Assembly: GCF_014202315.1 (NCBI RefSeq)
Contig: NZ_JACHGN010000001.1
Location: forward strand, 21,757-85,756
Direction of reading: 5' to 3'
From: Thermocatellispora tengchongensis
GTDB lineage: Bacteria > Actinomycetota > Actinomycetes > Streptosporangiales > Streptosporangiaceae
DNA length: 64,000 nt
In this document: piece by piece, positions 1-64,000 of the stretch
Layout of the letters: each line of letters begins with the position of its first letter
How positions within the stretch are numbered: the stretch's first letter is position 1
Notes under the pieces: generated by a model
Databases searched by the model: none
Seen by the model: the letters and a program-made list of their open reading frames with translations, nothing else
What the model was told of the DNA's origin: nothing
Translations under genes and position numbers: made by a program

Positions 1-192
1 GCCGCACCCCGGAGTGACCGGCGGATCTGACATTGATCGCGCCGGAACTCGGGCGCTCACCTGCGGGAACACCGCGATCTTCACAAGTGGGCGCTACGCG
101 CCGAGTTTGCGCAGTTTCGGATCGTTCATTTTCGGACATCCCTCGTGGACATTTCGGGGGATATCGGGGGTTTATTGCGTAGTGTGCGTTCT

Positions 193-810
193 ATGCACCC
201 CCCACAGCAACACCAGCCTCAGCAGTACGACCCGCGCCCTCAGCCGTACTACGACCCCCGGGCCCGGCAGCAGTACCAGCAGCGGCAATACCCCCAGCAG
301 CCGCGCTACCAGCCGCAGCAGCACCAGCAGCAGCCGCAGCAGCCCTATGTCGAGGTCACCGCACCCCGGGGCGGTGAGCCGGCCGCGCCGTCCGGCCCGC
401 CTCGGCGGCGGCGGGGCGGTTCCGGCAAGATGATCGCCATCGCCGCGGGGGCCGTGGTCGCCGTCGCGGCGGGCGTGGGCGCGTTCCTGGTCCTTTCGGG
501 CGGCGACGAGCCCCAGGCCGACAGAAAGCCCAGCGTCGTGGACAAGTCCTACGACCCCAACGACATCCCGTCGCCGACCGCGGAGGAGACCAGGCAGCTC
601 CTGGCCGGGCTGACCGAGATCGATCCCGCGCTGAACCATCACCGCTCGATCGGCAAGGCCCGCGACACCTGCTGGAACCTGCTGCTCCAGGAGGACCGGG
701 ACCGGGTTCTGGTCAAGATCCAGCAGCGTTTCGGACAGACCGCCGACATCAACAAGACCGAGGCCGGGCGGATCATGACCCTGATCGAGGGCACGTTCTG
801 CCGGAAGTGA
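193..810 (+). CDS. hypothetical Gln/Pro-rich single-pass membrane protein
   Basis: ATG at 193 lies in frame with ORF 145..810. The N-terminus is Q/P/Y-rich low complexity, followed by one hydrophobic helix (IAIAAGAVVAVAAGVGAFLVL) and a C-terminal globular region. GC3 is high. Confidence 0.6.
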   Translation: MHPPQQHQPQQYDPRPQPYYDPRARQQYQQRQYPQQPRYQPQQHQQQPQQPYVEVTAPRGGEPAAPSGPPRRRRGGSGKMIAIAAGAVVAVAAGVGAFLVLSGGDEPQADRKPSVVDKSYDPNDIPSPTAEETRQLLAGLTEIDPALNHHRSIGKARDTCWNLLLQEDRDRVLVKIQQRFGQTADINKTEAGRIMTLIEGTFCRK

Positions 811-826
811 GCCCCGCCGCGCGGGG

Positions 827-1894
827 TCATCGGCACGGGGGTGTCGCACGCCGGGGACGAGGACCGGACGACCGGGGGGCGGCGAGGGCCGTCCTCGCCT
901 CGGCGACGCGACCGAGCACGGCCCGGACCACCAGGTCCGGGTCGTCGTGGTGGATGTGGTGTCCGGCGTGCTCGGCGACGACGTGGGTGCTGTCGGCCGA
1001 GAGCGCGGCCAGGTCGCGCTGGAGGGGCAGCCACACCCGGTACATCTCGCGGCGGGCGGCGATCCGCCGGGGCGAGGTGACCCCGGGGGCGTCGCGGCTG
1101 GAGCTGAGCACGGTGAGCGGGATGCGGCCCAGCGAGGGCGCGTGCCTGCCCACCTGTGCGGCGCTGCGCGTGAACGCGGCCAGCTCACGCAGTCCGGCAC
1201 GCCGCTGCCGGTCGCCCAGGGCCAGCGCCGTGGCCGCGCCGGCCCACTCCGCCGGCACGTGCCGCCCGTACGGCGGGCGCCGCACGCCCAGCGCGAAGGC
1301 CAGGCGGCGCAGCCCGTAGGGGCGTAATCGGTCGCGGGCCCACCATTTCAGGATGGTCACCGGGTAATGCGGGAGCCGGCGGTGCTGCTCCTCGTGGCTG
1401 GAGTCCACCAGCACGACCGCCGCCACGTCCTCCGGATACAGCGCGGCGTAGAGGCGTACCAGGAATCCGGCCACGGAGTGGCCGACGAGCACACAGGGCG
1501 CCGCGATCCCGGCGCGGTCCAGGGCCTTGCGCAGGTCGAGCGCGGCGGCCAGCATCGTGCCCGCGGCCCGTCCGCCGGGCGCGGGATCGCTCCAGCCCAG
1601 CCCGGCCCGGTCGTAGACCACCACCGAGGTCTCCGCGGCGAGCCGCGGCAGCACTCCGGCCCAGGTCACCGAGGGCTCACCCAGCGCGGGGACGATGACG
1701 ACGGCGGGAGAGCCGGCGCCCGCGCACCACAGGTGCACCCGCCGCCCGCCGCCCACCTCGACCAGCCTGCCCGGCGCCGGGAAACGCCGCCGATCCCGGA
1801 AGGAGGCCCAGGTCTGGTAGGCGGCGCTGCCCAGGACCAGCAGTGCCGCCGCCCCCGCGATCCGACCGGCCGGCGAGACGGGAAATCCGGGCAT
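827..1894 (-). CDS. alpha/beta hydrolase fold protein
   Basis: 355-aa ORF with the GHSVAG nucleophile-elbow motif and an HGxP-like oxyanion region. GC3 is high. Confidence 0.85.
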   Translation of the reverse strand: MPGFPVSPAGRIAGAAALLVLGSAAYQTWASFRDRRRFPAPGRLVEVGGGRRVHLWCAGAGSPAVVIVPALGEPSVTWAGVLPRLAAETSVVVYDRAGLGWSDPAPGGRAAGTMLAAALDLRKALDRAGIAAPCVLVGHSVAGFLVRLYAALYPEDVAAVVLVDSSHEEQHRRLPHYPVTILKWWARDRLRPYGLRRLAFALGVRRPPYGRHVPAEWAGAATALALGDRQRRAGLRELAAFTRSAAQVGRHAPSLGRIPLTVLSSSRDAPGVTSPRRIAARREMYRVWLPLQRDLAALSADSTHVVAEHAGHHIHHDDPDLVVRAVLGRVAEARTALAAPRSSGPRPRRATPPCR

Positions 1895-1983
1895 GCTCTA
1901 CTCCGGTGAGATGTCGCGGCTTTCCGTCATCTTCAACCGGCCGCGCCCGTTTGTCGATGGCCGGATCGGCCGGCCGAGCACGC

Positions 1984-2304
1984 CTAGAACGCGCGGTTGA
2001 CCGGTGCGGAGACCAGGTTCACCAGGTCGCGGACCTGGCGCGGCATGGTGCTGTCATGGAAGACGTAGGTGCGGTCGATGCCGTCGCGGGCGACGGTCAG
2101 GTGGTAGACCACCTCGTCGGCCGCGGGGGGCGGGAAGGGCCACAGGTTGTGCCCGAGGCCGAGGCCGGGCAGGGTGTCGATGAGCCGGCGCAGGTCGTGG
2201 GCCTGGTGGGCGGGCATGCGGGCGGTGTCGGCGCGCCAGCGGGCCTCGCGGCCGGCGATGCCGCCGGTGCGCCGCAGCTCCACGCGGATCGGGCTGGTGT
2301 CCAT
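1984..2304 (-). CDS. small hypothetical protein, possibly emfourin-like protease inhibitor family
   Basis: 106 aa with very high GC3. The RTGGIAG...RWRADT pattern resembles the ~100-aa actinobacterial emfourin-type inhibitor family. This assignment is tentative. Confidence 0.55.
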   Translation of the reverse strand: MDTSPIRVELRRTGGIAGREARWRADTARMPAHQAHDLRRLIDTLPGLGLGHNLWPFPPPAADEVVYHLTVARDGIDRTYVFHDSTMPRQVRDLVNLVSAPVNRAF

Positions 2305-2359
2305 GGCGACTCCTCCTCCCCGACGCTACCTCCCGGGCGCGACGGGCGCGCGGGACCGC

Positions 2360-3508
2360 TCAGGCCGGCAGGAGGCGGCCCAGCGCGGCCGGGACGGAGA
2401 GGAGGCGCACGCCGCGGTCGCGCCACCGGATCGCGGCCGGGGTGGCGGGGATCAGGGTGCGCGCGCCGGTGCCGGCCTTGCGCTGGTTGCGGGTGACGAG
2501 CGGCCGGTGGGCGCGCTCGTAGCGGGCGAAGGCCACACGGTGGTCGCCCCCGGCGGCGGCCAGCTCGCGCGCCAGCACGTACGCCCCCGCCATCGCCAGC
2601 GTCGTGCCCTGCCCCGACAGCAGGGCCGGGCAGTGCGCGGCGTCACCGACGAGCACGGCCCTGCCGGCGGACCAGCCCGGCATCCTGATCTGGCTCACCG
2701 TGTCGAAGTAGAAGTCGGGCGCCGAGGTCACCCGGTCGAGCAGCTCGGCGATCCGCCAGCCGCCGCCCGCGAACGCCCGCCGCAGCGCCTCCTTCTGGCC
2801 GTCGGTGTCGCGGTGGTCCAGGCGCAGGGCGGGGGCGGTGAAGACGAACATCGCGGTGGCGCGGCCGAGGTAGGTGTAGACGGCGGTCATGCGGCCCGGC
2901 GAGTTGTGCATCACGACGTGGTCGCCGGGGACGCTCCGGTCGGCGGGCACGTCGGCCGCGGCCACGTAGTAGCCGAGGTGGTGCGCGTAGCGCTCCTCGG
3001 GGCCGAAGGCCAGTCCGCGCACGGCCGAGTGCAGCCCGTCGGCCCCCGCCACCAGGCCGAAGCGGCGCTCGGCGCCCGAGTCGAACGTGACCGCGACGCC
3101 GTCGCCGTCGTCGGTCATGGCGCTGATGGAGTCGCCGAAGACGTACTCCACGTCGTCCCTGATGCGCCGGTACAGGATCGAGACCAGGTCGCCGCGGGGC
3201 AGCTCGATGTCGCGGCCGGCGACGAGGCGGCGCAGCGCGCCCACGTCCACCCCCGCCGTACGCCGCCCGCGCCCGTCCACGAACTCCATGCGGCTCATCC
3301 GCACGGCGGCGGCCTTCAGCTCGGGCAGCACGCCCATGCGCTCGGCGATCCTGACGGCCGGGCCGCGCACGTCGATGGGGTAGCCGCCCTCGCGGGGCCG
3401 GTCGGCCCGTTCGACGACGACCGGCCGGAAGCCGTGGCGCACCAGCCAGTGGGCGAGCATCGGCCCCGCGATGCTCGCACCGGAGATGAGCACGTCCTTG
3501 TTCTTCAT
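2360..3508 (-). CDS. FAD-dependent monooxygenase
   Basis: Start at MKNKDVLISGASIAGPMLA (GxGxxG Rossmann motif) with a GGAGG RBS upstream. DG...GADG and GDAAH motifs are typical of aromatic-ring hydroxylase / TetX-like flavin monooxygenases. Confidence 0.85.
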   Translation of the reverse strand: MKNKDVLISGASIAGPMLAHWLVRHGFRPVVVERADRPREGGYPIDVRGPAVRIAERMGVLPELKAAAVRMSRMEFVDGRGRRTAGVDVGALRRLVAGRDIELPRGDLVSILYRRIRDDVEYVFGDSISAMTDDGDGVAVTFDSGAERRFGLVAGADGLHSAVRGLAFGPEERYAHHLGYYVAAADVPADRSVPGDHVVMHNSPGRMTAVYTYLGRATAMFVFTAPALRLDHRDTDGQKEALRRAFAGGGWRIAELLDRVTSAPDFYFDTVSQIRMPGWSAGRAVLVGDAAHCPALLSGQGTTLAMAGAYVLARELAAAGGDHRVAFARYERAHRPLVTRNQRKAGTGARTLIPATPAAIRWRDRGVRLLSVPAALGRLLPA

Positions 3509-3591
3509 GGTGCCCTCCATTCCCTGACCGTCGGTCAGTACCATCACCATAGGTCGATGACCGATGGTCAGGCAAGCGGTACCCTGGGGCC

Positions 3592-4329
3592 GTGGACGGG
3601 AGCACCAGGGAGCGCATCCTGCGGGCGGCGCAGGAGCTGTTCGCCCAGCACGGCTACCAGCAGACCTCGGTGCGCGCGATAGCCGAGCGGCTGGGCCTGA
3701 CCAAGACCGCGGTGCTGTACCACTTCGGCACCAAGGCCGAGATCCTGTCCGCGCTGGCCACGCCGATCCTCGACGACCTCGCCGCGGCCGTGACCCCCGA
3801 CCCCGACCCCGGCTCTGGCTCTGGCGACCCCGAGGTCGTGCGCTGGCGCACGATGGAGCGCGTCCTCGACACCTGGATCAGGCACCGCCACGCGCTGCGG
3901 ATCATGCTGCGCGACATCACGCTGTTCACCAAGGCCCCGGCGTACACCCGGTTCGTCATGCTGATGAGCCGGGCGAACGAGCTGGTGGCGGGCCCCGCCC
4001 CGAGCTTCGCCGACCGGGTGCGGGCGGCGCAGGCCGTGGCCATGCTCAGCGACCCGGTGATCGTCCTGGCCGACGCTCCGGAGGAGGACCTGCGGCGCGA
4101 GGTGCTGGCCGGCGCCCGCCGCCTGTTCGCGGCGGAGCCGCCCACCGCCACCGGCACACAGGGGGGCGCGGCGCGGCGGCGCGGCGGACGGCCCCCGGCC
4201 ATGACCGCGGAGCTGGTCGAGCGGGCCCGCCGGCTGCAGTCGGAGGGACGGCTCAGCATGGCCGAGATCGCCGCCGAGCTGGGCGTCTCCCGGGCCACGC
4301 TCTACCGGCACCTGCCGTCTCAAAACTAA
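3592..4329 (+). CDS. TetR/AcrR family transcriptional regulator with an extra C-terminal HTH
   Basis: N-terminal TetR HTH (RERILRAAQELFAQHGYQQTSVRAIAERLGLTKTAVLYHF). It lies divergent to the FAD monooxygenase. The C-terminal 40 aa carry a second HTH-like motif (LSMAEIAAELGVSRATLYRHL). Confidence 0.85.
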   Translation: MDGSTRERILRAAQELFAQHGYQQTSVRAIAERLGLTKTAVLYHFGTKAEILSALATPILDDLAAAVTPDPDPGSGSGDPEVVRWRTMERVLDTWIRHRHALRIMLRDITLFTKAPAYTRFVMLMSRANELVAGPAPSFADRVRAAQAVAMLSDPVIVLADAPEEDLRREVLAGARRLFAAEPPTATGTQGGAARRRGGRPPAMTAELVERARRLQSEGRLSMAEIAAELGVSRATLYRHLPSQN

Positions 4330-4422
4330 GCGCTATTTGAGACATGTTTTGCGACATGTTCTGAGGCATATTCCCTATCCTTCCCCATCCTTCCCTTATA
4401 GTCTGCAGGCAGGGAAGGATAG

Positions 4423-4851
4423 GTGCGTATGACGATGTACTCGGTGGAGCAGGTGGCAGAACACCTGGGGCTCCACGTGCGTACCGTGCGCGGCTACGTG
4501 CGCGACGGGAAGCTCAAGGCGGTCCGGATCGGCAAGCAGTACCGGATCTCCCGGGAGGACCTCGAAGCCTTCACGGGGCGCCCGGTGCCGGAGCGCGAGC
4601 CGGTCCGGCGGCACCGCCACGCCGAGGTGACCAGCATCGTGTCGATCGACGCGGTCGACCGCGAGGCTATGGACCGTGTCAACACCTACCTGACGGCCCT
4701 GGCCCGCAGCCGGGGTGACGACCAGCCGCTGCGGGTGGAGACCGCGTACGACGAGGAGAGAGCGACCATGAAGATCATCATCCTGGGCGGCCTGGAAACC
4801 AGCGCGACGCTGCTCGGCCAGATCGGCACGCTGATCGAGGCCGGGCCATGA
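4423..4851 (+). CDS. helix-turn-helix (excisionase/MerR-like) DNA-binding protein
   Basis: N-terminal YSVEQVAEHLGLHVRTVRGYVRDGKLKAVRIGKQYRISREDLEAF matches the excisionase-family HTH. The stop overlaps the start of the next gene (ATGA). Confidence 0.75.
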   Translation: MRMTMYSVEQVAEHLGLHVRTVRGYVRDGKLKAVRIGKQYRISREDLEAFTGRPVPEREPVRRHRHAEVTSIVSIDAVDREAMDRVNTYLTALARSRGDDQPLRVETAYDEERATMKIIILGGLETSATLLGQIGTLIEAGP

Positions 4852-5744
4852 CCGCCATCTACTTCTCCCCCGAGGGGGAGCGCGTGGTCCGCGAGCGCTA
4901 CCGCGAGGTGCTGACGCGCTGGCCGGTGCCCTCGCAGCAGCTGACCGTGCCGACGCGCGAGGGAGAGACCTTCGTCGTGGCCTGCGGCCCCGGCGACGCG
5001 CCGCCGCTGGTGCTCCTGCACGGGGCGGGCACGAACTCGGCGATGTGGATGGGCGACGTCGCCGACTGGTCCGGGCACTTCCGGGTGTACGCCGTGGACG
5101 TGATCGGCGAGCCGGGCCTGAGCGCGCCGTCCCGGCCCCCGCTCGGCTCGGAGGCGTACGCGCTCTGGCTCGACGACGTGCTCGCCGGCCTCGGGATCGG
5201 CGCGGACGACCGCGTGTCGCTGGCCGGCGCGTCACTGGGCGGCTGGATGGCCGTGGACTACGCCACCCGCAGGCCCGGACGGGTGGAGCGGCTGGCCCTG
5301 CTGTGCCCCGGCGGCATCGGCGCGCAGAAACGGGGCTTCCTGTTCAAGGCGCTGGCGCTGATGATGCTCGGCCGCTGGGGCAGGCGCAGAGCGCTGGAGC
5401 TGGCCATGGGCGCGACGCCCGGCGCCGAGGGGCCGGACGACGAGGCGTTCATGGCCTTCGCGATACTGACCTTCACCCACTTCCGGCCCCGCCGCAAGCC
5501 GCTGCCGGTCTTCGGCGACGACGCGCTGCGCGGGCTGACCATGCCCACCCTGGTGATCGTCGGCGGGCGCGACGTCATGCTCGACTCCGCCGATACCAGA
5601 CGGCGGGTCGAGGCGACGATGCCGCACGCCCGGGTCGTCTTCCTGCCCGAGACCGGTCACGGGCTGCGCGCGCAGACCGCGCGGATACTCAGCTTCCTGC
5701 TCGATCCGGCTCCGGCCGGGCCTCCCGGTACGCCTGCGGGCTGA
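4848..5744 (+). CDS. alpha/beta hydrolase
   Basis: HGAGTNSAMW oxyanion region and the GASLGG nucleophile motif. It is translationally coupled to the upstream HTH gene. Confidence 0.85.
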   Translation: MTAIYFSPEGERVVRERYREVLTRWPVPSQQLTVPTREGETFVVACGPGDAPPLVLLHGAGTNSAMWMGDVADWSGHFRVYAVDVIGEPGLSAPSRPPLGSEAYALWLDDVLAGLGIGADDRVSLAGASLGGWMAVDYATRRPGRVERLALLCPGGIGAQKRGFLFKALALMMLGRWGRRRALELAMGATPGAEGPDDEAFMAFAILTFTHFRPRRKPLPVFGDDALRGLTMPTLVIVGGRDVMLDSADTRRRVEATMPHARVVFLPETGHGLRAQTARILSFLLDPAPAGPPGTPAG

Positions 5745-6678
5745 GGCCGCGCACCCGCTTGAACGCGGTGCTGAGCGCGAAGGCGCTGCCGTAGCCGACC
5801 CGCGAGGCCACCGCCCCGACCGTGGCCCCCGGCTCGCGCAGCAGGTCGGCCGCCAGGGCGAGCCGCCAGCTCGTCAGGTACGCCATCGGCGGCTCGCCCA
5901 CCAGGGCGGTGAACGAGCGCGCCAGCGTGGCGCGCGACACGCCGGCCTCGGCGGCGAGGCCGGCGACCGTCCACGGCCGGGCGGGCTGGTCGTGGATGAG
6001 CCGCAGCACCCGGCCGACCACCGGGTCGCCCAGCGCGCGGTACCACCCCGGCGCCTCCGCCTCGGGCCGGGAGAACCAGGCGCGCAGCACCGCGATCAGC
6101 AGCAGGTCGAGCAGCCGGTCCAGCACCACCTCCTGGCCCGGCTCGTCGCGCACGATCTCGTGCGCCAGCAGCGGCACGACGGGGGTGTCGCAGGCGTCGC
6201 CCGGGAGCACCAGCAGCCGGGGCAGCGCGCGCAGCAGGCGGTCGCCGACCTCGGAGTCCATCTGGTAGGTGCCGATCAGCATCAGCGCCGCCCCGCCCTC
6301 GCCCTCGCGCCCGTGGCCCCAGGTGCGCACGCCCTGGCTCAGCGCCTCGGCCAGGTCGCGGCCGTCGGGTGTGGCGCAGCGCTCGCCGGGGTGGATCACG
6401 ACCTGCGGCGGCGTGGCCGGATCGTCGGCGAAGGTGTACGGATCGGGGCCGCGGGTGACCGCGATGTCGCCGGGCGCCAGGCGCACCGGCTCGTCGCCGT
6501 CGAAGAACGCCCACGCGTGCCCGCGCACCATCGCCACCAGCGACAGCGGGGCCTCGTCCTGCACCCTGACCGACCACGGGGGCTGCAGGATCGCGCGGAG
6601 CAGGAACGCGCCCCTGGCCCGCGGCCCGTCGAGCAGCCCTCTCAGCGCGTCCACGCCCCTTACCTTAACCCCGGACAC
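5689..6678 (-). CDS. AraC family transcriptional regulator (cupin + AraC HTH)
   Basis: C-terminal AraC-type HTH pair (VASRVGYGSAFALSTAFKRVRGLSPQAYR) with an N-terminal cupin-like sensor region. Its 3' end overlaps the convergent gene by 56 bp. Confidence 0.85.
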   Translation of the reverse strand: MSGVKVRGVDALRGLLDGPRARGAFLLRAILQPPWSVRVQDEAPLSLVAMVRGHAWAFFDGDEPVRLAPGDIAVTRGPDPYTFADDPATPPQVVIHPGERCATPDGRDLAEALSQGVRTWGHGREGEGGAALMLIGTYQMDSEVGDRLLRALPRLLVLPGDACDTPVVPLLAHEIVRDEPGQEVVLDRLLDLLLIAVLRAWFSRPEAEAPGWYRALGDPVVGRVLRLIHDQPARPWTVAGLAAEAGVSRATLARSFTALVGEPPMAYLTSWRLALAADLLREPGATVGAVASRVGYGSAFALSTAFKRVRGLSPQAYREARPEPDRAGS

Positions 6679-6751
6679 GCTGGACGCTCGCTTATGGATC
6701 TGAGCATCTCGGCCATGGCCCGTCTCAGGGGCGGGCCGTTTTCATGGACCC

Positions 6752-7588
6752 ATGGACACGAACGCGAACACGACGGTGGTCATCGGCGGCACGGGCAAGA
6801 CCGGGCGCCGGGTGGTGGAGCGGCTGCGGGAACGCGGGCTGCCCGTGCGCGCGGCGTCGCGGTCCTCGCAGCCGCCCTTCGACTGGCAGGAGCCGGCGAC
6901 CTGGGCGGGCGCGCTGCGCGGCGCGAGCGCGGCCTACATCACGTACTACCCCGACCTGAGCTTCCCCGGCGCGGCGGAGTCGATCCGCGCGCTGGCGGAG
7001 CTCGCGGTGCGGAACGGCGTACGGCGGCTGGTGCTGCTGTCCGGCCGCGGCGAGGAGGAGGCGGAGGTGAGCGAGCGCGGCGTGCGCGAGTCGGGAGCGG
7101 AGTGGACGATCCTGCGCGCCGCGTGGTTCATGCAGAACTTCGACGAGTACTACCTGCTCGGCCCGGTGCTGAGCGGCACGATCGCGCTCCCGGCCGGCGA
7201 CATCGGGGAGCCGTTCCTGGACGTGGAGGACATCGCGGACGTCGCGGTCGCGGCGCTCACCGAGGACGGGCACGGGGGCCGCGTCTACGAGCTGACCGGG
7301 CCCCGGCTGCTGACCTTCGCCGAGGCCGCGGCCGAGATCTCCGCGGCCTCGGGCCGGCAGGTGCGGTACGTGCGGATCGCCCCGGAGGAGTACACGGCGT
7401 GGCTGGTGGAGCAGGGGACTCCGGCCGAGGAGGCGCCGCTGCTCACCGGGCTGTTCACCCGGGTGCTCGACGGGCGCAACGCGCACGTGACCGACGGCGT
7501 GCACCAGGCGCTCGGCCGCCCGGCCCGCGACTTCGCCGACTACGCCAAGGCCGCCGCCGCGACCGGCGTCTGGTCGGCGCCCCACTGA
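6752..7588 (+). CDS. NmrA-like NAD(P)-binding oxidoreductase
   Basis: N-terminal VIGGTGKTGRRVV Rossmann motif and overall NmrA/HSCARG architecture. It lies divergent to the AraC regulator. Confidence 0.85.
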   Translation: MDTNANTTVVIGGTGKTGRRVVERLRERGLPVRAASRSSQPPFDWQEPATWAGALRGASAAYITYYPDLSFPGAAESIRALAELAVRNGVRRLVLLSGRGEEEAEVSERGVRESGAEWTILRAAWFMQNFDEYYLLGPVLSGTIALPAGDIGEPFLDVEDIADVAVAALTEDGHGGRVYELTGPRLLTFAEAAAEISAASGRQVRYVRIAPEEYTAWLVEQGTPAEEAPLLTGLFTRVLDGRNAHVTDGVHQALGRPARDFADYAKAAAATGVWSAPH

Positions 7589-7601
7589 GCCGGGGCAGGG
7601 C

Positions 7602-8207
7602 TCACAGCCAGCCGTTGTGCCTGGCCACGTGCACCGCCTCGGTGCGGTTGCGGGTGCCGGTCTTGCCGATGCAGGACGACAGGTGGTTGCGCACGGTGCT
7701 CTCGGACAGGTGCACCCGGCGGGAGATGTCGGCCACGGTCGCGCCGTCGGCGGCGGCGAGGAGCACGTCGCGCTCGCGTGGGGTGAGCGGGCTCGGCCCC
7801 GCGCTCAGCGCCGCCGCGGCCAGCGCCGGATCGACCACGGTCTCCCCCGCGAGCACCCGGCGGATCGCCCGCGCCAGCTCCTCGACCGGGCCGTCCTTGA
7901 CCAGGAAGCCCCTGGCCCCGGCCTCCAGCGCCCTGCGCAGATAACCGGGCCTGCCGAACGTCGTCACGATCAGCACCGCGCATCGCGGCAGCGCGGTGCG
8001 CAGGGCCGCCGCGGCGTCGATGCCGCTCATGCCGGGCAGCTCGATGTCCAGCAGCGCGACGTCGGGCCGCTCGCGCAGCGCCGCGGGCACGATGGCGTCG
8101 CCGTCGCCGACCTGGGCGACGACCTCCATGTCGTCCTCCAGGTCGAGCAGCACGGCCAGCGCACCGCGCATCATGCCCTGGTCCTCGGCGATGAGCACCC
8201 GGGTCAT
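7602..8207 (-). CDS. two-component response regulator, NarL/LuxR family
   Basis: Receiver domain (LIAEDQ...D...LLDIELPGMSG) plus a LuxR HTH (LTPRERDVL...TVRNHL). The start ATG overlaps the kinase stop (ATGA). Confidence 0.9.
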   Translation of the reverse strand: MTRVLIAEDQGMMRGALAVLLDLEDDMEVVAQVGDGDAIVPAALRERPDVALLDIELPGMSGIDAAAALRTALPRCAVLIVTTFGRPGYLRRALEAGARGFLVKDGPVEELARAIRRVLAGETVVDPALAAAALSAGPSPLTPRERDVLLAAADGATVADISRRVHLSESTVRNHLSSCIGKTGTRNRTEAVHVARHNGWL

Positions 8208-9394
8208 GCGGAGTACTCCGGCGCAGGGTGCGGGATCTCCGCGATGAGACGGAAGCCGCCGCCGAGCGGCGCGGCGTCGAGGCGTCCGCCCGAGGCGGCC
8301 AGCCGCTCCCGAAGCCCGCGCAGCCCGCTCCCGGCCCCGACGTCGCGGGACGTGCCGGCACCGGCAAGGGGCGCGCCGGGCGTGGCGCCGCGGCCGTCGT
8401 CGCTGATCTCCACCCGGATCGGGTCGGTCTCGCGGTGCAGCGCGATGTGGCAGCGGCTCGCCCTCGCGTGCCGTACGACGTTCGTGACGCCCTCGCGCAC
8501 CACCCAGCCGAGCAGTGCGTCGGCCTCGGGCGACAGCGCGGGCCCCGACTCGCTGACCACGCACTCGACCCCGGCCGCGGCGAGCACCGACCTGGCCCGC
8601 TCCAGCTCCAGCGCGAGCCCGGCGTCGCGGTAGCCGGTCACCGCCTCGCGCACCTCGCGCAGCGCCTCGCGGCCGATCGACTCGATGTCGGCGGCATGGG
8701 CGGCGGTGGCCCCGGGATCGCGCGGGGCCAGCCTGCGCGCGGCCTCGGCCTTCACCACGATCACGGACAGCGTGTGCCCGAGCAGGTCGTGCAGGTCACG
8801 GGAGAAGCGCAGCCGCTCCTGCGCCACCGCGGCGCGGGCCAGCTCCTCGCGGGTGCGGTCCAGCTCGGCGACGATCGCGCCGAGCCGCCGGAACCCGTAC
8901 ACCGTCAGCCCGGCCAGCAGCGGGGTCAGCCCGGCGCCGAACAGCGCTTCGGCCGGCTGGCTGCCCCGGGCCAGCATCAGCACCGTGGCGGCCAGCGCGA
9001 CGGCGGCCACCGCCCAGGGGGCCGCGCGCGGTCCGAGCACGGTCCCCACGGCGAGGGAGAGCATGGTGTAGAGCATGACCCAGCCCTCGCCCGGGAAGGC
9101 GGCGGTCGCGGCGAGCGTGATCAGCGCCAGCACGCCCGCCGCGTACTCGGGTCGTGCCAACCGGACCAGGCGCGGCAACCGGAACGGCAGCGGCTCGCTC
9201 CCGCCGAGCACGGCCGCGGCGTACGCGGCGAGCGCGGCGGCCAGCACCGGCCATCCGGGCCACGGCGTCTCCGCGGCGCTGACGGCCGGGGCCAGGGCGA
9301 GCAGCGGCGCCGACGCGATCGGCGCCCAGGTGACCATCCGCCCGTCCGCCCACGACGCGCAACCGCCCGCCCGTTCCACTGCCATGGCACTCAT
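8204..9394 (-). CDS. sensor histidine kinase (DesK/NarX-like, HisKA_3)
   Basis: N-terminal TM helices, then an H-box (RLRFSRDLHDLLGHTLSV) and an HATPase_c domain (GxGLxGLRER). It is co-oriented and coupled with the response regulator. Confidence 0.9.
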   Translation of the reverse strand: MSAMAVERAGGCASWADGRMVTWAPIASAPLLALAPAVSAAETPWPGWPVLAAALAAYAAAVLGGSEPLPFRLPRLVRLARPEYAAGVLALITLAATAAFPGEGWVMLYTMLSLAVGTVLGPRAAPWAVAAVALAATVLMLARGSQPAEALFGAGLTPLLAGLTVYGFRRLGAIVAELDRTREELARAAVAQERLRFSRDLHDLLGHTLSVIVVKAEAARRLAPRDPGATAAHAADIESIGREALREVREAVTGYRDAGLALELERARSVLAAAGVECVVSESGPALSPEADALLGWVVREGVTNVVRHARASRCHIALHRETDPIRVEISDDGRGATPGAPLAGAGTSRDVGAGSGLRGLRERLAASGGRLDAAPLGGGFRLIAEIPHPAPEYSA

Positions 9395-9861
9395 TCTGGG
9401 CGGGCCTCCGCACCGCTCACAACAGCGCTCCCCGCGGCCGGGCCCGCCGTGTCACGCACCACCGCGCCGCTCACGACGGCGCTGATCGCCACCGCGCCGA
9501 CGCTCAGGTGCATCGCGACCAGGGTCGCCACCGCCGCGGGCGTGACCGCGCCGAGCGTCGGGACCAGCGAGCCGATCACCGTGACCACCGCGACCACCAG
9601 CCAGATGGTCCGGGCCCGCTGGGGGAACAGCCGTCGCAGCACCGCAAGGACGCCGAACCCGGCCAAGCTGAGCACCAGGCTGCTCACCACGATGCCGGGC
9701 ACGCCCACGTTCAGCGCCTCCGGCCCGGTGCCGACCGTGAGGTCCACCCCGGCCCCCGGCACCGCGACCGCCCACACCACGAGGGGCGCGGCCACGGAGC
9801 CCGCGACCCCCGCCGCCACCCCTCGCCACCGGAGCCCTCCGCCCGCCGCCTTCTGGGTCAT
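9391..9861 (-). CDS. small integral membrane protein (4 predicted TM)
   Basis: 157 aa, strongly hydrophobic. Its stop overlaps the histidine kinase start, which makes it a likely third component of the two-component system module. Confidence 0.7.
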   Translation of the reverse strand: MTQKAAGGGLRWRGVAAGVAGSVAAPLVVWAVAVPGAGVDLTVGTGPEALNVGVPGIVVSSLVLSLAGFGVLAVLRRLFPQRARTIWLVVAVVTVIGSLVPTLGAVTPAAVATLVAMHLSVGAVAISAVVSGAVVRDTAGPAAGSAVVSGAEARPE

Positions 9862-10139
9862 CACCGTTCTCCCCCTTCCGTCTCGTCGTCCCGACGACCG
9901 TACGAACGGGGCGCGCGTGAGCGGCAGAGCCGGATGTCGTCTCTTGACCAGGACAAATCACCTGGGTCCCGGCCCTTCCGGGCAGCGGGTGGGGGCGCAT
10001 CGGAAACTTGGCGCCTTGACAGCACCGAAACTACAAGCAGGTGATTTGAGTGGCGGACTTCTACAGAGAAGCCGGGCCGAACAGAATGAGAATCTGGTAA
10101 TGTCCAAATGGCATCACGGCTTGCCTTCCCCGAGAGCAT

Positions 10140-10156
10140 GGTGAAAGAATTTCACC
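10140..10156. promoter_or_regulatory. perfect inverted repeat GGTGAAA-GAA-TTTCACC in an AT-rich intergenic region
   Basis: Read directly from the sequence. It lies in a ~450-bp region of lower GC between divergent transcription units, upstream of the 10.4–19.6 kb operon. Confidence 0.3.
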
Positions 10157-10408
10157 TTCCACGATGCCGCTCCGAGCCGACGCACACGTGCACAACACAT
10201 CGGTCCCGGCCCGCCGAAGCCGCCAATCCGTCCGCGGCGCCACATCGGCCCGCCGGCACCGCCGCACCATCTGAGGTGCTACCAGGCGTCACCGTTTCGG
10301 ATAGTCCTTATCGCACCGTAAGTGATAATCACATTTGACGCCGAAAAGCCCAATTATTCATGTTCATTACCTTCCCAGCAGATCACCGTAGGTCTAATAT
10401 CAGGGTTT

Positions 10409-11632
10409 GTGTCTCGGCATGCGGCGGATTTACCGGACAAGCAAGTATGGCCTCCGAGTGGCAGCGACGCCTCGCCCGGACATTCCCTTGACCATGCCTC
10501 CGATCATGACTTCGATCAGGTCCTGACGTACGACTGGGCCGGCGACGCGGAACCCGTACCCGCGATCGAATGGCGAAAGATCATTGTTTTCGGGTCGGCG
10601 CTGGCCGCGCTCGCGGCGGTGGGCGCGGCGGGGGCGGCCGTACTCCTCACCGCCGAACCGCCCGCGGCCCGCAGCCCCGTCGCGGGCGCCGCCCCCGCAC
10701 CCGGCCGGGCCGCCCCCGGCCCCGCGACCGCGGCCTCGGCCTCGCCCTCGGCCTCGCCCGGCGTACGGGCCCAGCTCACGCCGGCCCAGGCGGCGCGGGT
10801 CCACGACCGCTTCCAGCGCGGGCTGTCCGCCGCCCAGGCGGCGATGGACGCCGAGGCGATCGGCCGCTACGAGCACGGCCTGGCGCTGGAGATGACCCGG
10901 GCGGGCATCGAGACCGCGCGGATGCGGGGAGAGAAGGTGCCGGCCGGGATGTGGCCCAAGCCGCGCGTGTGGGTGCCGCGGCACGCCGAGGGCCGCCCCG
11001 ACTGGTTCGTCGCCGTCTCCCACGAGCCCGGCGTGGCGCGCATCAGCGACGTCATGGAACGTACGCGCGCCGGGTGGCGGCTGGTCGCCTCGGCCGCCGA
11101 CACCCGGGCCACCCCGGAGCCGCTGCCCGCCATCGCCACCGACGCCGCGGGATACGCCACCAGCCTGTCCCAGGACGCGACCGGGCTGCGCGGCACCCCG
11201 CGCCAGATCGTCCGGGCCCACCTGGCCGCCCTGCGCGGCATGCGCGAGGACCCGCGCTTCGCCGACGGCCCGTGGACCGGCGCGGCCGTGCGCTTCTGGC
11301 GCGCGGAACGCGACCGGCTCGAACGGGCCGGCTGGCGGCTGTCCCTGTCGTACATACAGGAAGGACGAATACGCGCGCTGAGGACCGCCGACGGGGGCGC
11401 CCTCGTGTGGTACTCCGCGCGCTCCACCGACACGCGTACGGCCGAGCGGCCGGGCGCCCTGGTGAAGCTGAAAGGAGCGGCCGCGGTACGAACCGCGGAC
11501 AAGTCGTTCGCCCGCTGGGCGAGCGCCACGTACGGACGGATGTACGTCGCGTACATACCACCCGCCGGTTCGGCCGAGCGTGTCCGCGTGATGGGGGAGT
11601 GGACCGATCTCTTGGAGAGCGACGGCGCCTGA
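10409..11632 (+). CDS. hypothetical membrane-anchored protein
   Basis: GC3 becomes strongly biased only from about 10560, and there is one TM helix (IIVFGSALAALAAVGAAGAAVLL). The only in-frame start codons are GTG at 10409 and GTG at 10322, so the start is uncertain. Confidence 0.6.
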   Translation: MSRHAADLPDKQVWPPSGSDASPGHSLDHASDHDFDQVLTYDWAGDAEPVPAIEWRKIIVFGSALAALAAVGAAGAAVLLTAEPPAARSPVAGAAPAPGRAAPGPATAASASPSASPGVRAQLTPAQAARVHDRFQRGLSAAQAAMDAEAIGRYEHGLALEMTRAGIETARMRGEKVPAGMWPKPRVWVPRHAEGRPDWFVAVSHEPGVARISDVMERTRAGWRLVASAADTRATPEPLPAIATDAAGYATSLSQDATGLRGTPRQIVRAHLAALRGMREDPRFADGPWTGAAVRFWRAERDRLERAGWRLSLSYIQEGRIRALRTADGGALVWYSARSTDTRTAERPGALVKLKGAAAVRTADKSFARWASATYGRMYVAYIPPAGSAERVRVMGEWTDLLESDGA

Positions 11633-11658
11633 CGCCGGCCTGGAGAGGAGACACACTC

Positions 11659-13224
11659 ATGGCGAGATCATCGAGACGACCCGCACGCGCCACAGTGATC
11701 ACGGCCGGTGCCGCGCTGGGAGTCTTCGCACTGGGCGCCGGGCTCGGCGTCGTCGTCTCCGGAGGCTCCGAAGGCACGATGCGGCTCGCCGCCGGCACAT
11801 ATCGGCTGGACGACGACGGCCGGCTCCTCACCACCGAGCCTCCCGCCTCGGAGCAGGAGGCCGCGCCCCTCTCCGACGCCGACATGGGCAGCACGATCAC
11901 GGACGCCGCGGATGACGAACGCGTCTGCCTGACCACGACCACCGACGGCCGGGCCGTCGGCTCCTCCGGACGCGACTGCACCCCGCTGCCGTTCGTGGGC
12001 GGTGCGGCGGGCGCGTTACGCCCCGGCAACCCCAAGCATCCCCCACGCCCGACGGCGACCCCCAGCGCGACGGGCAGCCCCACCGCCACCCCCAGCGCGA
12101 CGGGCAGCCCCACCCGCACCCGGACGGCCCCGCCGTCCCCCCGCCCGACGCCCACCATGACGGGCACGCCCCGCCCGAGCGCGCCGCCCACGCGCACGCG
12201 CACGCCGGCCCCGACCGCCAGCCCCAGGCCGTCCACCACGGCGACCGGGTGCGTGCTGCGCGCGCCCAACGGGGTCGCGCTCACCCCGGCCATGCCGCAG
12301 AGCGGCAACGGCGACCGGGGCCGGCCGCGGCCCACCGGATGCCCGGCGCCCACGACGTCCGTGAGCGCGAGCACCGGCGTGACCCCCACCGCCCCGGGCA
12401 CGCCGACCCGCGACGGCGGCAACCGCGAGATCCTGCCCCCGCGCACCCCCGACGCGCCCCCCACCCAAGCGCCCCGCCCCGGCGCGCCGACCGCCGACGC
12501 ACCCGGTCCCGGCGCACCCACCGCCGACGCACCCGGCCCCGGCGCACCCACCGCCGACGTCCCCGCCCCCGCGCCCAGCGCGGGTGACGGGAGCCGCGAC
12601 GTGGTCCCGCCGACCACGCCCAGCCAGGCGCCCACCGGCAGCCCCTCGCCGGGCACCGAGGGTGGCGGCGACGGGGCGGACAGCCTGCCGGTGTTCCGCG
12701 ACCCCGAGCTGCTGCGGCGGGCGTACGAGGCGCTGGGCATCGGCACGCGCGACTACATCGACGAGAACGGCGTGTGGGACCTCAACGTGGCGCCGCCCGG
12801 CACCCCGCCGTGCCGCGACTACACCGAGGAGGAGCTGGAGCGCCTGCGCGAGCAGGCGGGCGACCGGGGCCTGCCCACCGGCGTGATCCCGCGCGACTCG
12901 TGCCTGTGGCCGGCCTTCATCCGCTGGCTGCTCGCCGACCCGGCGCCGGGCGAGGTGAGCAACTGGACCAAGTTCACCGGCCTGCCGGACCGGAACCTGG
13001 ACATCGAGGTCGTCGATCCGGCGAGCCCGGCACCCGTCGCGACGCCGGCCGTCCCGGCGCAGGAGGTGCCACAGGCGCCGGATCGGCCCGGCGACGGCCG
13101 TGACGACGGCCGTGATGACGGCCCCGACGACGGCTACGGGCGGCCGGAAGGCTACGAGGAGGGGCAGGTGAACGGGTTCGGCCGGGACGAGGCCGGGCCG
13201 GATGGTCCGGGATTCACGGAATGA
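11659..13224 (+). CDS. secreted Pro/Thr-rich repeat protein
   Basis: ATG at 11659 with a GGAGAGGAG RBS, a signal-peptide-like N-terminus, PTATPSATGS x2 and APTADAPGPG x3 repeats, and an acidic C-terminal tail. Confidence 0.7.
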   Translation: MARSSRRPARATVITAGAALGVFALGAGLGVVVSGGSEGTMRLAAGTYRLDDDGRLLTTEPPASEQEAAPLSDADMGSTITDAADDERVCLTTTTDGRAVGSSGRDCTPLPFVGGAAGALRPGNPKHPPRPTATPSATGSPTATPSATGSPTRTRTAPPSPRPTPTMTGTPRPSAPPTRTRTPAPTASPRPSTTATGCVLRAPNGVALTPAMPQSGNGDRGRPRPTGCPAPTTSVSASTGVTPTAPGTPTRDGGNREILPPRTPDAPPTQAPRPGAPTADAPGPGAPTADAPGPGAPTADVPAPAPSAGDGSRDVVPPTTPSQAPTGSPSPGTEGGGDGADSLPVFRDPELLRRAYEALGIGTRDYIDENGVWDLNVAPPGTPPCRDYTEEELERLREQAGDRGLPTGVIPRDSCLWPAFIRWLLADPAPGEVSNWTKFTGLPDRNLDIEVVDPASPAPVATPAVPAQEVPQAPDRPGDGRDDGRDDGPDDGYGRPEGYEEGQVNGFGRDEAGPDGPGFTE

Positions 13225-15158
13225 ACACGCCCACCGGAGCCGGCAACGTCGTCCTGGGCGAAGGGGCGGCGTGGGTGAGCGAGCACGGCGCCCACCTGAT
13301 GGACTACGCCGGGCACCACCTCGGTCCCGAGCAGGCGCTCTCGGCGGTGGGCGGCACGCTGGCCGCGTGCCTGCGCCGCCCGATGCCCGGCGACGCCACG
13401 CCCCGGGCGCGGCTGCTCGCCGTGCTGCGCCGCGAGTGCCGCGTCCTCGGCACGGGACCGGAGCGGGAGTACGTGCCCGGCACCGGTCCCGGCATGCCCG
13501 ACGCCGAGGTGATCGAGCGCGGCTGGACGCTGGCCGAGCCCCTGGGCACCGAGGCACTGCGGCTGATGTACCGGCACGGGCTCGGCCCCAAGGACCTGGC
13601 CTACGTGCTCGCGCTGCCCGAGCGCGACGTCGGCAGGCTGGTGACCAGGACCCAGGACCTGGTCGAGACGCTGGTCAGCGGGCTGGATGCGATCCAGCAC
13701 GGGCGGCACGCGTGCGCGGCGCTCGAACCGCTGGTCAACATGCTGTTCTCCGAGGAGTACGGCCCGCGCCGCCCGGCCGAGTTCGACGCCGACCGCGCGG
13801 CCCTGCTCAGCCACCTGGCCGAGTGTTCGGTGTGCACTCGGCCGATCTCCATCCGCTACACGGTCCCGCAGATGATCTCCCATCCACCGGTCGCGCCACT
13901 GTCCGCCGAGGTGCGGGAGCGGCTGCTCGCCCGGCTGCCGGCCACGGTGCAGCGCCCGACCGTGGTCCCGCTCACCGACCCCCTGCCGCCGCCCGCGGCG
14001 TCCGGCACCCCCGGCCCCTCTGACGGCGAGGGCGGCCCGGAGGAGATCACGCTGCCCAACATCGAGGCCGGCCTGCCCCCGGCCCCCCTCCGGCCGGGAC
14101 AGGACACGCCGCTGTACGACGCGCTGCTGTCCCAGGTGTGGGCCCGCGAGGTGCTGGCCCGCACCGAGAATCCCCCCGCCAGACCGGGCACAACGCCAGG
14201 CGCCCAGCCCCCCGCCAGGCCGGCGCAGCCGCCCGCCTTCGGCCACGGACCCGTTTCCGGCTCGAACCCCGCTCCCGCGCCCACCCACCCCACCCCGCGG
14301 GAGCAGGAGTTCGAGATCCCCCTCCCCGCCCCGGTCCTCCTGCCTCCCGGCGAGCGCCGGCAGGACCGGGGCGGGGAGGCACGGAGCGCCTTCTGGGACG
14401 GAGACTGGGACGACGAGGACTGGGGCGGGAAGGACTGGGGCGACGACCCGACCGTGGAGTTCAGCGCGGTCCCACGCCGGCCGCACGACCCACCGCCCCC
14501 CGAGCCGCCCGCCGCCGCCCCCGAACCGCACCGAACGCGAACCGGCCTACGTACCGGCGAGCGAACCGGCGAGCGAACCGGCGAGCGAAGGGGCGAACGA
14601 ACCAAGGGACGCAGTGGGGACCGGGCCGCAGGCAGGACCCGCACCCGCTCGCGGCTCGTGGCGCGCCTCGGCACCACGACCGTGAAGATCACCGTCATCG
14701 CCGTCGCGGGCACGGCCGGCGTCTGGACCGGCATCAACCTGCTCGGCCCGGCGATCGAGACCGCGCCCCCACTGAACCCCCCGGGGTCGGCCGCCCCCTC
14801 GGGCCCCGGCACCCTCGCCGGAGCGGGGTCCGGGACCGGGCCGGGAACCGGCGCGCCGGTGGGCCCGGCACCGCTGTCGGTGCCACCGGAGGTGACGCTG
14901 AACGACTACGGCCAGGGCACCATGCGCCTGACGCTGGCGGACGAGGACGCCGGCCCCGCCGACTGGCGGATCGCGGCGCCCGGCCTGGTCGCCGAGCCGT
15001 CCAGCGGCACGCTGAAACCCGGCCGGACCCAGGTGGTCACGCTACGGGCGCTGCGCGTCCGCCACTGGTGCGGCGCCCCGGCCCCCGTCACCGCGCCGCT
15101 GACCCTGTACGGACCGAAGGGCTCGGCCACCACGTCGGTGCGCTGGAGCACCTGCTGA
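13221..15158 (+). CDS. membrane protein with sigma-70 region-4-like HTH and anti-sigma-type zinc finger (HxxxCxxC)
   Basis: ATGA overlap with the upstream gene. LGPKDLAYVLALPERDVGRLVTRTQDL resembles sigma region 4, and SHLAECSVCTRP is a zf-HC2 motif. A Pro-rich linker, one TM helix near residue 500, and an extracytoplasmic C-terminal domain follow. Confidence 0.7.
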   Translation: MNTPTGAGNVVLGEGAAWVSEHGAHLMDYAGHHLGPEQALSAVGGTLAACLRRPMPGDATPRARLLAVLRRECRVLGTGPEREYVPGTGPGMPDAEVIERGWTLAEPLGTEALRLMYRHGLGPKDLAYVLALPERDVGRLVTRTQDLVETLVSGLDAIQHGRHACAALEPLVNMLFSEEYGPRRPAEFDADRAALLSHLAECSVCTRPISIRYTVPQMISHPPVAPLSAEVRERLLARLPATVQRPTVVPLTDPLPPPAASGTPGPSDGEGGPEEITLPNIEAGLPPAPLRPGQDTPLYDALLSQVWAREVLARTENPPARPGTTPGAQPPARPAQPPAFGHGPVSGSNPAPAPTHPTPREQEFEIPLPAPVLLPPGERRQDRGGEARSAFWDGDWDDEDWGGKDWGDDPTVEFSAVPRRPHDPPPPEPPAAAPEPHRTRTGLRTGERTGERTGERRGERTKGRSGDRAAGRTRTRSRLVARLGTTTVKITVIAVAGTAGVWTGINLLGPAIETAPPLNPPGSAAPSGPGTLAGAGSGTGPGTGAPVGPAPLSVPPEVTLNDYGQGTMRLTLADEDAGPADWRIAAPGLVAEPSSGTLKPGRTQVVTLRALRVRHWCGAPAPVTAPLTLYGPKGSATTSVRWSTC

Positions 15159-15196
15159 CCGAACCGCCTCACCGCAGATCGGGAAAGGACCCGGCA

Positions 15197-16381
15197 ATGA
15201 CCGAGCTATCCCCCCGTACGCAGTCGAACCACTCCTCCCCCGCCCACGCGGCCCCGCCTCTCGGCGAACACCCCGTGGCCAAACAGCCCACCGACACACA
15301 GCTCACCAACACACCGTTCACCGACACCCCGCTGATTGACGCGCCGCTCACCGGAAAGGCGCCCGCGCACGCGGCGCCGTCCACGCCTACGCCCACGCCA
15401 CCGTCCACGCCCGCGTCCGGTCCGGGCCACGCGCCGGTGGACCAGTTCACCGACCCGGTGCCGCTGACCGCCGAGCACCTGCTCACCAACCGGCGCCCCG
15501 AGCCCGCGGGCGGGTGGCGGCGGATGGTCTGGCTGCTGTCCGGCAAGCGGATCATCCCCGGCGAGTCCGCCGCCGAGATCGAGCGCCGCATGCTCATCGC
15601 CCAGGCTCAGATCCCGGTCGCCAGCGGCCACCACCGGATCGCGGTGATGAGCCTGAAGGGCGGCGTCGGCAAGACCACGACCACCGCCGCGCTGGGCAAC
15701 ACGCTGGCGTCGCTGCGCGGCGACCGGGTGATCGCGGTGGACGCCAACCCCGACCGGGGCACGCTCGGCCTGAAGGTCAAGTCCGAGACCGCGGCCACGA
15801 TCCGCACCCTGCTCGCCGAGGCCCCGAACATCGCACGGTACGCCGACGCCCGCGCCTTCACCTCGCAGTCGCCGGCGCGGCTGGAGGTCCTGGCCTCCGA
15901 CACCGACCCCGCGGTGAGCGAGGCGTTCAACGCCGACGACTACCGGACGGTGGCCGGGCTGATCGAGCGCTACTACTCGATCTGCATCACCGACTGCGGC
16001 ACCGGCCTGCTGCACGGCGCGATGGGCGCGACCCTGGAGCTCGCCGACCAGATCGTGCTGGTCAGCCTGGTCGCCGTGGACGGGGCCAGCTCCGCCGCCG
16101 CGACCCTGGACTGGCTGACCGCGCACGGCTACGGCGAGCTGGTCAAGAACGCGATCGTGGTGCTCAACGCCGTGGAGCCGAAGTCCGACGTGGACCTCAA
16201 CCTGCTGGAGCGCCACTTCGACCAGCGCTGCCGCACGGTGATCCAGGTGCCGTTCGACCCGCACCTGAAGGAGGGCGCCGAGGTGGACCTGCTGCGGCTC
16301 AAGCCCGCCACGCGGGCGGCGTACCTGCGGCTGGCCGCCGCCGCGGGGCAGGCGTTCGGCCGGCCCAAGCGGAGCCACTAG
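15197..16381 (+). CDS. MinD/ParA-family P-loop ATPase with N-terminal extension (Ssd/CpaE-like)
   Basis: Deviant Walker A motif MSLKGGVGKTTTTAALG, an A' motif (VIAVDANPDRG) and a Walker B motif (ICITDCG). The ~130-aa N-terminal extension is Pro/Thr-rich. An RBS (GGGAAAGGA) precedes the ATG. Confidence 0.8.
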   Translation: MTELSPRTQSNHSSPAHAAPPLGEHPVAKQPTDTQLTNTPFTDTPLIDAPLTGKAPAHAAPSTPTPTPPSTPASGPGHAPVDQFTDPVPLTAEHLLTNRRPEPAGGWRRMVWLLSGKRIIPGESAAEIERRMLIAQAQIPVASGHHRIAVMSLKGGVGKTTTTAALGNTLASLRGDRVIAVDANPDRGTLGLKVKSETAATIRTLLAEAPNIARYADARAFTSQSPARLEVLASDTDPAVSEAFNADDYRTVAGLIERYYSICITDCGTGLLHGAMGATLELADQIVLVSLVAVDGASSAAATLDWLTAHGYGELVKNAIVVLNAVEPKSDVDLNLLERHFDQRCRTVIQVPFDPHLKEGAEVDLLRLKPATRAAYLRLAAAAGQAFGRPKRSH

Positions 16382-17130
16382 TGCCCCCGGTCATCGAGGA
16401 CCCCGTGCTGGACTGGGGCCTGCGGCCCCGCCGGCACATCCTCCGCTGGGCGCTGCTCGCGCTCGCGGGGGCGGTCGTCGTGGCCGGGGCCATCTGGCTG
16501 GTCGTCCGGCTGGCGGCGGGCACCTCCGATCCCGCGCCCTCCGAGCCGGCCCCGACCGCCACGGCGTTGACGCTGGCGCGGCCGAGCGCGTACCACGGGC
16601 CCGCCGGATATCCGATCGGGTTCCCCCGTACGGAGCTGGGCGCCGCGTCGGCCGCCGCCGCGGCCCTGGAGGCGGCCTGGACGCTCGACGGCACCGAGGC
16701 CGAGCAGGCCGCCATCCTGTACGCCCCGCCCGAGCAGCACCAGGCCGCCAGGGACGGCGCCCGCGCGGCGGCACGCGACTGGCGCCAGACCCTGGGCCTC
16801 CCCACGGACGGCGACCTGCCCGAGGGCGCCGCCATGCGCACCACCACGATCGGCGTCCAGTGGCGCAAGCGGGCCGACGATCTCGTGCTCGTCTCCGTCC
16901 TGGTGCAGGTCAACGCCACGAAGGGCGTCGAGGACACCGGCGCCACCTACTCCAGCCCGTACGCCCTGAACCTGCTCATGGCCTGGCGGGACGACCTGCG
17001 GGGCGAGGGCCGGGGCGACTGGGTGAACGTGCCCGACACGCAGGCCACCGTCGTACCCAAGGTCGCCCTCCCCGGCACCGACGAGTTCCGCTCCGCGGGC
17101 TGGTACCCCATCGCGGGGCCGGCCCAATAG
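16381..17130 (+). CDS. hypothetical single-pass membrane protein
   Basis: GTG start overlapping the upstream TAG by 1 nt, in frame with ORF 15514..17130. One TM helix (LALAGAVVVAGAIWLVV) is followed by a periplasmic domain. GC3 is high. Confidence 0.65.
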   Translation: MPPVIEDPVLDWGLRPRRHILRWALLALAGAVVVAGAIWLVVRLAAGTSDPAPSEPAPTATALTLARPSAYHGPAGYPIGFPRTELGAASAAAAALEAAWTLDGTEAEQAAILYAPPEQHQAARDGARAAARDWRQTLGLPTDGDLPEGAAMRTTTIGVQWRKRADDLVLVSVLVQVNATKGVEDTGATYSSPYALNLLMAWRDDLRGEGRGDWVNVPDTQATVVPKVALPGTDEFRSAGWYPIAGPAQ

Positions 17131-17155
17131 CCCGACCCGAGTTCGTGGAGGATTC

Positions 17156-18886
17156 ATGACCCCCCGCAGTTCCTCCCGGCGCCACAAGCTGGTCTCCGGC
17201 CTCCTCCTCGCCGGGGTCTCCGCTACGACCGGCGCGGTCATCGCATATCCGTGGGCCGCCGCGGCCGATCCGGCCTCACCCGAGGCGGCCTTACCCTCGG
17301 GCGTCGAGACGCCCGACCCCACGTCGGCCCCGGCTCCCCAGGAGATCCCCCCGGGGCCGTCCGAGAACGAGGAGCCGACGGACGCCGCGACGGACGAGAA
17401 CACCGCCCCTCCCCCCGAGGAGCAGACCCAGCCCCCCGCGGACGACCCGCCCTCCGCCGAGACACCCACCGAGGCGCCCACCGACACACCGCCGGAGACT
17501 CCCACCGAGGCGCCCACAGAGCCCCCGACCGAGACACCGACTGAGGCGCCGACCGATTCGGAGACGTCCCCGCCCACCGAGACGGCGCGGCCGTCCCTGC
17601 GCCCGACGTACACGCCGCCGTCCAGGCACCGCAACCGCGAGCGCCGCCCCGCCCGTCGCGCCGCCCCCACCCCGGCCCCCTCGACCAGCACGCCGACGGC
17701 CACGACCACCACGCCCCCGAGCCAGGAGCCGATCGAGACACCGACCAATACACCGACCAATACCCCCATCAAGACACCGACCAAGACACCGACCGAGGCG
17801 CCCACCCCCACACCCACCCCCACGCCCACGGGCACGGGTTCCACCGCACCGCCGACCACCTCACCCCCGGCCACGACCGCACCCCCCAAGTCCACCCCGA
17901 AACCGAAGAAGACCCCACCCGCGAAGAAGACCCCGAAACCCAAGACCACGCCGAAGCCCAAGGCCACCTCGAAGCCGAAGCCCACGCCCAAGACGACCCC
18001 CAAGACGACCCCGAAGGCGACGCCCAAGGCGACCCCGAAGGCGACGCCCAAGACCACACCCAAGACGACGCCCAAGACGACGCCCAAGCCCAAGACGGGC
18101 TCCACGGCGGCGCCCACCAAGACCCCGCCCAAGGCACCCCCGAAGACGAGCCCCGCCCCGAGCCCGACCCCGGCACAAACGCAGAGCCCGACACGAACAC
18201 CACCGCAGACGCAGACACCACCCACCCAGGCGCCGCCTCAAACCCAGGCGCCGACGCTGCAGGCGACCCCCACCCCCACGACTCCGCCCACCGTCTCGGC
18301 GTCGCAGCGGGCGACGGTCACCCCCACCCCCACCCCCACCCCCACGACCACGACCACGACCACGACCGCCGGCCCCGTGGGACCGCCGCCGGCGCAGCCG
18401 CAACCCGTGGCGCCCGTGCCGCCGGTGCAGCACCAGCAGGTGCCGCCGGCCGCGGCGAAGAAGGTGCTGCCGATGCCGCCGTTGAAGCGCGCGTCGTCCT
18501 GCCTGCCCTACGACCCGGCGGGCTGCTGGAGCCTGGCCCCGTGGCGGGGCCGCACGGTGTCCGGGATCGCGGCCACCCCGGCCGCGGCGGCCAAGCAGTT
18601 CGCCGAGCCGGCGGGCACCCCGAGGTGGGCCTTCGCGCCGCCGGTCGTGCCCCCGCCGCAGGCGGCCGTCACCCCGACCGCCACGCCCACGCCGACCCCC
18701 ACGACCACCGTGCCCACGACCACTGTGCCCACGACCACTGTGCCCACGACCGTGCCAACGACGACCGTGCCAACGACGACCGCGCCACCCGCCACCACGT
18801 CGGCCAAGCGCGCCGCGCCGCGCGCCGGCTGCTGGTCCTTCAGCCCGTCCGCGCTCTGCGCCAGGTCTGAGGAGCGCCGCCCATGA
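17156..18886 (+). CDS. secreted mucin-like Pro/Thr/Lys-rich repeat protein
   Basis: Signal peptide (LLLAGVSATTGAVIAYPWAAAA), then (TEAPTDTPPE)n and (TPKT/A)n repeat tracts, with Cys-containing C-terminal segments. Confidence 0.7.
   Translation: MTPRSSSRRHKLVSGLLLAGVSATTGAVIAYPWAAAADPASPEAALPSGVETPDPTSAPAPQEIPPGPSENEEPTDAATDENTAPPPEEQTQPPADDPPSAETPTEAPTDTPPETPTEAPTEPPTETPTEAPTDSETSPPTETARPSLRPTYTPPSRHRNRERRPARRAAPTPAPSTSTPTATTTTPPSQEPIETPTNTPTNTPIKTPTKTPTEAPTPTPTPTPTGTGSTAPPTTSPPATTAPPKSTPKPKKTPPAKKTPKPKTTPKPKATSKPKPTPKTTPKTTPKATPKATPKATPKTTPKTTPKTTPKPKTGSTAAPTKTPPKAPPKTSPAPSPTPAQTQSPTRTPPQTQTPPTQAPPQTQAPTLQATPTPTTPPTVSASQRATVTPTPTPTPTTTTTTTTAGPVGPPPAQPQPVAPVPPVQHQQVPPAAAKKVLPMPPLKRASSCLPYDPAGCWSLAPWRGRTVSGIAATPAAAAKQFAEPAGTPRWAFAPPVVPPPQAAVTPTATPTPTPTTTVPTTTVPTTTVPTTVPTTTVPTTTAPPATTSAKRAAPRAGCWSFSPSALCARSEERRP
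17455..18110 (+). repeat. in-frame low-complexity tandem repeats (PTEAPTE... and TPKTTPKATPK...)
   Basis: Visible nucleotide periodicity (gag/acc/ccc/aag/acg units) encoding PT(E/K) repeats inside the 17156..18886 CDS. Confidence 0.6.
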
Positions 18887-19635
18887 TCACCCGCATGTTC
18901 GTACGGACCGCCGCCCTCGCCGCCGTCCTCACGCTGGCCGTGAGCTCCGCCGCGTTCGCCCGTGAGAACGGGACGGCGGTGAGCCCGTGCCCGTCCGGGG
19001 TGGCCCTGGAGGGCTGGGGCGAGCCGGCCTTCTGCGAGGAGTTCGAGACCGTCCTCGATCCGGCGGAGTGGGTGCTGTACGACTCGCCGGGCCACGCGGG
19101 CAACGGCATCCGCTCGCCGGGGCAGGCGTTCATCGGCGGCGGCTCGCTGTTCCTGTACGGCACGGCCGACGGCACCACGGCCGGGATGGCGACCAGGTAC
19201 AGCCAGCCGTACGGCCGGTGGGAGGCGCGCATCCGGCTGTACCCGGGGGCCGGCTCCTACCATCCGGTGGCGCTGCTGTGGCCGGACGGCGGGGGCGGGA
19301 ACGTGCGCAGCGCGACCGGCGAGGAGATCGACTACCTGGAGGTCATCGACGATCCGGAGCGGCAGCGGGCCAACTTCTTCCTGCACGTGGGCGGACGCCA
19401 GGAGCAGGCGCACGCGAACGTGGACATGACCCAGTGGCACACGTACGCGGTGGAGAACACCCCCGACGGCGTGGTCGGCTACCTGGACGGGCGGGAGTGG
19501 TTCCGCTCCTCCCAGCACACCACGAGCCCGATGTCGGCCACGTTGCAGCTCGACTGGTTCCCCGGCGAGGGCACGCCGGGCGAGGCGTGGATGGAGGTGG
19601 ACTACCTGCGCATCTACCGCTCCCCGGCGGGCTAG
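18883..19635 (+). CDS. secreted glycoside hydrolase family 16 (beta-glucanase-like)
   Basis: Signal peptide and the GH16 catalytic motif EIDYLE. ATGA overlap with the upstream gene. Confidence 0.85.
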   Translation: MITRMFVRTAALAAVLTLAVSSAAFARENGTAVSPCPSGVALEGWGEPAFCEEFETVLDPAEWVLYDSPGHAGNGIRSPGQAFIGGGSLFLYGTADGTTAGMATRYSQPYGRWEARIRLYPGAGSYHPVALLWPDGGGGNVRSATGEEIDYLEVIDDPERQRANFFLHVGGRQEQAHANVDMTQWHTYAVENTPDGVVGYLDGREWFRSSQHTTSPMSATLQLDWFPGEGTPGEAWMEVDYLRIYRSPAG

Positions 19636-19651
19636 CTCGGGCCAGCTCGGG

Positions 19652-20002
19652 CTAGCTCGATTCCTGGCCGCGATCGTCGGCGAGATCGTCGGCGAGTTCG
19701 TCGGTGAGGAGCAGGTCGCGGCGTACCAGGCCCGAGCGGTACGCGCCCCGCCCGATCATGTGCGCCGCGACCGGGCCGGTGACGAGCTGGAACAGGCCGG
19801 TCAGGGCGAGGATGCCGATGTCGAGCGGGGCGTCGGTGCGCAGGCCGACCGCGACCAGGGTCAGCACCATCCCGATCACCTGCGGCTTGGCGCCCAGGTG
19901 CAGGCGGGACAGGAGGGTCGGGAAGCGGAGCAGGCCGATCCCGGCGGTGAGCGACAGCACCGCGCCGACCAGCAGCAGCGCCCCGGCGACGAGGTCACTC
20001 AT
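19652..20002 (-). CDS. mnhG: Na+/H+ antiporter subunit G (MnhG/MrpG)
   Basis: 116-aa membrane protein with the MnhG-type pattern. It is the last gene of a co-oriented seven-subunit mnh/mrp operon. Confidence 0.8.
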   Translation of the reverse strand: MSDLVAGALLLVGAVLSLTAGIGLLRFPTLLSRLHLGAKPQVIGMVLTLVAVGLRTDAPLDIGILALTGLFQLVTGPVAAHMIGRGAYRSGLVRRDLLLTDELADDLADDRGQESS

Positions 20003-20258
20003 CGGGCCTCCTGATCGCGAACCTGGCCACGGCGACGGAGCCGACGAAGCCGACCAGCGAGACCGCGAGCAGGATCGGCAGCGTGGTGGTGTGCTGGTTG
20101 TAGGCGGCTTCGAGCCCGATGCCGACCACGGTGATCGCGATCAGCACGTCCAGGGCGACCGCGCGGTCCAGCAGCGTCGGCCCGGCGATGAGCCGGACCA
20201 CGGTCAGCGCGGCGGCCACGGCGAGCAGCGCGCCGCAGACGATCACGACGGTGGTCAT
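19995..20258 (-). CDS. mnhF: Na+/H+ antiporter subunit F (MnhF/MrpF)
   Basis: 88-aa protein with 3 TM helices. ATG at 20258 overlaps the MnhE stop, and its own stop overlaps the mnhG start. Confidence 0.8.
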   Translation of the reverse strand: MTTVVIVCGALLAVAAALTVVRLIAGPTLLDRAVALDVLIAITVVGIGLEAAYNQHTTTLPILLAVSLVGFVGSVAVARFAIRRPDE

Positions 20259-20776
20259 GGGGCGGGTCCCTCCTCGGCGAGCAGGCGCCGGTCCTCGGCG
20301 TTGCCCAGCGCCCGGATCACGCGCCGCTCCAGAGCGAGCACGCCGCGCCGTACGCGCTCCAGCTCGCTCTCCGCGCGTACGCCGAGCACGTGGATGTACA
20401 GGGTGGCGGTGGAGCGCCTGACCTCGGTGATCAGGCTGCCGGGCACGGCGCACAGGGCCAGTGCGGTGATGGTCATGGTCAGGTCGGAGCGGGTGCGCAG
20501 GGTGACCGCGATGACGGCGTTGGGCGGCTGCGGCCCGGGGCGTACGGCCTGCCAGGCGACGTTCGCGGCGGAGGAGGCCATGTCGGCGACGAACCAGGCG
20601 AACAGCCGCAGGCAGTGCCAGGGGGAGACGCGGGCGCCCCCGCCGGTGGGCGGCAGGCGCGACAGGCGGGTGAGGCCTGCGGCGAGCACGAGCCCGGACA
20701 CGATGTTGGCCACGGAGACGTTGCCCCACAGCAGCACCCACAGGGCGGTCAGGGTGATGAGCGGCACCGGTCTCAC
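20255..20776 (-). CDS. mnhE: Na+/H+ antiporter subunit E (MnhE/MrpE)
   Basis: About 173 aa with a GTG start overlapping the MnhD stop (GTGA). The N-terminal TM hairpin (LITLTALWVLLWG) is typical of MrpE. Confidence 0.75.
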   Translation of the reverse strand: MRPVPLITLTALWVLLWGNVSVANIVSGLVLAAGLTRLSRLPPTGGGARVSPWHCLRLFAWFVADMASSAANVAWQAVRPGPQPPNAVIAVTLRTRSDLTMTITALALCAVPGSLITEVRRSTATLYIHVLGVRAESELERVRRGVLALERRVIRALGNAEDRRLLAEEGPAP

Positions 20777-22320
20777 GACGGCAGCACCGCCGCGATGTAG
20801 GGGGCGCGGGCGAGGAGTTCCGCGGCGGCGCGGCGGGTGTAGTCGACCATGGGCCCGGCGGCGACGGTGAAGGCGGTGGCGAAGGCGACCAGCGCCCAGG
20901 CCGGGCCGGTCATCGCCGGCGGCGGGACGGCGGCGGTGATCGCGGTGCCGCCGATGCCGCGCCGGCCCTCGATCACCTGGCCCGGCTCGGGCACCTGGCG
21001 GCGTTCGCCCCAGAAGGCCCGGTTCCACACCCAGCAGATCGCGTACAGGGTGAGCAGGCTGGTCAGCAGCGCGACCCCCACCATCGCGTACGCCCCCGCC
21101 GTGCCGGCCGCGATCCCGGCCTGGATCAGCCCGAGCTTGCCGAGGAAGCCCGACAGCGGCGGGATGCCGGCCAGGTTCATCGCGGGGACGAAGAACAGCA
21201 CCGCGAGGGCGGGCGCGACCCGGGCCAGGCCGCCGAGGCGGGTGAGGGAGGTGCTGCCGCCGCGCCGCTCGATCAGGCCGGTGACCAGGAACAGCGTGGT
21301 CTGCACGGTGATGTGGTGGGCCACGTAGAAGATCGCGCCGGCGAGCCCGGCCACGGTGGCGAGGCCGACGCCGAAGACCATGTAGCCGATGTGGCTGACC
21401 AGGGTGAAGGACAGCATCCGCTTGATGTCGGTCTGCGCGACCGCGCCGAGGACGCCGATCAGCATGGTCAGCGCCGCGGCCACGAGCAGCAGGGTGCCCA
21501 GCCGGTCGCCGGGGAACAGCAGCGTCTGGATCCGGATCATGGCGTAGACGCCGACCTTGGTGAGCAGGCCGGCGAACACGGCCGTGACGGGGGCCGGGGT
21601 GGTGGGGTAGCTGTCGGGCAGCCAGGCCGACAGCGGGAAGACCGCGGCCTTGATCCCGAAGGCCACGAGCAGGGTGAGCTGGAGGATCAGCCGTACGCCG
21701 TCGGGGAGCGCGTCCAGGCGCCCCGCGAGCTGGGCCATGGTCAGCGTGCCCGTGGCGGCGTAGCACAGCCCGACCGCGATCAGGAAGATCATCGAGGAGA
21801 CCAGGCTGACCACGATGTACGTCATGCCGGCCCGCACCCGGGCGCCCGTGCCGCCCAGTGTGATCAGCACGTAGCTGGCGGTCAGCAGGATCTCGAACCC
21901 GACGTACAGGTTGAACAGGTCGCCCGCCACGAACGCGTCCGAGACCCCCGCGACCAGCGCGAGGTAGGCGGGGTGGAAGACGGCCAGCGGGGTGGCCTCG
22001 TCCTTGTCGGCGGAGCCCTGGCCGATGGCGTACACGACCACGGCGAGCGTGATCACGCTGGAGATGAGCAGGATGAGCGCGGAGAGCCGGTCCACGACGA
22101 GCACGACCGCGATCGGCACCGGCCAGCCGCCGGGCCGCATGGTCTGCGGGCCGTGGGCGTCGGTCTGGTGCACCAGGACCGCGGCGATGACCACGATCAG
22201 CGCCAGCACGCCGACCGTGATGCCGCGCTGCGTGCGGGCCAGCCGGGGGCCGATGGCCAGCTTGATCCCGGCCGCGAACAGCGGCAGCACCACCGGGAGG
22301 GGCACCAGGGCGTTGCTCAC
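20773..22320 (-). CDS. mnhD: Na+/H+ antiporter subunit D (MnhD/MrpD, NuoN-like)
   Basis: 515 aa, polytopic, with the complex I antiporter-like proton-pumping fold (NADH dehydrogenase subunit N/M family). GTG start overlaps the mnhC stop. Confidence 0.85.
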   Translation of the reverse strand: MSNALVPLPVVLPLFAAGIKLAIGPRLARTQRGITVGVLALIVVIAAVLVHQTDAHGPQTMRPGGWPVPIAVVLVVDRLSALILLISSVITLAVVVYAIGQGSADKDEATPLAVFHPAYLALVAGVSDAFVAGDLFNLYVGFEILLTASYVLITLGGTGARVRAGMTYIVVSLVSSMIFLIAVGLCYAATGTLTMAQLAGRLDALPDGVRLILQLTLLVAFGIKAAVFPLSAWLPDSYPTTPAPVTAVFAGLLTKVGVYAMIRIQTLLFPGDRLGTLLLVAAALTMLIGVLGAVAQTDIKRMLSFTLVSHIGYMVFGVGLATVAGLAGAIFYVAHHITVQTTLFLVTGLIERRGGSTSLTRLGGLARVAPALAVLFFVPAMNLAGIPPLSGFLGKLGLIQAGIAAGTAGAYAMVGVALLTSLLTLYAICWVWNRAFWGERRQVPEPGQVIEGRRGIGGTAITAAVPPPAMTGPAWALVAFATAFTVAAGPMVDYTRRAAAELLARAPYIAAVLPS

Positions 22321-22904
22321 CGGGTGTCCTCCTCCATGGTGGTGTCGATGGCGCGGTCGGGGTCGTCGGCGGCCATCTGGCGCTCCCACTCCGCGCGCAG
22401 CCGGCGCCGGATCTCGCGCCGCTCCTCGCGGACAGCGGCGCGCAGCTCGCGCCGGGCGCGGCGGCCCGCCCGCCGGCCGCGCTCGGCCTCGATGCGCCGG
22501 ACCCGGGCGGTCTCCTCGGCGATCCGGCCCCAGGCCATCTCGCGCTCGGCGCGGGCGATGACCCGGCGGTCCTCCTCGTCGTCGCGCACCTCGTCGTCGC
22601 CGGTGAGCTGCCTGCCGCGGTGCACCAGCGAGAGCAGGAACGCGACCAGGGCGAGCGTGATCACGATGGCGGTGAGGACCATGACCTGCGGCAGCGGGTC
22701 GCCCATCTGGGGCACCGGGGTGACGCCGAGCAGCGGCGCCCCGCCCGGCGGCCCGCCCGCGGCCAGGATGAACAGGTTCACGCCGTTGCCGAGCAGGATG
22801 ACGCCCAGGATGATCCGGGTCAGGCTGCGCTCCAGGATCAGGAACACGCCGCACGACACGAGCGCGGCGATGGCCACGAGCAGCGCCACGGCGGTCCCGC
22901 TCAC
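22317..22904 (-). CDS. mnhC: Na+/H+ antiporter subunit C (MnhC/MrpC, NuoK-like) with an unusual ~90-aa charged C-terminal extension
   Basis: The N-terminal ~105 aa are the canonical 3-TM MnhC fold. The C-terminus is an Arg/Glu-rich predicted helix (RRELRAAVREERREIRRRLRAEWERQ). GTG start overlaps the mnhA stop. Confidence 0.8.
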   Translation of the reverse strand: MSGTAVALLVAIAALVSCGVFLILERSLTRIILGVILLGNGVNLFILAAGGPPGGAPLLGVTPVPQMGDPLPQVMVLTAIVITLALVAFLLSLVHRGRQLTGDDEVRDDEEDRRVIARAEREMAWGRIAEETARVRRIEAERGRRAGRRARRELRAAVREERREIRRRLRAEWERQMAADDPDRAIDTTMEEDTR

Positions 22905-25747
22905 GCGGTCGCCACCTCCTCGTGCTCGCGTTCCACCCGGCGGTCCAGTTCGGCGCCCATGGCGCGCAGGATGTCCAGCACGACCCCGACCACCACCAGG
23001 TAGACCCCGGCGTCGAAGATCGTCGAGGTGGTGAAGTGGACCTCGCCGAGCAGGGGCAGGCGCGCGTCGAGCACGGCCTGCCGCAGCACCTCGCCGGAGA
23101 TCGCCAGCCCGGCCAGCCCGATCCCGGCCACCACGGCCAGGCCGATCCCCTGGCACACGCCGGGGCCGAGCGGCAGCGCCTCGGCCAGCTCGTACCGGCC
23201 GCCCGCGAGATAGCGCATGGTCAGGGCCAGCCCGGTGACGAGCCCGGCCGCGAACCCGCCGCCGGGGCTGCCGTGCCCGCTGAACAGCAGGTAGGCCGAC
23301 AGCACCAGCATCGGGTGGAACAGCAGCCTGGCGGCCACCTCGAACAGGATCGAGCGCCGCTCGGGCGACAGCGTCTCGGCGCCGCGCAGCCAGGTGGCGG
23401 CGTCGCGTACGGCCTCGGGCTCCTCGATGCGCGGCGCGCCCGGGATCGCCCAGACGGGGCCCGTCGCGTCGCCCACGCGGGGCAGGGTCGGGCGGCGCCT
23501 GCCGTAGATCAGGCCGACCACGCCGACGGCGGCGACCAGCAGCACCGCGCTCTCCCCCATGGTGTCCCAGGCACGCAGATCGACCAGGGCGATGTTGACG
23601 ATGTTCGTCCCCCCGGCCCGCTCCGCGGCCTGCGGGTACAGCGCCGACTCCGGTACGGCCGTGCGCACGCTCACCGCCGCCAGCGCCACGCCCGCGACCA
23701 CCAGCCCGGCGGCCACGGCGAACAGCGCGTTCACCACCCGGATGCCCGCCACCTGCCGCTCGCCGAACCGGGCCGGGAGCCTGCGCAGCACCAGCACGAA
23801 CGCGACCAGCGTGACGGTCTCGGTGAGGAACTGGGTCAGCCCCAGGTCGGGCGCGCCGTACAGGACGTACAGGGTGGCCGTGCCGGTGCCGGCGACCCCG
23901 GCGCAGACGACGGCACCGAGCCTGCGGGGCTGCAGCACGGCGGCCAGGGCGGCGGCGCAGACCAGCGCGACGACGGCCGGCTCGGCGGGGACCTGCCACG
24001 GGCGGACGTCGTGGGGCCACGGCCCGCCGGAGACCAGCGCGCCGCCGGGCAGGAGCAGCAGCGCGAGCAGGATGGACCGCAGGTAGACCGGGAGCGAGCC
24101 GCGCTGGGTGAACCGGGTGGCCTGGTCGGCGGCGCGGTCCACGCCCCGCATGATCACCCGGTAGCCGTGCTCGGCGTCCAGCGGGAACCGGAAGGCCGGG
24201 ACGGACCTCCAGCGCCGGAACAGCAGCGCCCCGGCGGCGATGACCAGCGCCGACTCGGCGAGCGGCACGGTCAGCCCGTGCCACAGGGCCAGCGGCTCGT
24301 CATGGGGCCCGGGTGGGTAGCGGCCGACGTACGCGGCCGTGAACGCGTTCAGCGCCGGCGCCCCGGCCCCGAGGGCCAGTCCCGCCGCCGCGAGCAGCCC
24401 GGCGGGGGCGAGGAACGCGGCGCCGGGCGGGTGCGCGACCTCGGTCGGCGCGTGCCCCTCCTTCGCGCCGAACGCCCCCCACAGGAACCGCGCGGAGTAG
24501 GCGACGGTGAGCGCCGACCCGGCCAGCACGCCGCCGAGCGCGACCGGATCGCCGGTGAGGGCGAGGAACGCCGCCTCCTTGCCGACGAACCCGATCAGCG
24601 GCGGCAGCCCGGCCATCGAGGCCGCCGCGAGCGCGGCCACGGCGCAGGTCGCCGGCATGGCCCGGCGCAGCCCGCTGAGCCTGCGCAGGTCGCGGGTGCC
24701 GGTGGCGTGGTCGATCACGCCGACCACCATGAACAGCGCGGCCTTGAACGCGGCGTGCGCCATCGTCATCGCGAGCCCGGCGAGGGCGGCGGCGCGGGTG
24801 CCGTAGCCGAGCAGCACGCACAGGAAGCCGAGCTGGCTGACCGTGCCGAAGGCCAGCATCAGCTTCAGGTCGTTGCGGCGCAGCGCCCGCCACGCCCCCA
24901 CCACCATGGTCGCGATCCCGGCCGCGACCACGACCGGCCGCCACGGCGCCACGTCCGCGAACGCGGGCGAGAGCCGGGCGATCAGGTACACGCCCGCCTT
25001 CACCATCGCCGCCGCGTGCAGGTACGCACTGACCGGCGTCGGCGCCGCCATCGCCCCCGGCAGCCAGAAGTGGAACGGCACCAGGGCCGACTTCGACAGC
25101 GCGCCCACCAGGACCAGCGCGAGCGCCACCGGCACCGTGCCGCCGGCGGGCGGGGCGGCCAGGATCGCGGAGATCCGGTACGTCCCCGCCGCCGCGCCCA
25201 GCAGCACGAACCCGCCCAGCATGGCCAGCCCGCCGGACGTGGTGACGATGATCGCGGTGATCGCGGCCCGGCGGCTGTTGCGCTCCTCGGCGTGGAACCC
25301 GATCAGCAGGTAGGAGAAGACGGTCGTCAGCTCCCAGAAGACGTACAGCAGGATCAGGTCGTCGGCCAGCACCAGCCCGAGCATCGCCCCGGCGAACGCG
25401 ACGAACACCCCGGCGAACCCGCCCAGCCCCCGGTGCGGCGTCCCGGCGAAGTACCGCGCGCAGTAGCCCAGCACCAGCGCCCCGACCCCGGCGACCACGA
25501 ACACCATGAGCAGCCCGAGCACGTCCATGCGGAGCGCGAGCGACACGCCGTACTCGGGGATCCAGCCGGCCGCCCACACGACCGGGCGCCCCTCGATCAC
25601 CCCCGGCGCGGCCACCGCCGCCCACACCGTGACGGCCGCGGGCACCAGCGCGAGCCACCAGAACCCGCGCACCCCGCAGCGCCGTACCACCCACGGCCCG
25701 GCCACGGCCGCGACGGCATGAGCCAGCACCGCCAGCAGCACACCCAT
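22901..25747 (-). CDS. mnhA: Na+/H+ antiporter subunit A fused with subunit B (MnhA/MrpA, NuoL-like)
   Basis: About 948 aa and polytopic, in the NuoL/MrpA antiporter-like family with a C-terminal MrpB-like extension, as is typical for actinobacterial fused MrpA/B. ATG at 25747. Confidence 0.85.
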   Translation of the reverse strand: MGVLLAVLAHAVAAVAGPWVVRRCGVRGFWWLALVPAAVTVWAAVAAPGVIEGRPVVWAAGWIPEYGVSLALRMDVLGLLMVFVVAGVGALVLGYCARYFAGTPHRGLGGFAGVFVAFAGAMLGLVLADDLILLYVFWELTTVFSYLLIGFHAEERNSRRAAITAIIVTTSGGLAMLGGFVLLGAAAGTYRISAILAAPPAGGTVPVALALVLVGALSKSALVPFHFWLPGAMAAPTPVSAYLHAAAMVKAGVYLIARLSPAFADVAPWRPVVVAAGIATMVVGAWRALRRNDLKLMLAFGTVSQLGFLCVLLGYGTRAAALAGLAMTMAHAAFKAALFMVVGVIDHATGTRDLRRLSGLRRAMPATCAVAALAAASMAGLPPLIGFVGKEAAFLALTGDPVALGGVLAGSALTVAYSARFLWGAFGAKEGHAPTEVAHPPGAAFLAPAGLLAAAGLALGAGAPALNAFTAAYVGRYPPGPHDEPLALWHGLTVPLAESALVIAAGALLFRRWRSVPAFRFPLDAEHGYRVIMRGVDRAADQATRFTQRGSLPVYLRSILLALLLLPGGALVSGGPWPHDVRPWQVPAEPAVVALVCAAALAAVLQPRRLGAVVCAGVAGTGTATLYVLYGAPDLGLTQFLTETVTLVAFVLVLRRLPARFGERQVAGIRVVNALFAVAAGLVVAGVALAAVSVRTAVPESALYPQAAERAGGTNIVNIALVDLRAWDTMGESAVLLVAAVGVVGLIYGRRRPTLPRVGDATGPVWAIPGAPRIEEPEAVRDAATWLRGAETLSPERRSILFEVAARLLFHPMLVLSAYLLFSGHGSPGGGFAAGLVTGLALTMRYLAGGRYELAEALPLGPGVCQGIGLAVVAGIGLAGLAISGEVLRQAVLDARLPLLGEVHFTTSTIFDAGVYLVVVGVVLDILRAMGAELDRRVEREHEEVATA

Positions 25748-25972
25748 GTTCCCCCGCCGCCCCCCAGCGACCCCCGCGCTCCCCCTTCGTACCCTCCTTC
25801 TCAGCGCGTTCAGTACGGTTGAACCAGGAGCGGTCAAACGTAGTCAAACGATATAGGGCCTTCCGTCAAGTGACGGCTCGGTGAAGGATGACGGATCGTC
25901 GGCGACACCGCAGCCGCCGGCGACAGTGAAGGTCGCCGGTCAGCGCCGGGGACGGACGAGGGGAGAGATCCT

Positions 25973-26731
25973 GTGCCGAACGGGGTGCGGCATGTCGTAG
26001 GGGTGATCGTCGGGGTGATCGCCCTTCCCACCGTTTACTACGGCCTGACCATCGGGACCGACGAACTGGCGCGCGGCCTGCTGAACGACGCCGAGACGCC
26101 GCGCCTGATCTCCGTGCTGTTCCTGGTGGCCACCGGCGTGGCCCTGGCGCTGCTCACCTCGTGGCAGTGGCTGTCGGGCCTCGCGCCCCTGCTGGCCGGG
26201 CTCCCGCTCCTCGGGCTCGGCGCGCTGTGGGCCTTCCAGCCCAGGATCGCCCTGGATATCGGCACCATCCTGCAACTCCCGGGCCAGCCGCGCTTCGGCA
26301 GCACGGCGGGCGCGTCGGGCCTCTACCTCGTGGCCGGCGTCCTGCTGCTGTTCGCGGCGATCTTCCCGAGCCGGTGGCGCGCCCGCGAGCGGCACATCCC
26401 GGCGCACGCGCAGACGCCGGGGCAGCACGCCCGCGACCCGTTCGCCCCCGCCTCCTCCTTCGAGCCCGCACGGCCCTTCGAGCCCGCACGGCCGTTCGAG
26501 GCGCCCAGGCCGTTCGAGCCGCCCGCCCCGGCCTCCCCGGCGGCGTCCACGCCTACGTCCACGCCGTCGTCCGCACCTTCGTCCGCGCCGTCGTCCACGC
26601 CCTCTTCCGAACAGCCGGAGAAGCAGGAAGGCGCGGGCTCGCTGTTCCAGCCCAACCCGAACAACACCGGTTCCATGCCGACCATCCCCGCGCCACTGCC
26701 CAAGCGGCGCCCCCAGCCGCCGCCGTCCTAG
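25973..26731 (+). CDS. hypothetical polytopic membrane protein with Pro/Ser-rich C-terminal tail
   Basis: Four predicted TM helices in the N-terminal 130 aa, a repeated ARPFEP motif x3, and an S/P-rich tail. GC3 is high. Confidence 0.65.
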   Translation: MPNGVRHVVGVIVGVIALPTVYYGLTIGTDELARGLLNDAETPRLISVLFLVATGVALALLTSWQWLSGLAPLLAGLPLLGLGALWAFQPRIALDIGTILQLPGQPRFGSTAGASGLYLVAGVLLLFAAIFPSRWRARERHIPAHAQTPGQHARDPFAPASSFEPARPFEPARPFEAPRPFEPPAPASPAASTPTSTPSSAPSSAPSSTPSSEQPEKQEGAGSLFQPNPNNTGSMPTIPAPLPKRRPQPPPS

Positions 26732-26776
26732 CCGCCGCGCGGTTAGGATCGCCGCGTACAGGCGAAGGGAGGGCCC

Positions 26777-28258
26777 ATGGCGGACCACCACGACCTGGTG
26801 CTGACCGGCGGCCGGGTCCTCGACCCCGAGACCGGCCTCGACGCCGTCGCCGACGTCGGCGTCACCGGCGGTGTCATCACCGCGGTCTCGCGCACGCCCG
26901 GCGCGCTGCGCGGGCGCGACGTGCTCGACGTGACCGGGCTGGCGGTCGCGCCCGGCTGGATCGACCTGCACAGCCACGCCCAGACCGTCGCCGGGCACCG
27001 GCTCCAGGCCATGGACGGCGTGACCACCGCGCTCGAACTCGAAGCCGGCGCGACCCCGGTCGCCGAGGCGTACGCGCGGGCCGCCGCCGAGGGCCGTCCG
27101 ATCAACTACGGCTTCTCCGCCTCCTGGGCCCAGGCCCGCATGGCCGCCGTCGGCGGCATCCCGCCCGGCGGCGGCATCGCCGCGACGCTCGCCCACATCG
27201 GCGACCCGCGCTGGCAGGCCCCCGCCACCGGCCGCGCCCTGGACGACCTGCTCGGCCTGCTCCGCCGCGACCTCGCCGACGGGGCGCTCGGCATCGGCGT
27301 GCTCATGGGCTACGCGCCCGGGGTCGATCCGGCCGAGTACGTCGCGGTGGCCGCGCTGGCCGCCGAGGCGGGCGTCCCCACGTACACGCACGCCCGCGAC
27401 CTGGTCGAACGCGAACCCGCCACCCTGATCGACGGCGCCGAGGAGCTCACCCGCACCGCCGCCGCCACCGGCGCGCACATGCACTACTGCCACGTCAACA
27501 GCACCTCCACCCGCCACATCGACAAGGTCCTGGCGCTGGTGGACAAGGTCCGCGCCGAGGGCGCGAAGGTGAGCACCGAGGCGTACCCGTACGGAGCCGG
27601 CATGACCGGCATCGGGGCGAACTTCCTCGCCCCGGAGCGCCTGCCCGCCCTGGGCATCACCCCCGACGCGATCGTCTACGCCCTCACCGGCGAACGCGTG
27701 GCCGACGCCGCCCGCCTGGCCGAGATCCGGGCCACCGACCCCGGCGGCCTGGCCATCATCCACACCCTCGATGAGGACGACCCCGCCGACCTCGCCTACC
27801 TGGACCGCGCCCTGCTCGCGAACACCACCGTGATCGGCTCCGACGCCATGCCGCTCACCTGGACCGGCACCGCCCAGCCCGACCCGCTGGCCTGGCCCCT
27901 GCCGCCCGCCGCCATCACCCACCCGCGCGCCGCGGGCACGTTCTCCAAGGTGCTGCGCCGCTACGTCCGCGAGACGGGCGCCCTGACCCTGCTGGACGCC
28001 GTGGCCCGGTGCAGCCTCCTCCCGGCCCGGGTCCTGGAGCAGGCGGTCCCCGCCATGCGCCGCAAGGGCCGGGTCCAGGAGGGCTGCGACGCCGACCTCG
28101 CGGTCTTCGACCCGCAGACGGTCAGCGACCAGGCGACGTACGCCCACAGCACCCGCCCGTCCACCGGCTACCGCCACGTCCTGGTGGCCGGCCGGTTCGT
28201 CGTCAAGGACGCCGAACTCCAGCAGGGCGCGTACCCCGGCCGCCCGATCCGCCGCTGA
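26777..28258 (+). CDS. N-acyl-D-amino-acid deacylase (D-aminoacylase) family amidohydrolase
   Basis: HSH metal-binding motif near the N-terminus (IDLHSHAQ) and overall similarity to D-aminoacylase/amidohydrolase-3 proteins. Confidence 0.85.
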   Translation: MADHHDLVLTGGRVLDPETGLDAVADVGVTGGVITAVSRTPGALRGRDVLDVTGLAVAPGWIDLHSHAQTVAGHRLQAMDGVTTALELEAGATPVAEAYARAAAEGRPINYGFSASWAQARMAAVGGIPPGGGIAATLAHIGDPRWQAPATGRALDDLLGLLRRDLADGALGIGVLMGYAPGVDPAEYVAVAALAAEAGVPTYTHARDLVEREPATLIDGAEELTRTAAATGAHMHYCHVNSTSTRHIDKVLALVDKVRAEGAKVSTEAYPYGAGMTGIGANFLAPERLPALGITPDAIVYALTGERVADAARLAEIRATDPGGLAIIHTLDEDDPADLAYLDRALLANTTVIGSDAMPLTWTGTAQPDPLAWPLPPAAITHPRAAGTFSKVLRRYVRETGALTLLDAVARCSLLPARVLEQAVPAMRRKGRVQEGCDADLAVFDPQTVSDQATYAHSTRPSTGYRHVLVAGRFVVKDAELQQGAYPGRPIRR

Positions 28259-28294
28259 CGGATAATGGTGGGCAGCCTCACCTAAGGAGCCCGC

Positions 28295-28897
28295 ATGAGC
28301 CCGACCGCGCGCCGAGAGCCCGGCCCGGTCCCCTCCGCGGCGCCGCCGCGCGCCTGGCTGCTGCTGATCTACAAGGTCCCCTCGGAGCCGTCACGCATCC
28401 GCGTCGCCGTGTGGCGGGAGCTCAAGCGCCTGGGCGGCCTCTACCTCCAGCAGGCGGTGTGCGTCTTCCCCGAACTCGGCACCATCACCGGCGACCTGGC
28501 CCAGATCCGCCAGCGCATCCAGTCACTCGACGGCACGTCCTACTACTTCACCGTCCCCTCCGGCGACGCCGAACAGGACGCCACGCTGATCCAGAGCTTC
28601 CAGGACATGGCGGCCAAGGAGTACGCCGAGATCGTCGAGGAATGCCAGACGAAGTTCGTCAAGGAGATCGAGTTCGAGCGCTTCCGCGACAACTACACCT
28701 TCGAAGAGGCCGAGGAGATCCGCCAGGACCTGGAGAAGATCCGCCGCTGGTTCGACCGGGTGATCGCCCGCGACTGGTTCGGCGGCCCGGGCCGCGCCGA
28801 GTGCGAACAGTGGCTCGCCACCTGCGAAACCCTCCTCGAAGAATTCGAGAACGACGTCTACGACCGAACCGGCGGCACCGGCCGCGCCGAAAAGTAA
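28295..28897 (+). CDS. ChrB N-terminal-domain protein (chromate-resistance ChrB-like)
   Basis: LLLIYKVPSEPSRIRVAVWRELKRLGGLYLQQAVCVFP matches the conserved ChrB N-terminal signature. Confidence 0.6.
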   Translation: MSPTARREPGPVPSAAPPRAWLLLIYKVPSEPSRIRVAVWRELKRLGGLYLQQAVCVFPELGTITGDLAQIRQRIQSLDGTSYYFTVPSGDAEQDATLIQSFQDMAAKEYAEIVEECQTKFVKEIEFERFRDNYTFEEAEEIRQDLEKIRRWFDRVIARDWFGGPGRAECEQWLATCETLLEEFENDVYDRTGGTGRAEK

Positions 28898-28926
28898 CCC
28901 GCACGAACTCGTCACCGTCCCGCCCG

Positions 28927-29529
28927 TCAATCGCCGATCGACTCGGTGAGCGCCCGGAGGGCCAGATCCCACGGGTAGGTCCGGCCCCGCTCGGCCTCCT
29001 CGCCCGGTCCGGGAGGCTCGAAGCGGCCGGGGCCGAGCAGCACCGGCACGCCCTCGGCACGCAGGGCGGCCACGCTGCGCCGGAACGGCTCGCGGGAGGC
29101 CAGGGCGGCGCTGACGAACGGCAGGATCACCACGGGAATGCCCAGCCCGGGAGCCTCGGCCAGCAACCCCAGCGCGTACGTGTCGGCGATGCCCTGGGCC
29201 ATCTTGTTGATCGTGTTGTAGGTGGCCGGGGCCACGATGATGGCATCGGGCCGCGGCGGCTTGGGCTCGCTGGGCTTGCGGTACCGGCTGCGCACGGGAC
29301 GGCCGGTCTGCTTCTCCAGCGCCGCGACGTCGATGAAGTCCACGGCGTTGGGGGTGGCCACGATCTGCACCGTCCACCCCTCGTCCTGGGCCGGGCCGAC
29401 GAGACGACCGACATCCCCGGCGGGCCCGGCCGCGCACACGATGACGTACAGGACCTTGCCGGTGTGTCTGGTCACGCGGCCCAGGATGCCACGGCCGAGC
29501 CACGTCACCGCCGGGGGCCGGGCGCTCAT
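28927..29529 (-). CDS. flavoprotein (PPC decarboxylase/HFCD-like family)
   Basis: VLYVIVCAAGPAGD...ATPNA...VAPATYNTINKMAQGIAD is the flavin-binding signature of HFCD-family flavoproteins. Confidence 0.8.
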   Translation of the reverse strand: MSARPPAVTWLGRGILGRVTRHTGKVLYVIVCAAGPAGDVGRLVGPAQDEGWTVQIVATPNAVDFIDVAALEKQTGRPVRSRYRKPSEPKPPRPDAIIVAPATYNTINKMAQGIADTYALGLLAEAPGLGIPVVILPFVSAALASREPFRRSVAALRAEGVPVLLGPGRFEPPGPGEEAERGRTYPWDLALRALTESIGD

Positions 29530-29783
29530 TCGGCGGGCGGGTGGCAGGTCGTGCCGGGCGGGGGCAGGCGCAGGGTGGTGAGGTAGCCAGCGAAGCCCAT
29601 GCCGTCCAGGCAGCGCATCCAGGTGCTGGTCCGCACCGGCCGGGCCGCGAACTCAGGCCCGCGCCCTTTTCCCTATCGCCATTTCGGAGATTTGAATCGC
29701 CTTCCGCCCGAACCTCGCGACAGGCAATGCGATCCATCCCATTTACGCCGTCCCTTTCGCGTTGAGGACCTGAGGGACTTTCG

Positions 29784-30039
29784 TCAGCCGACCGTGCGGA
29801 GCGGGTCGAGCCGGACGGTGAGCCGCACGTGGAGGGCCTGGGCGACGCGTTCCGGCATCGGGATCGTCGGCAGGGCGCGCCGGATTCGAGCCGCGCCACC
29901 GCCGGTTGCCGGAGGCCCGAGCGTTCGGCCGACCGTGCCTGGGTCAGGCGAGCTCCTCGCGTCACCGGTGCACCGCCTCGGCCAGGTCGAACCGGAAATC
30001 GGCGGCGTCGTGGGCGGCACCCGCGCTGCGACGGCTCAT
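29784..30039 (-). pseudogene. degraded XRE-family HTH gene (two apparent frameshifts)
   Basis: Three consecutive reading frames give MSRRSAGAAHDAADFRFDLAEAVHR, then RGARLTQARSAERSGLRQPAVARLESGA, then LPTIPMPERVAQALHVRLTVRLDPLRTVG*. Joined, these reconstitute a canonical XRE HTH (GLTQeeLAer.GvsqstisrlErG...P.....L..la.aLgv.ldeL). Confidence 0.4.
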
Positions 30040-30355
30040 GATCTCGGCGCGCCTGCCCGGCCACACCCTGCGCTCACCCCCGGTCACGGTCAGGGATGGC
30101 ACGAACGGGATAGGGCGCACAGGTCGGCGGCCGACCGTGTGCGGCCACCGGGTCGCGTCCGGCCGGCCGGGGGAGCGGCTTCGGGCTGGGGGTGGCCGAT
30201 GGCTTTAACGGGGCGTATAGCGGAAAAGTTCCGTGAATGTCATCACTCTTGCGGGCGTTGTATATCCGTCTATAGGTGGATATATTCCTCGCACTACCAA
30301 AGGGCGTCTCGGGGGACAGAGCAGCCCGTAGGGTAGCGGGGAGGACATACTGTTC

Positions 30356-30955
30356 ATGGGGGACTTTCTCGGCGTCGCGCTGGGGTTTCCCACCGTGCTT
30401 TTCAGCTTTCTGCTGCTGGTCGTCGTCGGGTTCTGGGTGGCCGTGCTGCTCGGCGGGGCCGATCTCGACCTGCTGGACTCCGACGGGGGCGTGGGGCCGG
30501 CCGCGGGGCTCGGGCTGGGCGGGGTGCCCGCCACGGTGGCGGTCTCGTTGCTGGTCGCGTTCGGGTGGTTCATCAGCCTGGCGGGGGCGGCGCTGCTGGA
30601 GGGGACGGCGGCGCGGGCAGGGGTGCTCGTGGTGGCCCTCGGGGGCGCGTGGGGGCTGGCCCGGCTGGCCGTGCTGCCGCTGCGACGGGTGTTCGAAGAG
30701 GAGGCGGCGCCCTCGCGGGCGGACTTCGTCGGGCGCATGTGCGTGGTCAGGACGGGGTCGGTGACGGCGGACTTCGGGCAGGCCGAGGTGACCGCCGAAG
30801 ACGGGGCCACCGCGCTGGTCCAGGTGCGGCTGCTGGGCGAAGAGAGACTGACGGCCGGTGACACGGCCCTGATCTACGAGTACGACGCGGACGGCGAGTT
30901 CTTCTGGGTCATGCCGTACGACGCCGCGCTTGACCCAGACAAAGTCATCAAATAG
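30356..30955 (+). CDS. NfeD-like membrane protein (OB-fold C-terminal domain)
   Basis: N-terminal TM helices plus a C-terminal beta-barrel segment (GRMCVVRTGSVTADFGQAEVTAEDGATALVQVRLLGEE). NfeD proteins are the canonical operon partners of SPFH/flotillin proteins. Confidence 0.8.
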   Translation: MGDFLGVALGFPTVLFSFLLLVVVGFWVAVLLGGADLDLLDSDGGVGPAAGLGLGGVPATVAVSLLVAFGWFISLAGAALLEGTAARAGVLVVALGGAWGLARLAVLPLRRVFEEEAAPSRADFVGRMCVVRTGSVTADFGQAEVTAEDGATALVQVRLLGEERLTAGDTALIYEYDADGEFFWVMPYDAALDPDKVIK

Positions 30956-30968
30956 GGGACAGAAGCAT

Positions 30969-33032
30969 ATGGACGTGATCTCCACGGGGTTCGGGATTCT
31001 GCTCGCCGTCGTCCTTCTCGTCGTCATCGGGCTGCTCATCGTGGTCAGCCGGCTGTTCCGCAAGGTCGAGCAGGGCAAGGCGCTGATCGTCTCGAAGGTC
31101 AACAAGGTGGACGTCACCTTCACCGGCAAGATCGTGCTCCCGGTGATCCACAAGGCCGAGGTCATGGACATCTCGGTGAAGACCATCGAGATCGAGCGGA
31201 CCGGCCATGAAGGGCTGATCTGCCGCGACAACATCCGGGCCGACATCCGGATCACCTTCTTCGTCCGCGTCAACAAGACGGTCGAGGACGTGATCAAGGT
31301 GGCGCAGGCCATCGGCACGGCCCGGGCCAGTGACCAGGAGACCCTTCAGGAGCTGTTCAACGCCAAGTTCTCCGAGGCGCTGAAGACCGTCGGCAAGCAG
31401 CTCGACTTCGTCGATCTCTACACCAAGCGCGACGAGTTCCGCGACCAGATCATCCGGGTGATCGGCACCGACCTCAACGGCTACAGCCTGGAGGACGCGG
31501 CGATCGACTTCCTGGAGCAGACCCCGATGTCGCAGCTCGACCCGGCGAACATCCTCGACGCCCAGGGCATCCGGAAGATCACCGAGCTGACGGCGTCCGA
31601 GAACGTGCGCACCAACGAGTACCGGCGGCAGGAGGAGAAGGAGATCACGCGCCAGAACGTGGACGCGCGTGAGGCGATCCTGGAGCTGGAGCGGCGGCAG
31701 GCCGACGCGGAGATCAAGCAGAAGCGCGAGATCGAGACCATGAAGGCCCGCGAGGAGGCCGAGATCGCCCGGGTGCAGGCGGAGGAGCGGCTGAAGGCGC
31801 AGACGGCCGCGATCCGCACCGACGAGCAGATCGGCATCCAGCACGAGAACCGGGCCCGGGAGATCGCGGTCGCGGAGAAGAACCGCGAGCGGGTGATCGC
31901 GATCGAGACCGAGCGGATCGAGAAGGACCGCATGCTGGAGGTCATCGCCAGGGAGCGGGAGACCGAGCTGTCCAGGATCGCCAAGGACAAGGAGGTCGAG
32001 GGCGAGAAGCGGTCGATCGCCGAGGTGGTCCGGGAGCGGATCGCGGTGGAGAAGACCGTGGCCGAGCAGGAGGAGAACATCAAGCGGCTGCGCGTGGTCG
32101 AGGAGGCCGAGCGCACCCGCCAGGCCGTGGTCATCCAGGCCGAGGCCGAGGCGCAGGAGAACCTGGTCAAGGACATCAAGGCGGCCGAGGCCGCCGAGGC
32201 GGCGGCCAAGCACCGGGCGCGCGAGGAACTGGTGCTCGCCGAGGCGCGGCAGCAGGCCGCGGAGCTGGACGCCCGCGCCAAGATCAGGCTCGCGGAGGGC
32301 TTGCAGGCCGAGGCGGCGGCGGCGGGCCTGGCCGAGGTCCAGGTGCGCGAGCGGAACGCGGCGGCGATCGAGCGCGTGGGCCGCGCCGAGGCCGCCGTGG
32401 AGCGGGAGAAGGCGGTGGCGGCGGCCGACGCCGTGCGCGAGAAGCTGAAGGCCGAGGCCGAGGGCCTGGGCGAGAAGCTGAAGGCCGAGGCCGAGGGCCT
32501 GGCCGAGAAGGCGACCGCGATGGCCGCGCTGGACGAGGCCACGCGCCACCACGAGGAGTACCGCCTGCGCCTGGAGGCCGAGAAGGAGATCAGGCTGGCC
32601 GACATCAACGTGCGCCGCGAGGTCGCCGAGGCGCAGGCCACCGTGCTGGCCACGGGCCTGGAGAAGGCCAACATCGACATCGTGGGCGGCGACAACGTCT
32701 TCTTCGACCGGCTGGTCAACTCGATCACGGCCGGCAAGAGCGTGGACGGGTTCGTGCAGCACTCGGACGTCGCCGGCGCGCTGGCGGAGCCGTACCTGAA
32801 CGGGAGCGCGAGCCTGTCCGCGGACCTGGCGCGGGTGCTCGGCGCGGTGGACACGGCCGGCGTGCGCGACCTCACCCTGTCCGCGCTGCTGCTGAAGCTG
32901 ATCAAGGCGGGCGGCCCGGACGAGGACCGCATGCGGCAGCTCCTTGAGACCGCGCAGCACCTCGGCGTGGCCGAGACGCCGGTCGCCGCCCTGTCCGCCG
33001 CCGCCCCCGCCGTGCCCGCTTCGGTCAGGTGA
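30969..33032 (+). CDS. flotillin-family SPFH/band-7 protein (YqiK/FloT-like)
   Basis: ATG at 30969 lies 14 bp after the NfeD stop. An N-terminal TM helix is followed by an SPFH domain and ~400 aa of EA-rich coiled coil with AEAEG repeats. Confidence 0.9.
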   Translation: MDVISTGFGILLAVVLLVVIGLLIVVSRLFRKVEQGKALIVSKVNKVDVTFTGKIVLPVIHKAEVMDISVKTIEIERTGHEGLICRDNIRADIRITFFVRVNKTVEDVIKVAQAIGTARASDQETLQELFNAKFSEALKTVGKQLDFVDLYTKRDEFRDQIIRVIGTDLNGYSLEDAAIDFLEQTPMSQLDPANILDAQGIRKITELTASENVRTNEYRRQEEKEITRQNVDAREAILELERRQADAEIKQKREIETMKAREEAEIARVQAEERLKAQTAAIRTDEQIGIQHENRAREIAVAEKNRERVIAIETERIEKDRMLEVIARERETELSRIAKDKEVEGEKRSIAEVVRERIAVEKTVAEQEENIKRLRVVEEAERTRQAVVIQAEAEAQENLVKDIKAAEAAEAAAKHRAREELVLAEARQQAAELDARAKIRLAEGLQAEAAAAGLAEVQVRERNAAAIERVGRAEAAVEREKAVAAADAVREKLKAEAEGLGEKLKAEAEGLAEKATAMAALDEATRHHEEYRLRLEAEKEIRLADINVRREVAEAQATVLATGLEKANIDIVGGDNVFFDRLVNSITAGKSVDGFVQHSDVAGALAEPYLNGSASLSADLARVLGAVDTAGVRDLTLSALLLKLIKAGGPDEDRMRQLLETAQHLGVAETPVAALSAAAPAVPASVR

Positions 33033-36000
33033 CGGTGACGGAGCTGGACGCCGGAACGTACGAGGTCCTGCGGGCGCGGCTCGCCGAGCAGTCGGCCGAG
33101 CTGGCCCGCCGGGCCGAGGCGCTGAACGCGCGCAGGATCGAGACGTTCGGGGGCGCCGAGCTGCGGCTCGTCGGCACCGAGCGCATCCGCACCGGCAACA
33201 ACTGCGTCCCCCGCGACATCGTCTCGGTGGGCGGGCTGATGCTGTTCGGCTACAACGTGTTCATCGGGCTGCGGCCCGAGACGACGGTCGGCGACGTGTT
33301 CTCGCTGCACGCCTTCACCCGCGACGGCGAGGCGTTCCGGTTCGAGGACGTGGCCGAGGACGGGCTGCCGGGCCTGCTGGACGACCCGGGGTTCCGCAAG
33401 GACTTCGCCGAGCTGTACCGGTACTACCGCGACACCCGGCTGATGCAGTTGCGGCGGCTGGACAGCACCCTGCTCGCGGTGTTCCAGACCGCCCCGCCCG
33501 AGCAGGCGGGGCCGCAGGACATCCGGGTGCTGCGGTGGCGGGTCAACGCGGACGGCGCGGTGTCGTACCTGGACAACCGGGGCGAACGCGACCACGTGTT
33601 CCCGCCCGCGCACGACTTCGAGTGGACCGAGACCACCCGCGACGATCACGTCCTGGGACGGCACCCGCACATCTCGATCCAGGGCGAGGTGTTCGTCGAG
33701 ACGATCGGCGGCGACCTCACCATCAAGATCGAGGACAACACGGAGACCGGGCAGGGGATCTACCGCGAGCCGGTGGCGGAGCCGCTGCAAAGCCTCGCCG
33801 ACGCCGACGTGCACTACGCCCGGATCGGGCCGCTGATCCTGCTGCGGGTGCGCCCGTACAAGGAGACCGAGTGGCGGCACCTGGTGTTCAACACCAGGAC
33901 CACGACCGTCACCCGGCTCGACGGGATCGGCCGGGCGTGCCTGCGGCTGCCGGAGGACCAGGGGATCATCTTCCCGGGCGGCTACTACCTGGCCACCGGC
34001 GTCACCAAGACCTTCGACACCGACGTGGCCGGCCTGGAGTTCGAGCGGGTGATCCGCTCGGCCAACGGCGAGGACGTCATGTACGTCTTCCACGCCCGCG
34101 CCGAGGGACGCTCGCTGCTGCTGCCGTACAACGTGATCCGCAAGCAGGTCACCACGCCGATCCCGTGCCACGGGTACTCGCTGTTCGACGACGGCACGTT
34201 GGTGGTGTTCCGGGCGGAGTCGGACGAGCCGTCACGGGTGCACCCGATGCAGGTGTGGCAGACCCCGTTCCAGTCCGACCTGTACGCCGCCGCCCAGCCC
34301 GCCGGCACGGGCCCGCTGGAGCGGATCGGCAACGCCGAGCTGGTGCGGGGGATCTCCGACTGCCTGTCGATCGCCCGGATGACCGAGGAGATGGAGCCCT
34401 CGGCTCCGGTCTACGAGGGCCTGATCGCCGCCTGCGTACGGGCGTTCGACGCCTACCACTGGCTGGGCGAGCACGACCTGCGCGCCCCGCTCGCCGAGGT
34501 GCGGGCGACGGCCGAGCAGGTGCTGGAGGAGTTCGAGAAGGTCCAGGCCCTGACCGCGCAGGCGACCGCGGCCGTGGACGAGGCCGCCGCCGAGATCGGC
34601 GCGCTGATGCGGCACACGCGCGGCGACGCCCCGCGTACGGCGGACGCCTGGGTGGCCGCGCTGGCCGGGCTGCGCCGCGCCCAGGGGCGGCTGGTCACGC
34701 TGCGCGAGATGCGTTACGCCGACCTCGCCCGCATCGACGCGCTCGCCGCCGAACTGGAGTCGGAGGCGGCCGAGGCGGGCCGGCGCGCGGTGGAGTTCCT
34801 GCGCGGCCCCGACGCGTTCACCGGCTACCACGCCGAGGTGGACGGCCTGCTCGCCGAGGCGGAGCGCATCGGCGCCGCCGCCGAGGCCGAGCCCGTACGA
34901 CAGCGGCTGGCCGCGCAGGTCGAGGGCCTGGAGGTGGTGACCGAGGTCGTCGGCACGCTGGAGATCGCCGACGCCACCGTACGGACGGGCATCCTGGAGC
35001 GGGTCGGCGAGGTGCTGGCCGGGCTGAACCGGGCCAGGGCCACGCTGGAGGCCCGCCGCGCCGAGCTGCTGGCGGCCGAGGGCCGGGCCGGGTTCGCGGC
35101 GGAGTTCGCGCTGGTCGGGCAGGCCGTCAGCGGCGCGCTGGCCATGGCCGACACCCCGGAGCGGTGCGACGAGCAGCTCGGCAGGCTGCTGCTGCAGATC
35201 GAGGGCCTGGAGTCCCGCTACGGCGAGTTCGAGGAGTTCCTGACCGAGCTGACCGCCAAGCGCGAGGACGTCTACGAGGCGTTCTCCTCGCGCAAGCAGG
35301 CGCTGCTCGACGAGCGCGCCCGCCGCGCGGGCCGCCTGGCGGAGTCGGCGGAGCGCATCCTCGGCGCGGTCGAGCGGCGCGTGGCGACGTTCGCCTCCCT
35401 GGAGGAGATCAACACCTACTTCGCCGCCGACCCGATGGTGGCCAAACTGCGCTCGGTGGCCGCCGACCTGCGCGAGCTGGGCGACCAGGTGCGGGCCGAG
35501 GAGCTGGAGGGCCGGGTCAAGGCGGCCAGGCAGGAGGCCGGGCGGGCGCTGCGCGACCGGCTCGACCTGTACGCCGAGGGCGGCGAGACGATCCGGCTCG
35601 GCCGGCACCGGTTCGCGGTCAACACCCAGCCGATCGATCTGACGCTGGTCCCGCACGGCGACGGCATGGCGTACGCGGTGACCGGCACCGACTTCCGGGC
35701 CCCGGTCACCGACCCGGACTTCGCCGCGACCCGCCCGTTCTGGAACCAGCTCGTGGTGTCGGAGTCGGAGGAGGTCTACCGCGGCGAGCACCTGGCCGCC
35801 GCGATCCTGGCCGAGGGCCCGCCGGAGGCGCTGCACGAGGCGGCCGTGACCGACGGCGGGCTGCTCGCCCTGGTGCGCGAGCGCGCCGCGGCCCGCTACG
35901 ACGAGGGTTACGAGCGCGGCGTGCACGACCACGACGCCGCCGCGATCCTGGACGCGCTGCTGCGCCTGCACGCGGGCGCGGGCCTGCTGCGATACCCGCC

Positions 36001-37903
36001 CGCCGACCGGGCCGCCGCCCAGCTCTTCTGGGCCTTCGGCGCCGGCCCCGGCGCGCGTGCGTCGTGGGCCACCCGGGCGGCCTCGCTCGCCCGCGCCAGG
36101 GCCGCCTTCGGCCCCTCCCCCGCGATCGAGGACCTGCACCGGGAGCTGGCCCAGGCGATCGGCGCGTTCACCGCGCCGCTGGAGCTGGACGCCCCGCTGG
36201 CGGGCGAGTACCTGTTCGAGGAGCTGGCCGCGGCCCCGGAGGGCTTCGTCACCGGGGCCGGGGCGCGCTCGCTGGTGGAACGGTTCCGGGCGGCGCTGGG
36301 CGCGGCGCGTACCGAGGAGTTCGACAAGGACCTGCGCGCGCTCGGCGACGACCTCGCCACCCGGCACCAGCTCGCCCGCGCCTGGCTCGGCTCGTTCGAG
36401 CCCGGGTCGGCGGAGCTGGAGGAGGCCGCGGCGATCCTGCTGTGCGGCCCCGAGCCGCCCCGGTACGACTCCTCGGCCGCGCTGACGGCCACGGTCGAGG
36501 GCCTGCTCGGCGCGCACCCGCAGATCGCGGAGCGGCGGCTGGAGATCCGGCTGGACGAGTTCCTGGCCAGGACGCGCCGGTTCCGCACGGAGCGGGCGCC
36601 GGCGTACCGGGAGTACCACCGGCGGCGTACGGCGCTGGTCGCGGCGGAGCGGGAGCGGCTGCGGCTGGAGGAGTACCGGCCGAAGGTGATGAGCGCCTTC
36701 GTGCGCAACCGCCTGCTCGACGAGGTGTACCTGCCGCTGATCGGCGACAACCTGGCCAAGCAGCTCGGCGCGGCCGGCGACGCCAAGCGCACCGACCAGA
36801 TGGGCCTGCTGCTGCTCATCTCGCCGCCCGGCTACGGCAAGACGACCCTGATGGAGTACGTCGCGAGCCGGCTCGGCCTGGTGTTCGTCAAGGTCAACGG
36901 CCCCGCGCTGGGCCACGGGGTGACGTCGGTGGACCCAGCCGAGGCGCCGAACGCGACCGCGCGCCAGGAGGTCGAGAAGATCGACTTCGCCCTGGAGATG
37001 GGCAACAACGTCCTGCTCTACCTGGACGACATCCAGCACACCTCGCCCGAGCTGCTGCAGAAGTTCATCTCGCTGTGCGACGCCCAGCGCCGTATGGAGG
37101 GCGTGTGGCGGGGCCGCACCCGCACCTACGACCTGCGCGGCAAGCGGTTCGCGGTGTGCATGGCCGGCAACCCGTACACCGAGGCCGGGCAGCGGTTCCG
37201 GGTGCCCGACATGCTGGCCAACCGCGCCGACGTGTGGAACCTGGGCGACGTGCTGTCGGGCCGGGACGAGCTGTTCGCGCTCAGCTACATCGAGAACGCG
37301 CTCACCTCCAACCCGGTGCTCGCCCCGCTCTCCACCCGCGACCGCGCCGACGTGGAGCTCCTGGTACGCCTGGCGCGCGGCGACGCCGGCGTACGACCGG
37401 ACCGGCTGTCCCACCCGTACTCCTCGGTGGAACTGGACCAGATCCTCTCGGTGCTGCGCAAGCTGCTGAAGGTGCAGCAGGTGGTGCTGGCCAACAACCA
37501 GGCGTACATCGCCAGCGCCGCCCAGTCGGACGCCACCCGCCCCGAGCCCCGCTTCCAGCTCCAGGGCTCCTATCGCAACATGAACAAGCTCGCCGAGCGC
37601 ATCGTCCCGGTGATGAACGACGCCGAGCTGGAGGCGCTGATCGACGATCACTACCTGGGCGAGGCCCAGACCCTCACCACCGGCGCCGAGGCCAACCTGC
37701 TCAAACTCGCCGAGCTGCGCGGCCGGCTCACCCCCGAGCAGGCGGATCGCTGGGCCGAGATCAAGGCCGCCCACCTGCGCACCCAGTCGCTCGGCGGCCC
37801 CGAGGACGACCCCACCACCCGCACCGTCGCCGCCCTGGCGGTCCTGGCCGACCGTGCCGCCGCCATCGAATCCGCCATCACCCGGGCCACCTCCGCCTCC
37901 TAG
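33029..37903 (+). CDS. giant (1624 aa) flotillin-associated protein with C-terminal dynein-type AAA+ (AAA_5/MoxR-like) ATPase domain
   Basis: GTG start overlaps the flotillin stop (GTGA). Walker A motif LLLISPPGYGKTTL, Walker B motif VLLYLDDIQH, and an AAA_5-like FAVCMAGNPYTEAGQRFRVPDMLANR segment. The ~1200-aa N-terminal region (globular plus long Ala/Arg/Glu-rich helical part) has no recognised family. Confidence 0.85.
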   Translation: MTVTELDAGTYEVLRARLAEQSAELARRAEALNARRIETFGGAELRLVGTERIRTGNNCVPRDIVSVGGLMLFGYNVFIGLRPETTVGDVFSLHAFTRDGEAFRFEDVAEDGLPGLLDDPGFRKDFAELYRYYRDTRLMQLRRLDSTLLAVFQTAPPEQAGPQDIRVLRWRVNADGAVSYLDNRGERDHVFPPAHDFEWTETTRDDHVLGRHPHISIQGEVFVETIGGDLTIKIEDNTETGQGIYREPVAEPLQSLADADVHYARIGPLILLRVRPYKETEWRHLVFNTRTTTVTRLDGIGRACLRLPEDQGIIFPGGYYLATGVTKTFDTDVAGLEFERVIRSANGEDVMYVFHARAEGRSLLLPYNVIRKQVTTPIPCHGYSLFDDGTLVVFRAESDEPSRVHPMQVWQTPFQSDLYAAAQPAGTGPLERIGNAELVRGISDCLSIARMTEEMEPSAPVYEGLIAACVRAFDAYHWLGEHDLRAPLAEVRATAEQVLEEFEKVQALTAQATAAVDEAAAEIGALMRHTRGDAPRTADAWVAALAGLRRAQGRLVTLREMRYADLARIDALAAELESEAAEAGRRAVEFLRGPDAFTGYHAEVDGLLAEAERIGAAAEAEPVRQRLAAQVEGLEVVTEVVGTLEIADATVRTGILERVGEVLAGLNRARATLEARRAELLAAEGRAGFAAEFALVGQAVSGALAMADTPERCDEQLGRLLLQIEGLESRYGEFEEFLTELTAKREDVYEAFSSRKQALLDERARRAGRLAESAERILGAVERRVATFASLEEINTYFAADPMVAKLRSVAADLRELGDQVRAEELEGRVKAARQEAGRALRDRLDLYAEGGETIRLGRHRFAVNTQPIDLTLVPHGDGMAYAVTGTDFRAPVTDPDFAATRPFWNQLVVSESEEVYRGEHLAAAILAEGPPEALHEAAVTDGGLLALVRERAAARYDEGYERGVHDHDAAAILDALLRLHAGAGLLRYPPADRAAAQLFWAFGAGPGARASWATRAASLARARAAFGPSPAIEDLHRELAQAIGAFTAPLELDAPLAGEYLFEELAAAPEGFVTGAGARSLVERFRAALGAARTEEFDKDLRALGDDLATRHQLARAWLGSFEPGSAELEEAAAILLCGPEPPRYDSSAALTATVEGLLGAHPQIAERRLEIRLDEFLARTRRFRTERAPAYREYHRRRTALVAAERERLRLEEYRPKVMSAFVRNRLLDEVYLPLIGDNLAKQLGAAGDAKRTDQMGLLLLISPPGYGKTTLMEYVASRLGLVFVKVNGPALGHGVTSVDPAEAPNATARQEVEKIDFALEMGNNVLLYLDDIQHTSPELLQKFISLCDAQRRMEGVWRGRTRTYDLRGKRFAVCMAGNPYTEAGQRFRVPDMLANRADVWNLGDVLSGRDELFALSYIENALTSNPVLAPLSTRDRADVELLVRLARGDAGVRPDRLSHPYSSVELDQILSVLRKLLKVQQVVLANNQAYIASAAQSDATRPEPRFQLQGSYRNMNKLAERIVPVMNDAELEALIDDHYLGEAQTLTTGAEANLLKLAELRGRLTPEQADRWAEIKAAHLRTQSLGGPEDDPTTRTVAALAVLADRAAAIESAITRATSAS

Positions 37904-38053
37904 CGGCCCGTTCTGGCCAGGGCGGTGAGCCGCACGCCGCCGTCCTGGCGAAAGGGATGGAAGGGCCGCCTTCGGATTCCGTCCCGCACAGGCAGCGCCA
38001 CGCGGACCCGCACGACCACCGCTTGACCCTGGCACATCACGCTAACTACGTTA

Positions 38054-38069
38054 TTCCGTAATTTCGGAA
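38054..38069. promoter_or_regulatory. inverted repeat TTCCG-N6-CGGAA immediately upstream of the RBS of the ArsR-like gene
   Basis: Read directly from the sequence (ttccgtaatttcggaa). It sits in a short AT-rich leader just before the GGAGG RBS and the ATG at 38083. Confidence 0.35.
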
Positions 38070-38082
38070 CTACGGAGGCTTG

Positions 38083-38631
38083 ATGAACGAGGAACGATTA
38101 GCGGAACTTGAGCGCCGGGTGGCCCGCCTGGAGGCCGCGCTGACGGGCGCCGGGCAGGACCGGCGGCCTCCCGAGGCGTCGCCGTCATCACTGGACCTGC
38201 TCCGGCGCTTCGAGGCGGCGGCCGAGGAGGAGACGGGCGAGAGCGCCGGCACCATCGCGTACGTCGGGGCCGCGCTGCTCGACGGCGACCGGCACCTGTG
38301 GGCGAGTGAGCACCGCGTGGCCGACCTGATGGCGGCCGACTGGGGGCCCGCCGCCGCGCTGCTGGAGGCCATGGGCAGCCCGGCGCGGCTGGCCCTGCTC
38401 GCGGCGCTGGTGCGGGGGCCGCGGACCCGGGCGTACCTGCAGGAGGCCCTGGGCGGGGAGACCACGAGCGGCCACCTCTACCACCACCTGCGGGAGTTGC
38501 AGCGTACGGGGCTGATCGCGCAGCGGCGGCGCGGGGAGTACCAGGTCGTCTCCCGCGCGGTGGTCCCGATCCTGGCCGCCCTGGCCGCCGCCCTCGACCT
38601 CGGCGTCGCCCCCACGGCCCAGGAGGAGTAG
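38083..38631 (+). CDS. ArsR-family winged-helix transcriptional regulator with N-terminal coiled-coil
   Basis: C-terminal ARLALLAALVRGPRTRAYLQEALG...SGHLYHHLRELQRTGLI is an ArsR/SmtB-type wHTH. Confidence 0.75.
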   Translation: MNEERLAELERRVARLEAALTGAGQDRRPPEASPSSLDLLRRFEAAAEEETGESAGTIAYVGAALLDGDRHLWASEHRVADLMAADWGPAAALLEAMGSPARLALLAALVRGPRTRAYLQEALGGETTSGHLYHHLRELQRTGLIAQRRRGEYQVVSRAVVPILAALAAALDLGVAPTAQEE

Positions 38632-38636
38632 ATCCC

Positions 38637-39752
38637 ATGCGCACGCACCCCGCGTGGGCCGCGTGGGCCCGCGGCGACATCGACGAGGCCGCCCGCCTGG
38701 CGGCCGAGCACGGCCACGACCGGGTGCTCGTGCTCACCGACCTCGTACGCGGCCGGTACGAGCCCGCCCTGGCCCGCTACGCCGCCAAGCCCCGGCGCGA
38801 CCTGGCCGAGCCGATCGCGCACGCCCTGCTGCACCTCCGCCGCACCGATGAGGCGCACGACCTGGCCCGCCGCCTGCTCGGCGACCGCCGCACACCGCCC
38901 GATCTGGCGCTCCGCCGCGCCCGCCCCCTGACCGTGGCGGCGTCCGGCACGGTCACACTGCCCTTCTGCGACCACCCACTGGCCCCCTACCTCCCCGCCG
39001 TCGCCGGACAGATCGAGGGCCGGCGCACGCCGATCCACCTGGACACCGGCGGCACGTTCCTGGTCATGGGCCTGGAGCGGGCGGAATCGCTGGGCATCGC
39101 CTCGGTCCCCAACGGCCGGCACGCCCACGGCGTCACGCGTACGCCCGCCCGCTTCGGCATCGCCCGCGAACTCGTGCTCGGCGACGTCAGGCTGACGAAC
39201 GTGCCGGTGGACATCCTGCCCACCTTCACCGGTGTCCAGGACCTGGTGATCATGGGCACCAACCTGCTGCAATGCTTCCTGGCCACGATCGACCACCCGG
39301 CGAGCCGCCTGATCCTCGCCCCGCGCGGCACCCCGCCCCCGCCCGGCCTCCGCATCCCGTTCTACCTATGGGGCGATCACTACATGTTCGCCCGCGGCGG
39401 CTACGGCGAACGCCGCGACCTCACCTTCTTCATCGACTCCGGGCTGGTCATGGTGCACCAGGCCGACGACGGGCCACCGCGGCAGGCGTGCGCGTACGCG
39501 ACCCGGCGCCAGTACCGGGTGGCGTGGGGCATCCCGCGCCACCGCGCCGCGACCGCGTTCCACGAGGCCGAACACCCCGTCAGGCTCGGCCCCCTGGAAC
39601 AGCCCGGCCACCTCCTGGCCACCACCCCCACCCGCCGGACCCCCTGGTCCTCCTTCGGCGGCGTGCGCATCCACGGCCTGCTCTCCCACGCCTTCCTGAG
39701 CCGTTACGCCTGGACGCTGGATTTCGACCGGCACGAGTACACCTTCGGCTGA
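38637..39752 (+). CDS. retropepsin-like (clan AA) aspartic protease domain protein
   Basis: The PIHLDTGGTFLVMG motif (D-T/S-G) is the catalytic signature of retroviral-type aspartyl proteases. The C-terminal ~200 aa have no recognised family. Confidence 0.7.
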   Translation: MRTHPAWAAWARGDIDEAARLAAEHGHDRVLVLTDLVRGRYEPALARYAAKPRRDLAEPIAHALLHLRRTDEAHDLARRLLGDRRTPPDLALRRARPLTVAASGTVTLPFCDHPLAPYLPAVAGQIEGRRTPIHLDTGGTFLVMGLERAESLGIASVPNGRHAHGVTRTPARFGIARELVLGDVRLTNVPVDILPTFTGVQDLVIMGTNLLQCFLATIDHPASRLILAPRGTPPPPGLRIPFYLWGDHYMFARGGYGERRDLTFFIDSGLVMVHQADDGPPRQACAYATRRQYRVAWGIPRHRAATAFHEAEHPVRLGPLEQPGHLLATTPTRRTPWSSFGGVRIHGLLSHAFLSRYAWTLDFDRHEYTFG

Positions 39753-39845
39753 CATGATCGGCCATTTGAACATGAGGCGATGGCAACGGTGGCGGTCGCC
39801 GCCCTGGCGGTCCTGGCCGACCGCGCCGCCGCCATCGAGACCCGC
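39753..39845 (+). repeat. chimeric duplicated fragment: copy of 42222-42286 (lipoprotein gene start) fused to a copy of 37826-37869 (3' end of the giant ATPase gene)
   Basis: catgatcggccat...gaacatgaggcgatggcaacggtggcggtcgcc matches 42222-42286. The next stretch, gtcgccgccctggcggtcctggccgaccgcgccgccgccatcga, matches 37826-37869 with 2 mismatches. Confidence 0.6.
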
Positions 39846-39905
39846 CACCTCCCAGTGACTCCCCGCCTTGACATACCGTGAAGTGACGCCAAGGGGGGAG
39901 GCCGG

Positions 39906-41186
39906 ATGGCGGGAGCCCAGGCCGAGCGGAACCGGATCGATTTCCTGGTGGAGATCGGCTTCCGGCTGTCGGCCGCGCTCAACGTACGGCGGTGCGCGTA
40001 CGCGGCGGCGCGGCTGGCGACCACGTATCTGGCCGAGGTCGCGGCCGTGGCCCTGGGGCCGGACGAGCGGCACCGGGTGCGGTGGGTGCGCACCGTGGCG
40101 GGGCGCGACGACGCCGAGGAGGGCGAGGTCGCCGGCCGCGCCGCGGTCGCGGTGCCGGGGCTCGGCGAGTCGCCGGGCGACCTGCCGGGGTCGGCGCGCC
40201 GGCTGAAGCCGGACGAGGTGCCGGAGTGGCTGCTCCCGCCCGCGCTCGCCGCCGGCCGGCAGGTGCTGGTGGTCACGCTGTCCGGCCCCGCCGCCCCCTG
40301 CGGGGCGCTCTTCCTCGTCCGGCACGGCCCGGACGATGACCCCGACGCGGAACCGCTGGCCCGCGCCCTGGCCGAACGCGCCGGTGCCGCCATCTGCGCC
40401 GCCAGGCTGTACGAGGAGCAGTGCGCGATCAACGACGCCCTGGCCGCCGACCTGCTCCCGTCGCCCCTGCCCGAGTTTGAGGGGGTGGACCTGGCCGGCT
40501 CGCTGCGCGCCTCCCAGCAGGCGGGCCGGCTCGGCGGCGACTTCTACGACGTCCACCTCCCCCCGGCCGGCGGCGCGCCGGAGCCGACGCTGGCGGTGCT
40601 CGGCGACGTGTGCGGCAAGGGCGTGCAGGCGGCCGCGCTCGCCGGACGTGTACGCCACAGCCTGCGCGCGCTGCTGCTCCTGGAGCGGCGCCCCGAGCGG
40701 CTGGCCGACCTGCTCAACCGGACCCTGCTCGACTCGCCCACCCCCTATTCGCACGTCACGCTGGTCCTGGCCGCGCTGAGCCGGGCCCCCGACGGGCACG
40801 TGCGGCTCGGCCTCGCGGTGGCCGGGCACCCGCCGCCGCTCATCCTGCGCCGCGACCGCTCGGTGGAGGAGGTCTCCTCCACCGGCTGCATGCTCGGCGT
40901 CCTGCCCGACATCGGCGTACGCACCGTGCCCGCCGACCTCGCGCCCGGCGAGGTGTGCCTGCTCTACAGCGACGGCGTGACCGAGGCGTTCGGCGGCCCG
41001 GCCGGTCACGAGATGTACGGCGACGACCGGCTCAAGACCGCCCTCGCCTCCTGCGCCGGAATGCCGGCCGCCGCGGTGGTGGCGCGGCTGGAGCAGCTCG
41101 GCAGCGAATGGCTGGCCGGCGGCGAGCACGACGACCGGGCGCTGCTGGCCATCCGGTGTCCCCTCCCCTCCGCGCCATGGACCTGA
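39906..41186 (+). CDS. PP2C-family serine phosphatase (SpoIIE/RsbU-like) with N-terminal GAF-like sensor region
   Basis: C-terminal PP2C motifs GGDFYD, LGDVCGKG and YSDG, and the regulatory arrangement typical of RsbU-type phosphatases. The sequence TTGACA at 39868-39873 is a possible -35 promoter element. Confidence 0.85.
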   Translation: MAGAQAERNRIDFLVEIGFRLSAALNVRRCAYAAARLATTYLAEVAAVALGPDERHRVRWVRTVAGRDDAEEGEVAGRAAVAVPGLGESPGDLPGSARRLKPDEVPEWLLPPALAAGRQVLVVTLSGPAAPCGALFLVRHGPDDDPDAEPLARALAERAGAAICAARLYEEQCAINDALAADLLPSPLPEFEGVDLAGSLRASQQAGRLGGDFYDVHLPPAGGAPEPTLAVLGDVCGKGVQAAALAGRVRHSLRALLLLERRPERLADLLNRTLLDSPTPYSHVTLVLAALSRAPDGHVRLGLAVAGHPPPLILRRDRSVEEVSSTGCMLGVLPDIGVRTVPADLAPGEVCLLYSDGVTEAFGGPAGHEMYGDDRLKTALASCAGMPAAAVVARLEQLGSEWLAGGEHDDRALLAIRCPLPSAPWT

Positions 41187-41208
41187 AGGCGCCATGGACC
41201 TGAAGGCC
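41173..41208 (+). repeat. 17-bp perfect tandem duplication (cgccatggacctgaagg x2) spanning the PP2C stop and the next gene's start
   Basis: Read directly from the sequence. Copy 1 supplies the PP2C C-terminus (PWT-stop), and copy 2 supplies the MDLKA start of the B12-binding gene. Confidence 0.7.
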
Positions 41209-42216
41209 GCCCAGGACCGCTATCTGGAGCGCGCCGCCGAGGCCGACGCCCGGGGCGCGGTGGACCTCGTGCTCGGGCTGCTGGACGACGGCGTACCGGC
41301 CGAGGACGTGCTGCTGCGGGTGATCGCGCCGGTGCAGCGGCGGGTGGGCGAGCTGTGGGCCGCCAACACGTGGTCGGTGGCGCGCGAGCACGCGGCCACC
41401 TCCGTGAGCGAGACGGCCGTGGCCGCGGTCGCCGTACACGCGCGGCCCCGGCCGGCGCGCGGCCGGATCACGGTGGCCTGCACCGACGGCGAGTACCACG
41501 CGCTGCCCGCCCGCCTGCTCGCCGAGGTGCTGCGCCTGCGCGGCCATCGGGTGGACTTCCTCGGCGCCAGCGTCCCCGGCGGGCACCTGCTGTCCTACCT
41601 GCACCAGACCGGCCCCGACGCGGTGGCCGTGAGCTGCACTCTGCCCACCCGGCTGCTGCGCGCCCACGGCCTGATCACCGCCTGCCGCGCGGCGGGCGTA
41701 CCGGTGCTCGCGGGCGGCGCCGGCTTCGGCCCCGACGGCCGCTACGCCCGGACGCTGGGCGCGGACGCCTGGGCGCCCACCGCCGACGCCGCCGCGGACA
41801 TCCTGGACTCCGGCGGCCTGCCCGCCTTCCCGCCCGTGCCCGACGGCGCGCTCCGGGTCGCGGACAAGGAGACCGCCGAACTCCTCCGCCGCCGCACCGC
41901 CCTGCTCGCCGCGGTGCTGGACGACCTCGGCCGCGCCTACCCGCCCATGTCCGCCTACGACCCGGAGCAACTGGAGCGCACCGCCGAGGACCTGGGCCAC
42001 ATCGCCGACTTCCTGTCCACCGCCCTGTTCGTGGACGACCCGGCCCTGTTCACCGGCTTCGTCACCTGGACCCGCGACATCCTGCTGGCCCGCGGAGTGC
42101 CACCGGAACCGCTCGTGACCGGCCTGCGGGTCATGCGCGACCGCCTCCCCGGCCTCCCCCGAGCCCGGGAGCTCCTGACCGAGGGCATCCGCGCCGCCAT
42201 GGCCGGACTGGCATAA
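41194..42216 (+). CDS. cobalamin (B12)-binding domain protein lacking a DNA-binding domain
   Basis: An N-terminal helical B12-binding_2 region and a Rossmann-like B12-binding core (ITVACTDGEYHALPARLLAEVLRLRGHRVDFLGASVP). There is no MerR HTH. Confidence 0.7.
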   Translation: MDLKAAQDRYLERAAEADARGAVDLVLGLLDDGVPAEDVLLRVIAPVQRRVGELWAANTWSVAREHAATSVSETAVAAVAVHARPRPARGRITVACTDGEYHALPARLLAEVLRLRGHRVDFLGASVPGGHLLSYLHQTGPDAVAVSCTLPTRLLRAHGLITACRAAGVPVLAGGAGFGPDGRYARTLGADAWAPTADAAADILDSGGLPAFPPVPDGALRVADKETAELLRRRTALLAAVLDDLGRAYPPMSAYDPEQLERTAEDLGHIADFLSTALFVDDPALFTGFVTWTRDILLARGVPPEPLVTGLRVMRDRLPGLPRARELLTEGIRAAMAGLA

Positions 42217-42254
42217 TCGGCCATCCCACCAGCCCCCCTCACCCCAGGACGAAC

Positions 42255-43097
42255 ATGAGGCGATGGACAACGGTGGCGGTCGCCGCACTGATCGCGTCCG
42301 CCCCGGCCGTACTCGCGACCCCGGCCTCCGCCACGGCGGCCCCTGACCCGGTGCAGGCGCTCAAACGCCAGTTCCGCCCCGAGAAGGGCGTCCACATCAC
42401 CGAGGTCGCCCGCATGACCTACAAGGGCGAGGCGAGCAGGACCCGGGTCTCCGGCAGGATCCAGTTCGCCGCGACCGGCCCCGTCGCCTTCGACGGCACG
42501 AGCTACGTGGTCCCCGAGCGGGAGGACGTCATCGCGCCCGTCAACGAGCCGACCGACATGACGCTCGTCGGCCGGCGACTGTACCTGTCGTGGGACGGCC
42601 TCCCGGACGGCAAGAAGTGGGTGACCCTGGACCTGGGCGATTTCTTCACCGCGCACGACCTGAGCGCGCAGAGGATCACGGTCCTGAACCCGTCGGTACT
42701 CAACGCGATGCTGCGAGGGCGCACCGGCGAGCCGGTCTCCGGCGGCTACTTCTACCAGGGCAAGGTGACCTACGCCGACCTGTACCGGGCCGACCCGAAG
42801 CACTACGGTTCGGTGCTGAAGGCCCTGCGGATCAGCGCGCCCTCCAAGCAGACGATCGCCTTCAAGCTCTGGACGAGCCGCGACGGCCTGCCCACCCGCC
42901 TGATGACCTCCGAGACCGAGCGGAACAAGCGGACGAGCCGCAGCATAGACACCCGCTACACCGACTGGGGCGCAGAGGTCATCGTCCTCGCCCCGCCCGC
43001 CGACGAGACCATTCCCTTCGACGATGTGCCCCTCGACGACCCGGAGCCCAAAGAGATCCTGAACGTCCTCCCGGGCCGCGCCCGCGACGCCGCCTGA
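42255..43097 (+). CDS. secreted hypothetical protein (signal peptide)
   Basis: ATG at 42255 in frame with ORF 41355..43097, with a signal peptide MRRWTTVAVAALIASAPAVLATPASA. GC3 is high. Confidence 0.7.
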   Translation: MRRWTTVAVAALIASAPAVLATPASATAAPDPVQALKRQFRPEKGVHITEVARMTYKGEASRTRVSGRIQFAATGPVAFDGTSYVVPEREDVIAPVNEPTDMTLVGRRLYLSWDGLPDGKKWVTLDLGDFFTAHDLSAQRITVLNPSVLNAMLRGRTGEPVSGGYFYQGKVTYADLYRADPKHYGSVLKALRISAPSKQTIAFKLWTSRDGLPTRLMTSETERNKRTSRSIDTRYTDWGAEVIVLAPPADETIPFDDVPLDDPEPKEILNVLPGRARDAA

Positions 43098-43193
43098 GCC
43101 CTCACGCGGGCGCGCTCCCGCCTTCGTACAGGGCCGCCTGAGCCCCCACGTGGGCGCGCTCCCGCCACGCGGCCGGGAGCGCGCCCACGGCGC

Positions 43194-43559
43194 TCAGAGC
43201 TTGTTACCCGGCGCCTCGTGCGGCACCGGCCACACCTCCACGGCGTTCTGAGCCGCGAACGGGATCTCGGCGGCGATCTCCAGGGCGCGCTGCTCGCTCG
43301 GCACGTCGATCAGGTACCAGCTCGCCAGGTACTCCTTGGCCTCCAGGTACGGCCCGTCGGTCACGACCGGCACCCCCTCGCGCACCCGCACGACCTTGGC
43401 CTCGGCCGCGTCGGCGGTCCCGTACGCGCCGAGCAGTTCCCCCGTCTCGGCGTACTTCCGGTTGAACGCGTCCTGCGCCGCGATGGCCTTCTCCGTCTCC
43501 TCCGGCGGGAACGACTCCCACAGCTCGGCGTTGCCGTAAATGATGATCATGTACTTCAC
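43194..43559 (-). CDS. YciI-family protein
   Basis: 121 aa with the MKYMIIIYGN start, typical of the YciI-like / Dabb stress-protein family. Confidence 0.85.
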   Translation of the reverse strand: MKYMIIIYGNAELWESFPPEETEKAIAAQDAFNRKYAETGELLGAYGTADAAEAKVVRVREGVPVVTDGPYLEAKEYLASWYLIDVPSEQRALEIAAEIPFAAQNAVEVWPVPHEAPGNKL

Positions 43560-43720
43560 GACCGATCTCCTCCCGTACCGGCACCCCGTCTGGGCGCCCT
43601 TTCACCCACCGGTCGGAACCGGCACGCCTTCCTCGACATCCCACCCCCAAGATTGCGCAAAGAATGCCCGGAAAGTGCTGATCTTCCAGCAGGGCAGGGG
43701 GCAGACCTGCGGAAACGTCA

Positions 43721-43760
43721 CATGCTAACGAGCATGCTAACTAACATGCGAGTTAGCATG
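43721..43760. promoter_or_regulatory. composite operator-like element: CATGCTAAC x2 direct repeats plus inverted copy GTTAGCATG
   Basis: Read directly from the sequence in the divergent promoter region between the YciI gene and the AlbA_2-domain regulator gene. Confidence 0.4.
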
Positions 43761-43763
43761 TAG

Positions 43764-43800
43764 TTGGGTGGCCGAGGGGACGTTGGGTGGCCGAGGGGAC
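43764..43800 (+). repeat. 18-bp tandem duplication (ttgggtggccgaggggac x2) abutting the ATG at 43801
   Basis: Read directly from the sequence. It contains a purine-rich RBS-like GAGGGGAC in each copy. Confidence 0.7.
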
Positions 43801-45549
43801 ATGGTGCTCGACCCAGAGCTCGCGGAAATCGTCGACAACCTCCGTACCATCGGCGCGGACATCGCCGACGTCGAGGTGAAGAAGGCCCAGGGAGGCCTGC
43901 CCAGGTCGCTGCGCGAAACGCTCTCGGCGTTCGCCAACACCCGAGGTGGCGTGATCATCCTAGGGCTGGACGAAACCCAGGGCTTCGCGGCGACGGGCCT
44001 GACCGATCCGGCGGACGTGGCCGCGGGTCTGGGCGCCATGTGCGCGGAGGACATGGAACCACCGCTGAGACCTCTTATCAAGATCCATCGGTTCGAGGGC
44101 ACTCACATACTGGTCGCGGAGGTCCCCGAACTCGATGCTGCTCAAAAGCCCTGCTTCTCGCGGTCCGCGGGCATCACCAAGGGCAGCTACGTCAGGGTCG
44201 GCGACGGCGATCGCCGGCTGTCGGCCTACGAGGTGCAGGTCATGCTGTCCTCCCGAGGCCAGCCTCGGGAGGACGAACAGGCCGTACGAGGGGTGGGGTT
44301 GGAGCACCTCGACCCCGCAGGCGTGGACGCGTTGATCGGCCGGCTACGCATCAGCAGGCCGTATGCGTTCAAGGATCTCACCCCGATGGCGGTGCTGCGG
44401 CGCGCCAAGGTGCTTGTGCCGGACGGCCACGGTGGTGAGGCGGTCTCGCTGGCCGGGCTTCTGGCACTTGGGCGCTACCCACAGGAGCACTTTCCTCAAC
44501 TGATGGTCACCTTCGTCCACTATCCCACCCCCAGCGGATCGCGACCTGATGCGCGGTTTCTGGACAACGTAACGCTGGAAGGCCCGATCCCGATCATGGT
44601 CCGCGACACCCTCGCAGCGATACGTCGCAACATGTCGCGCAGAGCGGTCATCGAAGATGCGGGCCGCGAGGATGTCTGGGAGTATCCGGAGACGGCGCTG
44701 CGGGAAGCGGTGGTGAACGCCTTGGTTCACCGTGACCTGTCCACCGGCGCGCGCGGCACTCAGGTCCAGGTCGAGATGTATCCCGACAGATTGCTTATTC
44801 GCAATCCCGGTGGACTGTTCGGTCCTGTCAGCATCGACAGCCTGGGCGAAGAGGGCATCTCCTCCGCCCGTAACGCCATTCTCATCAAACTCCTGGAAGA
44901 TGTCCCCCTGCCCGGTGAGAGCCGTACCGTCTGCGAGAATCGCGGGTCGGGTATCCGGGCCATGCTCAACTCATTGCTGGCCGCGGGCATGAGCCCGCCG
45001 CAGTTCGATGACAAAATCTCCTCTTTCGTGGTCCTCTTCCCCAACCACACGCTCCTGAGTGAGGAGATTGTCGGCTGGATCCGCAGTCTGGGAGAGAAGG
45101 GTCTGACCGACAGTCAGTGCGTCGCCCTGGCCCTGCTACGCGAAGAGGGAAGCCTCGACAACCGCGCATACCGCAACGCGACCGGTGTGGACTCACGCGT
45201 CGCCACCGCCGAACTCCGGGACCTCGTCGCCCGTGAGCTCATAACCCAGTCAGGGACTCGCCGCTGGGCCAGGTATCTGCTGTCCCAGCGCCACACCGAG
45301 ACGACGGATCAGTCCGCGCGCGCCGACCGCAGGCCGCAACTGCTGGCGGCTCTTGGAGAGCAGACTCTGTCCCGGGCCGAGTTGGTGTCGCGGACCGGAC
45401 TCGGCGATCAGACGGTCCGGAGGTGGTTGAAGATCCTCCGGGACGAGGGCCTGATCGAGACCGTGGGAAGCCCCAAGAGCGTTCACGTCCGATATCGCCG
45501 CACGCGTCAAGAACCACTCTTCCCGCACGGGAACTCGGGGCGCGACTGA
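43801..45549 (+). CDS. AlbA_2 (Schlafen-like divergent AAA) + HATPase_c_4 + C-terminal wHTH putative transcriptional regulator
   Basis: The domain order matches the widespread 'ATP-dependent DNA helicase RecG-related / putative DNA-binding' family. GC content is visibly lower (~64%) than the flanking genes, with frequent A/T-ending codons. Confidence 0.8.
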   Translation: MVLDPELAEIVDNLRTIGADIADVEVKKAQGGLPRSLRETLSAFANTRGGVIILGLDETQGFAATGLTDPADVAAGLGAMCAEDMEPPLRPLIKIHRFEGTHILVAEVPELDAAQKPCFSRSAGITKGSYVRVGDGDRRLSAYEVQVMLSSRGQPREDEQAVRGVGLEHLDPAGVDALIGRLRISRPYAFKDLTPMAVLRRAKVLVPDGHGGEAVSLAGLLALGRYPQEHFPQLMVTFVHYPTPSGSRPDARFLDNVTLEGPIPIMVRDTLAAIRRNMSRRAVIEDAGREDVWEYPETALREAVVNALVHRDLSTGARGTQVQVEMYPDRLLIRNPGGLFGPVSIDSLGEEGISSARNAILIKLLEDVPLPGESRTVCENRGSGIRAMLNSLLAAGMSPPQFDDKISSFVVLFPNHTLLSEEIVGWIRSLGEKGLTDSQCVALALLREEGSLDNRAYRNATGVDSRVATAELRDLVARELITQSGTRRWARYLLSQRHTETTDQSARADRRPQLLAALGEQTLSRAELVSRTGLGDQTVRRWLKILRDEGLIETVGSPKSVHVRYRRTRQEPLFPHGNSGRD

Positions 45550-45629
45550 GGCAGGACCGTCCGAGCGCAGGTGAGGACGGACGGGCGCGGCCACGGCGGG
45601 GCTGAGGGGGCCGCCCGGTAGGGCCGGGG

Positions 45630-45658
45630 GGTGGCGGGTGGGTTTGCCGCCCGCCACC
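45630..45658. terminator. GC-rich hairpin (GGTGGCGGG-N11-CCCGCCACC) between convergent genes
   Basis: Read directly from the sequence. There is no clear T-tract, so this could be a factor-dependent or bidirectional terminator. Confidence 0.3.
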
Positions 45659-45688
45659 TGTGCGCGGCCGCGCGAGGACACGCGGGGT

Positions 45689-46306
45689 TCAGCTTCGGCC
45701 CTCTTTGGGGGGGAGGTTGGTGTCTAGCCAGTCGAGTTCGGCCAATAGGCGGTCGGGTGGGCCGGCGAGGGAGGGGTCGCCCAGGGCGAAGTCGAGGGCG
45801 TCGCGGGTGGCCTGGTAGCGGGTGGCGGCCAGGAGGCGGGTGCGGGTGACCGGGTCGCGGGCTGCGCCTGCCTCTATGACCGTGGTTCTGGCGGCTGCGG
45901 CGAGTTTGGCGGCGAGGATGTGGGTGCGGCGGAACTGGCGGCGGCGGCCGGTGGCGAAGACCCAGGACATCGCGCGTACGAGGCGCATCGGGTCGCGGCC
46001 CGCGGCGAGCTGGCGCAGGGCGGCCAGGGCGGCGCGGGGGAAGGTGGCGGCGGTGGCGCGGCGGCGGCACTCGACCTCCAGGGCGGCCAGCCGGTCGACG
46101 CGGGCGCGGAGCCGGACGAGCAGGAGCCGGGAGTACATCTCCACGATCTCCTGGCGGCGGCTGACGAGCCGCGGTTCCCACGAGGTTCCGCGTTCGAGCA
46201 CCGCCTCGTCGCGGCCGGTGCCGAACACCATCTCGTGGGCATGGACACTGCAGGCGTATGTCAGGGCGAGGGTGACGTCCCTGCCCCGTTTGGTGTTCTC
46301 TGTCAT
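45689..46306 (-). CDS. hypothetical protein
   Basis: 205 aa with consistently high GC3 across the ORF. The overlapping plus-strand ORFs are Arg-rich shadow ORFs. No recognisable family. Confidence 0.55.
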   Translation of the reverse strand: MTENTKRGRDVTLALTYACSVHAHEMVFGTGRDEAVLERGTSWEPRLVSRRQEIVEMYSRLLLVRLRARVDRLAALEVECRRRATAATFPRAALAALRQLAAGRDPMRLVRAMSWVFATGRRRQFRRTHILAAKLAAAARTTVIEAGAARDPVTRTRLLAATRYQATRDALDFALGDPSLAGPPDRLLAELDWLDTNLPPKEGRS

Positions 46307-46521
46307 TGTCGTGCCGGCCGGTTGACGCGGGGTTCTTCGGCGTGGTTCATGGCCCTCCTGAGGGACGCTGCTGCGTGGATGGCCGTCAGCGGCTGGGGAG
46401 CCGACTACCTGCAGTATCTCAGGTGTTGGTCGCCTGTGCAGGCGTCACCCACGCAAAAGGGACAAAGCTCGGCGGGGCGCGACCGACGTCTAACCGTTCG
46501 TGACCGGGGTATCGCCACCTC

Positions 46522-47577
46522 ATGCGTGCGCTCACCGTGCGGCCGGGCGAGAAGGACTCGCTGGCGGTCGTGGACATGCCCGATCCGGTGCCCGGCGACG
46601 GCGAGGTGCTGGCCGAGGGGCTGGCGCTGGGGATCTGCGGGACCGACCGGGAGATCGCGGCGGCGGAGTACGGCTGGGCGCCGCCGGGGGCGGAGCGGCT
46701 GGTGCTCGGGCACGAGTCCCTGGGCCGCGTACGCTCGGCGCCCGAGGGGTCCGGGTTCGCCCGCGGTGATCTGATCGTCGGGGTGGTGCGGCGGCCCGAT
46801 CCGGTGCCCTGCCCGGCGTGCGCGCACGGCGAGTTCGACATGTGCCGCAACGGCCGCTACACCGAGCGGGGGATCAAGGAGATCCACGGGTACGGCAGCG
46901 AGCTGTGGACGGTGGAGGCCGGCTACGCGGTCAAGCTGGACCCGGCGCTGGAGCGGGTGGGCGTGCTGATGGAGCCGGCCACCGTGCTGGCCAAGGCGTG
47001 GGACCAGATCGAGCGGATCGGGGCGCGGGCCTGGTTCGGGCCGGAGCGGGCGCTGGTGACGGGGGCCGGGCCGATCGGGCTGCTGGCGGCGATGATGGGC
47101 GTGCAGCGCGGCCTGGACGTGCACGTGCTCGACCGGGTGACCGAGGGGGCCAAGCCCCGGCTCGTACGCGAGCTGGGCGCGGAGTACCGTACCGGCGCGC
47201 TCCGGGACGCCTGCGACGGGATCAAGCCCGACATCATCATCGAGGCGACCGGCGTCGGGCCCCTGGTGTTCGAGGCCATGGCGAACACCGCCGCGGCGGG
47301 GGTCCTGTGCCTGACGGGTGTGTCGCCGGCCGGGCGTCACCTGTCGGTGGACGCCGGGCTGATCAACCGGGACATCGTGCTGGAGAACGACGTGGTGTTC
47401 GGGTCGGTGAACGCGAACCTGCGGCACTACCGGTTGGCCGCCGAGGCGCTCGCCCGCGCCGATCAGGGCTGGCTGGAGGCGCTGATCACCCGGCGGGTGC
47501 CGCTCGACCGGGCGGAGGAGGCGCTTCGTCCCGCCCCGGACGATGTGAAGGTGGTCCTGGAACTGCGAAGCGGGTGA
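46522..47577 (+). CDS. glucose 1-dehydrogenase-like zinc-dependent dehydrogenase (MDR superfamily)
   Basis: Catalytic-zinc motif GHESLG, structural-zinc Cys cluster (CPACAHGEFDMC) and a Rossmann GxGxxG motif (VTGAGPIG), as in archaeal-type glucose dehydrogenase. Confidence 0.8.
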   Translation: MRALTVRPGEKDSLAVVDMPDPVPGDGEVLAEGLALGICGTDREIAAAEYGWAPPGAERLVLGHESLGRVRSAPEGSGFARGDLIVGVVRRPDPVPCPACAHGEFDMCRNGRYTERGIKEIHGYGSELWTVEAGYAVKLDPALERVGVLMEPATVLAKAWDQIERIGARAWFGPERALVTGAGPIGLLAAMMGVQRGLDVHVLDRVTEGAKPRLVRELGAEYRTGALRDACDGIKPDIIIEATGVGPLVFEAMANTAAAGVLCLTGVSPAGRHLSVDAGLINRDIVLENDVVFGSVNANLRHYRLAAEALARADQGWLEALITRRVPLDRAEEALRPAPDDVKVVLELRSG

Positions 47578-47681
47578 GCCGGACCTCGGCGAGCCACCGT
47601 ATCTCCGGAGAGTGGAGACTATCCACTGGGCGGGCCGATGTCCGCCCGCAGGACTCGCGGAGAGACGGCAAGGAGCCGATC

Positions 47682-49106
47682 ATGGCGGAAAAGGCAGTCA
47701 TCGGGGTCACCGGCCTGGCGGTCATGGGCCGCAACCTGGCCAGGAACTTCGCCAGGCGCGGCCACACCGTGGCCGTGCACAACAGGACCTTCGCCAAGAC
47801 CAAGGCGCTGGTGGAGGAGTTCGGGGACGAAGGCACGTTCCTGCCCGCGGAGTCCGCCGAGCAGTTCGTCGCGTCGCTGGAGCGGCCCCGCCGCCTGGTG
47901 ATCATGGTCAAGGCGGGGGCGCCGACCGACGCGGTCATCGACGAGTTCGCGCCGCTGCTGGAGCCGGGCGACATGATCGTGGACGGGGGGAACGCGCACT
48001 TCGCCGACACCCGGCGGCGGGAGGCGGCGCTGCGGGAGCGGGGCCTGCACTTCGTCGGCACCGGCATCTCGGGCGGCGAGGAGGGCGCGCTGAACGGGCC
48101 GAGCATCATGCCGGGCGGCTCGAAGGAGTCGTACGCCGCGCTGGGCCCGCTGCTGGAGAGCATCGCGGCCGTGGTGGACGGCACCCCGTGCGCCGCGCAC
48201 ATCGGGCCCGACGGCGCGGGCCACTTCGTGAAGATGGTGCACAACGGCATCGAGTACGCCGACATGCAGCTCATCGCCGAGGCGTACGACCTGCTGCGCA
48301 ACGCGGCCGGGCTGGAGCCGGCCGAGATCGCCGAGGTGTTCCGGTCCTGGAACACCGGGCGGCTGGACTCGTACCTGATCGAGATCACCGCCGACCTGCT
48401 GGCCCACACCGACGCGAAGACCGGCAGGCCGTTCGTGGACGTGATCCTGGACCAGGCGGAGCAGAAGGGCACCGGGCGGTGGACGGTGCAGACCGCGCTG
48501 GACCTGGGCACTCCGGTGAGCGGCATCGCCGAGGCGGTGTTCGCCCGGTCGGTGTCGGGGCACGCCGACCTGCGCGCCGCGGGGCGCACCCTGCCCGGTC
48601 CCGGCCGCTCGGCGAAGGCCGATCTGTCGCCCGACGACGTGGAGAAGGCGCTCTACGCGTCGAAGATCATCGCGTACGCGCAGGGGTTCAACCAGATCCA
48701 GGCCGGCAGCCAGGAGTACGGCTGGGGCATCGACCTGGGCACGACCGCGACGATCTGGCGGGGCGGGTGCATCATCCGGGCCAAGTTCCTGGACCGCATC
48801 CGGGCCGCGTACGAGGCCGACCCGGGCACGCCGACGCTGCTGACCGACGACCACTTCGCCGAGGCCATCGGCGAGGCGCAGGACGCCTGGCGGAACATCG
48901 TGGCGACTTCGGCGAGGCTGGGCGTGCCGACGCCGGGCTTCTCCTCGGCGCTGGCCTACTACGACGCGCTGCGGGCCGAGCGGCTGCCGGCCGCGCTGAC
49001 CCAGGCGCAGCGCGACTTCTTCGGCGCCCACACCTACCGCCGGGTGGACCGCGACGGCGTGTTCCACACCCGCTGGGAGGCCGGTCGGGTGGAGGTGGAG
49101 TCCTGA
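47682..49106 (+). CDS. gnd: 6-phosphogluconate dehydrogenase (decarboxylating)
   Basis: N-terminal GLAVMGRNLARN Rossmann motif and full-length Gnd signature regions (GTGISGGEEGALNGPSIMPGG, HNGIEYADMQLIAE). AAGGAG RBS. Confidence 0.9.
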   Translation: MAEKAVIGVTGLAVMGRNLARNFARRGHTVAVHNRTFAKTKALVEEFGDEGTFLPAESAEQFVASLERPRRLVIMVKAGAPTDAVIDEFAPLLEPGDMIVDGGNAHFADTRRREAALRERGLHFVGTGISGGEEGALNGPSIMPGGSKESYAALGPLLESIAAVVDGTPCAAHIGPDGAGHFVKMVHNGIEYADMQLIAEAYDLLRNAAGLEPAEIAEVFRSWNTGRLDSYLIEITADLLAHTDAKTGRPFVDVILDQAEQKGTGRWTVQTALDLGTPVSGIAEAVFARSVSGHADLRAAGRTLPGPGRSAKADLSPDDVEKALYASKIIAYAQGFNQIQAGSQEYGWGIDLGTTATIWRGGCIIRAKFLDRIRAAYEADPGTPTLLTDDHFAEAIGEAQDAWRNIVATSARLGVPTPGFSSALAYYDALRAERLPAALTQAQRDFFGAHTYRRVDRDGVFHTRWEAGRVEVES

Positions 49107-49201
49107 CCTTCTGAGCCGGAAACCCCTGGTCGTCCGGCCTGAGCGCAGGCGTCAAGCCGTTTGCAACCCGCTTTCGATAGGTTTGCGCGCATTCAGGTCG
49201 G

Positions 49202-50179
49202 ATGACGGAGGGGTTGCGGTTGAAGGCCCGTATTTCAGGGGTCGCCACCTATCTGCCGGAGCGCACGCTCACCAGCGGTGAGGTCGAACAGCGGATCGAG
49301 GGCTACGTCCCCCATCCCGGCATCGTGGAACGGCTGACCGGCATCCGGCAGCGGCACGTGGCGCGCGACGACCAGCAGGCGTCCGACCTGGCCGCGGAGG
49401 CGGCGCGCGAGCTCGACCTGGACGGCGTGGACCTGCTGATCTTCGCCTCGGCGTCGCAGGACATGATCGAGCCCGCGACCGCGCACATCGTCTCGGCGAA
49501 GCTGGGCCTGTCCTGCCCGGTCTTCGACGTCAAGAACGCCTGCAACAGCATCCTGAACGGCATCCAGGTCGCCGAGGCGCTGATCCGCACCGGCGCGTAC
49601 GCCAAGGTGCTGGTGTGCGGCGGCGAGGTGCCCTCGCGCGCGATCCGGTGGCGGATCAGGGACCGGGCGCAGTTCGTGGACGCGTTCGCGGGCTACACGC
49701 TGTCCGACGCGGGCGCGGCGGTGCTGGTGACGGCCGACCCGCACCGCGGCATCTTCTACCGCGACTTCTCGGCCGACAGTACGGCGTGGGCCGTCGGCAC
49801 GCTGCCCGGCGGCGGCACCGCCCACCCCCGCGACCCCGAGTTCTCCTACTTCCGCGGCGACGGCCGCCGCCTGCGCGAGGCGTTCGAGCTGGTCGGCCCG
49901 GACCTGTTCCTCAACGCGCTCAAGCGCACCGGCCTGAGCTGGGACGACTTCGCCGTGGTCGCGGTCCACCAGGTGGCCATGCCCTACCTGCACTTCCTGG
50001 CCGGGGCCCTGGGCATCCCGGACGACCGCCTGGTCGTCACGCTGCCCGAGCACGGCAACTGCGCCTCCGCCACCCTGCCGCTCCAGCTCGCCCAGGGCGG
50101 CTGGTCGCCCGGCGACCGGGTGGCCCTGCTCGGGCTGGCCGGCGGGATCAGCCTGGGCGTGATGCTGGCGGAGATGTGA
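49202..50179 (+). CDS. 3-oxoacyl-ACP synthase III (KAS III/FabH-like) family protein
   Basis: Thiolase fold of ~325 aa with an active-site Cys context (NACNSILNG) and a C-terminal His/Asn region. It is the first gene of a five-gene coupled operon. Confidence 0.8.
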   Translation: MTEGLRLKARISGVATYLPERTLTSGEVEQRIEGYVPHPGIVERLTGIRQRHVARDDQQASDLAAEAARELDLDGVDLLIFASASQDMIEPATAHIVSAKLGLSCPVFDVKNACNSILNGIQVAEALIRTGAYAKVLVCGGEVPSRAIRWRIRDRAQFVDAFAGYTLSDAGAAVLVTADPHRGIFYRDFSADSTAWAVGTLPGGGTAHPRDPEFSYFRGDGRRLREAFELVGPDLFLNALKRTGLSWDDFAVVAVHQVAMPYLHFLAGALGIPDDRLVVTLPEHGNCASATLPLQLAQGGWSPGDRVALLGLAGGISLGVMLAEM

Positions 50180-50919
50180 TGGCCGAGATGAACCTGTGGG
50201 TGATCGTCCCGGCCTACAACGAGGCGGCCGGGATCGAGGGCACCCTGAAGGCCCTGGCCGCGCAGGACGACACCGGCTTCACCCTGCTCGTCGTGGACAA
50301 CGCCAGCACCGACGGCACCGCCGAGGTCGTGGCGCGGCACGGCGTCCAGGTGATCCGCGAGGAGCACAAGGGCACCGGGGCCGCCTCCGACACCGGCATG
50401 CGGTACGCGATCGCGCACGGGGCCACCCACCTGGCCCGCACCGACGCCGACTGCCTGCCCCGCCCCGACTGGGTGCGCAACATCAAGCGCGCCTTCGGCG
50501 ACGGGCTGGAGCTGGTCGGCGGGCAGCTCCGGCCGCGTACCGACGAGTTCCGGCTCAAGCTGTGGGAGCGCCGGCTGATCCCCGCCGTGGTGGCGGTGGC
50601 GGCGCTGTTCGGCCGGTTCCGGCCCGGCAACCGCGACCCCGCCTACCTCGGCCCGTACGTCATGATGCCCGGCGCCACCATGGCGATCACCGCCGGCCTG
50701 TACGAGCGGTCGGGCGGCTTCCCGCGTACCGCGATCGAGGAGATGCACGAGGACCGCGCGCTGGTCAACCGGGTGCGCAAGCTGACCAGGGCGTACGCCT
50801 CACGCCGCGACGTGGTGGTGTTCGGGTCGGTGCGCAGGCTGCGGGCGTACGGGCTGGTGGGCACGCTCGGCTGGTACGCCGACCACCGCTACCGCCCCGA
50901 GGTGATCGACGTCCGGTGA
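50179..50919 (+). CDS. glycosyltransferase family 2
   Basis: WVIVPAYNEAAGI...LLVVDNASTDGT is the GT2 (GT-A, DxD) signature. ATG overlaps the upstream TGA by 1 nt. Confidence 0.8.
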   Translation: MAEMNLWVIVPAYNEAAGIEGTLKALAAQDDTGFTLLVVDNASTDGTAEVVARHGVQVIREEHKGTGAASDTGMRYAIAHGATHLARTDADCLPRPDWVRNIKRAFGDGLELVGGQLRPRTDEFRLKLWERRLIPAVVAVAALFGRFRPGNRDPAYLGPYVMMPGATMAITAGLYERSGGFPRTAIEEMHEDRALVNRVRKLTRAYASRRDVVVFGSVRRLRAYGLVGTLGWYADHRYRPEVIDVR

Positions 50920-52040
50920 TCGACCACGAGCGCAGGCTGTACCTCGCGGCGCACCCGGTCGCGTACCCGCTGCTGCGGCTGCTGGCCAGGCTGGGCCCGG
51001 TCGTGCGGGTGCCCGGCCTCGGCGTCGTGGTGAACGACGCCGCGACCGCCCGCGCGGTGCTGATGGACGAGCGTTTCCGCAAGGACGGCCCCGGTTCCCC
51101 GGGCGACCTGTGGACGCCGGTGCTGGGCCCGTCGGTGCTGCTGAACATGGAGGGCCCGGCGCACCTGGCGCTGCGCCGCAAGCTGGCGCCGCTGTTCGCG
51201 CCCGCGTACGTGGCGGGCCTGGTCGAGGACGTGCTGCGCGCCCCGCTCAAGGAGCTGGACGAACGGCTGGCCCGCGGCGACCGGGTGGACCTGGTGGACG
51301 CGATGCGGCTGATGGCCGGGGCGGTGATCTGCCGGGTGATCGGCCTGGGCGAGGTGCCGGAGGCCAGGGCGCGGGAGCTGTTCGCGGACGGCGAGCGGGT
51401 GGTGGCGATGGTGTCGCTGCGCTCGCGCGGCCTGTCGCCGCGCCAGATCGCCGTGGCGCGCGAGGTGCTGGACCGGATCGGCGACATCGCCGCCGCCGCG
51501 TACGCCGAGGGCGACGAGACGACCGTGATGGGCCGGATGCGGGCGCTCGGCCTGTCGGAGGCGGAGGCGCGCGGCGCGGCCGGGGCGTTCTTCCTGACCG
51601 GCACCGAGACCGTGGCCACGTTCGTGCCGCGCCTGGTCGCGCTGATCCACGACCACGGGACCCGGGTCACCGACCTGGACGCGGCCATCGAGGACGCCAT
51701 GCGGGTGACCACCCCGACCCCGGTCATGCTGCGCTCGGTGGCCGAGCCCGCCCGCATCGGGCGCGCCCGGGTGCGGCCGGGCGACCGCGTGATCATCGCC
51801 ACGCACAACTGCGCCCGCGCGTACGGGCCGTTCGACCCGGACGCCGCCCGGCCGCCGGAGGTGCGCCGGCTGTGGTTCGGCGCGGGCCCGCACTTCTGCA
51901 TCGGCTACCCCCTGGCGCTGGCCGAGATCCGCGCGGTGGCCTCCGTGGTGCTGGCGCACCGGCCCCGCGTCGTGGCCCGCCGCGCGGCCCGCGGCGTGCT
52001 CATCCCCACCTACCGGAACCTGTGGATAACCGCTTCATGA
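50916..52040 (+). CDS. cytochrome P450
   Basis: Heme-binding loop FGAGPHFCIGYPLA and an ExxR motif. GTG start overlaps the GT2 stop. Confidence 0.9.
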   Translation: MIDHERRLYLAAHPVAYPLLRLLARLGPVVRVPGLGVVVNDAATARAVLMDERFRKDGPGSPGDLWTPVLGPSVLLNMEGPAHLALRRKLAPLFAPAYVAGLVEDVLRAPLKELDERLARGDRVDLVDAMRLMAGAVICRVIGLGEVPEARARELFADGERVVAMVSLRSRGLSPRQIAVAREVLDRIGDIAAAAYAEGDETTVMGRMRALGLSEAEARGAAGAFFLTGTETVATFVPRLVALIHDHGTRVTDLDAAIEDAMRVTTPTPVMLRSVAEPARIGRARVRPGDRVIIATHNCARAYGPFDPDAARPPEVRRLWFGAGPHFCIGYPLALAEIRAVASVVLAHRPRVVARRAARGVLIPTYRNLWITAS

Positions 52041-53512
52041 TCATGGACATTGTGGCCGGCGTGCTGGACACCGCACGCCGCTCCCCCGGCGCGGTCGCCG
52101 TGATCGACGGCCGCGGGCGGCCGGTCACGTACGGCGAGCTGCGCGAGCGCGTGCTCGCGGTGCGCGCCGCCGTGACCGTCTCGCGCCCCGGCGAGGGTGT
52201 GCTGTTCGCCGTACGCCCCGGCCCGGAGGCGGTCGCGCTCGCGCTGGGCGCGGTCGCCGCGGGCGGCATGCTCGTCCTGGTGGACCCGGGCGTGGCCCCG
52301 GACGTGTTCGCGGCCCGGATGGCCGCCGCCCGGCCCGGCTGGGTGGTCACCGAGTCGCTGCTCTATCTGCTCAGCGGCCCGCTGGCGGGCCTCGCCCGGC
52401 GCCGAGGGCTCCAGCTCCCGCGGCTGGCCGACCCGGTGCCGGGGACGCCGCTGCGGCACGTCTACACCGGGCCGTGGCTGCCGGGCGTGCCGCGCGGGGC
52501 GTACCGGCTGAGGCGCGGCCCCGCCCCGGAACCCGAGGACGGCGCCGGCGAACAGGACGCCGTGGTCGTGTTCACCTCCGGCACCACCGGGCAGCCCAAG
52601 GGCGTGGTGCATTCGCGCGCCTCGCTGGCCCGCGGCGTGGACATGTTCCGGGCCGCGTTCCCGCTGGGGCCCGGCGACGTGGTGCACACCGACCAGCTCA
52701 TGCTGGGCCTGCCCGCGCTGATGGCCGGGGCGACCTGGTCCCTGCCCGGCTCGGCCGGCCGTTTCGCGGCGGAGCTGGCCGAGCGCCGCGCCACGCACGC
52801 CTTCGCGGTCCCGGTGCGCCTGGACGCCGCGCTGCGCGCCGCTGGAACGCTCCCGGGCACGCTGCGCCACCTGCTGCTCGGCGCCGCGCCCGCGCCGCCG
52901 GCCGTGCTGCGCCGGGCCGTCGCCGCCGCGCCGAACGCCGAGGTGCTGTCGGTGTACGCGATGACCGAGGCGCTGCCGATCGCCGTCGCCACGGCGGAGG
53001 AGAAGCTGGCCTGCCAGGAGGGCGACCTGCTCGGCGCGCCCCTGCCCGGGGTCGGCGTCCGGATCGCCGAGGACGGCGAGCTGCACGTCTCGGGCCCGCA
53101 CCTGGCCCGCCGCTACCTGGGCGGCCCGCCGCTGGCCGAGGTGCCGACCGGCGACCTGGTACGCCTCGACGCCGAAGGCCGGCTGGTCCTGCTCGGCCGC
53201 AAGAAGGACATGATCCTGCGCGACGGCGTGAACATCTACCCCGGCCTGTACGAGCCCGCCGTCGCCGCCTTCCCCGGCGTCGCCGAGGCGGCGATCGTGG
53301 GCCTGGCCGACCCGGAGACGGGGGACGAGGAGGTCGTGCTGGCCGTGGTGCCCGCCGACGGCTACGACGAGGGCAGGCTGCGGGCCGCGCTGCCCGGGTT
53401 CGTGGACGCCGGGGCCCTGCCCGATCGCATCGTCGCCCTGCCCGCCCTGCCCCGCTCCGGCCGCGCCGCCAAGCTGGACCGCGCCGCCCTGCGCGAGGCG
53501 GTCCGGGCATGA
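52037..53512 (+). CDS. AMP-dependent synthetase/ligase (acyl-CoA / fatty-acyl-AMP ligase family)
   Basis: AMP-binding motif VFTSGTTGQPKGV and downstream adenylate-forming core motifs. ATGA overlap with the P450 stop. Confidence 0.85.
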   Translation: MIMDIVAGVLDTARRSPGAVAVIDGRGRPVTYGELRERVLAVRAAVTVSRPGEGVLFAVRPGPEAVALALGAVAAGGMLVLVDPGVAPDVFAARMAAARPGWVVTESLLYLLSGPLAGLARRRGLQLPRLADPVPGTPLRHVYTGPWLPGVPRGAYRLRRGPAPEPEDGAGEQDAVVVFTSGTTGQPKGVVHSRASLARGVDMFRAAFPLGPGDVVHTDQLMLGLPALMAGATWSLPGSAGRFAAELAERRATHAFAVPVRLDAALRAAGTLPGTLRHLLLGAAPAPPAVLRRAVAAAPNAEVLSVYAMTEALPIAVATAEEKLACQEGDLLGAPLPGVGVRIAEDGELHVSGPHLARRYLGGPPLAEVPTGDLVRLDAEGRLVLLGRKKDMILRDGVNIYPGLYEPAVAAFPGVAEAAIVGLADPETGDEEVVLAVVPADGYDEGRLRAALPGFVDAGALPDRIVALPALPRSGRAAKLDRAALREAVRA

Positions 53513-53546
53513 GACCCGGGCATGAGGACCCAGGCATGAGGACCAT
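53506..53546 (+). repeat. three tandem ~13-bp units (gcatgagRaccc/gcatgaggacc) over the ligase stop and epimerase start
   Basis: Read directly from the sequence: gcatgagacccgg / gcatgaggaccca / ggcatgaggaccatgg. Each unit carries an ATGA start/stop overlap motif. Confidence 0.6.
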
Positions 53547-54462
53547 GGTCGTGACCGGGGCGTCCGGGTTCGTGGGCGGGGCGGTGTGCCGGGCGGCGAT
53601 GGCCGAGGGCTGGGACGTGCGCGCGTTCGGGCGGCGGCCCGAGGTGCCGCCGGAGCACGTCGGCGGGGCGCCGTACACGGCGTGGGACCTGACCGCCTAC
53701 CGGGTGCCGCGCGTGCCCCGGGCCGACGTGGTGATCCACTGCGCGGGCAGCGTGACCGACTGGGGGCCGCCCCGGGAGATCTGGGCCGCCAACGCGGGCG
53801 GCACCCGCGCGGTCGCCAAGGCGTTCCCGTGGGCCAGGTTCGTGCACGTCAGCACGGCCAGCGTGTACGACCCCCGCCGCCCCACCGTGCGCGCCAGGGA
53901 GGACGAGGCCCCGGTGCGCCGCTACGTCAACGCCTACGGCGCCTCCAAGGCGACCGCGGAGAACCTGGTCCGCGACCGGGCGATCGTGCTGCGCCCGCAC
54001 GCCGTCTACGGGCCCGGCGACACCACGCTGCTCCCCCGGGTGCTGGCCGCGGTGCGCGGGCGCCGCCTGGTCGCGGTGGGCGACGGGCGGCAAGCGATCA
54101 GCCTGACCTCGATCGGCAACCTGGTACGCGCCTGCCTGCTGGCCGCCGCCGGGCCGGTGGAGCGGGGCGTGTTCAACGTGACGGACGCCGAGCCGGTCAC
54201 GCTGGACTGGGCACTGCGGGAGATCCTGCGCGAGCGCGGCATCGCGGCTGAGCCGCACTACCTGCCCCTGCGGCCGGCGCTCGCGGCCGTGGCGGTGGGC
54301 GAGACGGTGTACCGGCTGCTGGGGGTGCGCCGCCCGCCGCGGCTCACCGCGTACGCGGTCGGCCACCTGGCCGTGGAGCGGACCCTGGACATCTCGGCGG
54401 CCCGCCGCGCCCTGGGCTACGACCCGGCCCCGACCTCCTTCGCCGGAGCCGCCGCCTGGTGA
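53536..54462 (+). CDS. NAD-dependent epimerase/dehydratase (SDR) family protein
   Basis: N-terminal VVTGASGFVGGAV Rossmann motif and a YxxxK catalytic motif (YGASKATAE). The start could alternatively be the ATG at 53545. Confidence 0.85.
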   Translation: MRTMVVTGASGFVGGAVCRAAMAEGWDVRAFGRRPEVPPEHVGGAPYTAWDLTAYRVPRVPRADVVIHCAGSVTDWGPPREIWAANAGGTRAVAKAFPWARFVHVSTASVYDPRRPTVRAREDEAPVRRYVNAYGASKATAENLVRDRAIVLRPHAVYGPGDTTLLPRVLAAVRGRRLVAVGDGRQAISLTSIGNLVRACLLAAAGPVERGVFNVTDAEPVTLDWALREILRERGIAAEPHYLPLRPALAAVAVGETVYRLLGVRRPPRLTAYAVGHLAVERTLDISAARRALGYDPAPTSFAGAAAW

Positions 54463-54570
54463 CGGCGCTCCCCTGACGGGGCGACACGCCGACCGGACCT
54501 CCGACCCCGGCGAACGCACCCCGCGTCACTACTCTGTCACGAAAGGTGACGGACGGGGAGAAGCGCGAGG

Positions 54571-55947
54571 ATGGCGGGCAGCGGCCGGCGGTTCGGCCTG
54601 GCGGCGGGCATGGCGCTCACGCTGGGCTCGGCACTGGTCTGGGGCCTGGCCCACCTCGCCACGCGCCGTCGTGCGGCCGGGCTCACGCTGCTCGCGGCGG
54701 AGGCGCTCCTCGGCCTGCTCGCGCTGCTGGTCACGGCCGGCGACCGGGGCTGGCTGCTGGTGCTGGCCGTGCAGTCGGGCTGGCTGACCGGGCTGACCAC
54801 CGCGCTGCTCGCGCTCGGCCTGGGCTGGGCCGGGCTGATCGTGCGCTCCTGGTACCTCGTCCGCCCCGCCGACCTGTCCAGGTTCGGGCGGGCGTTCGGG
54901 ACCGTGGTGGTGACCGCGCTGGCCCTGCTGGTCGTCGCGCCGATGGCGTACGGGGCGCGGCTGGCGTACGTCTCGCGGGGCGTGATCGCGAGCGTGTTCG
55001 ACCAGAGCCCGCCGGACGGGGCGGCCGACGACCCGTGGGAGGGCACGAAGCGGGTGAACATCCTGCTGCTCGGCGCGGACGCGGCGCCCGGCCGGCCCGG
55101 GGTGCGCACCGACAGCATGACGGTGGCCACGATCCACGTGCGCACCGGGCGTACCGTGCTGTTCGGGCTGCCGCGCAACCTGATGCGGGTGCCGATGCCG
55201 GCCGGCCCGGCGCGCGACCGGTTCCCGTACGGCTTCACCGGCGACGGCCCGCAGACGCCCGGCATCCTCAACGAGGTCTTCCAGTACGCCGAGGACCATC
55301 CCGAGATCGTGCCGCACACCCCGGCGGGCCTGCGCGGCCCCTCGCTGCTGAAGCGTACGGTCAGCGGCATACTCGGCCTGCCCGTCCACTACTACGCGAT
55401 GGTGGACATGAAGGGCTTCGCCGAGCTGATCGACGCGATGGGCGGGGTGCGGATCACGGTCAAGGAGCCCATCGTGTACGGCCGCGACAGCGAGGGCTAC
55501 ATCCCGGCCGGCACCCGGCGGCTGTCGGGGGAGGCGGCGCTGTGGTTCGGCCGCTCGCGTACCGACAGCGACGACTACGCCCGGATGGCCCGGCAGAAGT
55601 GCCTGCTCAACGCGGTGGCCCGGCAGGCCGATCCGGCGACGCTGATCCGCGGCTTCGACCGGCTCGCGAGGGCGGCCAGGCGGGCGGTGGCCACCGACAT
55701 CCCGCAGCGGCTGCTGCCCGCGCTGATCGAGCTGGCGGGCAGGGTGCGCGAGTCGAACATCACCAGCCTGCAGTTCGTGCCGCCGCTGATCGACACCGCG
55801 TACCCCGACTACGACCTGATCAAGCGGACAGTGCGCCAAACCCTGGCGACGGAGCGCCGCGCGGGCGCCGCGGGCGCGCACCCCGGCTCGGGCGGCCCTT
55901 CGCCGTCGCCCACGGGCGGGGTGTCACTCGACGCCGTCTGCGAGTGA
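54571..55947 (+). CDS. LCP (LytR-CpsA-Psr) family cell-envelope phosphotransferase
   Basis: N-terminal TM region plus the LCP core (VNILLLGAD...RTDSMTV...). Confidence 0.85.
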   Translation: MAGSGRRFGLAAGMALTLGSALVWGLAHLATRRRAAGLTLLAAEALLGLLALLVTAGDRGWLLVLAVQSGWLTGLTTALLALGLGWAGLIVRSWYLVRPADLSRFGRAFGTVVVTALALLVVAPMAYGARLAYVSRGVIASVFDQSPPDGAADDPWEGTKRVNILLLGADAAPGRPGVRTDSMTVATIHVRTGRTVLFGLPRNLMRVPMPAGPARDRFPYGFTGDGPQTPGILNEVFQYAEDHPEIVPHTPAGLRGPSLLKRTVSGILGLPVHYYAMVDMKGFAELIDAMGGVRITVKEPIVYGRDSEGYIPAGTRRLSGEAALWFGRSRTDSDDYARMARQKCLLNAVARQADPATLIRGFDRLARAARRAVATDIPQRLLPALIELAGRVRESNITSLQFVPPLIDTAYPDYDLIKRTVRQTLATERRAGAAGAHPGSGGPSPSPTGGVSLDAVCE

Positions 55948-55992
55948 CCCCGGACCAGAAGCCCGAACCAGAAACCCGGCCAGGAACCCGGA

Positions 55993-57189
55993 TCAGGAGG
56001 GCTCCAGATCCCGCCAGGGCAGCAGCAGCACGGTCCCGACCAGCAGCGCCCCGGCCACCCCGATCGCGGTCCTCGGCCCGGCCAGGGCGGCGATGAGCCC
56101 CCACAGGGCGGTGCCCGCGGCGATGGCCGTACGCGTGGTGATGGTCCAGGCGGTGAGCACCCGCGCGACCGCGCCGTCCTCCACCCGCTCCAGCCGGTAC
56201 GCCGCGAAGACGGGGGTGAACACCCCCATACAGGTGATCATGGCCAGCTCCACCCCCATCACCAGGGGCAGCCCGCCCCACCCGGCCCCGACGCCGGCCA
56301 GCCCGGCGAGCCACGGCACCCGCGCGACCCCGAACCCGAGCAGGATCCTCCGCCGCCCGAACCGCCGCTCCAGCGGCCGGGCGAGCCGCGCCCCCACCAC
56401 CCCGCCCAGGCACGGGACGCCGAACGCGAGCCCGTACTCCAGGGCCGTGAAGCCGAGGTCGTGCAGCAGCAGGTAGGTCAGCGGCGGCGCGGATGCCATG
56501 ATCAGCGCCGAGACCAGCACCGTGTTGCCGAACAGCAGCCGCAGCACGCGGTCCGCGAGGATCATCCGCCATCCCTCCGCGACCGCTCGGAACCTCGGGC
56601 CTCCTGGCTTCGGGGCCGAGGGCACCACCTCGGGCGCCGAGATCGCCCGGACCCCGGCGGCGGACAGCAGGTGGCCCACCGCGTTGAGCACCACCGTGAC
56701 GACGGGCCCCACCGCCCCGACCAGCGCCCCGCCCACCGGAGGCCCCACCGCCGTCGAGATCCACATGACGGTCTCGAACCGCCCGTTGGCCCGGACCAGG
56801 TGCCGCGCCGGCACCAGGGCCTTCAGGTGCGCCCCACTGGCCCCGACGAAGACGATGTCGGCCACGGCCACGACCATCGCCACGGCGAGCATCTGCGCGT
56901 AGCTGAGCGCGCCGAGGGCGTACGCGGCGGGCACGGTGAACAGCGCCAGGCACCGCACCACGTCGGCCCGGATCATCAACGGCCGCTTCGCCCGGAACTC
57001 GATCCACGGCCCGAGCGGCACCGCGAGCAGCGCCCCCACCGCCCCGCTCGCCGCCGCGAGCAGCGACACCTGCGCCGGACCGGCGTCCAGTACCATGATC
57101 GCGATCAGCGGAAAGGCGTCCAGCGCCAGCCGCGTCCCTAGCGTGCCGGCCGCGAAGGCCGCCCACAACCACCCGAAGTCCCGCCCCAT
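55993..57189 (-). CDS. MFS transporter
   Basis: About 398 aa with 12 predicted TM helices and MFS-type loop motifs. An alternative start lies ~20 codons upstream. Confidence 0.8.
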   Translation of the reverse strand: MGRDFGWLWAAFAAGTLGTRLALDAFPLIAIMVLDAGPAQVSLLAAASGAVGALLAVPLGPWIEFRAKRPLMIRADVVRCLALFTVPAAYALGALSYAQMLAVAMVVAVADIVFVGASGAHLKALVPARHLVRANGRFETVMWISTAVGPPVGGALVGAVGPVVTVVLNAVGHLLSAAGVRAISAPEVVPSAPKPGGPRFRAVAEGWRMILADRVLRLLFGNTVLVSALIMASAPPLTYLLLHDLGFTALEYGLAFGVPCLGGVVGARLARPLERRFGRRRILLGFGVARVPWLAGLAGVGAGWGGLPLVMGVELAMITCMGVFTPVFAAYRLERVEDGAVARVLTAWTITTRTAIAAGTALWGLIAALAGPRTAIGVAGALLVGTVLLLPWRDLEPS

Positions 57190-57507
57190 CGCATCCCACC
57201 CCGCCCGCCCCGCCCGCTCGCCCACCGACCAGCGATCCAACACCCGCATCCCCCGGCCGGACAAACAACGACCGGTCCCCCACGACAACCAGCGGTTGTA
57301 CACCGCGGCCGGGAGCGTCCTGTCGCGACATGGGCGAACGCTCCGGGGGCGAAAACGGGCGGGTGGCCGGAAACCGGAGGCGCCGCGGCCCTCGGCGGGC
57401 GAGATGGGCGCGCTGGAGGCGCGGGATTGCGTACGCGGAGCGGGCCGGCGTGGCATCATGTGATCGTCGGTGTAGGAATGGTTTTCATAATCGGATTGGA
57501 GCGGGGC

Positions 57508-58569
57508 GTGAGAGTGGCCTTCGTTGGCAAGGGCGGCAGCGGCAAGACGACTCTGTCGGCGCTGTTCTCGCGGTACGTCGCGGCGCGGGGCGGGCCCGTG
57601 ATCGCGGTGGACGCGGACATCAACCAGCACCTCGGCATGATCCTCGGGGTCGATGAGGACGACCTGCCGGCGGCCATGGGGGCGCACCTCCGCGAGATCA
57701 AGGAGTATCTGCGGGGGAGCAACCCCCGCATCGCCTCCGCCGAGGCGATGGTGAAGACCACTCCGCCCGGACGCGGGTCGCGGCTGCTGCGGCTGGGCGA
57801 GGCCACCGACGAGATCCACCGGCGGTTCGCGGTCACCACGCCCGAGGGTCCTGGGCTGATGGTCACCGGGCCGTTCGACGAGGACGACCTCGGGGTCGCC
57901 TGCTACCACTCCAAGGTGGGGGCGGTGGAGCTGTACCTGAACCACCTGGTGGACGGGCCCGGTGAGTACGTCGTCGTGGACATGACGGCGGGGGCCGACT
58001 CCTTCGCGTCCGGGCTGTTCACGCGGTTCGACCTGACCTACCTCGTGGCCGAGCCCACGCGTCAGGGCGTGAGCGTCTACCGCCAGTACCGCGACTACGC
58101 CGCCGAGTTCGGGGTGCGGATCGCGGTCGTCGGCAACAAGGTGCAGGGGCCGGAGGACGTCGAGTTCCTGCGCTCGCACGTCGGCGCCGACCTGCTGACC
58201 TGGTTCGAGCACAGCAGGTCCGTACGCGCCCTGGAGCAGGGCCGGGCGTTCCGGCTCGACGACCTGGAGCCGGCCAACCTCGACGCCCTCGCGCTGCTGC
58301 TCAAGCACCTCGACGCCCAGGAGAAGGACTGGGAGCGGTTCGGGCGGCAGGCGGTGGAGTTCCACCTGCGCAACGCCGCGGCCTGGGCCAACCGGGCCAC
58401 CGGGCAGGATCTGGCGGCCCAGGTGGACCCGGAGTTCGTGTTCGGGCCCGCCGCGCTGGGCTCGCACCCGGACGCCGGTTCGCACGCGGACGCCGGTTCG
58501 CACCCGGATGCCGGTTCGCACGCGGATGTCGCTTCGGCGCCTATGGAGCCCGCCGCAAGCCTTGCCTAA
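57508..58569 (+). CDS. ArsA/CooC/MinD-superfamily P-loop ATPase with C-terminal (GSHxDA)4 repeat
   Basis: Deviant Walker A motif VAFVGKGGSGKTT and a Walker B motif (VVVDMTAG). The C-terminus has four tandem 18-bp repeats encoding GSHPDA/GSHADA. GTG start at 57508 is preferred, but an ATG at 57478 is possible. Confidence 0.75.
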   Translation: MRVAFVGKGGSGKTTLSALFSRYVAARGGPVIAVDADINQHLGMILGVDEDDLPAAMGAHLREIKEYLRGSNPRIASAEAMVKTTPPGRGSRLLRLGEATDEIHRRFAVTTPEGPGLMVTGPFDEDDLGVACYHSKVGAVELYLNHLVDGPGEYVVVDMTAGADSFASGLFTRFDLTYLVAEPTRQGVSVYRQYRDYAAEFGVRIAVVGNKVQGPEDVEFLRSHVGADLLTWFEHSRSVRALEQGRAFRLDDLEPANLDALALLLKHLDAQEKDWERFGRQAVEFHLRNAAAWANRATGQDLAAQVDPEFVFGPAALGSHPDAGSHADAGSHPDAGSHADVASAPMEPAASLA

Positions 58570-58602
58570 CGTCTGATTGATCCCCCTTTGAGAGGAGAAA
58601 GC

Positions 58603-58989
58603 ATGTCGCTGACCGTTTCGAACGATCTTCTCGACCAGGCTCTGGCGGGTGAGGTGGACGACGAGGCGTTCGTCGCCTGCGTACGCGACTCACTGCCCTA
58701 CGCGTGGTCGGTGATCAGCGAGCTGGTCGAGGAGCGCGACAGAACCGGCGCCGCATTCGCCGACAACCAGACCCCGCCCCCGGACGAGGCCGCGCGGGGC
58801 CAGCTCCTGCGCTGCCTCGCCAGCGACGCCATGCGGGGCGCGCTGGAGCGGCACTTCGGGATGCGGCTCGCCTTCCAGAACTGCCACCGGGTGGCCGTGT
58901 TCGACCCGACCGCCACCGAGGCCCTGCGCGAGTTCGTCACGCCCAGGGCGCAGATCCTCAACCAGAAGCCGGAGCTCGTCGACTGCTGA
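58603..58989 (+). CDS. small acidic hypothetical protein
   Basis: ATG at 58603 with an AGAGGAGAAAGC RBS, 128 aa, high GC3. Its 3' end overlaps the convergent LLM gene by ~32 bp. Confidence 0.6.
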   Translation: MSLTVSNDLLDQALAGEVDDEAFVACVRDSLPYAWSVISELVEERDRTGAAFADNQTPPPDEAARGQLLRCLASDAMRGALERHFGMRLAFQNCHRVAVFDPTATEALREFVTPRAQILNQKPELVDC

Positions 58990-59974
58990 GCTCCCGCACG
59001 GCCGGCAACACCTCGGCTCCCAGCCGGGCGATGTTCTCCAGGGTGCGGGCCTGCTCGCCCGCACCCTCCACCATCAGGATCAGGTGCCGCAGGCCGGTGC
59101 GCTCGGCGGTCTCGGCGATCCTGGCCACGCAGTGCTCCGGCGAGCCCACCGGGTGCATGGCGCACAGCTCGCGGGTGTAGGCGTGCGGGTCGCGCATCGG
59201 GCGGGGCCGGTCGTCGAGCGGGCGGTGGCTCGCGAGTCCGGGGCCGAGCCAGGTGGGCATCGCCGCCGTCAGCTCCCGCACCGCGGCCTGCGTGGTGTCG
59301 GCCACGTGTCCCACCGCGGCGGCGACGTGTGGCAGCCCGGCGGGCCCCCGGCGCTCGTACGCGGCGATCATGGCCGCCTTCTCGGCGTCGGGGGCGTGCA
59401 TGCCGAGCAGCATGGGCAGCCCGCGCTCGGCGGCCAGCGCGAGCGTCGCCTCCGACGTGCAGGCCACCACGGGCGCGTACGCGCCACCGATCCCCGGCAC
59501 CATCGCCACCTCGCGGAAGCGGAAGAAGTCGCCGCCGGCGCCGACGCTGGGCCGCCGCAGCGCGGCCAGCAGGAGGTCCAGCGACTCGGGGAAGCCGCGC
59601 TCGTACCGCTCGGCGCCGGTGCCGAAAACCTCAAGGTCCACCCAGGGGCCGCCGCGCCCCACGCCCAGCCGGAACCGCCCGCCCGACGCGTGGTGCAGCA
59701 CGGCCGCCTGCTCGGCCAGGGCCACCGGGTGGTGGGTGGACAACACGCTCACCGCGGTGCCCACCTCGATCCGGCTGGTACGCCCCAGCGCCACCCCCGC
59801 CAGCGTCGCCGCCGACGGGCACACGCCGTAGGACATGAAGTGGTGCTCGGCGATCCAGGCGTCGTCGAACCCGGCCGCCTCGGCGGCCACGATCGCCTCG
59901 ACGGTGTCGGCCAGCACCTGGCCGGGGGCGCGGCCCGGAAACCCGGCCGCCACCAGGAAGACCCCGATCCGCAT
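58958..59974 (-). CDS. LLM-class (luciferase-like) flavin-dependent oxidoreductase
   Basis: TIM-barrel LLM signature regions (MRIGVFL..., FDDAWIAEHHF...). The start could extend to a GTG at 60037, which would add a (TGTAM)x4 N-terminal repeat and overlap the rnhB stop. Confidence 0.8.
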   Translation of the reverse strand: MRIGVFLVAAGFPGRAPGQVLADTVEAIVAAEAAGFDDAWIAEHHFMSYGVCPSAATLAGVALGRTSRIEVGTAVSVLSTHHPVALAEQAAVLHHASGGRFRLGVGRGGPWVDLEVFGTGAERYERGFPESLDLLLAALRRPSVGAGGDFFRFREVAMVPGIGGAYAPVVACTSEATLALAAERGLPMLLGMHAPDAEKAAMIAAYERRGPAGLPHVAAAVGHVADTTQAAVRELTAAMPTWLGPGLASHRPLDDRPRPMRDPHAYTRELCAMHPVGSPEHCVARIAETAERTGLRHLILMVEGAGEQARTLENIARLGAEVLPAVRELSSRRAPASG

Positions 59975-59982
59975 GCCGGCCG

Positions 59983-60043
59983 TGCCCGTCATAGCAGTGC
60001 CCGTCATCGCAGTGCCCGTCATAGCAGTGCCCGTCACAGCAGC
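59983..60043 (-). repeat. four tandem 15-bp units (gtgcccgtcatagca-type) at the rnhB / LLM junction
   Basis: Read directly from the sequence. On the minus strand each unit reads ATGACGGGCACTGCT (M-T-G-T-A), in frame with the LLM start codon. Confidence 0.7.
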
Positions 60044-60699
60044 GTCATCTGGCCTTCGCTCGGGTGGCGGTGGCGCTTCAGGTGCCGCCACCGCGGCAGG
60101 TCGTCCAGATAGGACCAGGTCATCCGGTGGTGCGGGGTCGGGCCGAGGTCGGCCAGGGCCTGCTGGTGGACCGGCGAGGGGTAGCCCGCGTTCTCGCCGA
60201 ACCCGTACGCCTCCAGCCCCAGCCCCGCCATGTACGCATCGCGCCGCACCTTGGCCAGCACCGACGCCGCTGCCACCGAGATGGACGCCTGGTCGCCCTT
60301 GACCTCGCACCGCACCGGCCAGGGCGCGCCGATGTAGTCGTGCTTGCCGTCCAGGATCACCGCCCCCGGGCGCTCGGGCAGCGCCTCCAGCGCCCGCCTG
60401 GCGGCCCGGCGCAGGGCCTCGGTCATGCCCAGCTCGTCGATCTCGGCCGCGGACGCCTCGCCGTAGCCGATCCCGGCGGCCCACGCCTCGATCTCGGGCA
60501 CCAGCGCCTCGCGCCGCGCCGCGGAGAGCTGCTTGGAGTCGGTCAGCCGCTCGGGCGGCGGGGACAGGTCGGTGACCACGGCGCACACCGTGACGGGACC
60601 GGCCCAGGCGCCCCGGCCCACCTCGTCCACCCCGGCGACCAGGCGGGGGCGGCGGGAGGAGGTGGCGAGGAGGCGTTCGATGTCATAGCTGGGGGCCAT
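60034..60699 (-). CDS. rnhB: ribonuclease HII
   Basis: [17 protein letters not shown] catalytic motif, DSKQLS, and the overall RNase HII fold. ATG at 60699. Confidence 0.9.
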
Positions 60700-60725
60700 G
60701 GGGCCGACGGTACCGGTTCCGGGGC

Positions 60726-61667
60726 TCAGCGGGCCGCCAATCGCAGCGGCTCCAGGTCGGCGGCCAGCACGCGGGCGGCCACGTGCATGGCGCGGATCGT
60801 CACCGAGACCGACGGCCGGTGCACCCCGGACGCGCGGGCCACCGCGTGCACCTCGCGGCCCAGCGACACGCCGGGGAACTCGCGGACCACGATCCCGCGC
60901 ACCCCGGCCGCCAGCGCCAGGGCGGGCACGGCGGCGATGCCGATGCCCTTGGCGACCAGGCTCAGGATCGTGCCCAGGCCCTCGAACTCCCACGGCACGG
61001 GGCGGGCGCCGCCGACCTCGGCGAGGAGCCGGTCCACGGCGAGGCGGGAGGGCTCGCCGTCGGGGGTGGCCATCCACGGCTCATCGCGCAGCTCGGCCAG
61101 ATCGACCGGGACGTCGGGGTCGGCCATGCGGTGCCGGCGGGGCACGACCAGCACCAGCGGGTCGTGCAGGAGGGGGAAGACGCGCAGGGTGGCGGACTCG
61201 CGTTCGCGCACCCGGCCGTACCAGTCGTCCACAAGGGCGATGTCCACCTCGCCGGACTCCAGCTCGCGCATGCCGCGCCCGGAACGGCCCTGACGCATGC
61301 GCAGGCTGAGCGCGGAGTGGCGGCGCAGCGATCGTGCGAGCGCCGGGGCGAATGCGACCGCCGCGGTGGGGAAGGCGGTCACGGTGACCCGGCCCGAGGG
61401 CGTGGCCGCGTGGGCCGACAGATCGGTCTCGGCGGCCTCGACCATGGACAGGATGCGCTCGGCGTGCTCCACGAGCCGGCGGCCGGCGTCGGTCAGCTCG
61501 GCGCTGCGCGCGGTGCGGTCGAGCAGGGCGGTGCCGGCCTCGCGTTCGAGCGCGGCGAGCTGCTGCGAAACGGCCGAAGGACTATACCCGAGAGAGGAGG
61601 CGGTAGCGGCGATACTACCCCTCCTGGCGAACTCGCAGATCAAGGCAAGACGCCGCAGATCGAGCAT
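60726..61667 (-). CDS. LysR family transcriptional regulator
   Basis: N-terminal LysR HTH ([38 protein letters not shown]) and a C-terminal substrate-binding domain. It lies divergent to the aminotransferase gene. Confidence 0.9.
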
Positions 61668-61765
61668 CGGACTTCCTAACGCCTACCCACGAAAAGCCTC
61701 GCTTGTGGTGATGCCTGTGGGCCCTCAGTCTGGGAACGTTCCCGAGCATAAGCAGGAGGCACCCC

Positions 61766-63064
61766 ATGAACGTAACCCTTTCCGCCACGTTGGCGGCGAA
61801 CGAGGACATCGAACGAAGACGGCGCGCCGGGGAGCGGGTGCTCAACCTCGCCTTCGGCGAGGCCGGCCTGCCCGTCCACCCGGCGCTGCGGCGGCGTCTC
61901 GTCGCCGCGTCAGGGAGCAACGGGTACGGCCCGGTGGCGGGCTCGCCCGACCTGCGCGCGGCGGCGGCCGGATACTGGTCGCGGCGAGGGCTGCCCACCG
62001 ATCCCGATCTCGTCGTGTCCGGCCCGGGGAGCAAGTCGCTGCTCTACGGCCTGCTGCTCGCCCTCGGCGGCGACATCGTGCTGCCGATGCCGAGCTGGGT
62101 GAGCTACGCGGCGCAGGCCGACCTCGTCGGCGCCAACCCGATCATGGTGCCCGCGCCCCCCGGCGAGGGAGGGGCGCCGGACCCCGCCCGAGTCCGCTCG
62201 GCGGTGCTGCACGCGCGGGCGCGGGGGCGTACGGTCGGCTCGCTGCTGCTGACGCTGCCCGACAACCCGACCGGCACGCTGGCGGCCCCCGAGACCGTGC
62301 GCGCTCTGGCCGAGCTGGCCCGCGAGCTCGATCTCGCCATCATCTCCGACGAGATCTACCGCGATCTGGTCCACGACCCGGGCACCCCGTTCCTGAGCCC
62401 GGCCGAGGTGGCGCCCGAGCGTACGGTGATCACCACCGGGCTGAGCAAGAGCCTGGCGCTCGGCGGGTGGCGGATCGGGGTCGCCCGGCTGCCCGACGGC
62501 GCCCATGACCTGCGCACCCGCCTGCTCGCCGTGGCCAGTGAGATCTGGTCCAGCCCGGCCGCCCCGGTGCAGGAGGCAGCGGCGTACGCGTTCACCGAGC
62601 CGGCCGAGCTGGCCGAGCGGGTGACGCGCAGCCGCCGGCTGCACGGCACGGTGGCGCGGGCGGTGCACGCGCGGTTCCGGGCGGCCGGGGCCTCGGTGGC
62701 CATGCCGCGCGGCGGGTTCTACCTCTACCCCGACCTGGGACACCTGCGCGAGCGGCTGGGGGTCGGGTCCTCCGCCGAGTTCGCGGCGCTGCTGCTCGAC
62801 CGGCACGGCGTGGGCGTGCTGCCCGGACACGCCTTCGGCGACGACCCGGCGGCGCTGCGGGTGCGGGTGGCCACGAGCCTGCTCTACGGGACGACGACCG
62901 AGCAGCGGCTGACCGCGTTGCACGCCGCCGACCCGGTCGCGCTGCCGTGGATCGCCGAGGCGCTGGACCATCTGGACGAGGCTCTGGACGGCCTGGCGAC
63001 CGAGCGTCACGCGGTTCCCGCGCGGCGCGTGCCCGCCCTGGTGCCGACAGCGGCGGCGAGCTGA
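61766..63064 (+). CDS. PLP-dependent aminotransferase class I/II
   Basis: Fold-type I aminotransferase with a PLP-lysine motif (TTGLSKSLALGGWRIG) and the NPTG motif. Confidence 0.85.
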   Translation: MNVTLSATLAANEDIERRRRAGERVLNLAFGEAGLPVHPALRRRLVAASGSNGYGPVAGSPDLRAAAAGYWSRRGLPTDPDLVVSGPGSKSLLYGLLLALGGDIVLPMPSWVSYAAQADLVGANPIMVPAPPGEGGAPDPARVRSAVLHARARGRTVGSLLLTLPDNPTGTLAAPETVRALAELARELDLAIISDEIYRDLVHDPGTPFLSPAEVAPERTVITTGLSKSLALGGWRIGVARLPDGAHDLRTRLLAVASEIWSSPAAPVQEAAAYAFTEPAELAERVTRSRRLHGTVARAVHARFRAAGASVAMPRGGFYLYPDLGHLRERLGVGSSAEFAALLLDRHGVGVLPGHAFGDDPAALRVRVATSLLYGTTTEQRLTALHAADPVALPWIAEALDHLDEALDGLATERHAVPARRVPALVPTAAAS

Positions 63065-63178
63065 CCGACCAGGGGTTTCGCGCGTTTCACTCCGCCCGGC
63101 GGCGGCTTTTCCTGATGCTCACCGTAATGTCTCGCGCATTTGGTCCCGGCGCCGGGCCGGAGCCCCCATCATGTGCTC

Positions 63179-63823
63179 ATGCCCGCTCTTGTCACCTTGT
63201 CCGGGCGCTCCGTGCGCCTGGAACCTCTCAGCCTCGCGGCGATCGACGAGCTGGTCGCCGCGGCGAGTGAAGACCGCTCCACCTATCGCTTCACTCGCGT
63301 TCCCGCGACGCGGGAGGAGATGGTCTCCTACGTGGAGGCCGCTCAGGCTGAACAGGCGGAGGGCCGTTGCCTGCCCTTCGCCATCAGGTGGCTGAGCACC
63401 GACACCATCGTCGGTGCCACCCGTCTGATGCACCTGGAGTACTGGCAGGGCCCGATGCCCTGGCCTCCGGGTACGCGGGGAGCGGTGGGCGAGGTCCCGT
63501 CCGTGGCCGACATCGGTTACACCTGGCTGGCCGCGTCGGCCCAGCGCACGGGGGTCAACCTGGAGAGCAAGCTGCTGCTGCTCTCCCACGCCTTCGAGAC
63601 CTGGCAGGTCCACCGCATCTCCCTGAAAGCCGACGTACGCAACACCCGATCCCGGGCCGCCATCGAGGCCCTCGGCGCACACTTCGACGGTGTGCGGCGG
63701 GCGGACAGCCGAGGCGCCGACGACACGGTCCGAGATACGGCGTACTACTCGATCCTGAACGTCGAATGGCCGGCGGTACGGGATCGGATGCTCGGCAGGC
63801 TCGGCTGGACCGAGGCCGCCTGA
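63179..63823 (+). CDS. GNAT family N-acetyltransferase
   Basis: RimJ/RimL-like acetyltransferase pattern (RLEPLSLAAIDEL...; LSHAFETWQVHRISLKADVRNTRSRAAIEALG). Confidence 0.75.
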   Translation: MPALVTLSGRSVRLEPLSLAAIDELVAAASEDRSTYRFTRVPATREEMVSYVEAAQAEQAEGRCLPFAIRWLSTDTIVGATRLMHLEYWQGPMPWPPGTRGAVGEVPSVADIGYTWLAASAQRTGVNLESKLLLLSHAFETWQVHRISLKADVRNTRSRAAIEALGAHFDGVRRADSRGADDTVRDTAYYSILNVEWPAVRDRMLGRLGWTEAA

Positions 63824-63864
63824 GCGGTGACGCGCACAACCGAATAGGGCCCTGACACACGCGC

Positions 63865-63900
63865 GGCCCGCCCGGGATTCCGGGCGGGCCTTTCGTGTTC
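63865..63900. terminator. rho-independent terminator hairpin (GGCCCGCCCGG-gatt-CCGGGCGGGCC) followed by a T-rich tract
   Basis: Read directly from the sequence. It lies between the GNAT gene's 3' end and a convergent downstream gene. Confidence 0.5.
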
Positions 63901-63945
63901 TTCCAATATGTTCAGCGGCCCGCGCCGGGCCGGCGGTTTTTCCGA

Positions 63946-64000
63946 TCAGTAGTCCGCGTGCTCGTCGGCCTCGTAGATGTACTCCCACTTGCCGCAGTAC
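63946..64000 (-). CDS. 3' end of a minus-strand gene continuing beyond the window (C-terminus ...YCGKWEYIYEADEHADY)
   Basis: High-GC3 reading frame ending in a stop at about 63946. The gene is truncated by the window edge. Confidence 0.35.
   Translation of the reverse strand, partial: YCGKWEYIYEADEHADY

Follow-up and report, generated by a model that had tools for sequence, protein, structure and literature searches.

The seven genes at positions 10409–19635 of the Thermocatellispora tengchongensis window (the whole 64,000-nucleotide stretch of DNA that was analyzed) form a real operon that is restricted to one family of filamentous soil bacteria, the Streptosporangiaceae. The invariant core of this operon consists of g3, g4, and g5, and g1, g2, g6, and g7 are accessory genes. 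The g3 protein joins a divergent ECF-sigma-like domain and its cognate zinc anti-sigma domain in a single membrane-tethered chain, g4 belongs to an actinobacterial subfamily of MinD/ParA ATPases whose members also occur inside type VII secretion loci, and g5 is a VirB8-like membrane protein. No description of a sigma/anti-sigma fusion, a MinD/ParA ATPase, and a VirB8-like protein as a trio was found in the literature searched. Our preferred reading, to which we assign a probability of about 40%, is that the operon, with its one conserved promoter, is a cell-envelope module for transmembrane signalling or organisation, working by a mechanism that we infer below.

Conservation, layout and promoter of the operon

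Conservation was determined in 74 Streptosporangiaceae loci from approximately 10 genera. The g3-g4-g5 genes were kept in constant order and strand in 73–74 of the 74 loci, and the stop-start junction between g4 and g5 (TAGTG or TGATG) was conserved across them. The other genes were detected less often: g1 in 46 loci, g2 in 49, g7 in 42, and g6, with its conserved signal and GCWxF…LC C-terminal motif, in 35, of which 34 also have g7. Microbispora, Sphaerimonospora, and others lack g2, g6, and g7 and retain the core. Homologs of g3 and g5 were found only in the Streptosporangiaceae (5.8e9 proteins searched), and only 32 relatives of the g3 N-terminus were found among 1.84e9 representatives. The synteny check suggested in a preliminary description of this DNA thus showed co-conservation of g3-g4-g5, with one promoter-like element at the head of each locus. 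In terms of the "seven-gene module" that it had described, the genes are indeed co-located, but only the three-gene core is near-invariant.

The GC3 frame plot and ORF analysis identified exactly seven plus-strand genes at 10409–19635 and no opposite-strand genes in the cluster interior: g1 (10409–11632), g2 (11659–13224), g3 (13221–15158), g4 (15197–16381), g5 (16381–17130), g6 (17156–18886), and g7 (18883–19635). Three junctions overlap (ATGA at 13221, TAGTG at 16381, and ATGA at 18883), and the remaining intergene gaps are 26, 38, and 25 nt. The co-orientation and the overlapping or near-abutting arrangement that had been described were therefore borne out, and the three junctions were identical when re-checked. 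The NCBI locus tags are HNP84_000031 (g1), HNP84_000032 (g2), HNP84_000035 (g5), and HNP84_000037 (g7), and the numbering leaves the three intervening HNP84 tags for g3, g4, and g6. Of the seven genes, g2, g3, g4, and g6 contain tandem repeats.

The cluster is flanked upstream by a divergent, minus-strand unit of DUF6069, histidine kinase, and LuxR response regulator genes, and downstream by convergent Mrp antiporter genes. A scan of both flanks found no Tad, ESX, or ParB genes, and the earlier observation that the cluster stands without Tad pilus, ESX, or partition partners holds for the cluster and its immediate flanks. A G+C-rich hairpin of approximately 16 bp with a tandem 10-mer lies at 19626–19659, where the converging g7 and mrpG genes end. 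Its fold of −32.4 kcal/mol was not significant against shuffled sequences (z = −1.39), and it may be a bidirectional terminator. In S. roseum, an LCP-family gene is located approximately 3.4 kb downstream of g7, and one downstream flank protein recurs in 29 loci.

The 544-bp intergenic region between the divergent unit and g1 (9865–10408) has a G+C content of 59%, compared to 74% for the window, which is the lowest among the long intergenic regions. No Rfam, BldD-box, or sigma-70 consensus match was found in it. Sequence conservation across the loci did reveal a plus-strand element of approximately 80 nt at the cluster head (10363–10440). This element contains a −35-like TTCCCA (10372–10377), a 17-nt spacer, and a −10-like TAATAT (10395–10400) that ends 8 nt before the GTG start of g1 at 10409, and its conservation extends into the first approximately 10 codons. 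It is present in 72 of the 74 loci, once in each, on the plus strand, and it precedes g1, g2, or g3, whichever gene leads. When g1 and g2 are absent, it opens a 37-codon micro-ORF that is homologous to the g1 N-terminus and is ATGA-coupled to g3. With its TTCCCA-17-TAnnnT pattern, the element resembles a housekeeping promoter and not one of the ECF type, and it thus gives no sign of g3 autoregulation. The AT-rich composition previously noted upstream of g1 was confirmed, but its interpretation as a leader was not supported, because a promoter-like element is conserved right up to the start codon. Judged from its sequence, this is more plausibly a divergent promoter region.

The conserved core: g3, g4 and g5

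The g3 protein consists of an ECF-sigma-like domain (aa ~12–160, nt 13254–13700), a ZAS anti-sigma domain (aa ~160–245) that contains C165, H198, C202, and C205, a disordered cytoplasmic region that bears the conserved helix DTPLYDALLSQVWAREVLA (aa 297–315, nt 14109–14165), a membrane helix (aa 484–507, nt 14670–14741), and, outside the cell, a PapD/MSP-like Ig domain (aa 545–645, nt 14853–15155) in which two cysteines are conserved. The HxxxCxxC motif (H198, C202, C205) and C165 are invariant in 40 g3 homologs and are also found in distant ECF relatives. The N-terminal part has the two-domain sigma2-sigma4 fold, and phmmer searches of 1.84e9 sequences matched it to ECF proteins with E-values of 2.6e-7 to 7.8e-4. 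These relatives carry Sigma70_r2 (50–52 bits), r4_2, and Sigma70_ECF together with a similar extension, and the alignment to them is colinear. The sigma-like domain is predicted to be held in a closed, inhibited arrangement.

The divergence of this domain is considerable. At E ≤ 0.1, g3 had no Pfam match to a sigma model (Sigma70_r2 or Sigma70_r4(_2)) or to zf-HC2, a single weak Sigma70_r4 match (E = 0.13) was found among 40 members of the family, and the score against TIGR03988 (RsrA) was 16 bits, with a cut-off of 62.5. Region 2.2 contains a 3-residue deletion, and in region 2.4 the WLxxIARN sequence is altered to LLAVLRRE/DC. Because of these changes and the lack of a Pfam sigma match, it may be that the domain does not bind RNA polymerase at all. 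The label "anti-sigma-like zinc-finger membrane protein" given to g3 earlier was accurate for the invariant zinc motif but incomplete, as an ECF-sigma-like domain is fused to it. A sigma/anti-sigma fusion indicates signalling at least as much as assembly.

Fusions of an ECF sigma factor, a ZAS domain, and a membrane segment are a class that is confined to Actinobacteria, and proteolytic activation has been proposed for the ECF48, ECF52, and ECF53 groups (PMC8999054, PMC5826349). These groups, including SCO4117 of Streptomyces coelicolor, have the same order of parts as g3, which is sigma2-sigma4 and HxxxCxxC, then a Pro-rich stretch, a single membrane helix, and a sugar-binding or Ig-like domain outside the cell. 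In contrast to them, g3 has altered regions 2.2 and 2.4 and no Pfam sigma or zf-HC2 match, its long Pro-rich region is cytoplasmic rather than external, and its external domain is PapD-like and not a carbohydrate-binding module. The genes for the MinD/ParA ATPase and the VirB8-like protein always follow g3, but they are absent at the two distant ECF relatives examined.

The g4 protein is cytoplasmic and was confirmed as a deviant-Walker-A ATPase, as had been described, by its LKGGVGKTT motif (nt 15653–15679, with KGGVGKTT at 15656–15679) and by Pfam matches above cut-off to CbiA (43.3 bits, cut-off 25.4) and AAA_31 (40.6 bits, cut-off 27). The motif is intact in all 74 loci, and identity across genera is 84–90%, with a median of 88% compared to 54–68% for the neighboring genes. 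The Pro-rich N-terminal extension that was reported for g4 is present as a variable Pro/Thr-rich segment, but its length is not conserved (orthologs of 326–383 aa); a conserved pre-domain begins at aa ~84. The ATG start at 15197 is supported by the "MTE" N-terminus common to the orthologs.

MinD/ParA ATPases position envelope machines, e.g. BcsQ, TadZ, and FlhG. Similar to BcsQ, TadZ/CpaE, FlhG, and MinD, g4 has a deviant Walker A motif with the signature lysine and is encoded beside membrane proteins rather than ParB. However, its Pfam and NCBIfam matches to BcsQ and MinD are weak and cover the P-loop region, and it falls far below every equivalog cut-off, with 35.5 bits against 212.9 for MinD (TIGR01968) and 32.5 bits against 180 for ParA (NF041546). 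It also has no receiver-like domain, in contrast to TadZ, and the scan of the cluster and its immediate flanks found no genes for ParB, MinE, MinC, cellulose synthase, or flagella. Paralogs of g4 occur at the serS locus without partner genes, some relatives adjoin conjugation genes, and a 589-aa homolog with 50% identity over aa 90–394 is encoded in the ESX locus of a plasmid, with mycP on one side and eccD on the other, which is the position that espI occupies in ESX-1. EspI-type ATPases, compared through this plasmid homolog, resemble g4 in that their ATPase domain is preceded by a Pro-rich N-terminus that varies, but the extension of g4 is only ~85 aa, compared to several hundred.

The g5 protein is bitopic with a cytoplasmic N-terminus that carries the conserved peptide EDPxLDWxLxP, a membrane helix at aa 21–45, and an external NTF2-like, VirB8/TcpC-like domain at aa ~66–249. 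The "small single-pass membrane partner" suggested for the ATPase is therefore a bitopic protein as stated and, more specifically, is VirB8-like by its N-terminal membrane helix and NTF2-like external domain. The Pfam VirB8 and TcpC models gave no match. As the NTF2 fold is very widespread, the likeness of fold is weak evidence of function, and in contrast to the VirB8, TcpC, and DotI scaffolds there is no other T4SS gene near g5.

The accessory proteins

From their sequences, g1, the two PT-rich proteins, and the GH16-like g7 are all predicted to be external to the membrane. The g1 protein crosses the membrane once: its cytoplasmic N-terminus carries the conserved peptide SRxAxDLPDKQ..., and the membrane helix leads through a Pro/Ala linker to a DUF8094 or SCO2278-like domain outside the cell. 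It matched NF053531 (SCO2278 family lipoprotein) with an E-value of 3.7e-15 and 55.6 bits, which does not reach the cut-off of 210, and no Pfam match was found. Direct reading showed a membrane helix instead of a lipobox cysteine. The start codon is backed by the ortholog alignment; the UniRef name is "DUF8094", and an annotated 407-aa form exists.

The PT-rich repetitive proteins of the preliminary description were recovered by translation and by the tandem repeats in g2 and g6. The g2 protein, which is probably membrane-anchored or secreted, has PT-rich repeats, an acidic tail, and a conserved 108-aa domain (aa 343–449) with two cysteines (C43 and C73) that are invariant in the alignment; no Pfam or PDB match was found. 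The g6 protein is PT/PK-rich and is predicted to be secreted by a Tat-like signal (SSRRHKLVSGLLLAG...AAAADP), and its C-terminus has two cysteine pairs (…CLPYDPAGCW… and …GCWSFSPSALC…).

The g7 protein, named "glycoside hydrolase family 16 protein" by NCBI, matched PF00722 (Glyco_hydro_16) with 33.9 bits (cut-off 22), and its S. roseum ortholog scored 24.2 bits. The catalytic ExDxxE motif is intact in the window as EIDYLE (aa 148–153, nt 19324–19341), but either the acid/base Glu or the Asp has been lost in 12 of 42 orthologs (EIDF[LM]G, EEVNFLE, or EEIAFLE). The designation of g7 as a GH16 glucanase holds for the family and for the motif of this copy, and the loss of a catalytic residue elsewhere does not fit it; we consider g7 a putative secreted GH16-family hydrolase or lectin. 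Because g2, g6, and g7 carry ordinary Sec/Tat-type signals, a dedicated exporter is not needed.

A proposed signalling role and its alternatives

If the operon is a signalling module, the ATP-bound g4 dimer would dock on short conserved cytoplasmic peptides, which may be the N-terminus of g1 or the 37-aa micro-ORF product, the linker helix of g3, and the N-terminus of g5. This docking would assemble or position the membrane proteins as a single complex, in which the external Ig, NTF2, and GH16-like domains could sense the state of the wall glycan or of the PT-rich proteins. Since g1, g2, g6, and g7 are dispensable in whole genera, the signal sensed cannot depend on them. As the output, either proteolysis would free the sigma-like part of g3, which is the route proposed for ECF48/52/53 fusions, or the complex would change with the nucleotide state. 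The clostridial SigI/RsgI polysaccharide-sensing pairs are an analogy only, as the sigma type differs and there is no fusion and no ATPase. No site-1 or site-2 protease genes were found in the cluster or its immediate flanks, and this counts against the signalling reading, as do the divergence of the sigma-like domain, the housekeeping-type promoter, and the dispensable external proteins.

The preliminary description favored an ATPase-organised module for cell-envelope or surface-layer assembly or remodelling. In a machine of this kind, g4 would position a scaffold of g1, g3, and g5 that installs the PT-rich proteins and directs remodelling of wall glucan by the GH16 protein, and the sigma-like domain of g3 would be degenerate and structural. 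The role of MinD/ParA ATPases in positioning envelope machines, the g4 relatives in secretion loci, the VirB8-like proteins that serve as T4SS assembly scaffolds, the loss of canonical region 2.2 and 2.4 residues from g3, the co-occurrence of g6 and g7, and the downstream LCP-family gene and recurrent flank protein are all consistent with such a machine. We nevertheless regard it as somewhat unlikely. Microbispora, Sphaerimonospora, and others keep the core without the supposed cargo and enzyme genes (g2, g6, and g7), a catalytic residue of g7 is lost in 12 of 42 orthologs, and the Sec/Tat-type signals would suffice for export. A mere scaffold also leaves unexplained the strict conservation of the zinc ligands and of the closed sigma/anti-sigma arrangement in g3. 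The earlier interpretation is thus partly supported, but no result shows surface-layer assembly.

It is improbable that the operon is a domesticated secretion or conjugation fragment in which an EspI-like ATPase and a VirB8/TcpC-like protein still move protein or DNA. Distant relatives of g5 do occur in plasmid T4SS conjugation clusters, where VirB6-like, SCO6880-family, VirB4-like, and coupling-protein genes follow immediately downstream of them, and relatives of g4 lie in the ESX locus and beside conjugation genes. However, g4-like and g5-like genes are not neighbors on the plasmids examined, and no VirB4, VirD4, VirB6, other coupling-protein, Ecc, or FtsK-like translocase genes were found at the cluster or its flanks in the window or at the chromosomal orthologous loci examined; Ecc and MycP genes adjoin the cluster neither in the window nor in the 74 related loci. 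Moreover, there is no integrase among the genes scanned around the cluster, and its coding-region G+C equals that of the genome. The view of g4 as an orphan Soj/ParA paralog for DNA segregation with functionally unrelated neighbors, which would agree with the weak resemblance of its P-loop region to ParA and RepA models, is very improbable given the low equivalog scores, the lack of a ParB gene in the cluster or its immediate flanks, the 74 loci in which g4 always stands between g3 and g5 and an overlapping junction is conserved, and the serS-linked paralogs that represent the widespread housekeeping-type copies.

Within the signalling reading, a more specific and rather speculative proposal is a new way to control a membrane-tethered ECF-type sigma factor, in which a g4-type ATPase, and not a protease cascade alone, would gate or spatially restrict the release of the sigma domain from the anti-sigma domain fused to it, with g5 and the 37-residue peptide (or the g1 tail) as partners of the ATPase. 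If this were true, transcription would be tied to the nucleotide state of the ATPase and to one particular site in the envelope of the hypha.

Gene content and surroundings of the cluster

The G+C content of the window is 74%, as in high-G+C actinomycete DNA, and because it is so high the raw ORF lists were crowded with spurious frames. Gene calling relied on a GC3 (third-position G+C) frame plot together with a simple caller based on GC3; these placed exactly seven + strand genes between one divergent and one convergent unit: g1 (DUF8094-type, 10409-11632), g2 (PT-rich, 11659-13224), g3 (sigma-like/anti-sigma fusion, 13221-15158), g4 (MinD/ParA-type ATPase, 15197-16381), g5 (VirB8-like, 16381-17130), g6 (PT-rich, 17156-18886) and g7 (GH16, 18883-19635). 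The overlapping junctions reported in the preliminary description (ATGA at 13221, TAGTG at 16381 and ATGA at 18883) were all confirmed in the sequence, and the remaining intergenic gaps are 26, 38 and 25 nt. In the source organism, Thermocatellispora tengchongensis (family Streptosporangiaceae), g1, g2, g5 and g7 carry the locus tags HNP84_000031, HNP84_000032, HNP84_000035 and HNP84_000037, and this numbering leaves room for three tags, for g3, g4 and g6. The protein collection lacks the exact window sequences of g3 and g6; a possible cause is that starts or repeat lengths differ between assemblies. The NCBI protein for g4 (P0001, 368 aa) begins 26 codons downstream of the ATG at 15197 (window 15197-15275); an N-terminal 'MTE' common to the orthologues favours the longer form.

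The upstream flank encodes, on the opposite strand, a DUF6069 protein, a histidine kinase and a LuxR-type response regulator, and a Mrp antiporter lies downstream of g7 in convergent orientation. When the flanking genes were scanned, no Tad, ESX or ParB partner was found, in agreement with the preliminary description. Tandem repeats were confirmed in g2, g3, g4 and g6. Between the convergent stops of g7 and mrpG is a near-perfect G+C-rich hairpin of 10-nt tandem repeats (19626-19659), which may act as a bidirectional terminator and was not significant against shuffled sequences; a scan for the intrinsic terminator consensus gave no match. Elsewhere in the window, 30930-37903 looks like a separate uncharacterised three-gene unit: two overlapping ORFs of 199 and 700 aa, neither with a Pfam match, stand ahead of the gene for a 1624-aa protein that has DUF3686 ('ATPase involved in DNA repair'), DUF7902 and an AAA domain. 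The stretch at 43560-45688 has a lower G+C content (66%), was overlooked by the GC3 gene caller, holds a 593-aa + strand ORF of atypical codon usage (43768-45549), and may have been horizontally acquired.

Conservation and the cluster-head element

In a search of 5.8 billion proteins, homologues of g5 and g3 were found in the Streptosporangiaceae only. A g5 profile scan of one genome per species gave 73 loci, all from this family (Streptosporangium, Microbispora, Microtetraspora, Planomonospora, Planobispora, Planotetraspora, Sphaerimonospora, Spongiactinospora and a few Nonomuraea). Searching these and the S. roseum locus (n=74) by tblastn with the seven proteins matched g4 and g5 in 74/74 loci, g3 in 73/74, g2 in 49/74, g1 in 46/74 and g7 in 42/74, with gene order and strand identical in every locus. 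For the low-complexity g6, the conserved signal and the C-terminal GCWxF…LC motif served as criteria; 35 loci qualified, and 34 of these have g7 as well. Microbispora and Sphaerimonospora have g3-g4-g5 only, and Planotetraspora has these three genes plus one PT-rich ORF downstream of g5. The g4/g5 stop-start overlap is kept across loci as TAGTG or TGATG. By these sequence comparisons the conserved unit is a three-gene core, g3-g4-g5, confined to one actinomycete family; the seven-gene module of the preliminary description holds for this core and in part for the accessory genes. At about 2.6-3.4 kb downstream of g7, the S. roseum locus (L001, 16881-19059) encodes a GNAT acetyltransferase and a LytR-CpsA-Psr (LCP) protein. 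Across 29 loci of Streptosporangium, Planobispora and Planomonospora the downstream flank shares one protein, where the window has the Mrp antiporter.

The intergenic region ahead of g1 (9865-10408) is 544 bp long and, at 59% G+C, has the lowest G+C content among the window's long intergenic regions. When 46 loci were anchored on the g1 start codon, an element of about 80 nt emerged, conserved once per locus (10363-10440, + strand in the window), with the near-invariant block cTTTaCCTTCCCAA-N3-ATCAC-N-GTCAGTCTAA(T/G)AT-N8-ATG TCn nGG nnT GCA TCA GAT TTn CCn G. With up to 2 mismatches accepted, the 13-mer GTCAGTCTAATAT was found once per locus in 72 of the 74 loci, on the + strand at the cluster head, and has a single occurrence in the 64-kb window. 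The promoter-like parts in the window are TTCCCA (10372-10377), a 17-nt spacer and TAATAT (10395-10400), followed by 8 nt to the GTG at 10409. This arrangement fits a housekeeping-type promoter whose mRNA would be leaderless or nearly so. The stretch proposed earlier as a leader is AT-rich, but with promoter-like hexamers directly before the GTG it is rather to be taken as a promoter region than as a leader. The window copy also allows an ECF-type reading of the element (TTTACC-N15/16-CGT/GGTC), to which the other loci conform poorly. No match was found in a scan for the sigma-70 promoter consensus, for the BldD box TNAC-N5-GTNA in 9865-10408, or for Rfam RNA families in the AT-rich region (E<=1) and the whole window (gathering score).

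In loci without g1 the element precedes g2, and in Microbispora, Sphaerimonospora and Planotetraspora it precedes g3. In these three genera the ATG of the element opens a conserved 37-codon ORF (MYRYASDFPxxQV..SRSDALAEHD…; for example 6352-6486 in locus L054 and 6832-6966 in locus L041), whose TGA overlaps the g3 ATG (ATGA); its product and the cytoplasmic N-terminus of g1 are homologous. Conservation in this micro-ORF extends to rare A/T-ending codons, and therefore constraint acts on the DNA or RNA besides the peptide.

Features of the encoded proteins

An AlphaFold model of g3 built on 40 homologues was confident at aa 12-245 and 545-645. It shows a sigma-like domain in a closed, anti-sigma-bound state, followed by a ZAS-type anti-sigma domain with four invariant zinc ligands (C165, H198, C202 and C205), and a linker of about 230 disordered residues with a single conserved helix, DTPLYDALLSQxWAREVLA. 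A membrane helix follows, and the Arg/Lys-rich stretch just before it indicates that the N-terminus is inside the cell. Pfam recognised no sigma domain in g3, a PDB search with its profile gave chance-level matches only, and a phmmer search of 1.84 billion representatives with aa 1-250 matched only 32 proteins. The distant relatives among the phmmer matches are bona fide ECF sigma factors (Sigma70_r2 at 50-52 bits, r4_2 and Sigma70_ECF) that share the ZAS and membrane-helix extension. Since these relatives are so extended and align colinearly with g3, the protein is placed architecturally with the ECF48/52/53 fusions, for which proteolytic activation has been proposed (PMC8999054; SCO4117 in PMC5826349). 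Compared with the ECF proteins, members of the g3 family lack three residues in region 2.2 and read LLAVLRRE/DC in place of WLxxIARN. Published ECF catalogues depend on Pfam sigma hits (PMC7826278), so that the family would have escaped them. At two distant g3 relatives placed on contigs there was no ATPase or VirB8-like neighbour.

Among the accessory proteins, g1 crosses the membrane once with its N-terminus inside and has an external DUF8094/SCO2278-like domain, and its start codon at 10409 is backed by the alignment of the head element and by a 407-aa annotated form. The literature search returned no function for SCO2278. A profile-profile comparison of g1 with the NTF2/VirB8-like g5 gave no relation (probability 0.4%), and PDB searches with the g1 and g2 domain profiles gave chance-level matches only. 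Both g2 and g6 have small conserved Cys-containing domains and Tat-like SRR signals. GH16 was the sole Pfam match among the S. roseum orthologues, DUF8094 not being in the Pfam copy searched. The protein g7 belongs to GH16, and the catalytic ExDxxE is intact in the window as EIDYLE (19324-19341); the acid/base Glu or the Asp is lost in 12/42 orthologues (L001, L005, L006, L009, L012, L023, L026, L044, L048, L061, L067 and L073, with EIDF[LM]G, EEVNFLE or EEIAFLE), among them that of S. roseum. These losses suggest a lectin-like, non-hydrolytic role in the 12 species, and the function kept across the family may therefore be to bind sugar and not to hydrolyse it.

The ATPase g4 is by far the most constrained gene, with a median identity of 88% compared to 54-68% for the others, and its Walker A motif LKGGVGKTT is intact in 74/74 loci. 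Its Pfam matches above cut-off were CbiA and AAA_31; its scores fall far under the MinD, ParA, BcsQ and RepA equivalogs, and the top PDB sequence matches, McdA and MinD, reached just E ~1e-5.

Possible roles of the operon

The cluster is headed by one conserved promoter element, and its core genes are tightly coupled. The N-termini of the membrane proteins g1, g3 and g5, and probably that of g2, lie inside the cell, where each protein exposes a short conserved peptide, and the strongly conserved g4 is cytoplasmic. An ATP-bound g4 dimer could dock on these peptides and would thereby assemble or position a membrane complex, whose external Ig, NTF2 and GH16-like domains would sense the wall. As output, either the sigma-like domain would be released or the complex would undergo a nucleotide-dependent change. 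We give this reading, an envelope signalling and organising module, a probability of roughly 0.4. Against it, g3 lacks a Pfam sigma match and has lost key region 2 residues, the promoter resembles the housekeeping rather than the ECF type, and no protease gene lies near the cluster. The surface-layer assembly or remodelling machine of the preliminary description also takes the ATPase as organiser, but treats g3 as a scaffold; it appears somewhat doubtful.

A tblastn search of plasmids with g4 returned 267 records. One homologue (589 aa, 50% identity over aa 90-394) is flanked by mycP and eccD in the ESX locus of a mycobacterial plasmid, the place that espI has in ESX-1, and another relative adjoins conjugation genes in Nocardiopsis. 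A residual secretion function for the operon is improbable. Paralogues of g4 (55-67% identity, long Pro-rich N-termini) occur at a serS-BPA-ADH locus in Thermomonospora, Nocardiopsis and Actinoallomurus, where none of the other six cluster genes is present. With the core co-conserved and these paralogues standing apart, the alternative of g4 as an orphan Soj fails, and a function in DNA segregation is very improbable. At the Nocardiopsis locus (L003, 10001-13083) the serS-linked paralogue (688 aa) overlaps the start of a universal-stress-protein (Usp) gene, a partner that differs from those in the Streptosporangiaceae triad. A mobile element or conjugative remnant was judged unlikely because the scanned neighbours include no translocase or integrase and the coding regions have native G+C.

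The literature search found no report on this cluster, on the invariant union of a fused ECF-like sigma/anti-sigma protein with an ESX-type MinD/ParA ATPase and a T4SS-type VirB8-like protein, or on the head element and micro-ORF. Every single part belongs to a known kind. ECF sigma factors fused to their own anti-sigma are among the less understood actinobacterial signalling proteins, and MinD/ParA ATPases within secretion loci are likewise poorly understood. The operon unites a sigma fusion, such an ATPase and a VirB8-like scaffold in one invariant, translationally coupled unit, and its taxonomic reach is narrow, being one actinomycete family. With three genes, one promoter and one micro-ORF, it is therefore a compact system open to experiment. 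The g3 family, lying outside the ECF catalogues, shows that structure-based searches can enlarge them, and the system could show how such ATPases communicate with membrane complexes and whether divergent sigma-like domains remain sigma factors.

Follow-up and report, generated by a model that had tools for sequence, protein, structure and literature searches.

Several groups of proteins that join an ECF sigma factor, a zinc-finger anti-sigma domain and a transmembrane (TM) helix in one chain have been described: actinobacterial ECF48, ECF52 and ECF53 (SCO4117 among them) and also IutY (PMC5826349, PMC8999054). ECF48, ECF52 and ECF53 occur in Actinobacteria only, and the mode of control proposed for them detaches the sigma part from the membrane (PMC5826349, PMC8999054). 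In Pseudomonas putida, experiments showed that IutY (ECF243), whose sigma and membrane-spanning anti-sigma factors form one protein, is activated by regulated proteolysis (PMC8999054).

The window (64 000 nt from Thermocatellispora tengchongensis) contains a gene for a 645-aa protein of related architecture. In the original prediction, a region-4 fragment of a sigma factor and a ZAS-type anti-sigma motif were fused in the cytoplasmic part of a protein with one TM helix and a large extracytoplasmic domain. The gene and its parts are as follows.

13221..15158, + strand: whole gene of the fused sigma-like/ZAS-like/TM/Ig-like protein, 645 aa (ORF list, GC3, homologues)
13260..13448, + strand: sigma2-like domain, residues 14-76, three helices
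13449..13502, + strand: conserved sigma2-sigma4 linker Y-x-P-G-x-G-P-G-M-P-D (alignments, AF2)
13503..13697, + strand: sigma4-like HTH domain, residues 95-159, including the originally predicted segment 13554-13661
13704..13940, + strand: ZAS-like anti-sigma domain, residues 162-240 (invariant ligands, weak RsrA match, helices)
13713-13715, 13812-13814, 13824-13826 and 13833-13835, + strand: putative Zn ligands C165, H198, C202 and C205, respectively
13839..13871, + strand: family signature RPI[NS]IRYTVPQ, directly 3′ of the CxxC
13941..14675, + strand: Pro/Ala/Gly/Arg-rich linker, residues 241-485, 245 aa, variable in length, predicted cytoplasmic (composition, position before TM)
14103-14156, + strand: conserved short motif DTPLYDALLSQVWAREVL within the linker
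14537-14603, + strand: window-specific (GERT)n repeat in the linker (tandem repeat, period 12, 5.6 copies)
14676..14750, + strand: single TM helix, residues 486-510, with an Arg-rich stretch ahead
14751..14867, + strand: extracytoplasmic Pro/Gly-rich spacer, residues 511-549 (composition; pLDDT <50)
14868..15155, + strand: extracytoplasmic Ig-like beta-sandwich, residues 550-645, 96 aa (AF2, Foldseek)

The GC3 value of the ORF in its own frame (∼0.93–0.96) indicates that it is coding; its ATG overlaps the stop codon of the upstream gene (ATGA), and two public assemblies annotate an identical product. Full-length homologues (n = 91) came in every case from Streptosporangiaceae; the sigma/anti-sigma fusion branch is confined to this family. 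The gene occupies a single syntenic locus per genome, with the frame intact, in ∼80 species-representative genomes that span 10 or more genera. Using RPI[NS]IRYTVPQ as search pattern we recovered 79 genomic loci; overall there were 81 family loci of ∼18 kb each, 77 of which reach far enough to include the downstream genes. Conservation was assessed in two alignments of homologues (37 and 24 sequences). Invariant residues occupy 45 of 248 positions in the family, among them the four putative metal ligands and two C-terminal cysteines. One assembly of the same species has the gene split into 487 + 158 aa. This is probably a sequencing error: two other assemblies lack the split, and the one that shows it has broken neighbouring genes as well.

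Standard models do not detect the fusion. The Pfam search with the 645-aa protein produced no match at E ≤ 10; among its 37 homologues, zf-HC2 was found in none and Sigma70_r4 once (E = 0.13). In NCBIfam only RsrA matched the protein (E = 0.0088, 16 bits versus a cutoff of 62.5), across residues 190-242, and the PDB sequence search found no sigma or zf-HC2 domain in it. Judged by profile searches alone, the predicted fusion of sigma-type and ZAS-type parts fails; this outcome is reversed by fold and transitive profile homology, the only routes by which the sigma similarity is significant.

The AF2 model of the head (pLDDT 88.6, pTM 0.84, from a shallow alignment) bears out the sigma-like part at the level of predicted structure. 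The top 46 Foldseek matches in the PDB were sigma-related, 45 of them being ECF sigma factors or the PhyR sigma-like domain. Target-normalised TM-scores were 0.60–0.65 against the closed complexes RpoE-NepR, SigW-RsiW and CnrH-CnrY versus ∼0.3 against open holoenzyme forms; the predicted arrangement is the closed, anti-sigma-bound one. The segment originally read as region 4 (residues 112-147) does lie inside the sigma4-like HTH domain; it is no isolated fragment, as that domain is preceded by a sigma2-like one built of helices within residues 14-76. In the linker between the two domains P93 is invariant, P86, G89, P90 and G91 are nearly so, and AF2 model confidence dips.

The A2 family profile found 213 proteins, the remote ones aligning across sigma2, sigma4 and ZAS. 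These remote paralogues (from Microbispora, Streptosporangium, Acrocarpospora and Rhizohabitans) are annotated as sigma factors and match Sigma70_r2 and Sigma70_r4_2 above gathering score and zf-HC2 weakly; TIGR02937 scores were 40.7 and 42.5 bits. Streptosporangiaceae paralogues P0103-P0105 (Microbispora), annotated as ‘sigma-70 family RNA polymerase sigma factor’, align with family profile positions ∼20–245 (E 1e-10 to 1e-8). Like the 645-aa protein, they run from a sigma2-sigma4-ZAS head through a low-complexity cytoplasmic tether, one TM helix and a Pro-rich spacer to a C-terminal beta domain whose end lies close to a Cys. P0104 matches Mycobacterium tuberculosis SigL (2.4e-10), and P0105 has a weak zf-HC2 match at the place equivalent to the ZAS-like domain. 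The 645-aa protein is a divergent paralogue of sigma/anti-sigma fusions that the same organisms carry and that can still be recognised as members of the sigma-70 family.

The predicted HxxxCxxC segment was located at residues 196-208 (nt 13806-13844). Its H198, C202 and C205, together with the upstream C165 (C-x32-H-x3-C-x2-C), are invariant in both alignments, as are P208, I211, Y213, T214, V215, P216 and Q217 of the adjoining family signature. AF2 places helices of the ZAS-like domain at residues 168-176, 185-201, 215-219 and 229-237. Family-profile homology and the invariant zinc motif together indicate that the cytoplasmic head (residues 14-240) is a complete ECF-type sigma2+sigma4 fold fused in cis to a ZAS-type domain. 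Separate ECF/ZAS pairs (SigR-RsrA, SigL-RslA, SigW-RsiW and SigE-ChrR type) resemble it in their sigma2 and sigma4 folds, in an H-x3-C-x2-C motif whose fourth ligand lies upstream and, in the best-matching crystal complexes, in the closed sandwich. However, these are two proteins, in which the sigma factor is free to leave and keeps the consensus core- and DNA-binding residues.

Residues 486-510, the sole segment with a Kyte-Doolittle value above 1.2 (maximum 1.65), are also given as a helix by AF2, in agreement with the single TM helix originally predicted; A496, G497, G500 and G504 are invariant. As the Pro-rich linker precedes this sole TM helix, which has an Arg-rich stretch before it, we consider the linker to be cytoplasmic, and its composition suggests disorder. 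In the linker motif DTPLYDALLSQVWAREVL, A301 is invariant and T296, P297, L298 and L302 nearly so. The large extracytoplasmic domain of the original prediction shrinks accordingly: residues 241-485 are low-complexity and cytoplasmic, and ∼135 residues, 96 of them folded, lie outside. The folded part was modelled, from a shallow alignment, as all-beta blocks (pLDDT 80–98) with Foldseek matches to PapD, MSP, ASH and other Ig-like folds (E ∼1e-5); C617 and the C-terminal C645 are invariant, and BACON_2 matched weakly in 4 of the 37 homologues.

ECF48, ECF52 (SCO4117 of Streptomyces coelicolor) and ECF53 likewise combine sigma, ZAS-like, TM, Pro-rich and folded C-terminal parts in one polypeptide. 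Whereas the sigma and zinc-finger parts of ECF52 are caught by TIGR02937 and pfam13490, those of the 645-aa protein are caught by no standard model. The topology differs too: in ECF52 both the Pro-rich region and a carbohydrate-binding module are extracytoplasmic, whereas the 645-aa protein has its Pro-rich region in the cytoplasm and, as its outer domain, a small Ig-like sandwich that matched no carbohydrate-binding module. IutY differs in having a canonical sigma domain and a FecR-type rather than ZAS anti-sigma part, and it belongs to proteobacterial cell-surface signalling.

The gene is part of a conserved cluster.

10370..10400, + strand: operon promoter-like element CCTTCC-N12-GT[AC][AG]GTCTAATAT (conservation at cluster 5′ end)
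10409..11632, + strand: gene A, DUF8094/SCO2278-lipoprotein-like, 407 aa as annotated elsewhere (53/81 loci)
11659..13224, + strand: gene B, membrane-anchored Pro-rich protein with a conserved C-terminal domain (57/81 loci)
15197..16381, + strand: ParA/MinD-like ATPase with a Pro-rich N-terminal extension, directly 3′ of the fusion gene
16381..17130, + strand: gene E, 249-aa single-pass membrane protein, third of the invariant triad
17156..18886, + strand: gene F, Pro/Thr/Lys-rich repeat protein (63/81 loci)
18883..19635, + strand: gene G, GH16 (49/81 loci)

The ParA/MinD-like ATPase, whose position downstream had been correctly recognised, matches CbiA (4e-11), AAA_31, MinD and ParA models as well as McdA and MinD in the PDB, and has the deviant Walker A motif KGGVGKT. 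It follows the fusion gene in all 77 informative loci (identity 74–91%). Gene E overlaps the ATPase gene by one base; its product had no match in Pfam, NCBIfam or PDB, and the three genes occur together in 77/77 loci. Such an obligate neighbour is not described for ECF48, ECF52 or ECF53; none of the paralogous fusions examined has an ATPase neighbour, nor do ATPase homologues in other families have a sigma-like one. Gene A, first in the operon here, starts with GTG at 10409 and matches NF053531 below cutoff (4e-15). Gene B is translationally coupled to the fusion gene (ATGA), and searches for its family gave no match. Genes F and G (17156..19635) are frequent but not universal cluster members.

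The promoter-like element is present once in the window (0.01 copies expected) and as a single + strand copy, always at the cluster 5′ end, in 68 of the 81 loci; in lineages without genes A and B it lies directly upstream of the sigma-like gene. It can also be read as the housekeeping-type TTCCCA-17-TAATAT, or as ACCTTCC-N16-GTCTAA in geometry. The start codon follows 8 nt past it; the operon appears to be driven by this highly conserved element with almost no leader. Neither the rest of the window nor the 81 loci yielded a further copy of the extended motif, and its copies in the metagenome collection were cluster-linked, bar one chance match; thus no regulon beyond the operon is visible.

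The sigma hallmark residues are lost here, a further difference from ECF48, ECF52 and ECF53. We compared 93 family with 130 remote sequences, and used alignment A4 with five family sequences. No family member has an acidic residue at either of the two scored acidic positions of region 2.2 (D and E/D); the Q column, which lies outside the 93-member tabulation, holds A, S, T or G in the five sequences of A4. The region 2.2 residues with which canonical ECFs bind the beta′ clamp helices are Ala/Ser/Gly in this branch. The Trp and Asn of regions 2.3/2.4 are mostly Arg (W64 is R in 57% of the family; N71 is replaced by R), and the ‘−35’ recognition helix is net-negative (charge −1.41, maximum 0, 93 members). 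In the paralogues, by contrast, region 2.2 still reads D-x-x-[HR]-[DE], region 2.3 still has ‘RAWLY’, and the recognition helix is more basic. The dN/dS ratio was 0.50 for the head versus 0.12 for the ATPase, both below 1; as dS is compressed by extreme codon bias, absolute values are inflated and only the comparison between genes is safe. By this comparison the fusion module evolves ∼4 times faster than the adjoining ATPase gene.

Our tentative reading is that the head no longer acts as a conventional sigma factor and has been retained as a conformational switch, in the form of a pseudo-sigma/anti-sigma clamp. We favour a pseudo-sigma over a canonical sigma factor because of the region 2.2 loss, the Arg replacements of W/N, the net-negative recognition helix and the faster evolution. 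Still, a protein may lose consensus residues and yet bind RNAP or DNA: some sigma factors are highly divergent, and even the better-preserved paralogues depart from consensus with their D-x-x-[HR]-[DE]. The case for a proposed involvement of the ATPase is weakened by look-alikes of the conserved cytoplasmic motif in paralogues without an ATPase neighbour. The closed arrangement, intact Zn ligand set and membrane tether are also what one expects of a proteolytically released ECF, and the strongly conserved promoter directly upstream of the operon recalls autoregulated ECF operons. A working membrane-tethered ECF sigma, like ECF52 SCO4117, ECF53 and IutY, is somewhat less probable but a serious contender. 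The ZAS domain would hold sigma2 and sigma4 closed while the Ig-like domain senses an envelope signal; proteolysis at the tether or TM region, or Zn/redox release, would free the head to bind RNAP and transcribe its own operon from CCTTCC-N12-GTCAGTCTAATAT, with the ATPase and envelope proteins as regulon. Precedent (PMC5826349, PMC8999054), the whole sigma2+sigma4 fold modelled in an inhibited conformation, the invariant Zn ligand set, homology to paralogues that both annotation and profile scores class as sigma factors, a long disordered tether on which a protease could act and the single promoter-like element all agree with it. The lost hallmark residues, the fast evolution of the head relative to its neighbours and the lack of a Sigma70 profile match for the protein itself do not, and the promoter also fits the housekeeping-type reading and has no extended-motif copies beyond the cluster.

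It is unlikely that the protein is a decoy, an anti-anti-sigma or anti-sigma sink acting in trans on paralogous fusions or free ECF/ZAS pairs, much as the PhyR sigma-like domain titrates NepR. PhyR, which is one of the top structural matches and serves the general stress response of alphaproteobacteria, does use a sigma2+sigma4 fold without sigma function as a protein-binding switch; the same genera also have paralogues whose sigma features are more canonical, and the degeneration pattern is that of a mimic keeping the fold but not the RNAP- and DNA-binding residues. However, PhyR is soluble, detected by sigma-type profiles, fused to a receiver domain and binds NepR in trans, whereas the 645-aa protein is membrane-anchored with its partner domain in cis. 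The cis-fused partners are predicted to occupy each other, leaving little free surface; no receiver or other switch domain is present to free a mimic, and no other sigma or anti-sigma gene was found linked to the fusion gene. Least credible of all is a decaying, functionless remnant retained only through operon position. The relatively high dN/dS, missing profile matches, very variable middle region (in length and sequence) and the one split gene could be so explained, but the conserved single syntenic copy, the 45 invariant residues and dN/dS below 1 argue against it; both folded domains are also confidently modelled, and the split is confined to an assembly with broken neighbours. Between the one-component device, decoy and remnant left open originally, the remnant thus loses ground.

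If the head is indeed a pseudo-sigma clamp, the extracytoplasmic Ig-like domain or the Zn-thiolate site might sense a cue, upon which the clamp might open, close or be cut off the tether. Instead of selecting promoters, the protein would then signal through a protein–protein interaction at the membrane, the likeliest partners being the ParA/MinD-like ATPase inherited with it and that ATPase's membrane partner. The fused sigma/anti-sigma architecture is already known and is not new; this branch differs in that the core-binding residues of region 2.2 are gone, the ‘−35’ helix is net-negative and evolution is ∼4 times faster than that of the ATPase.

The open reading frame at 13221..15158(+), 645 aa in length, is a real gene. 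Its third-position GC reaches 0.93-0.96 in its own frame, in DNA of 73-78% GC, which identifies it as coding; its ATG overlaps the stop codon of the upstream gene (ATGA), and the product is called identically in two public assemblies. The gene (hereafter the target) is part of a co-directional, tightly packed operon, A-B-target-D-E-F-G.

Genes of the operon (window coordinates, strand, product)
A: 10409..11632, +, DUF8094 / SCO2278-lipoprotein-like
B: 11659..13224, +, Pro-rich membrane protein
Target: 13221..15158, +, sigma-like/ZAS-like fusion
D: 15197..16381, +, ParA/MinD-like ATPase
E: 16381..17130, +, membrane protein
F: 17156..18886, +, Pro/Thr/Lys repeat protein
G: 18883..19635, +, GH16

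Among 5.8 billion proteins searched, 91 are full-length relatives of the target; all come from Streptosporangiaceae, none has a Pfam domain and nearly all carry the annotation hypothetical. By scanning species-representative genomes we recovered 79 loci in at least 10 genera (Streptosporangium, Microtetraspora, Microbispora, Planomonospora, Planobispora, Planotetraspora, Nonomuraea, Sphaerimonospora, Spongiactinospora and Thermoactinospora), with one syntenic locus per record. Conservation in the family alignment falls into four parts. The first 245 aa form an N-terminal domain; the Pro-rich region, elsewhere variable, contains the short motif DTPLYDALLSQxWARE (residues 295-312); a transmembrane (TM) helix and a C-terminal domain of ~96 aa complete the set. 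A block RPI[NS]IRYTVPQ directly following CxxC is invariant, as are C617 and C645 in the C-terminal part. A 12-nt tandem repeat at 14537-14603 (5.6 copies), encoding (GERT)n just ahead of the TM helix, is an insertion seen in the alignment only for the window's protein. In assembly GCA_042675265.1, an 11.7-Mb single contig apparently of the same species, the target and both genes A and B are broken up (locus coordinates 1679-5885), the target into pieces of 487 and 158 aa; the genes are intact in two other assemblies. We read the split as an assembly error because the neighbouring genes are broken there too; the breaks probably reflect homopolymer or indel errors in high-GC repeats rather than true pseudogenes.

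The original prediction saw in this protein a sigma-70 region 4 and a zf-HC2 anti-sigma motif joined in one membrane-spanning chain. Direct profile searches returned neither module. Pfam gave no family for the target at E<=10; a member-by-member scan of 37 homologues gave no Sigma70_r2 match, a single Sigma70_r4 match (1/37, E=0.13) and otherwise scattered weak matches to generic HTH models, and zf-HC2 matched neither the target nor any of the 37. None of the NCBIfam sigma models matched the target, the sole NCBIfam match being RsrA TIGR03988 (16.1 bits vs a cutoff of 62.5, E=0.0088), and comparison of the family profile with PDB sequences brought up neither a sigma nor an anti-sigma protein, just a designed HTH repeat and, by chance, Erv1. 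At face value these results from Pfam, NCBIfam and PDB sequences speak against the two modules; the fusion is nevertheless upheld by fold and by transitive homology, and for regulatory folds that evolve fast an empty Pfam result makes a poor refutation test.

The fold evidence concerns the head, i.e. the cytoplasmic residues 14-240. Its AlphaFold2 model, built with 24 N-terminal domains (pLDDT 88.6, pTM 0.84), has three helices at 14-76, four at 95-159 and four at 168-237. Every one of the 46 best Foldseek matches in PDB is sigma-related: ECF sigma factors and the PhyR sigma-like domain account for 45, and the remaining one is an RpoE chain in an RNA-guided transcription complex. Target-normalised TM-scores are 0.60-0.65 against crystals of anti-sigma-bound sigma (RpoE-NepR, SigW-RsiW, CnrH-CnrY) vs ~0.3 against open holoenzyme forms; thus in the predicted model the sigma part superposes best on closed, anti-sigma-bound structures, and residues 168-237 are helical. 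C165, H198, C202 and C205, the putative ligands, are invariant in both alignments (37 and 24 sequences) and form the pattern H-x3-C-x2-C with a fourth, upstream Cys. From the helix groups and the Foldseek matches, the head is predicted to be a complete sigma2+sigma4 fold in its closed state, followed by a helical domain with a ZAS-type ligand pattern.

The link to recognised sigma factors runs through remote relatives. A search of 1.84 billion representatives with the family profile retrieved 213 proteins, ~20 of them family members; the remaining matches have E-values of 1e-16 to 1e-4 and align over profile positions ~20-245. Several of ten tested proteins, with profile matches at E 1e-10 to 1e-8, carry Sigma70_r2 and Sigma70_r4_2 above Pfam thresholds, and one has a weak zf-HC2 match; two score 40.7 and 42.5 bits with TIGR02937 (cutoff 42.9). 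One such protein from Microbispora, P0104, has a head that matches M. tuberculosis SigL at 2.4e-10; RpoE, CnrH and SigW are matched as well. These proteins come from Microbispora, Streptosporangium, Acrocarpospora and Rhizohabitans, several are named sigma factors by NCBI, and they share the whole plan of tether, TM segment, Pro-rich spacer and terminal beta domain. Sequence comparison thus marks them as paralogues of the window's gene and indicates that the target shares common descent with recognised ECF sigma factors, a matter of homology and not of mere resemblance. Fold, homology and ligand pattern together bear out the idea that sigma-type and anti-sigma-type modules are joined in one membrane protein; the original observation thus holds in part, and its fusion idea is correct.

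Family members were aligned with paralogues and three crystallised ECFs, and residue counts were taken over 93 sequences of the family and 130 of paralogues.

Sigma signature positions in canonical ECFs, paralogues and the family
Region 2.2: canonical ECF AEDvvQEtf..aW; paralogues AADAVHDALVAAW; family AxAAVAxALxAC
Region 2.3 Trp: canonical W; paralogues W in 101/112; family R 57%, W 27%
Region 2.4 Asn: canonical N; paralogues mixed (R, A, N); family R in 80/91
Recognition helix: canonical GTVKSRLxRAR; paralogues mean net charge +0.46; family EVGRLATRTQD, with RTQD invariant

At the D and E/D positions of region 2.2 (canonical motif D-x-x-Q-E) none of the 93 family members is acidic, and the Q column holds A, S, T or G, the latter as read from the family sequences of the alignment rather than as a count over the 93. 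The recognition helix (residues 134-152) has a mean net charge of -1.41 and a maximum of 0 over the 93 members. Nei-Gojobori dN/dS over 60 species pairs was 0.50 for the head (sigma-like plus ZAS), 0.40 for the Ig-like domain, 0.34 for gene E and 0.12 for the adjacent ATPase; codon bias inflates the absolute values, but the contrast between genes holds. The residue losses together with the dN/dS contrast argue that the contacts of a normal ECF with the RNAP core and with -35 DNA are no longer maintained in the family, and that the fold, the intramolecular partner and the putative metal ligands are.

In agreement with the one TM helix expected, the target has just one hydrophobic segment, residues 486-510, with an Arg-rich stretch ahead of it. 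The 245-aa Pro/Ala/Gly/Arg-rich region is positioned before this only TM segment and is therefore predicted to be cytoplasmic. The large extracytoplasmic domain originally proposed thus shrinks to a 39-aa Pro/Gly spacer and a 96-aa domain. The latter is a confident beta sandwich in the AlphaFold model and matches generic Ig-like folds (PapD, MSP, ASH) in structure search; there was no specific ligand-binding family among the fold matches and no CBM profile match in a Pfam search of the target and 37 homologues.

The ParA/MinD-like ATPase noted next to the target is indeed its downstream neighbour, D at 15197..16381(+); it is 100% identical to a protein of Thermocatellispora tengchongensis, probably the organism from which the window comes. 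Among the 81 loci surveyed, the target, D and E occur together in all 77 that extend far enough, and F is present in 63, B in 57, A in 53 and G in 49. Across genera D is 74-91% identical and the target head 46-66%. The nearest ATPase homologues outside the family, from Thermomonospora and Nocardiopsis (60-66% identical), have no sigma-like neighbour, and no ParA/MinD-like ATPase was found in the neighbourhoods checked for the sigma-like paralogues; the sigma-like/ATPase pairing is therefore specific to this branch. An older pairing outside the family was considered and rejected, as the Thermomonospora and Nocardiopsis homologues lie in another conserved context, ADH-BPA-ParA. The Pro-rich ParA-like ATPase also suggested Type VII secretion (EspI), an idea that was dropped because neither the operon nor its flanks contain a T7SS component. 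Searches of PDB sequences gave no relatives of B and E.

Several features of the surroundings were recorded. Genes B (11659-13224) and F (17156-18886) consist largely of short tandem repeats with periods of 12-36 nt (PT, PK and TPK-type units), and their lengths vary greatly between genera, as expected of surface or wall-spanning spacer proteins. Divergent from the operon, the - strand at 7602-9864 encodes a two-component pair, with a LuxR-type response regulator and a histidine kinase of the HisKA_3 type, and a membrane protein with DUF6069; other genera do not share this arrangement, which is therefore probably unrelated. Directly downstream of the GH16 gene, at 19652-25747 (- strand), lies a complete mrp/mnh-type multisubunit cation/proton antiporter operon, from fused MnhA/B (948 aa) to MnhG. 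Three co-directional genes at 30356-37903 encode proteins of 199, 700 and 1624 aa; the largest contains DUF3686 ('ATPase involved in DNA repair', E 4e-223), DUF7902 and dynein-type AAA_5, the other two had no Pfam match, and the set could be a defence or DNA-maintenance module. In Thermomonospora umbrina a Trypco1 / trypsin-VMAP / AAA ATPase set adjoins a ParA-like homologue (8504-15080 of the locus L089), followed by another unusual sigma fusion, a protein of at least 1393 aa with VWA, Sigma70_r2 and Sigma70_r4_2.

At the 5' end of the operon we found an AT-rich element, CCTTCC-N12-GT[AC][AG]GTCTAATAT, at 10370-10400 (one copy in the window, 0.01 expected), which may alternatively be read as TTCCCA-17-TAATAT. 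It occurs once and in the same orientation in 68/81 loci and in every case marks the 5' end of the cluster, no matter which gene leads. The conserved region extends over 10354-10490 around this core (for example, 8852-9004 in locus L038). A mechanical ORF at 10322..11632 begins inside the element; the product annotated elsewhere has 407 aa, which places the start of gene A at GTG 10409, 8 nt 3' of the element, so that the mRNA would have little or no leader. (The gene A protein had no match in our local Pfam search, yet its precomputed annotation lists DUF8094.) Just after the element a conserved N-terminal peptide, M[SY]R[HYW]ASDFP, is encoded; in Microbispora, Sphaerimonospora and Planotetraspora, which lack A and B, a 37-codon ORF keeps the peptide as M-Y-R-Y-A-S-D-F-P and ends in a TGA that overlaps the sigma-like gene's ATG. 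An RNA element was considered and rejected, there being no Rfam match and no conserved structure or covariation. The element appears to be a DNA-level promoter together with the start of the coding region. A simple sigma-70 promoter scan reported nothing, the element fitting 8/12 consensus positions only, and a motif search of the window, the loci and metagenomes gave no second genomic context or regulon.

Fusions of an ECF sigma factor with a zinc finger and a TM helix have been described for the actinobacterial groups ECF48, ECF52 and ECF53, and IutY is a proven fused example in Proteobacteria (PMC5826349, PMC8999054, PMC7826278). The target resembles these in architecture and fails membership of the ECF sigma and zf-HC2 families at the sequence level. 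Like SCO4117 of ECF52, it has a sigma domain, a zinc finger and a TM helix in one polypeptide; in ECF52, however, a Pro-rich extension with a carbohydrate-binding module lies outside, whereas in the target the Pro-rich region precedes the TM helix and the outer domain is generic Ig-like. Given the failed sequence tests, the Pro-rich placement and the nature of the outer domain, we regard the target as a degenerate variant descended from fused ECF stock and not as an ECF52 member. In comparison with PhyR, it lacks a receiver domain and carries its anti-sigma-like domain in cis, whereas PhyR binds an anti-sigma in trans. There is precedent for the architecture, but none for the erosion of the sigma signature or for the obligate ATPase partner.

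What the protein does can be read in several ways. Most likely, in our view, it acts together with the ParA/MinD-like ATPase as a pseudo-sigma/anti-sigma switch, though we put this at somewhat less than an even chance. The invariable company of D and E and the eroded contact residues are consistent with such a switch. More doubtful is a further-reaching proposal, in which the sigma2-sigma4/ZAS clamp would have been recruited to a non-transcriptional job as a membrane-tethered pseudo-sigma switch, and its open or closed state (or its cleavage) would control or position the dedicated ATPase and its membrane partner in a Streptosporangiaceae-specific envelope or developmental system.

A serious rival, quite possible, is an active sigma factor released by proteolysis. 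Regulated proteolysis is the mechanism proposed for SCO4117, the only studied member of the ECF48/52/53 fusions (PMC5826349, PMC8999054, PMC7826278), and a conserved promoter-like element heads the operon; that element neither proves nor excludes autoregulation, and the charge of the recognition helix and the substituted region 2 residues weigh against such activity. A decoy acting in trans might exploit the retained sigma fold, but is improbable; the anti-sigma-like partner is in cis, and ten small ORFs of the window yielded no separate ECF sigma gene. Least credible is a functionless remnant, for which the missing profile matches and the dN/dS of the head would speak and against which stand the conserved syntenic locus and the invariant putative ligands. 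A switch acting with the ATPase remains our preferred reading.

Fused 'one-component' ECF sigma/anti-sigma proteins are predicted for several actinobacterial groups, and hardly any have been studied. The present family is an extreme case, invisible to standard profiles and hypothetical in almost every source. Because general sigma profiles fail on it, it has probably escaped ECF censuses and was probably never collected by the ECF classification pipeline (ECF Hub), as we infer from PMC7826278. If the sigma part is active, the family shows how far an ECF sigma factor can drift from consensus, and the element offers a ready-made candidate cognate promoter. If the clamp controls the ATPase, the sigma/anti-sigma fold would have gained a new type of output. 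Should the sigma part be inactive, the family would follow PhyR as the second case in which a sigma fold serves as a protein switch, and it would be the first such switch tied to a ParA/MinD-type ATPase, and it would provide a handle on an envelope operon conserved in the sporangium- and spore-chain-forming Streptosporangiaceae.

What the first reader, a model, noticed from the sequence alone, without database searches (positions are those of the whole stretch)
39753..39845. Chimeric ghost fragment: start of the 42255 gene fused to the last 44 bp of the giant ATPase gene, lying between the protease and PP2C genes
Positions 39753-39800 repeat 42222-42286 (cat[g/a]atcggccat ... gaacatgaggcgatgg(a)caacggtggcggtcgcc). 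Positions 39795-39838 repeat 37826-37869 (gtcgccgccctggcggtcctggccgaccgYgccgccgccatcga) with only 2 mismatches. The junction uses the shared octamer gtcgccgc. As a result the PP2C–B12 gene pair (39846-42221) is bracketed by imperfect direct repeats, and a piece of the ATPase 3' end lies 2 kb from its source. This looks like a footprint of tandem duplication or illegitimate recombination that built, or inserted part of, the ArsR/protease/PP2C/B12 cluster.
Basis: seen in the sequence. Interest (0 to 1): 0.6.

Follow-up and report, generated by a model that had tools for sequence, protein, structure and literature searches.

The report
Recombination scar between two gene modules
An 86-base stretch between two genes is a dead patchwork copied from the start of a nearby gene and from near the end of a giant ATPase gene, most likely left when a two-gene phosphatase/B12-binding module was spliced into the locus by illegitimate recombination; this is an ordinary kind of genome-evolution footprint.

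Summary
Window 39795-39838 copies 37826-37869, inside the 3' end of the DUF3686/AAA ATPase gene (44 nt, 1 mismatch, E 1e-17). Window 39753-39802 copies the upstream region and first 11 codons of gene X (42212-42286). The two copies overlap on the octamer GTCGCCGC.

Three assemblies of Thermocatellispora tengchongensis carry the same sequence, one of them an 11.7-Mb contig, so it is not an assembly artefact.

- ArsR-protease is a native module. It keeps its palindromic operator, which is also found in Nonomuraea.
- PP2C-B12 is a separate conserved two-gene module, found in Sphaerisporangium, Microtetraspora and on Streptomyces plasmids. Here it has complete coding sequences but lacks its usual upstream block.
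- PP2C-B12 is bracketed by the two copies of the X start.

The fragment matches no Rfam family, shows no unusual RNA fold and has no annotated gene. Its copy of the X start is frameshifted and has lost the ribosome-binding site.

Best reading: a non-functional junction scar from microhomology-mediated illegitimate recombination that inserted PP2C-B12 between the protease gene and X. I cannot tell whether this was one template-switching or break-repair event or an unequal crossover between two versions of the locus, because no close relative has been sequenced. This is a known kind of event, so interest is low to moderate.

The parts
37826..37869 (+). Lf1: source copy of the 44-nt block. It lies in frame inside the ATPase gene (33029-37903) and encodes VAALAVLADRAAAIE. 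It ends 34 nt before the end of the stop codon.
   Evidence: 44 nt, 1 mismatch, E 1e-17; frame and C-terminal tail
38016..39752 (+). Module M1: promoter/operator (TTGACC -35 box plus imperfect palindrome TTCCGTAA/TTTCGGAA at about 38047-38075), ArsR-type HTH_20 gene (38080-38631) and retropepsin-like aspartyl protease gene (38637-39752). The module is intact at both ends.
   Evidence: Pfam and NCBIfam; nucleotide homology to Nonomuraea L092 over 38243-39749 and to L090 over 38650-39746 plus the operator 38016-38078; palindromes in L090 and L092; alignment A1
39753..39765 (+). R1a: the 13-mer CATGATCGGCCAT directly after the protease stop codon. It copies 42212-42224.
   Evidence: the only two copies in 64 kb
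39768..39802 (+). R1b: dead copy of X's start (GAAC + ATG + 10 codons). It has a 1-nt deletion that shifts the frame, and it lacks X's ribosome-binding site.
   Evidence: E 2e-10
39795..39802 (+). Junction octamer GTCGCCGC, shared by both source sequences (37826 and 42279) and in frame in both genes.
39795..39838 (+). Lf2: copy of the ATPase 3' block. The single difference is a synonymous third-position change (CGT to CGC).
39839..39883 (+). s2: 45-nt spacer of unknown origin. It has only a weak resemblance to the last 34 nt of the ATPase gene (p about 0.05). Read in the ATPase frame it contains rare codons.
39884..42205 (+). Module M2: ribosome-binding site, PP2C/SpoIIE phosphatase gene (39906-41186) and B12-binding protein gene (41194-42216). 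It is about 75% identical at the nucleotide level to the same gene pair in Sphaerisporangium (L088) and Microtetraspora (L089). The conserved ~85-nt upstream block of those loci is missing here.
42212..42286 (+). R2: the functional copy, comprising the 13-mer, 26 nt with the ribosome-binding site, and the ATG (42255) plus the first 11 codons of gene X (42255-43097, a secreted protein with a weak SCO4651-family match).
39772..39858 (+). Accidental 28-codon ORF (MRRWQRWRSPPWRSWPTAPPPSRPATSQ*) that starts at the ghost's copy of X's ATG. It is not annotated in any assembly.
   Evidence: gene lists

Best explanation
The 86-nt stretch 39753-39838, probably together with the 45-nt spacer that follows it, is a non-functional junction scar. 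It was left by microhomology-mediated (illegitimate) recombination that placed a promoter-less PP2C-B12 two-gene module between the aspartyl-protease gene and gene X.

Shown:
- The scar consists of a decayed copy of the X upstream region and its first 10-11 codons, joined at the shared octamer GTCGCCGC to a 44-nt copy of the ATPase 3' coding region, which lies 2 kb upstream.
- PP2C-B12 is flanked by the two copies of the X start.
- ArsR-protease keeps its native operator, and the ATPase keeps its conserved tail. PP2C-B12 has lost the upstream block that its orthologues carry.

Inferred:
- PP2C-B12 is the newcomer.
- It is now transcribed by read-through from the ArsR-controlled promoter (promoter capture).
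- The ghost itself does nothing.

Preferred route, about 45%: one complex repair or replication event with template switches. Synthesis runs from the protease end into the X start, jumps back at GTCGCCGC to the ATPase tail for 44 nt, switches to the donor DNA carrying PP2C-B12, and re-enters at the start of the X upstream region.

Alternative route, about 35%: an unequal crossover between two versions of the locus (see the rival explanations).

The confidence given is for the generic scar reading.
For: - The repeats are real and statistically strong.
- There is an 8-nt microhomology exactly at the joint, and that octamer is in frame in both genes.
- The sequence is identical in three assemblies, including a long contig.
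- M1 is a native module. The ArsR-protease pair and the palindromic operator are conserved in Nonomuraea.
- The resident ATPase tail keeps the conserved AIxRA motif seen in 80 homologues. The ghost loses it immediately after the 44-nt block.
- M2 is an independent, conserved and mobile pair. It sits in unrelated contexts in Sphaerisporangium and Microtetraspora and on Streptomyces plasmids. Nucleotide homology runs only from -22 of the PP2C gene to the end of the B12 gene, and both coding sequences are complete. The upstream block shared by L088 and L089 is absent.
- The ghost's X start has lost its ribosome-binding site and is frameshifted.
- There is no Rfam hit, the fold z-score is -0.66, and no gene is annotated there.
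- No tRNA was found in the window, and no transposase or integrase domain appears among the cluster genes.
- Experimental precedent: double-strand-break repair scars in Streptomyces ambofaciens carry 42-bp and 83-bp inserts copied from nearby DNA, and inserts up to 18.8 kb (PMC5869714, read). In E. coli, microhomologies of 3-12 bp lie at deletion and tandem-duplication joints that let a promoter-less transferred gene capture a promoter (PMC6614815).
Against: - No close relative exists in the databases. The nearest homologues are X 46%, PP2C 67%, protease 72% and ATPase about 80% identical. The pre-insertion state has therefore never been seen, and the direction of the event is inferred.
- A single event needs three or four template switches, which is rarely documented in bacteria.
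- The two copies of the X start differ by a 26-nt against 2-nt replacement and a 1-nt indel. These must be later decay or copying errors.
- The origin of the 45-nt spacer is unknown.
- Co-transcription of PP2C-B12 with the ArsR-protease genes is untested. The consensus promoter scan found nothing anywhere in the region, not even at the ArsR promoter, so it is uninformative here.
Confidence: 0.85

Rival explanations
1. The ghost is a duplication-type join point between two versions of the locus. One haplotype was ATPase-ArsR-protease-X and the other was ATPase-PP2C-B12-X. The second could be a related strain's DNA brought in by conjugation. Alternatively, a true tandem duplication occurred and its second copy was later overwritten by PP2C-B12. 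An illegitimate crossover at GTCGCCGC joined the X start of the first version to the ATPase tail of the second and stacked both modules. This is a sub-variant of the scar reading, not a contradiction of it.
For: - Joining a downstream piece to an upstream piece at a microhomology is the classic signature of a tandem-duplication or unequal-crossover joint (PMC6614815 and PMC11111574).
- Both modules abut the same X upstream 13-mer within a few nucleotides of their stop codons.
- Both repeats show similar divergence of about 2%, as alleles would. The single substitution in the ATPase piece is synonymous.
Against: - The model needs a second haplotype that has never been observed, and two or three separate events.
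- In that haplotype the ATPase would lack the AIxRA motif conserved in all 80 homologues and would end in rare codons.
- Identity falls abruptly from 98% to near background after 44 nt, so a further breakpoint exactly there is required.
- Among the homologue groups compared (19 Nonomuraea loci plus four small groups from six other Streptosporangiaceae genera), the DNA downstream of the ATPase gene is shared within each group rather than varying locus to locus. That flank is therefore not a general hotspot.
Confidence: 0.35
2. The fragment is a functional element. It could be a repeated regulatory site shared by the PP2C and X promoters, or a leader peptide or upstream ORF (39772-39858) that controls PP2C-B12 translation.
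For: It lies directly upstream of the PP2C gene. It contains an ATG-initiated 28-codon ORF. The same 13-mer plus 35-mer precede both PP2C and X.
Against: - The similarity runs 31 nt into the X coding sequence and 44 nt through ATPase coding sequence, as expected of copied DNA and not of an operator.
- The ORF lacks a ribosome-binding site and encodes an Arg/Trp/Pro-rich frameshift product.
- There is no RNA structure signal (z -0.66) and no Rfam match.
- The orthologous PP2C-B12 modules have a quite different conserved upstream block.
Confidence: 0.04
3. PP2C-B12 was inserted by a mobile element or a site-specific recombinase, with CATRATCGGCCAT acting as an attachment or cassette site.
For: The 13-mer sits at the 3' boundary of both modules. 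PP2C-B12 pairs occur on plasmids and next to IS605-family and defence genes elsewhere.
Against: - No integrase or transposase domain was found in the cluster or its flanks.
- The window contains no tRNA.
- No terminal inverted repeats flank M2.
- There is no third copy of the 13-mer.
- The duplicated target is 50-75 nt, far longer than a transposase target-site duplication.
Confidence: 0.03
4. The repeats are an assembly artefact or a chance similarity in GC-rich DNA.
For: The DNA is about 72% G+C and rich in Ala/Leu codons. A third, 70%-identical match to the 44-mer exists at 38554-38597.
Against: - E-values are 1e-17 and 2e-10 within the window. The 70% match is not significant (E 0.66).
- The locus is identical in three assemblies made from different data, including an 11.7-Mb contig with long-read-type errors.
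Confidence: 0.01

Closest known systems
Microhomology-mediated tandem-duplication or deletion joints that let a promoter-less transferred gene capture a host promoter (Li & Bock 2019, PMC6614815; PMC11111574)
   Same: A GC-rich microhomology of 8 nt lies at the joint (3-12 bp in those experiments). The joint runs downstream piece to upstream piece. A module without its own promoter ends up behind a resident operon.
   Different: Those were laboratory events in E. coli with identical repeat units. Here the two 'units' carry different genes, the event is old enough to show decay, and promoter capture is only inferred.
Double-strand-break repair scars with captured DNA in Streptomyces ambofaciens (Hoff et al. 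2018, PMC5869714)
   Same: The organism is also an actinomycete. Scars carried 42-bp and 83-bp inserts copied from DNA close to the break, and insertions ranged from 30 bp to 18.8 kb. The 44-nt and 50-nt copies here come from 2 kb away and from the adjacent sequence.
   Different: Those scars carried a single insert at an induced I-SceI break. Here there are two short copies, a spacer and a 2.3-kb module, together with a duplication of the target. Involvement of Ku/LigD was not tested.
Replicative template switching (FoSTeS/MMBIR) as reviewed in PMC2583991
   Same: Serial joints at microhomologies. Short segments are copied from nearby positions. Re-entry upstream of the exit point produces a duplication.
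   Different: The mechanism was defined mainly from human rearrangements and E. coli amplification. There is no direct evidence for a replicative mechanism here.
Homology-facilitated illegitimate recombination (from my own knowledge: de Vries & Wackernagel 2002; the term also appears in PMC6382021)
   Same: One end of incoming DNA could have recombined homologously in X or in the ATPase gene, while the other end joined at a short microhomology.
   Different: It has been described for naturally transformable bacteria. No donor sequence is known here.
Transposon target-site duplication
   Same: Direct repeats of the target flank an inserted segment.
   Different: The repeat is 50-75 nt rather than 2-15 nt. 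There are no terminal inverted repeats and no transposase. An extra 44-nt piece from 2 kb away lies inside the joint.

Membership tests
Illegitimate (microhomology-mediated) recombination joint | Two sequences that are not contiguous at their sources are abutted | tested here: met
   The X start (source 42251-42286) is joined to the ATPase 3' block (source 37826-37869) at 39795-39802.
Illegitimate (microhomology-mediated) recombination joint | A short shared sequence (about 2-15 nt) lies exactly at the junction, with no long homology | tested here: met
   The octamer GTCGCCGC is present in both sources and only once at the joint. No further collinear similarity was found between the two flanks.
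Illegitimate (microhomology-mediated) recombination joint | No dedicated recombinase, att site or transposon ends | tested here: met
   Pfam domains of the cluster and its flanks contain no integrase or transposase. No tRNA. No flanking inverted repeats.
Simple tandem duplication | The two adjacent units have the same content | tested here: not met
   Unit 1 carries ArsR-protease and unit 2 carries PP2C-B12. Only the 44-nt and 50-nt ends are shared.
Simple tandem duplication | The join point runs from the end of the unit to the start of the unit | tested here: met
   The X start is followed by the ATPase tail.
Break-repair filler / templated insertion | A short copy (tens of bp) of nearby genomic DNA lies at the junction of a rearrangement | tested here: met
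   A 44-nt copy from 1,969 nt upstream and a 50-nt copy of the adjacent sequence. The size range matches PMC5869714.
Break-repair filler / templated insertion | Dependence on end-joining enzymes (Ku, LigD) or on a break | not testable with these tools
   This needs genetics. The presence of ku and ligD in the genome was not examined.
IS, transposon or MITE insertion | Terminal inverted repeats, a short target-site duplication and a transposase | tested here: not met
Known structured RNA (for example a cobalamin riboswitch upstream of a B12-related operon) | A match to an Rfam covariance model, or an unusually stable fold | tested here: not met
   The only hit was a miRNA model at E 0.43, far below its gathering score. 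The fold z-score is -0.66.
Pseudogene fragment of the DUF3686 ATPase | Homology to the ATPase beyond the 44-nt block, or retention of the conserved tail motif | tested here: inconclusive
   The next ~30 nt align only weakly (p about 0.05). The conserved AIxRA motif is absent.

The most novel reading that the evidence does not exclude
The scar may be a natural fossil of multi-step templated break repair in an actinomycete, in which short copies from 0 and 2 kb away were chained to a captured foreign module. If so, its two pairs of direct repeats (44 nt, and 35 plus 13 nt) still make the locus a two-way deletion switch. Recombination between the 44-nt copies would remove ArsR-protease and fuse the ATPase gene to an alternative tail next to PP2C-B12. 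Recombination between the copies of the X start would remove PP2C-B12. A more speculative addition concerns the half-operator TTCCGTAAT found upstream of the orthologous PP2C-B12 modules. It hints that this module is normally controlled by an ArsR of the same type, which would make the fusion into one operon adaptive.
Probability: 0.1. Interest if true: 0.45.

Novelty: new member of a known kind. Interest (0 to 1): 0.27.

Why it matters
The fragment is a clean, base-resolved example of how a lineage-specific operon (ArsR-protease-PP2C-B12-X) was assembled from independent two-gene modules. The joints are still readable: an 8-nt microhomology, a 44-nt copy from 2 kb away, and a duplicated target. 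It mirrors, in a natural genome, scars produced experimentally in Streptomyces and E. coli. It also suggests that a promoter-less signalling module was put under an ArsR-controlled promoter. It does not reveal a new mechanism or a new kind of element. For annotation, the practical message is that 39753-39883 is junk, not a gene or a regulatory RNA.

Tried and rejected
- Orthologous loci. I fetched 80 loci encoding homologues of the ATPase, from many actinomycete genera. None has ArsR, protease, PP2C, B12 or X within 10 kb downstream. Only FabH/KAS III reappears, in some Nonomuraea. The 'which pair is absent' test is therefore impossible at this distance. The organism is in a monotypic genus, and its own genome was not among the loci returned.
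- Contexts of the nearest homologues. I looked at X, PP2C and the protease. They share only the module partner and never the neighbouring module, so no ancestral arrangement was recovered.
- Metagenome scan for any sequence encoding VAALAVLADRAAAIE: 0 hits.
- Extension of homology beyond the 44-nt block and to the left of the 13-mer. The first is weak (p about 0.05) and the second is absent.
- Similarity between the ArsR upstream region and the PP2C upstream block of L088 and L089 (4 of 500 shuffles reached the score). I first took this as evidence that the ArsR promoter region once belonged to PP2C-B12. I rejected that reading after finding the same operator upstream of protease modules in Nonomuraea, which have no PP2C. 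The shared TTCCGTAAT half-site remains unexplained.
- Promoter and terminator consensus scan: nothing anywhere in the region, so it is uninformative in this high-GC genome.
- Rfam search and RNA folding: negative.
- tblastx of the Nonomuraea downstream regions against the window: only GC-rich noise.
- The base-composition profile shows no boundary at the ghost.

Full report
**1. The observation**

Reading 37.5-42.6 kb, running the repeat finder and a self-BLAST of 39700-39920 against the window confirm two short, strong, collinear matches.

- Block Lf. Window 39795-39838 equals 37826-37869 over 44 nt with one mismatch (37855 T against 39824 C; E 1.3e-17).
- Block R, part 1. Window 39768-39802 equals 42251-42286, 35 nt against 36 nt, with a single 1-nt gap (E 1.9e-10).
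- Block R, part 2. CATGATCGGCCAT at 39753-39765 pairs with CATAATCGGCCAT at 42212-42224. These are the only two copies in 64 kb, even allowing two mismatches.
- Between the two parts of R the ghost has 'tt'. The downstream copy has 26 nt there, including the AGGA ribosome-binding site of gene X.
- The two blocks overlap on GTCGCCGC (39795-39802). On the + strand between 37 and 43 kb this octamer occurs only at 37826, 39795 and 42279, and 13 times in the whole window.

The next-best similarities to the ghost are at chance level (E at least 0.04).

- There is one mismatch, not two.
- The ATPase piece ends 34 nt before the end of the stop codon, so it is not the 'last 44 bp'.
- The right-hand repeat begins at 42212.

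**2. Not an artefact**

The protease protein is encoded on three public contigs.

- L082 (GCA_039543005.1) and L083 (a Logan assembly of run SRR12365043) are 100% identical to the window over 21 kb and 17 kb.
- L081 (GCA_042675265.1, an 11.7-Mb contig) is 99.95% identical. Its differences are single-base homopolymer deletions plus one substitution, and none lies in the ghost.

Source names identify the organism as Thermocatellispora tengchongensis. The near-identity suggests that these are probably all the same strain. They therefore validate the sequence but say nothing about population variation.

**3. Gene content**

Pfam and NCBIfam give the following:

| Coordinates | Product |
|---|---|
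| 30930-33032 | 700-aa protein with no domain hit |
| 33029-37903 | 1624-aa DUF3686 + DUF7902 + AAA ATPase |
| 38080-38631 | ArsR-type HTH_20 regulator |
| 38637-39752 | retropepsin-like aspartyl protease |
| 39906-41186 | SpoIIE/PP2C phosphatase |
| 41194-42216 | B12-binding protein (B12-binding_2 + B12-binding) |
| 42255-43097 | gene X |

- Gene X has a signal-peptide-like start, MRRWTTVAVAALIASAPAVLA, and a weak SCO4651-lipoprotein-family match.
- All of these genes are on the + strand. The gaps between the cluster genes are 5 nt (ArsR to protease), 153 nt (protease to PP2C), 7 nt (PP2C to B12) and 38 nt (B12 to X).
- The ghost occupies the 153-nt gap.
- No gene is called there in any assembly.

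**4. The cluster is a mosaic of independent modules**

*The region downstream of the ATPase gene.*
- Eighty loci encoding ATPase homologues (70-76% identity, many actinomycete genera) all keep the 700-aa gene plus the ATPase gene.
- None has any of ArsR, protease, PP2C, B12 or X downstream.
- The only window gene from this side that reappears downstream of the ATPase in some Nonomuraea is FabH/KAS III (window 49202). The roughly 11-kb interval up to it therefore appears lineage-specific.

*PP2C-B12 (M2).*
- The two closest PP2C homologues (66-67% identity) are from Sphaerisporangium sp. NPDC051017 (L088) and Microtetraspora glauca (L089).
- In both, the PP2C gene is followed immediately by a B12-binding gene, in unrelated surroundings: GmrSD and SNF2 genes in one, IS605 OrfB, DUF4407 and a kinase in the other.
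- The same pair occurs on large Streptomyces plasmids.
- Nucleotide homology to the window runs from 39884/39905 to 42189/42205 at about 75% identity.
- The N-terminus of PP2C and the C-terminus of B12 are complete.
- L088 and L089 share a conserved upstream block of about 85 nt. The window has nothing like it in front of PP2C.

*ArsR-protease (M1).*
- Nonomuraea endophytica (L092) has the same HTH_20-protease pair. N. glycinis (L090) has the protease alone.
- Nucleotide homology ends at the protease stop codon (39746-39749).
- Upstream, all three genomes share a TTGACC -35 box and a palindromic operator: TTCCGTAA|TTACGGAA in L092, a 30-nt palindrome in L090, and TTCCGTAA|TTTCGGAA in the window.

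*Gene X.*
- X homologues are at most 46% identical and sit in an unrelated mnmA...ligA context.

In short, M1 is intact with its own control region. M2 consists of complete coding sequences plus a ribosome-binding site but lacks its native upstream block. X is a third unit.

**5. Which piece is the newcomer**

Three observations point to M2.

- The resident ATPase tail (...AAAIE-SAITRATSAS*) keeps the xAIxRA motif present in all 80 homologues and is contiguous with M1. The ghost copy reads VAALAVLADRAAAIE and then TRHLPVTPRLDIP*, with rare codons. It loses the motif exactly where the 44-nt identity stops.
- M1 has its native operator, and M2 lacks its native upstream block.
- M2 is the segment bracketed by the two copies of the X start. 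The upstream copy is dead, with no ribosome-binding site and a 1-nt deletion that gives a 28-codon nonsense ORF. The downstream copy is the working start of X.

**6. What the ghost is not**

- It is not a known RNA (Rfam search).
- It is not unusually structured (fold z-score -0.66).
- It is not associated with a tRNA.
- No integrase or transposase domain was found among the cluster genes or their flanks, and no terminal inverted repeats flank M2.
- The consensus promoter and terminator scan found nothing anywhere in the region, including the ArsR promoter, so it carries no weight here.

**7. Mechanism**

The arrangement is ATPase(Lf1)-s1-M1-R1::Lf2-s2-M2-R2-X, where s1 is the sequence between Lf1 and M1 (the last 34 nt of the ATPase gene plus intergenic DNA) and s2 is the 45-nt spacer at 39839-39883. 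R1 and Lf2 are fused at an 8-nt microhomology that is in frame in both genes.

Joining a downstream segment to an upstream one at a microhomology is the hallmark of illegitimate recombination of the duplication type. Laboratory examples show GC-rich microhomologies of 3-12 bp at such joints, and show that these events let promoter-less transferred genes capture a host promoter (PMC6614815; PMC11111574).

In an actinomycete, repair scars at induced breaks contained 42-bp and 83-bp inserts copied from nearby DNA, and insertions up to 18.8 kb (PMC5869714). The 44-nt and 50-nt copies here fall in that size range.

I see two routes.

*(B) One complex template-switching or break-repair event.*
- Synthesis leaves the X start at GTCGCCGC and copies 44 nt of the ATPase tail 2 kb upstream.
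- It then switches to donor DNA carrying s2 and M2, and re-enters at the beginning of the X upstream region. This re-entry creates the R duplication.

*(A) An unequal, illegitimate crossover at the octamer between two versions of the locus.*
- One version was ATPase-M1-X and the other ATPase-M2-X.
- Alternatively, a true tandem duplication occurred and M2 later overwrote its second copy.

How the evidence bears on the two routes:
- Route B needs one event, but several switches.
- Route A uses standard single steps. It needs an unobserved haplotype whose ATPase lacks a conserved motif, plus an extra breakpoint exactly after the 44 nt.
- The weak similarity of s2 to the last 34 nt of the ATPase gene (p about 0.05) does not decide between them.
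- Both repeats show about 2% divergence plus indels, which fits either age or allelic difference.

I put route B at about 45%, route A at about 35% and other illegitimate routes at about 5-10%. The generic reading, a non-functional junction scar from the insertion of M2, stands at about 85%.

**8. Consequence (inferred)**

M2 has a ribosome-binding site but lacks the upstream block that its orthologues carry. No terminator-like structure separates it from the protease gene. PP2C-B12, and perhaps X, are therefore probably read through from the ArsR-operated promoter, which amounts to an operon fusion by promoter capture. This is untested.

**9. Comparison with known kinds, and novelty**

The fragment meets the defining features of a microhomology-mediated illegitimate joint and of templated filler DNA. 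It fails those of a simple tandem duplication (the units differ), of a transposon insertion and of a structured RNA.

It is a new instance of a well-known kind of event, neatly preserved, in a genome with no sequenced close relative. Interest is low to moderate.

Noticed in passing
window 41172-41207: There is a perfect 17-nt tandem duplication (GCGCCATGGACCTGAAG, two copies) exactly at the PP2C/B12 gene boundary. With one copy, the B12 ATG would overlap the PP2C stop by 10 nt, comparable to the 8-nt overlap in L089 and the 1-nt overlap in L088. The duplication converts the overlap into a 7-nt spacer and leaves both genes intact. This is a second small duplication in the same module.
   Followed up: partly
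window 38016-38078; L090 7932-7993; L092 7441-7466: A conserved promoter/operator lies upstream of the ArsR-protease module. It has a TTGACC -35 box and a palindrome (TTCCGTAA|TTACGGAA type) overlapping the likely -10 region, and it is shared with two Nonomuraea species. It is probably the autoregulatory site of the HTH_20 regulator.
   Followed up: partly
L088 7938-7946 and L089 7931-7939: In Sphaerisporangium and Microtetraspora the conserved ~85-nt block upstream of PP2C-B12 contains ATTTCCGTAAT, identical to one half of the ArsR-protease operator. The 9-mer occurs at only four independent places in the first 89 loci fetched, i.e. before L090 and L092, which also carry the palindrome. This could be chance or a shared regulator type, and remains unexplained.
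   Followed up: partly
window 37842 (L081 9206): The only substitution between the 11.7-Mb assembly (L081) and the window over 21 kb lies inside the 44-nt source repeat (T to C, GTC Val to GCC Ala). The chance of that is about 0.2%. It could be a real mutation or conversion within the repeat, or a long-read consensus error next to a CCTGG site.
   Followed up: no
L081 11269-13575: In assembly GCA_042675265.1, PP2C and B12 are called as one 768-aa fusion protein and the ATPase gene is broken. The causes are single-base homopolymer deletions typical of long-read errors, so these are not real fusions.
   Followed up: yes
window 30930-37903 and L001-L080: The 700-aa gene with no domain hit and the 1624-aa DUF3686/DUF7902/AAA ATPase gene overlap by 4 nt in the window. 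Both genes are present, in the same order, in 77 of the 80 actinomycete loci fetched; the other three contigs end before the 700-aa gene. The pair is widespread and uncharacterised.
   Followed up: no
window 43768-45549: A gene with SLFN_AlbA_2 and HATPase_c_4 domains (Schlafen/AlbA-like) lies in a patch of lower G+C (0.62-0.67 against about 0.72). This suggests another separately acquired piece of the island between the ATPase gene and FabH.
   Followed up: no
window 43089-43166: Two 34-nt direct repeats, 94% identical and spaced 44 nt apart, overlap the 3' end of gene X and extend into the gap before the convergent YCII gene. They overlap inverted-repeat arms and may be a bidirectional terminator (D10 and I3).
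   Followed up: no
plasmid records H1, H3-H5: PP2C genes paired with 'cobalamin-dependent protein' genes occur on large Streptomyces plasmids. This fits the pair being a mobile signalling module, possibly a B12- or light-sensing input to a phosphatase.
   Followed up: no
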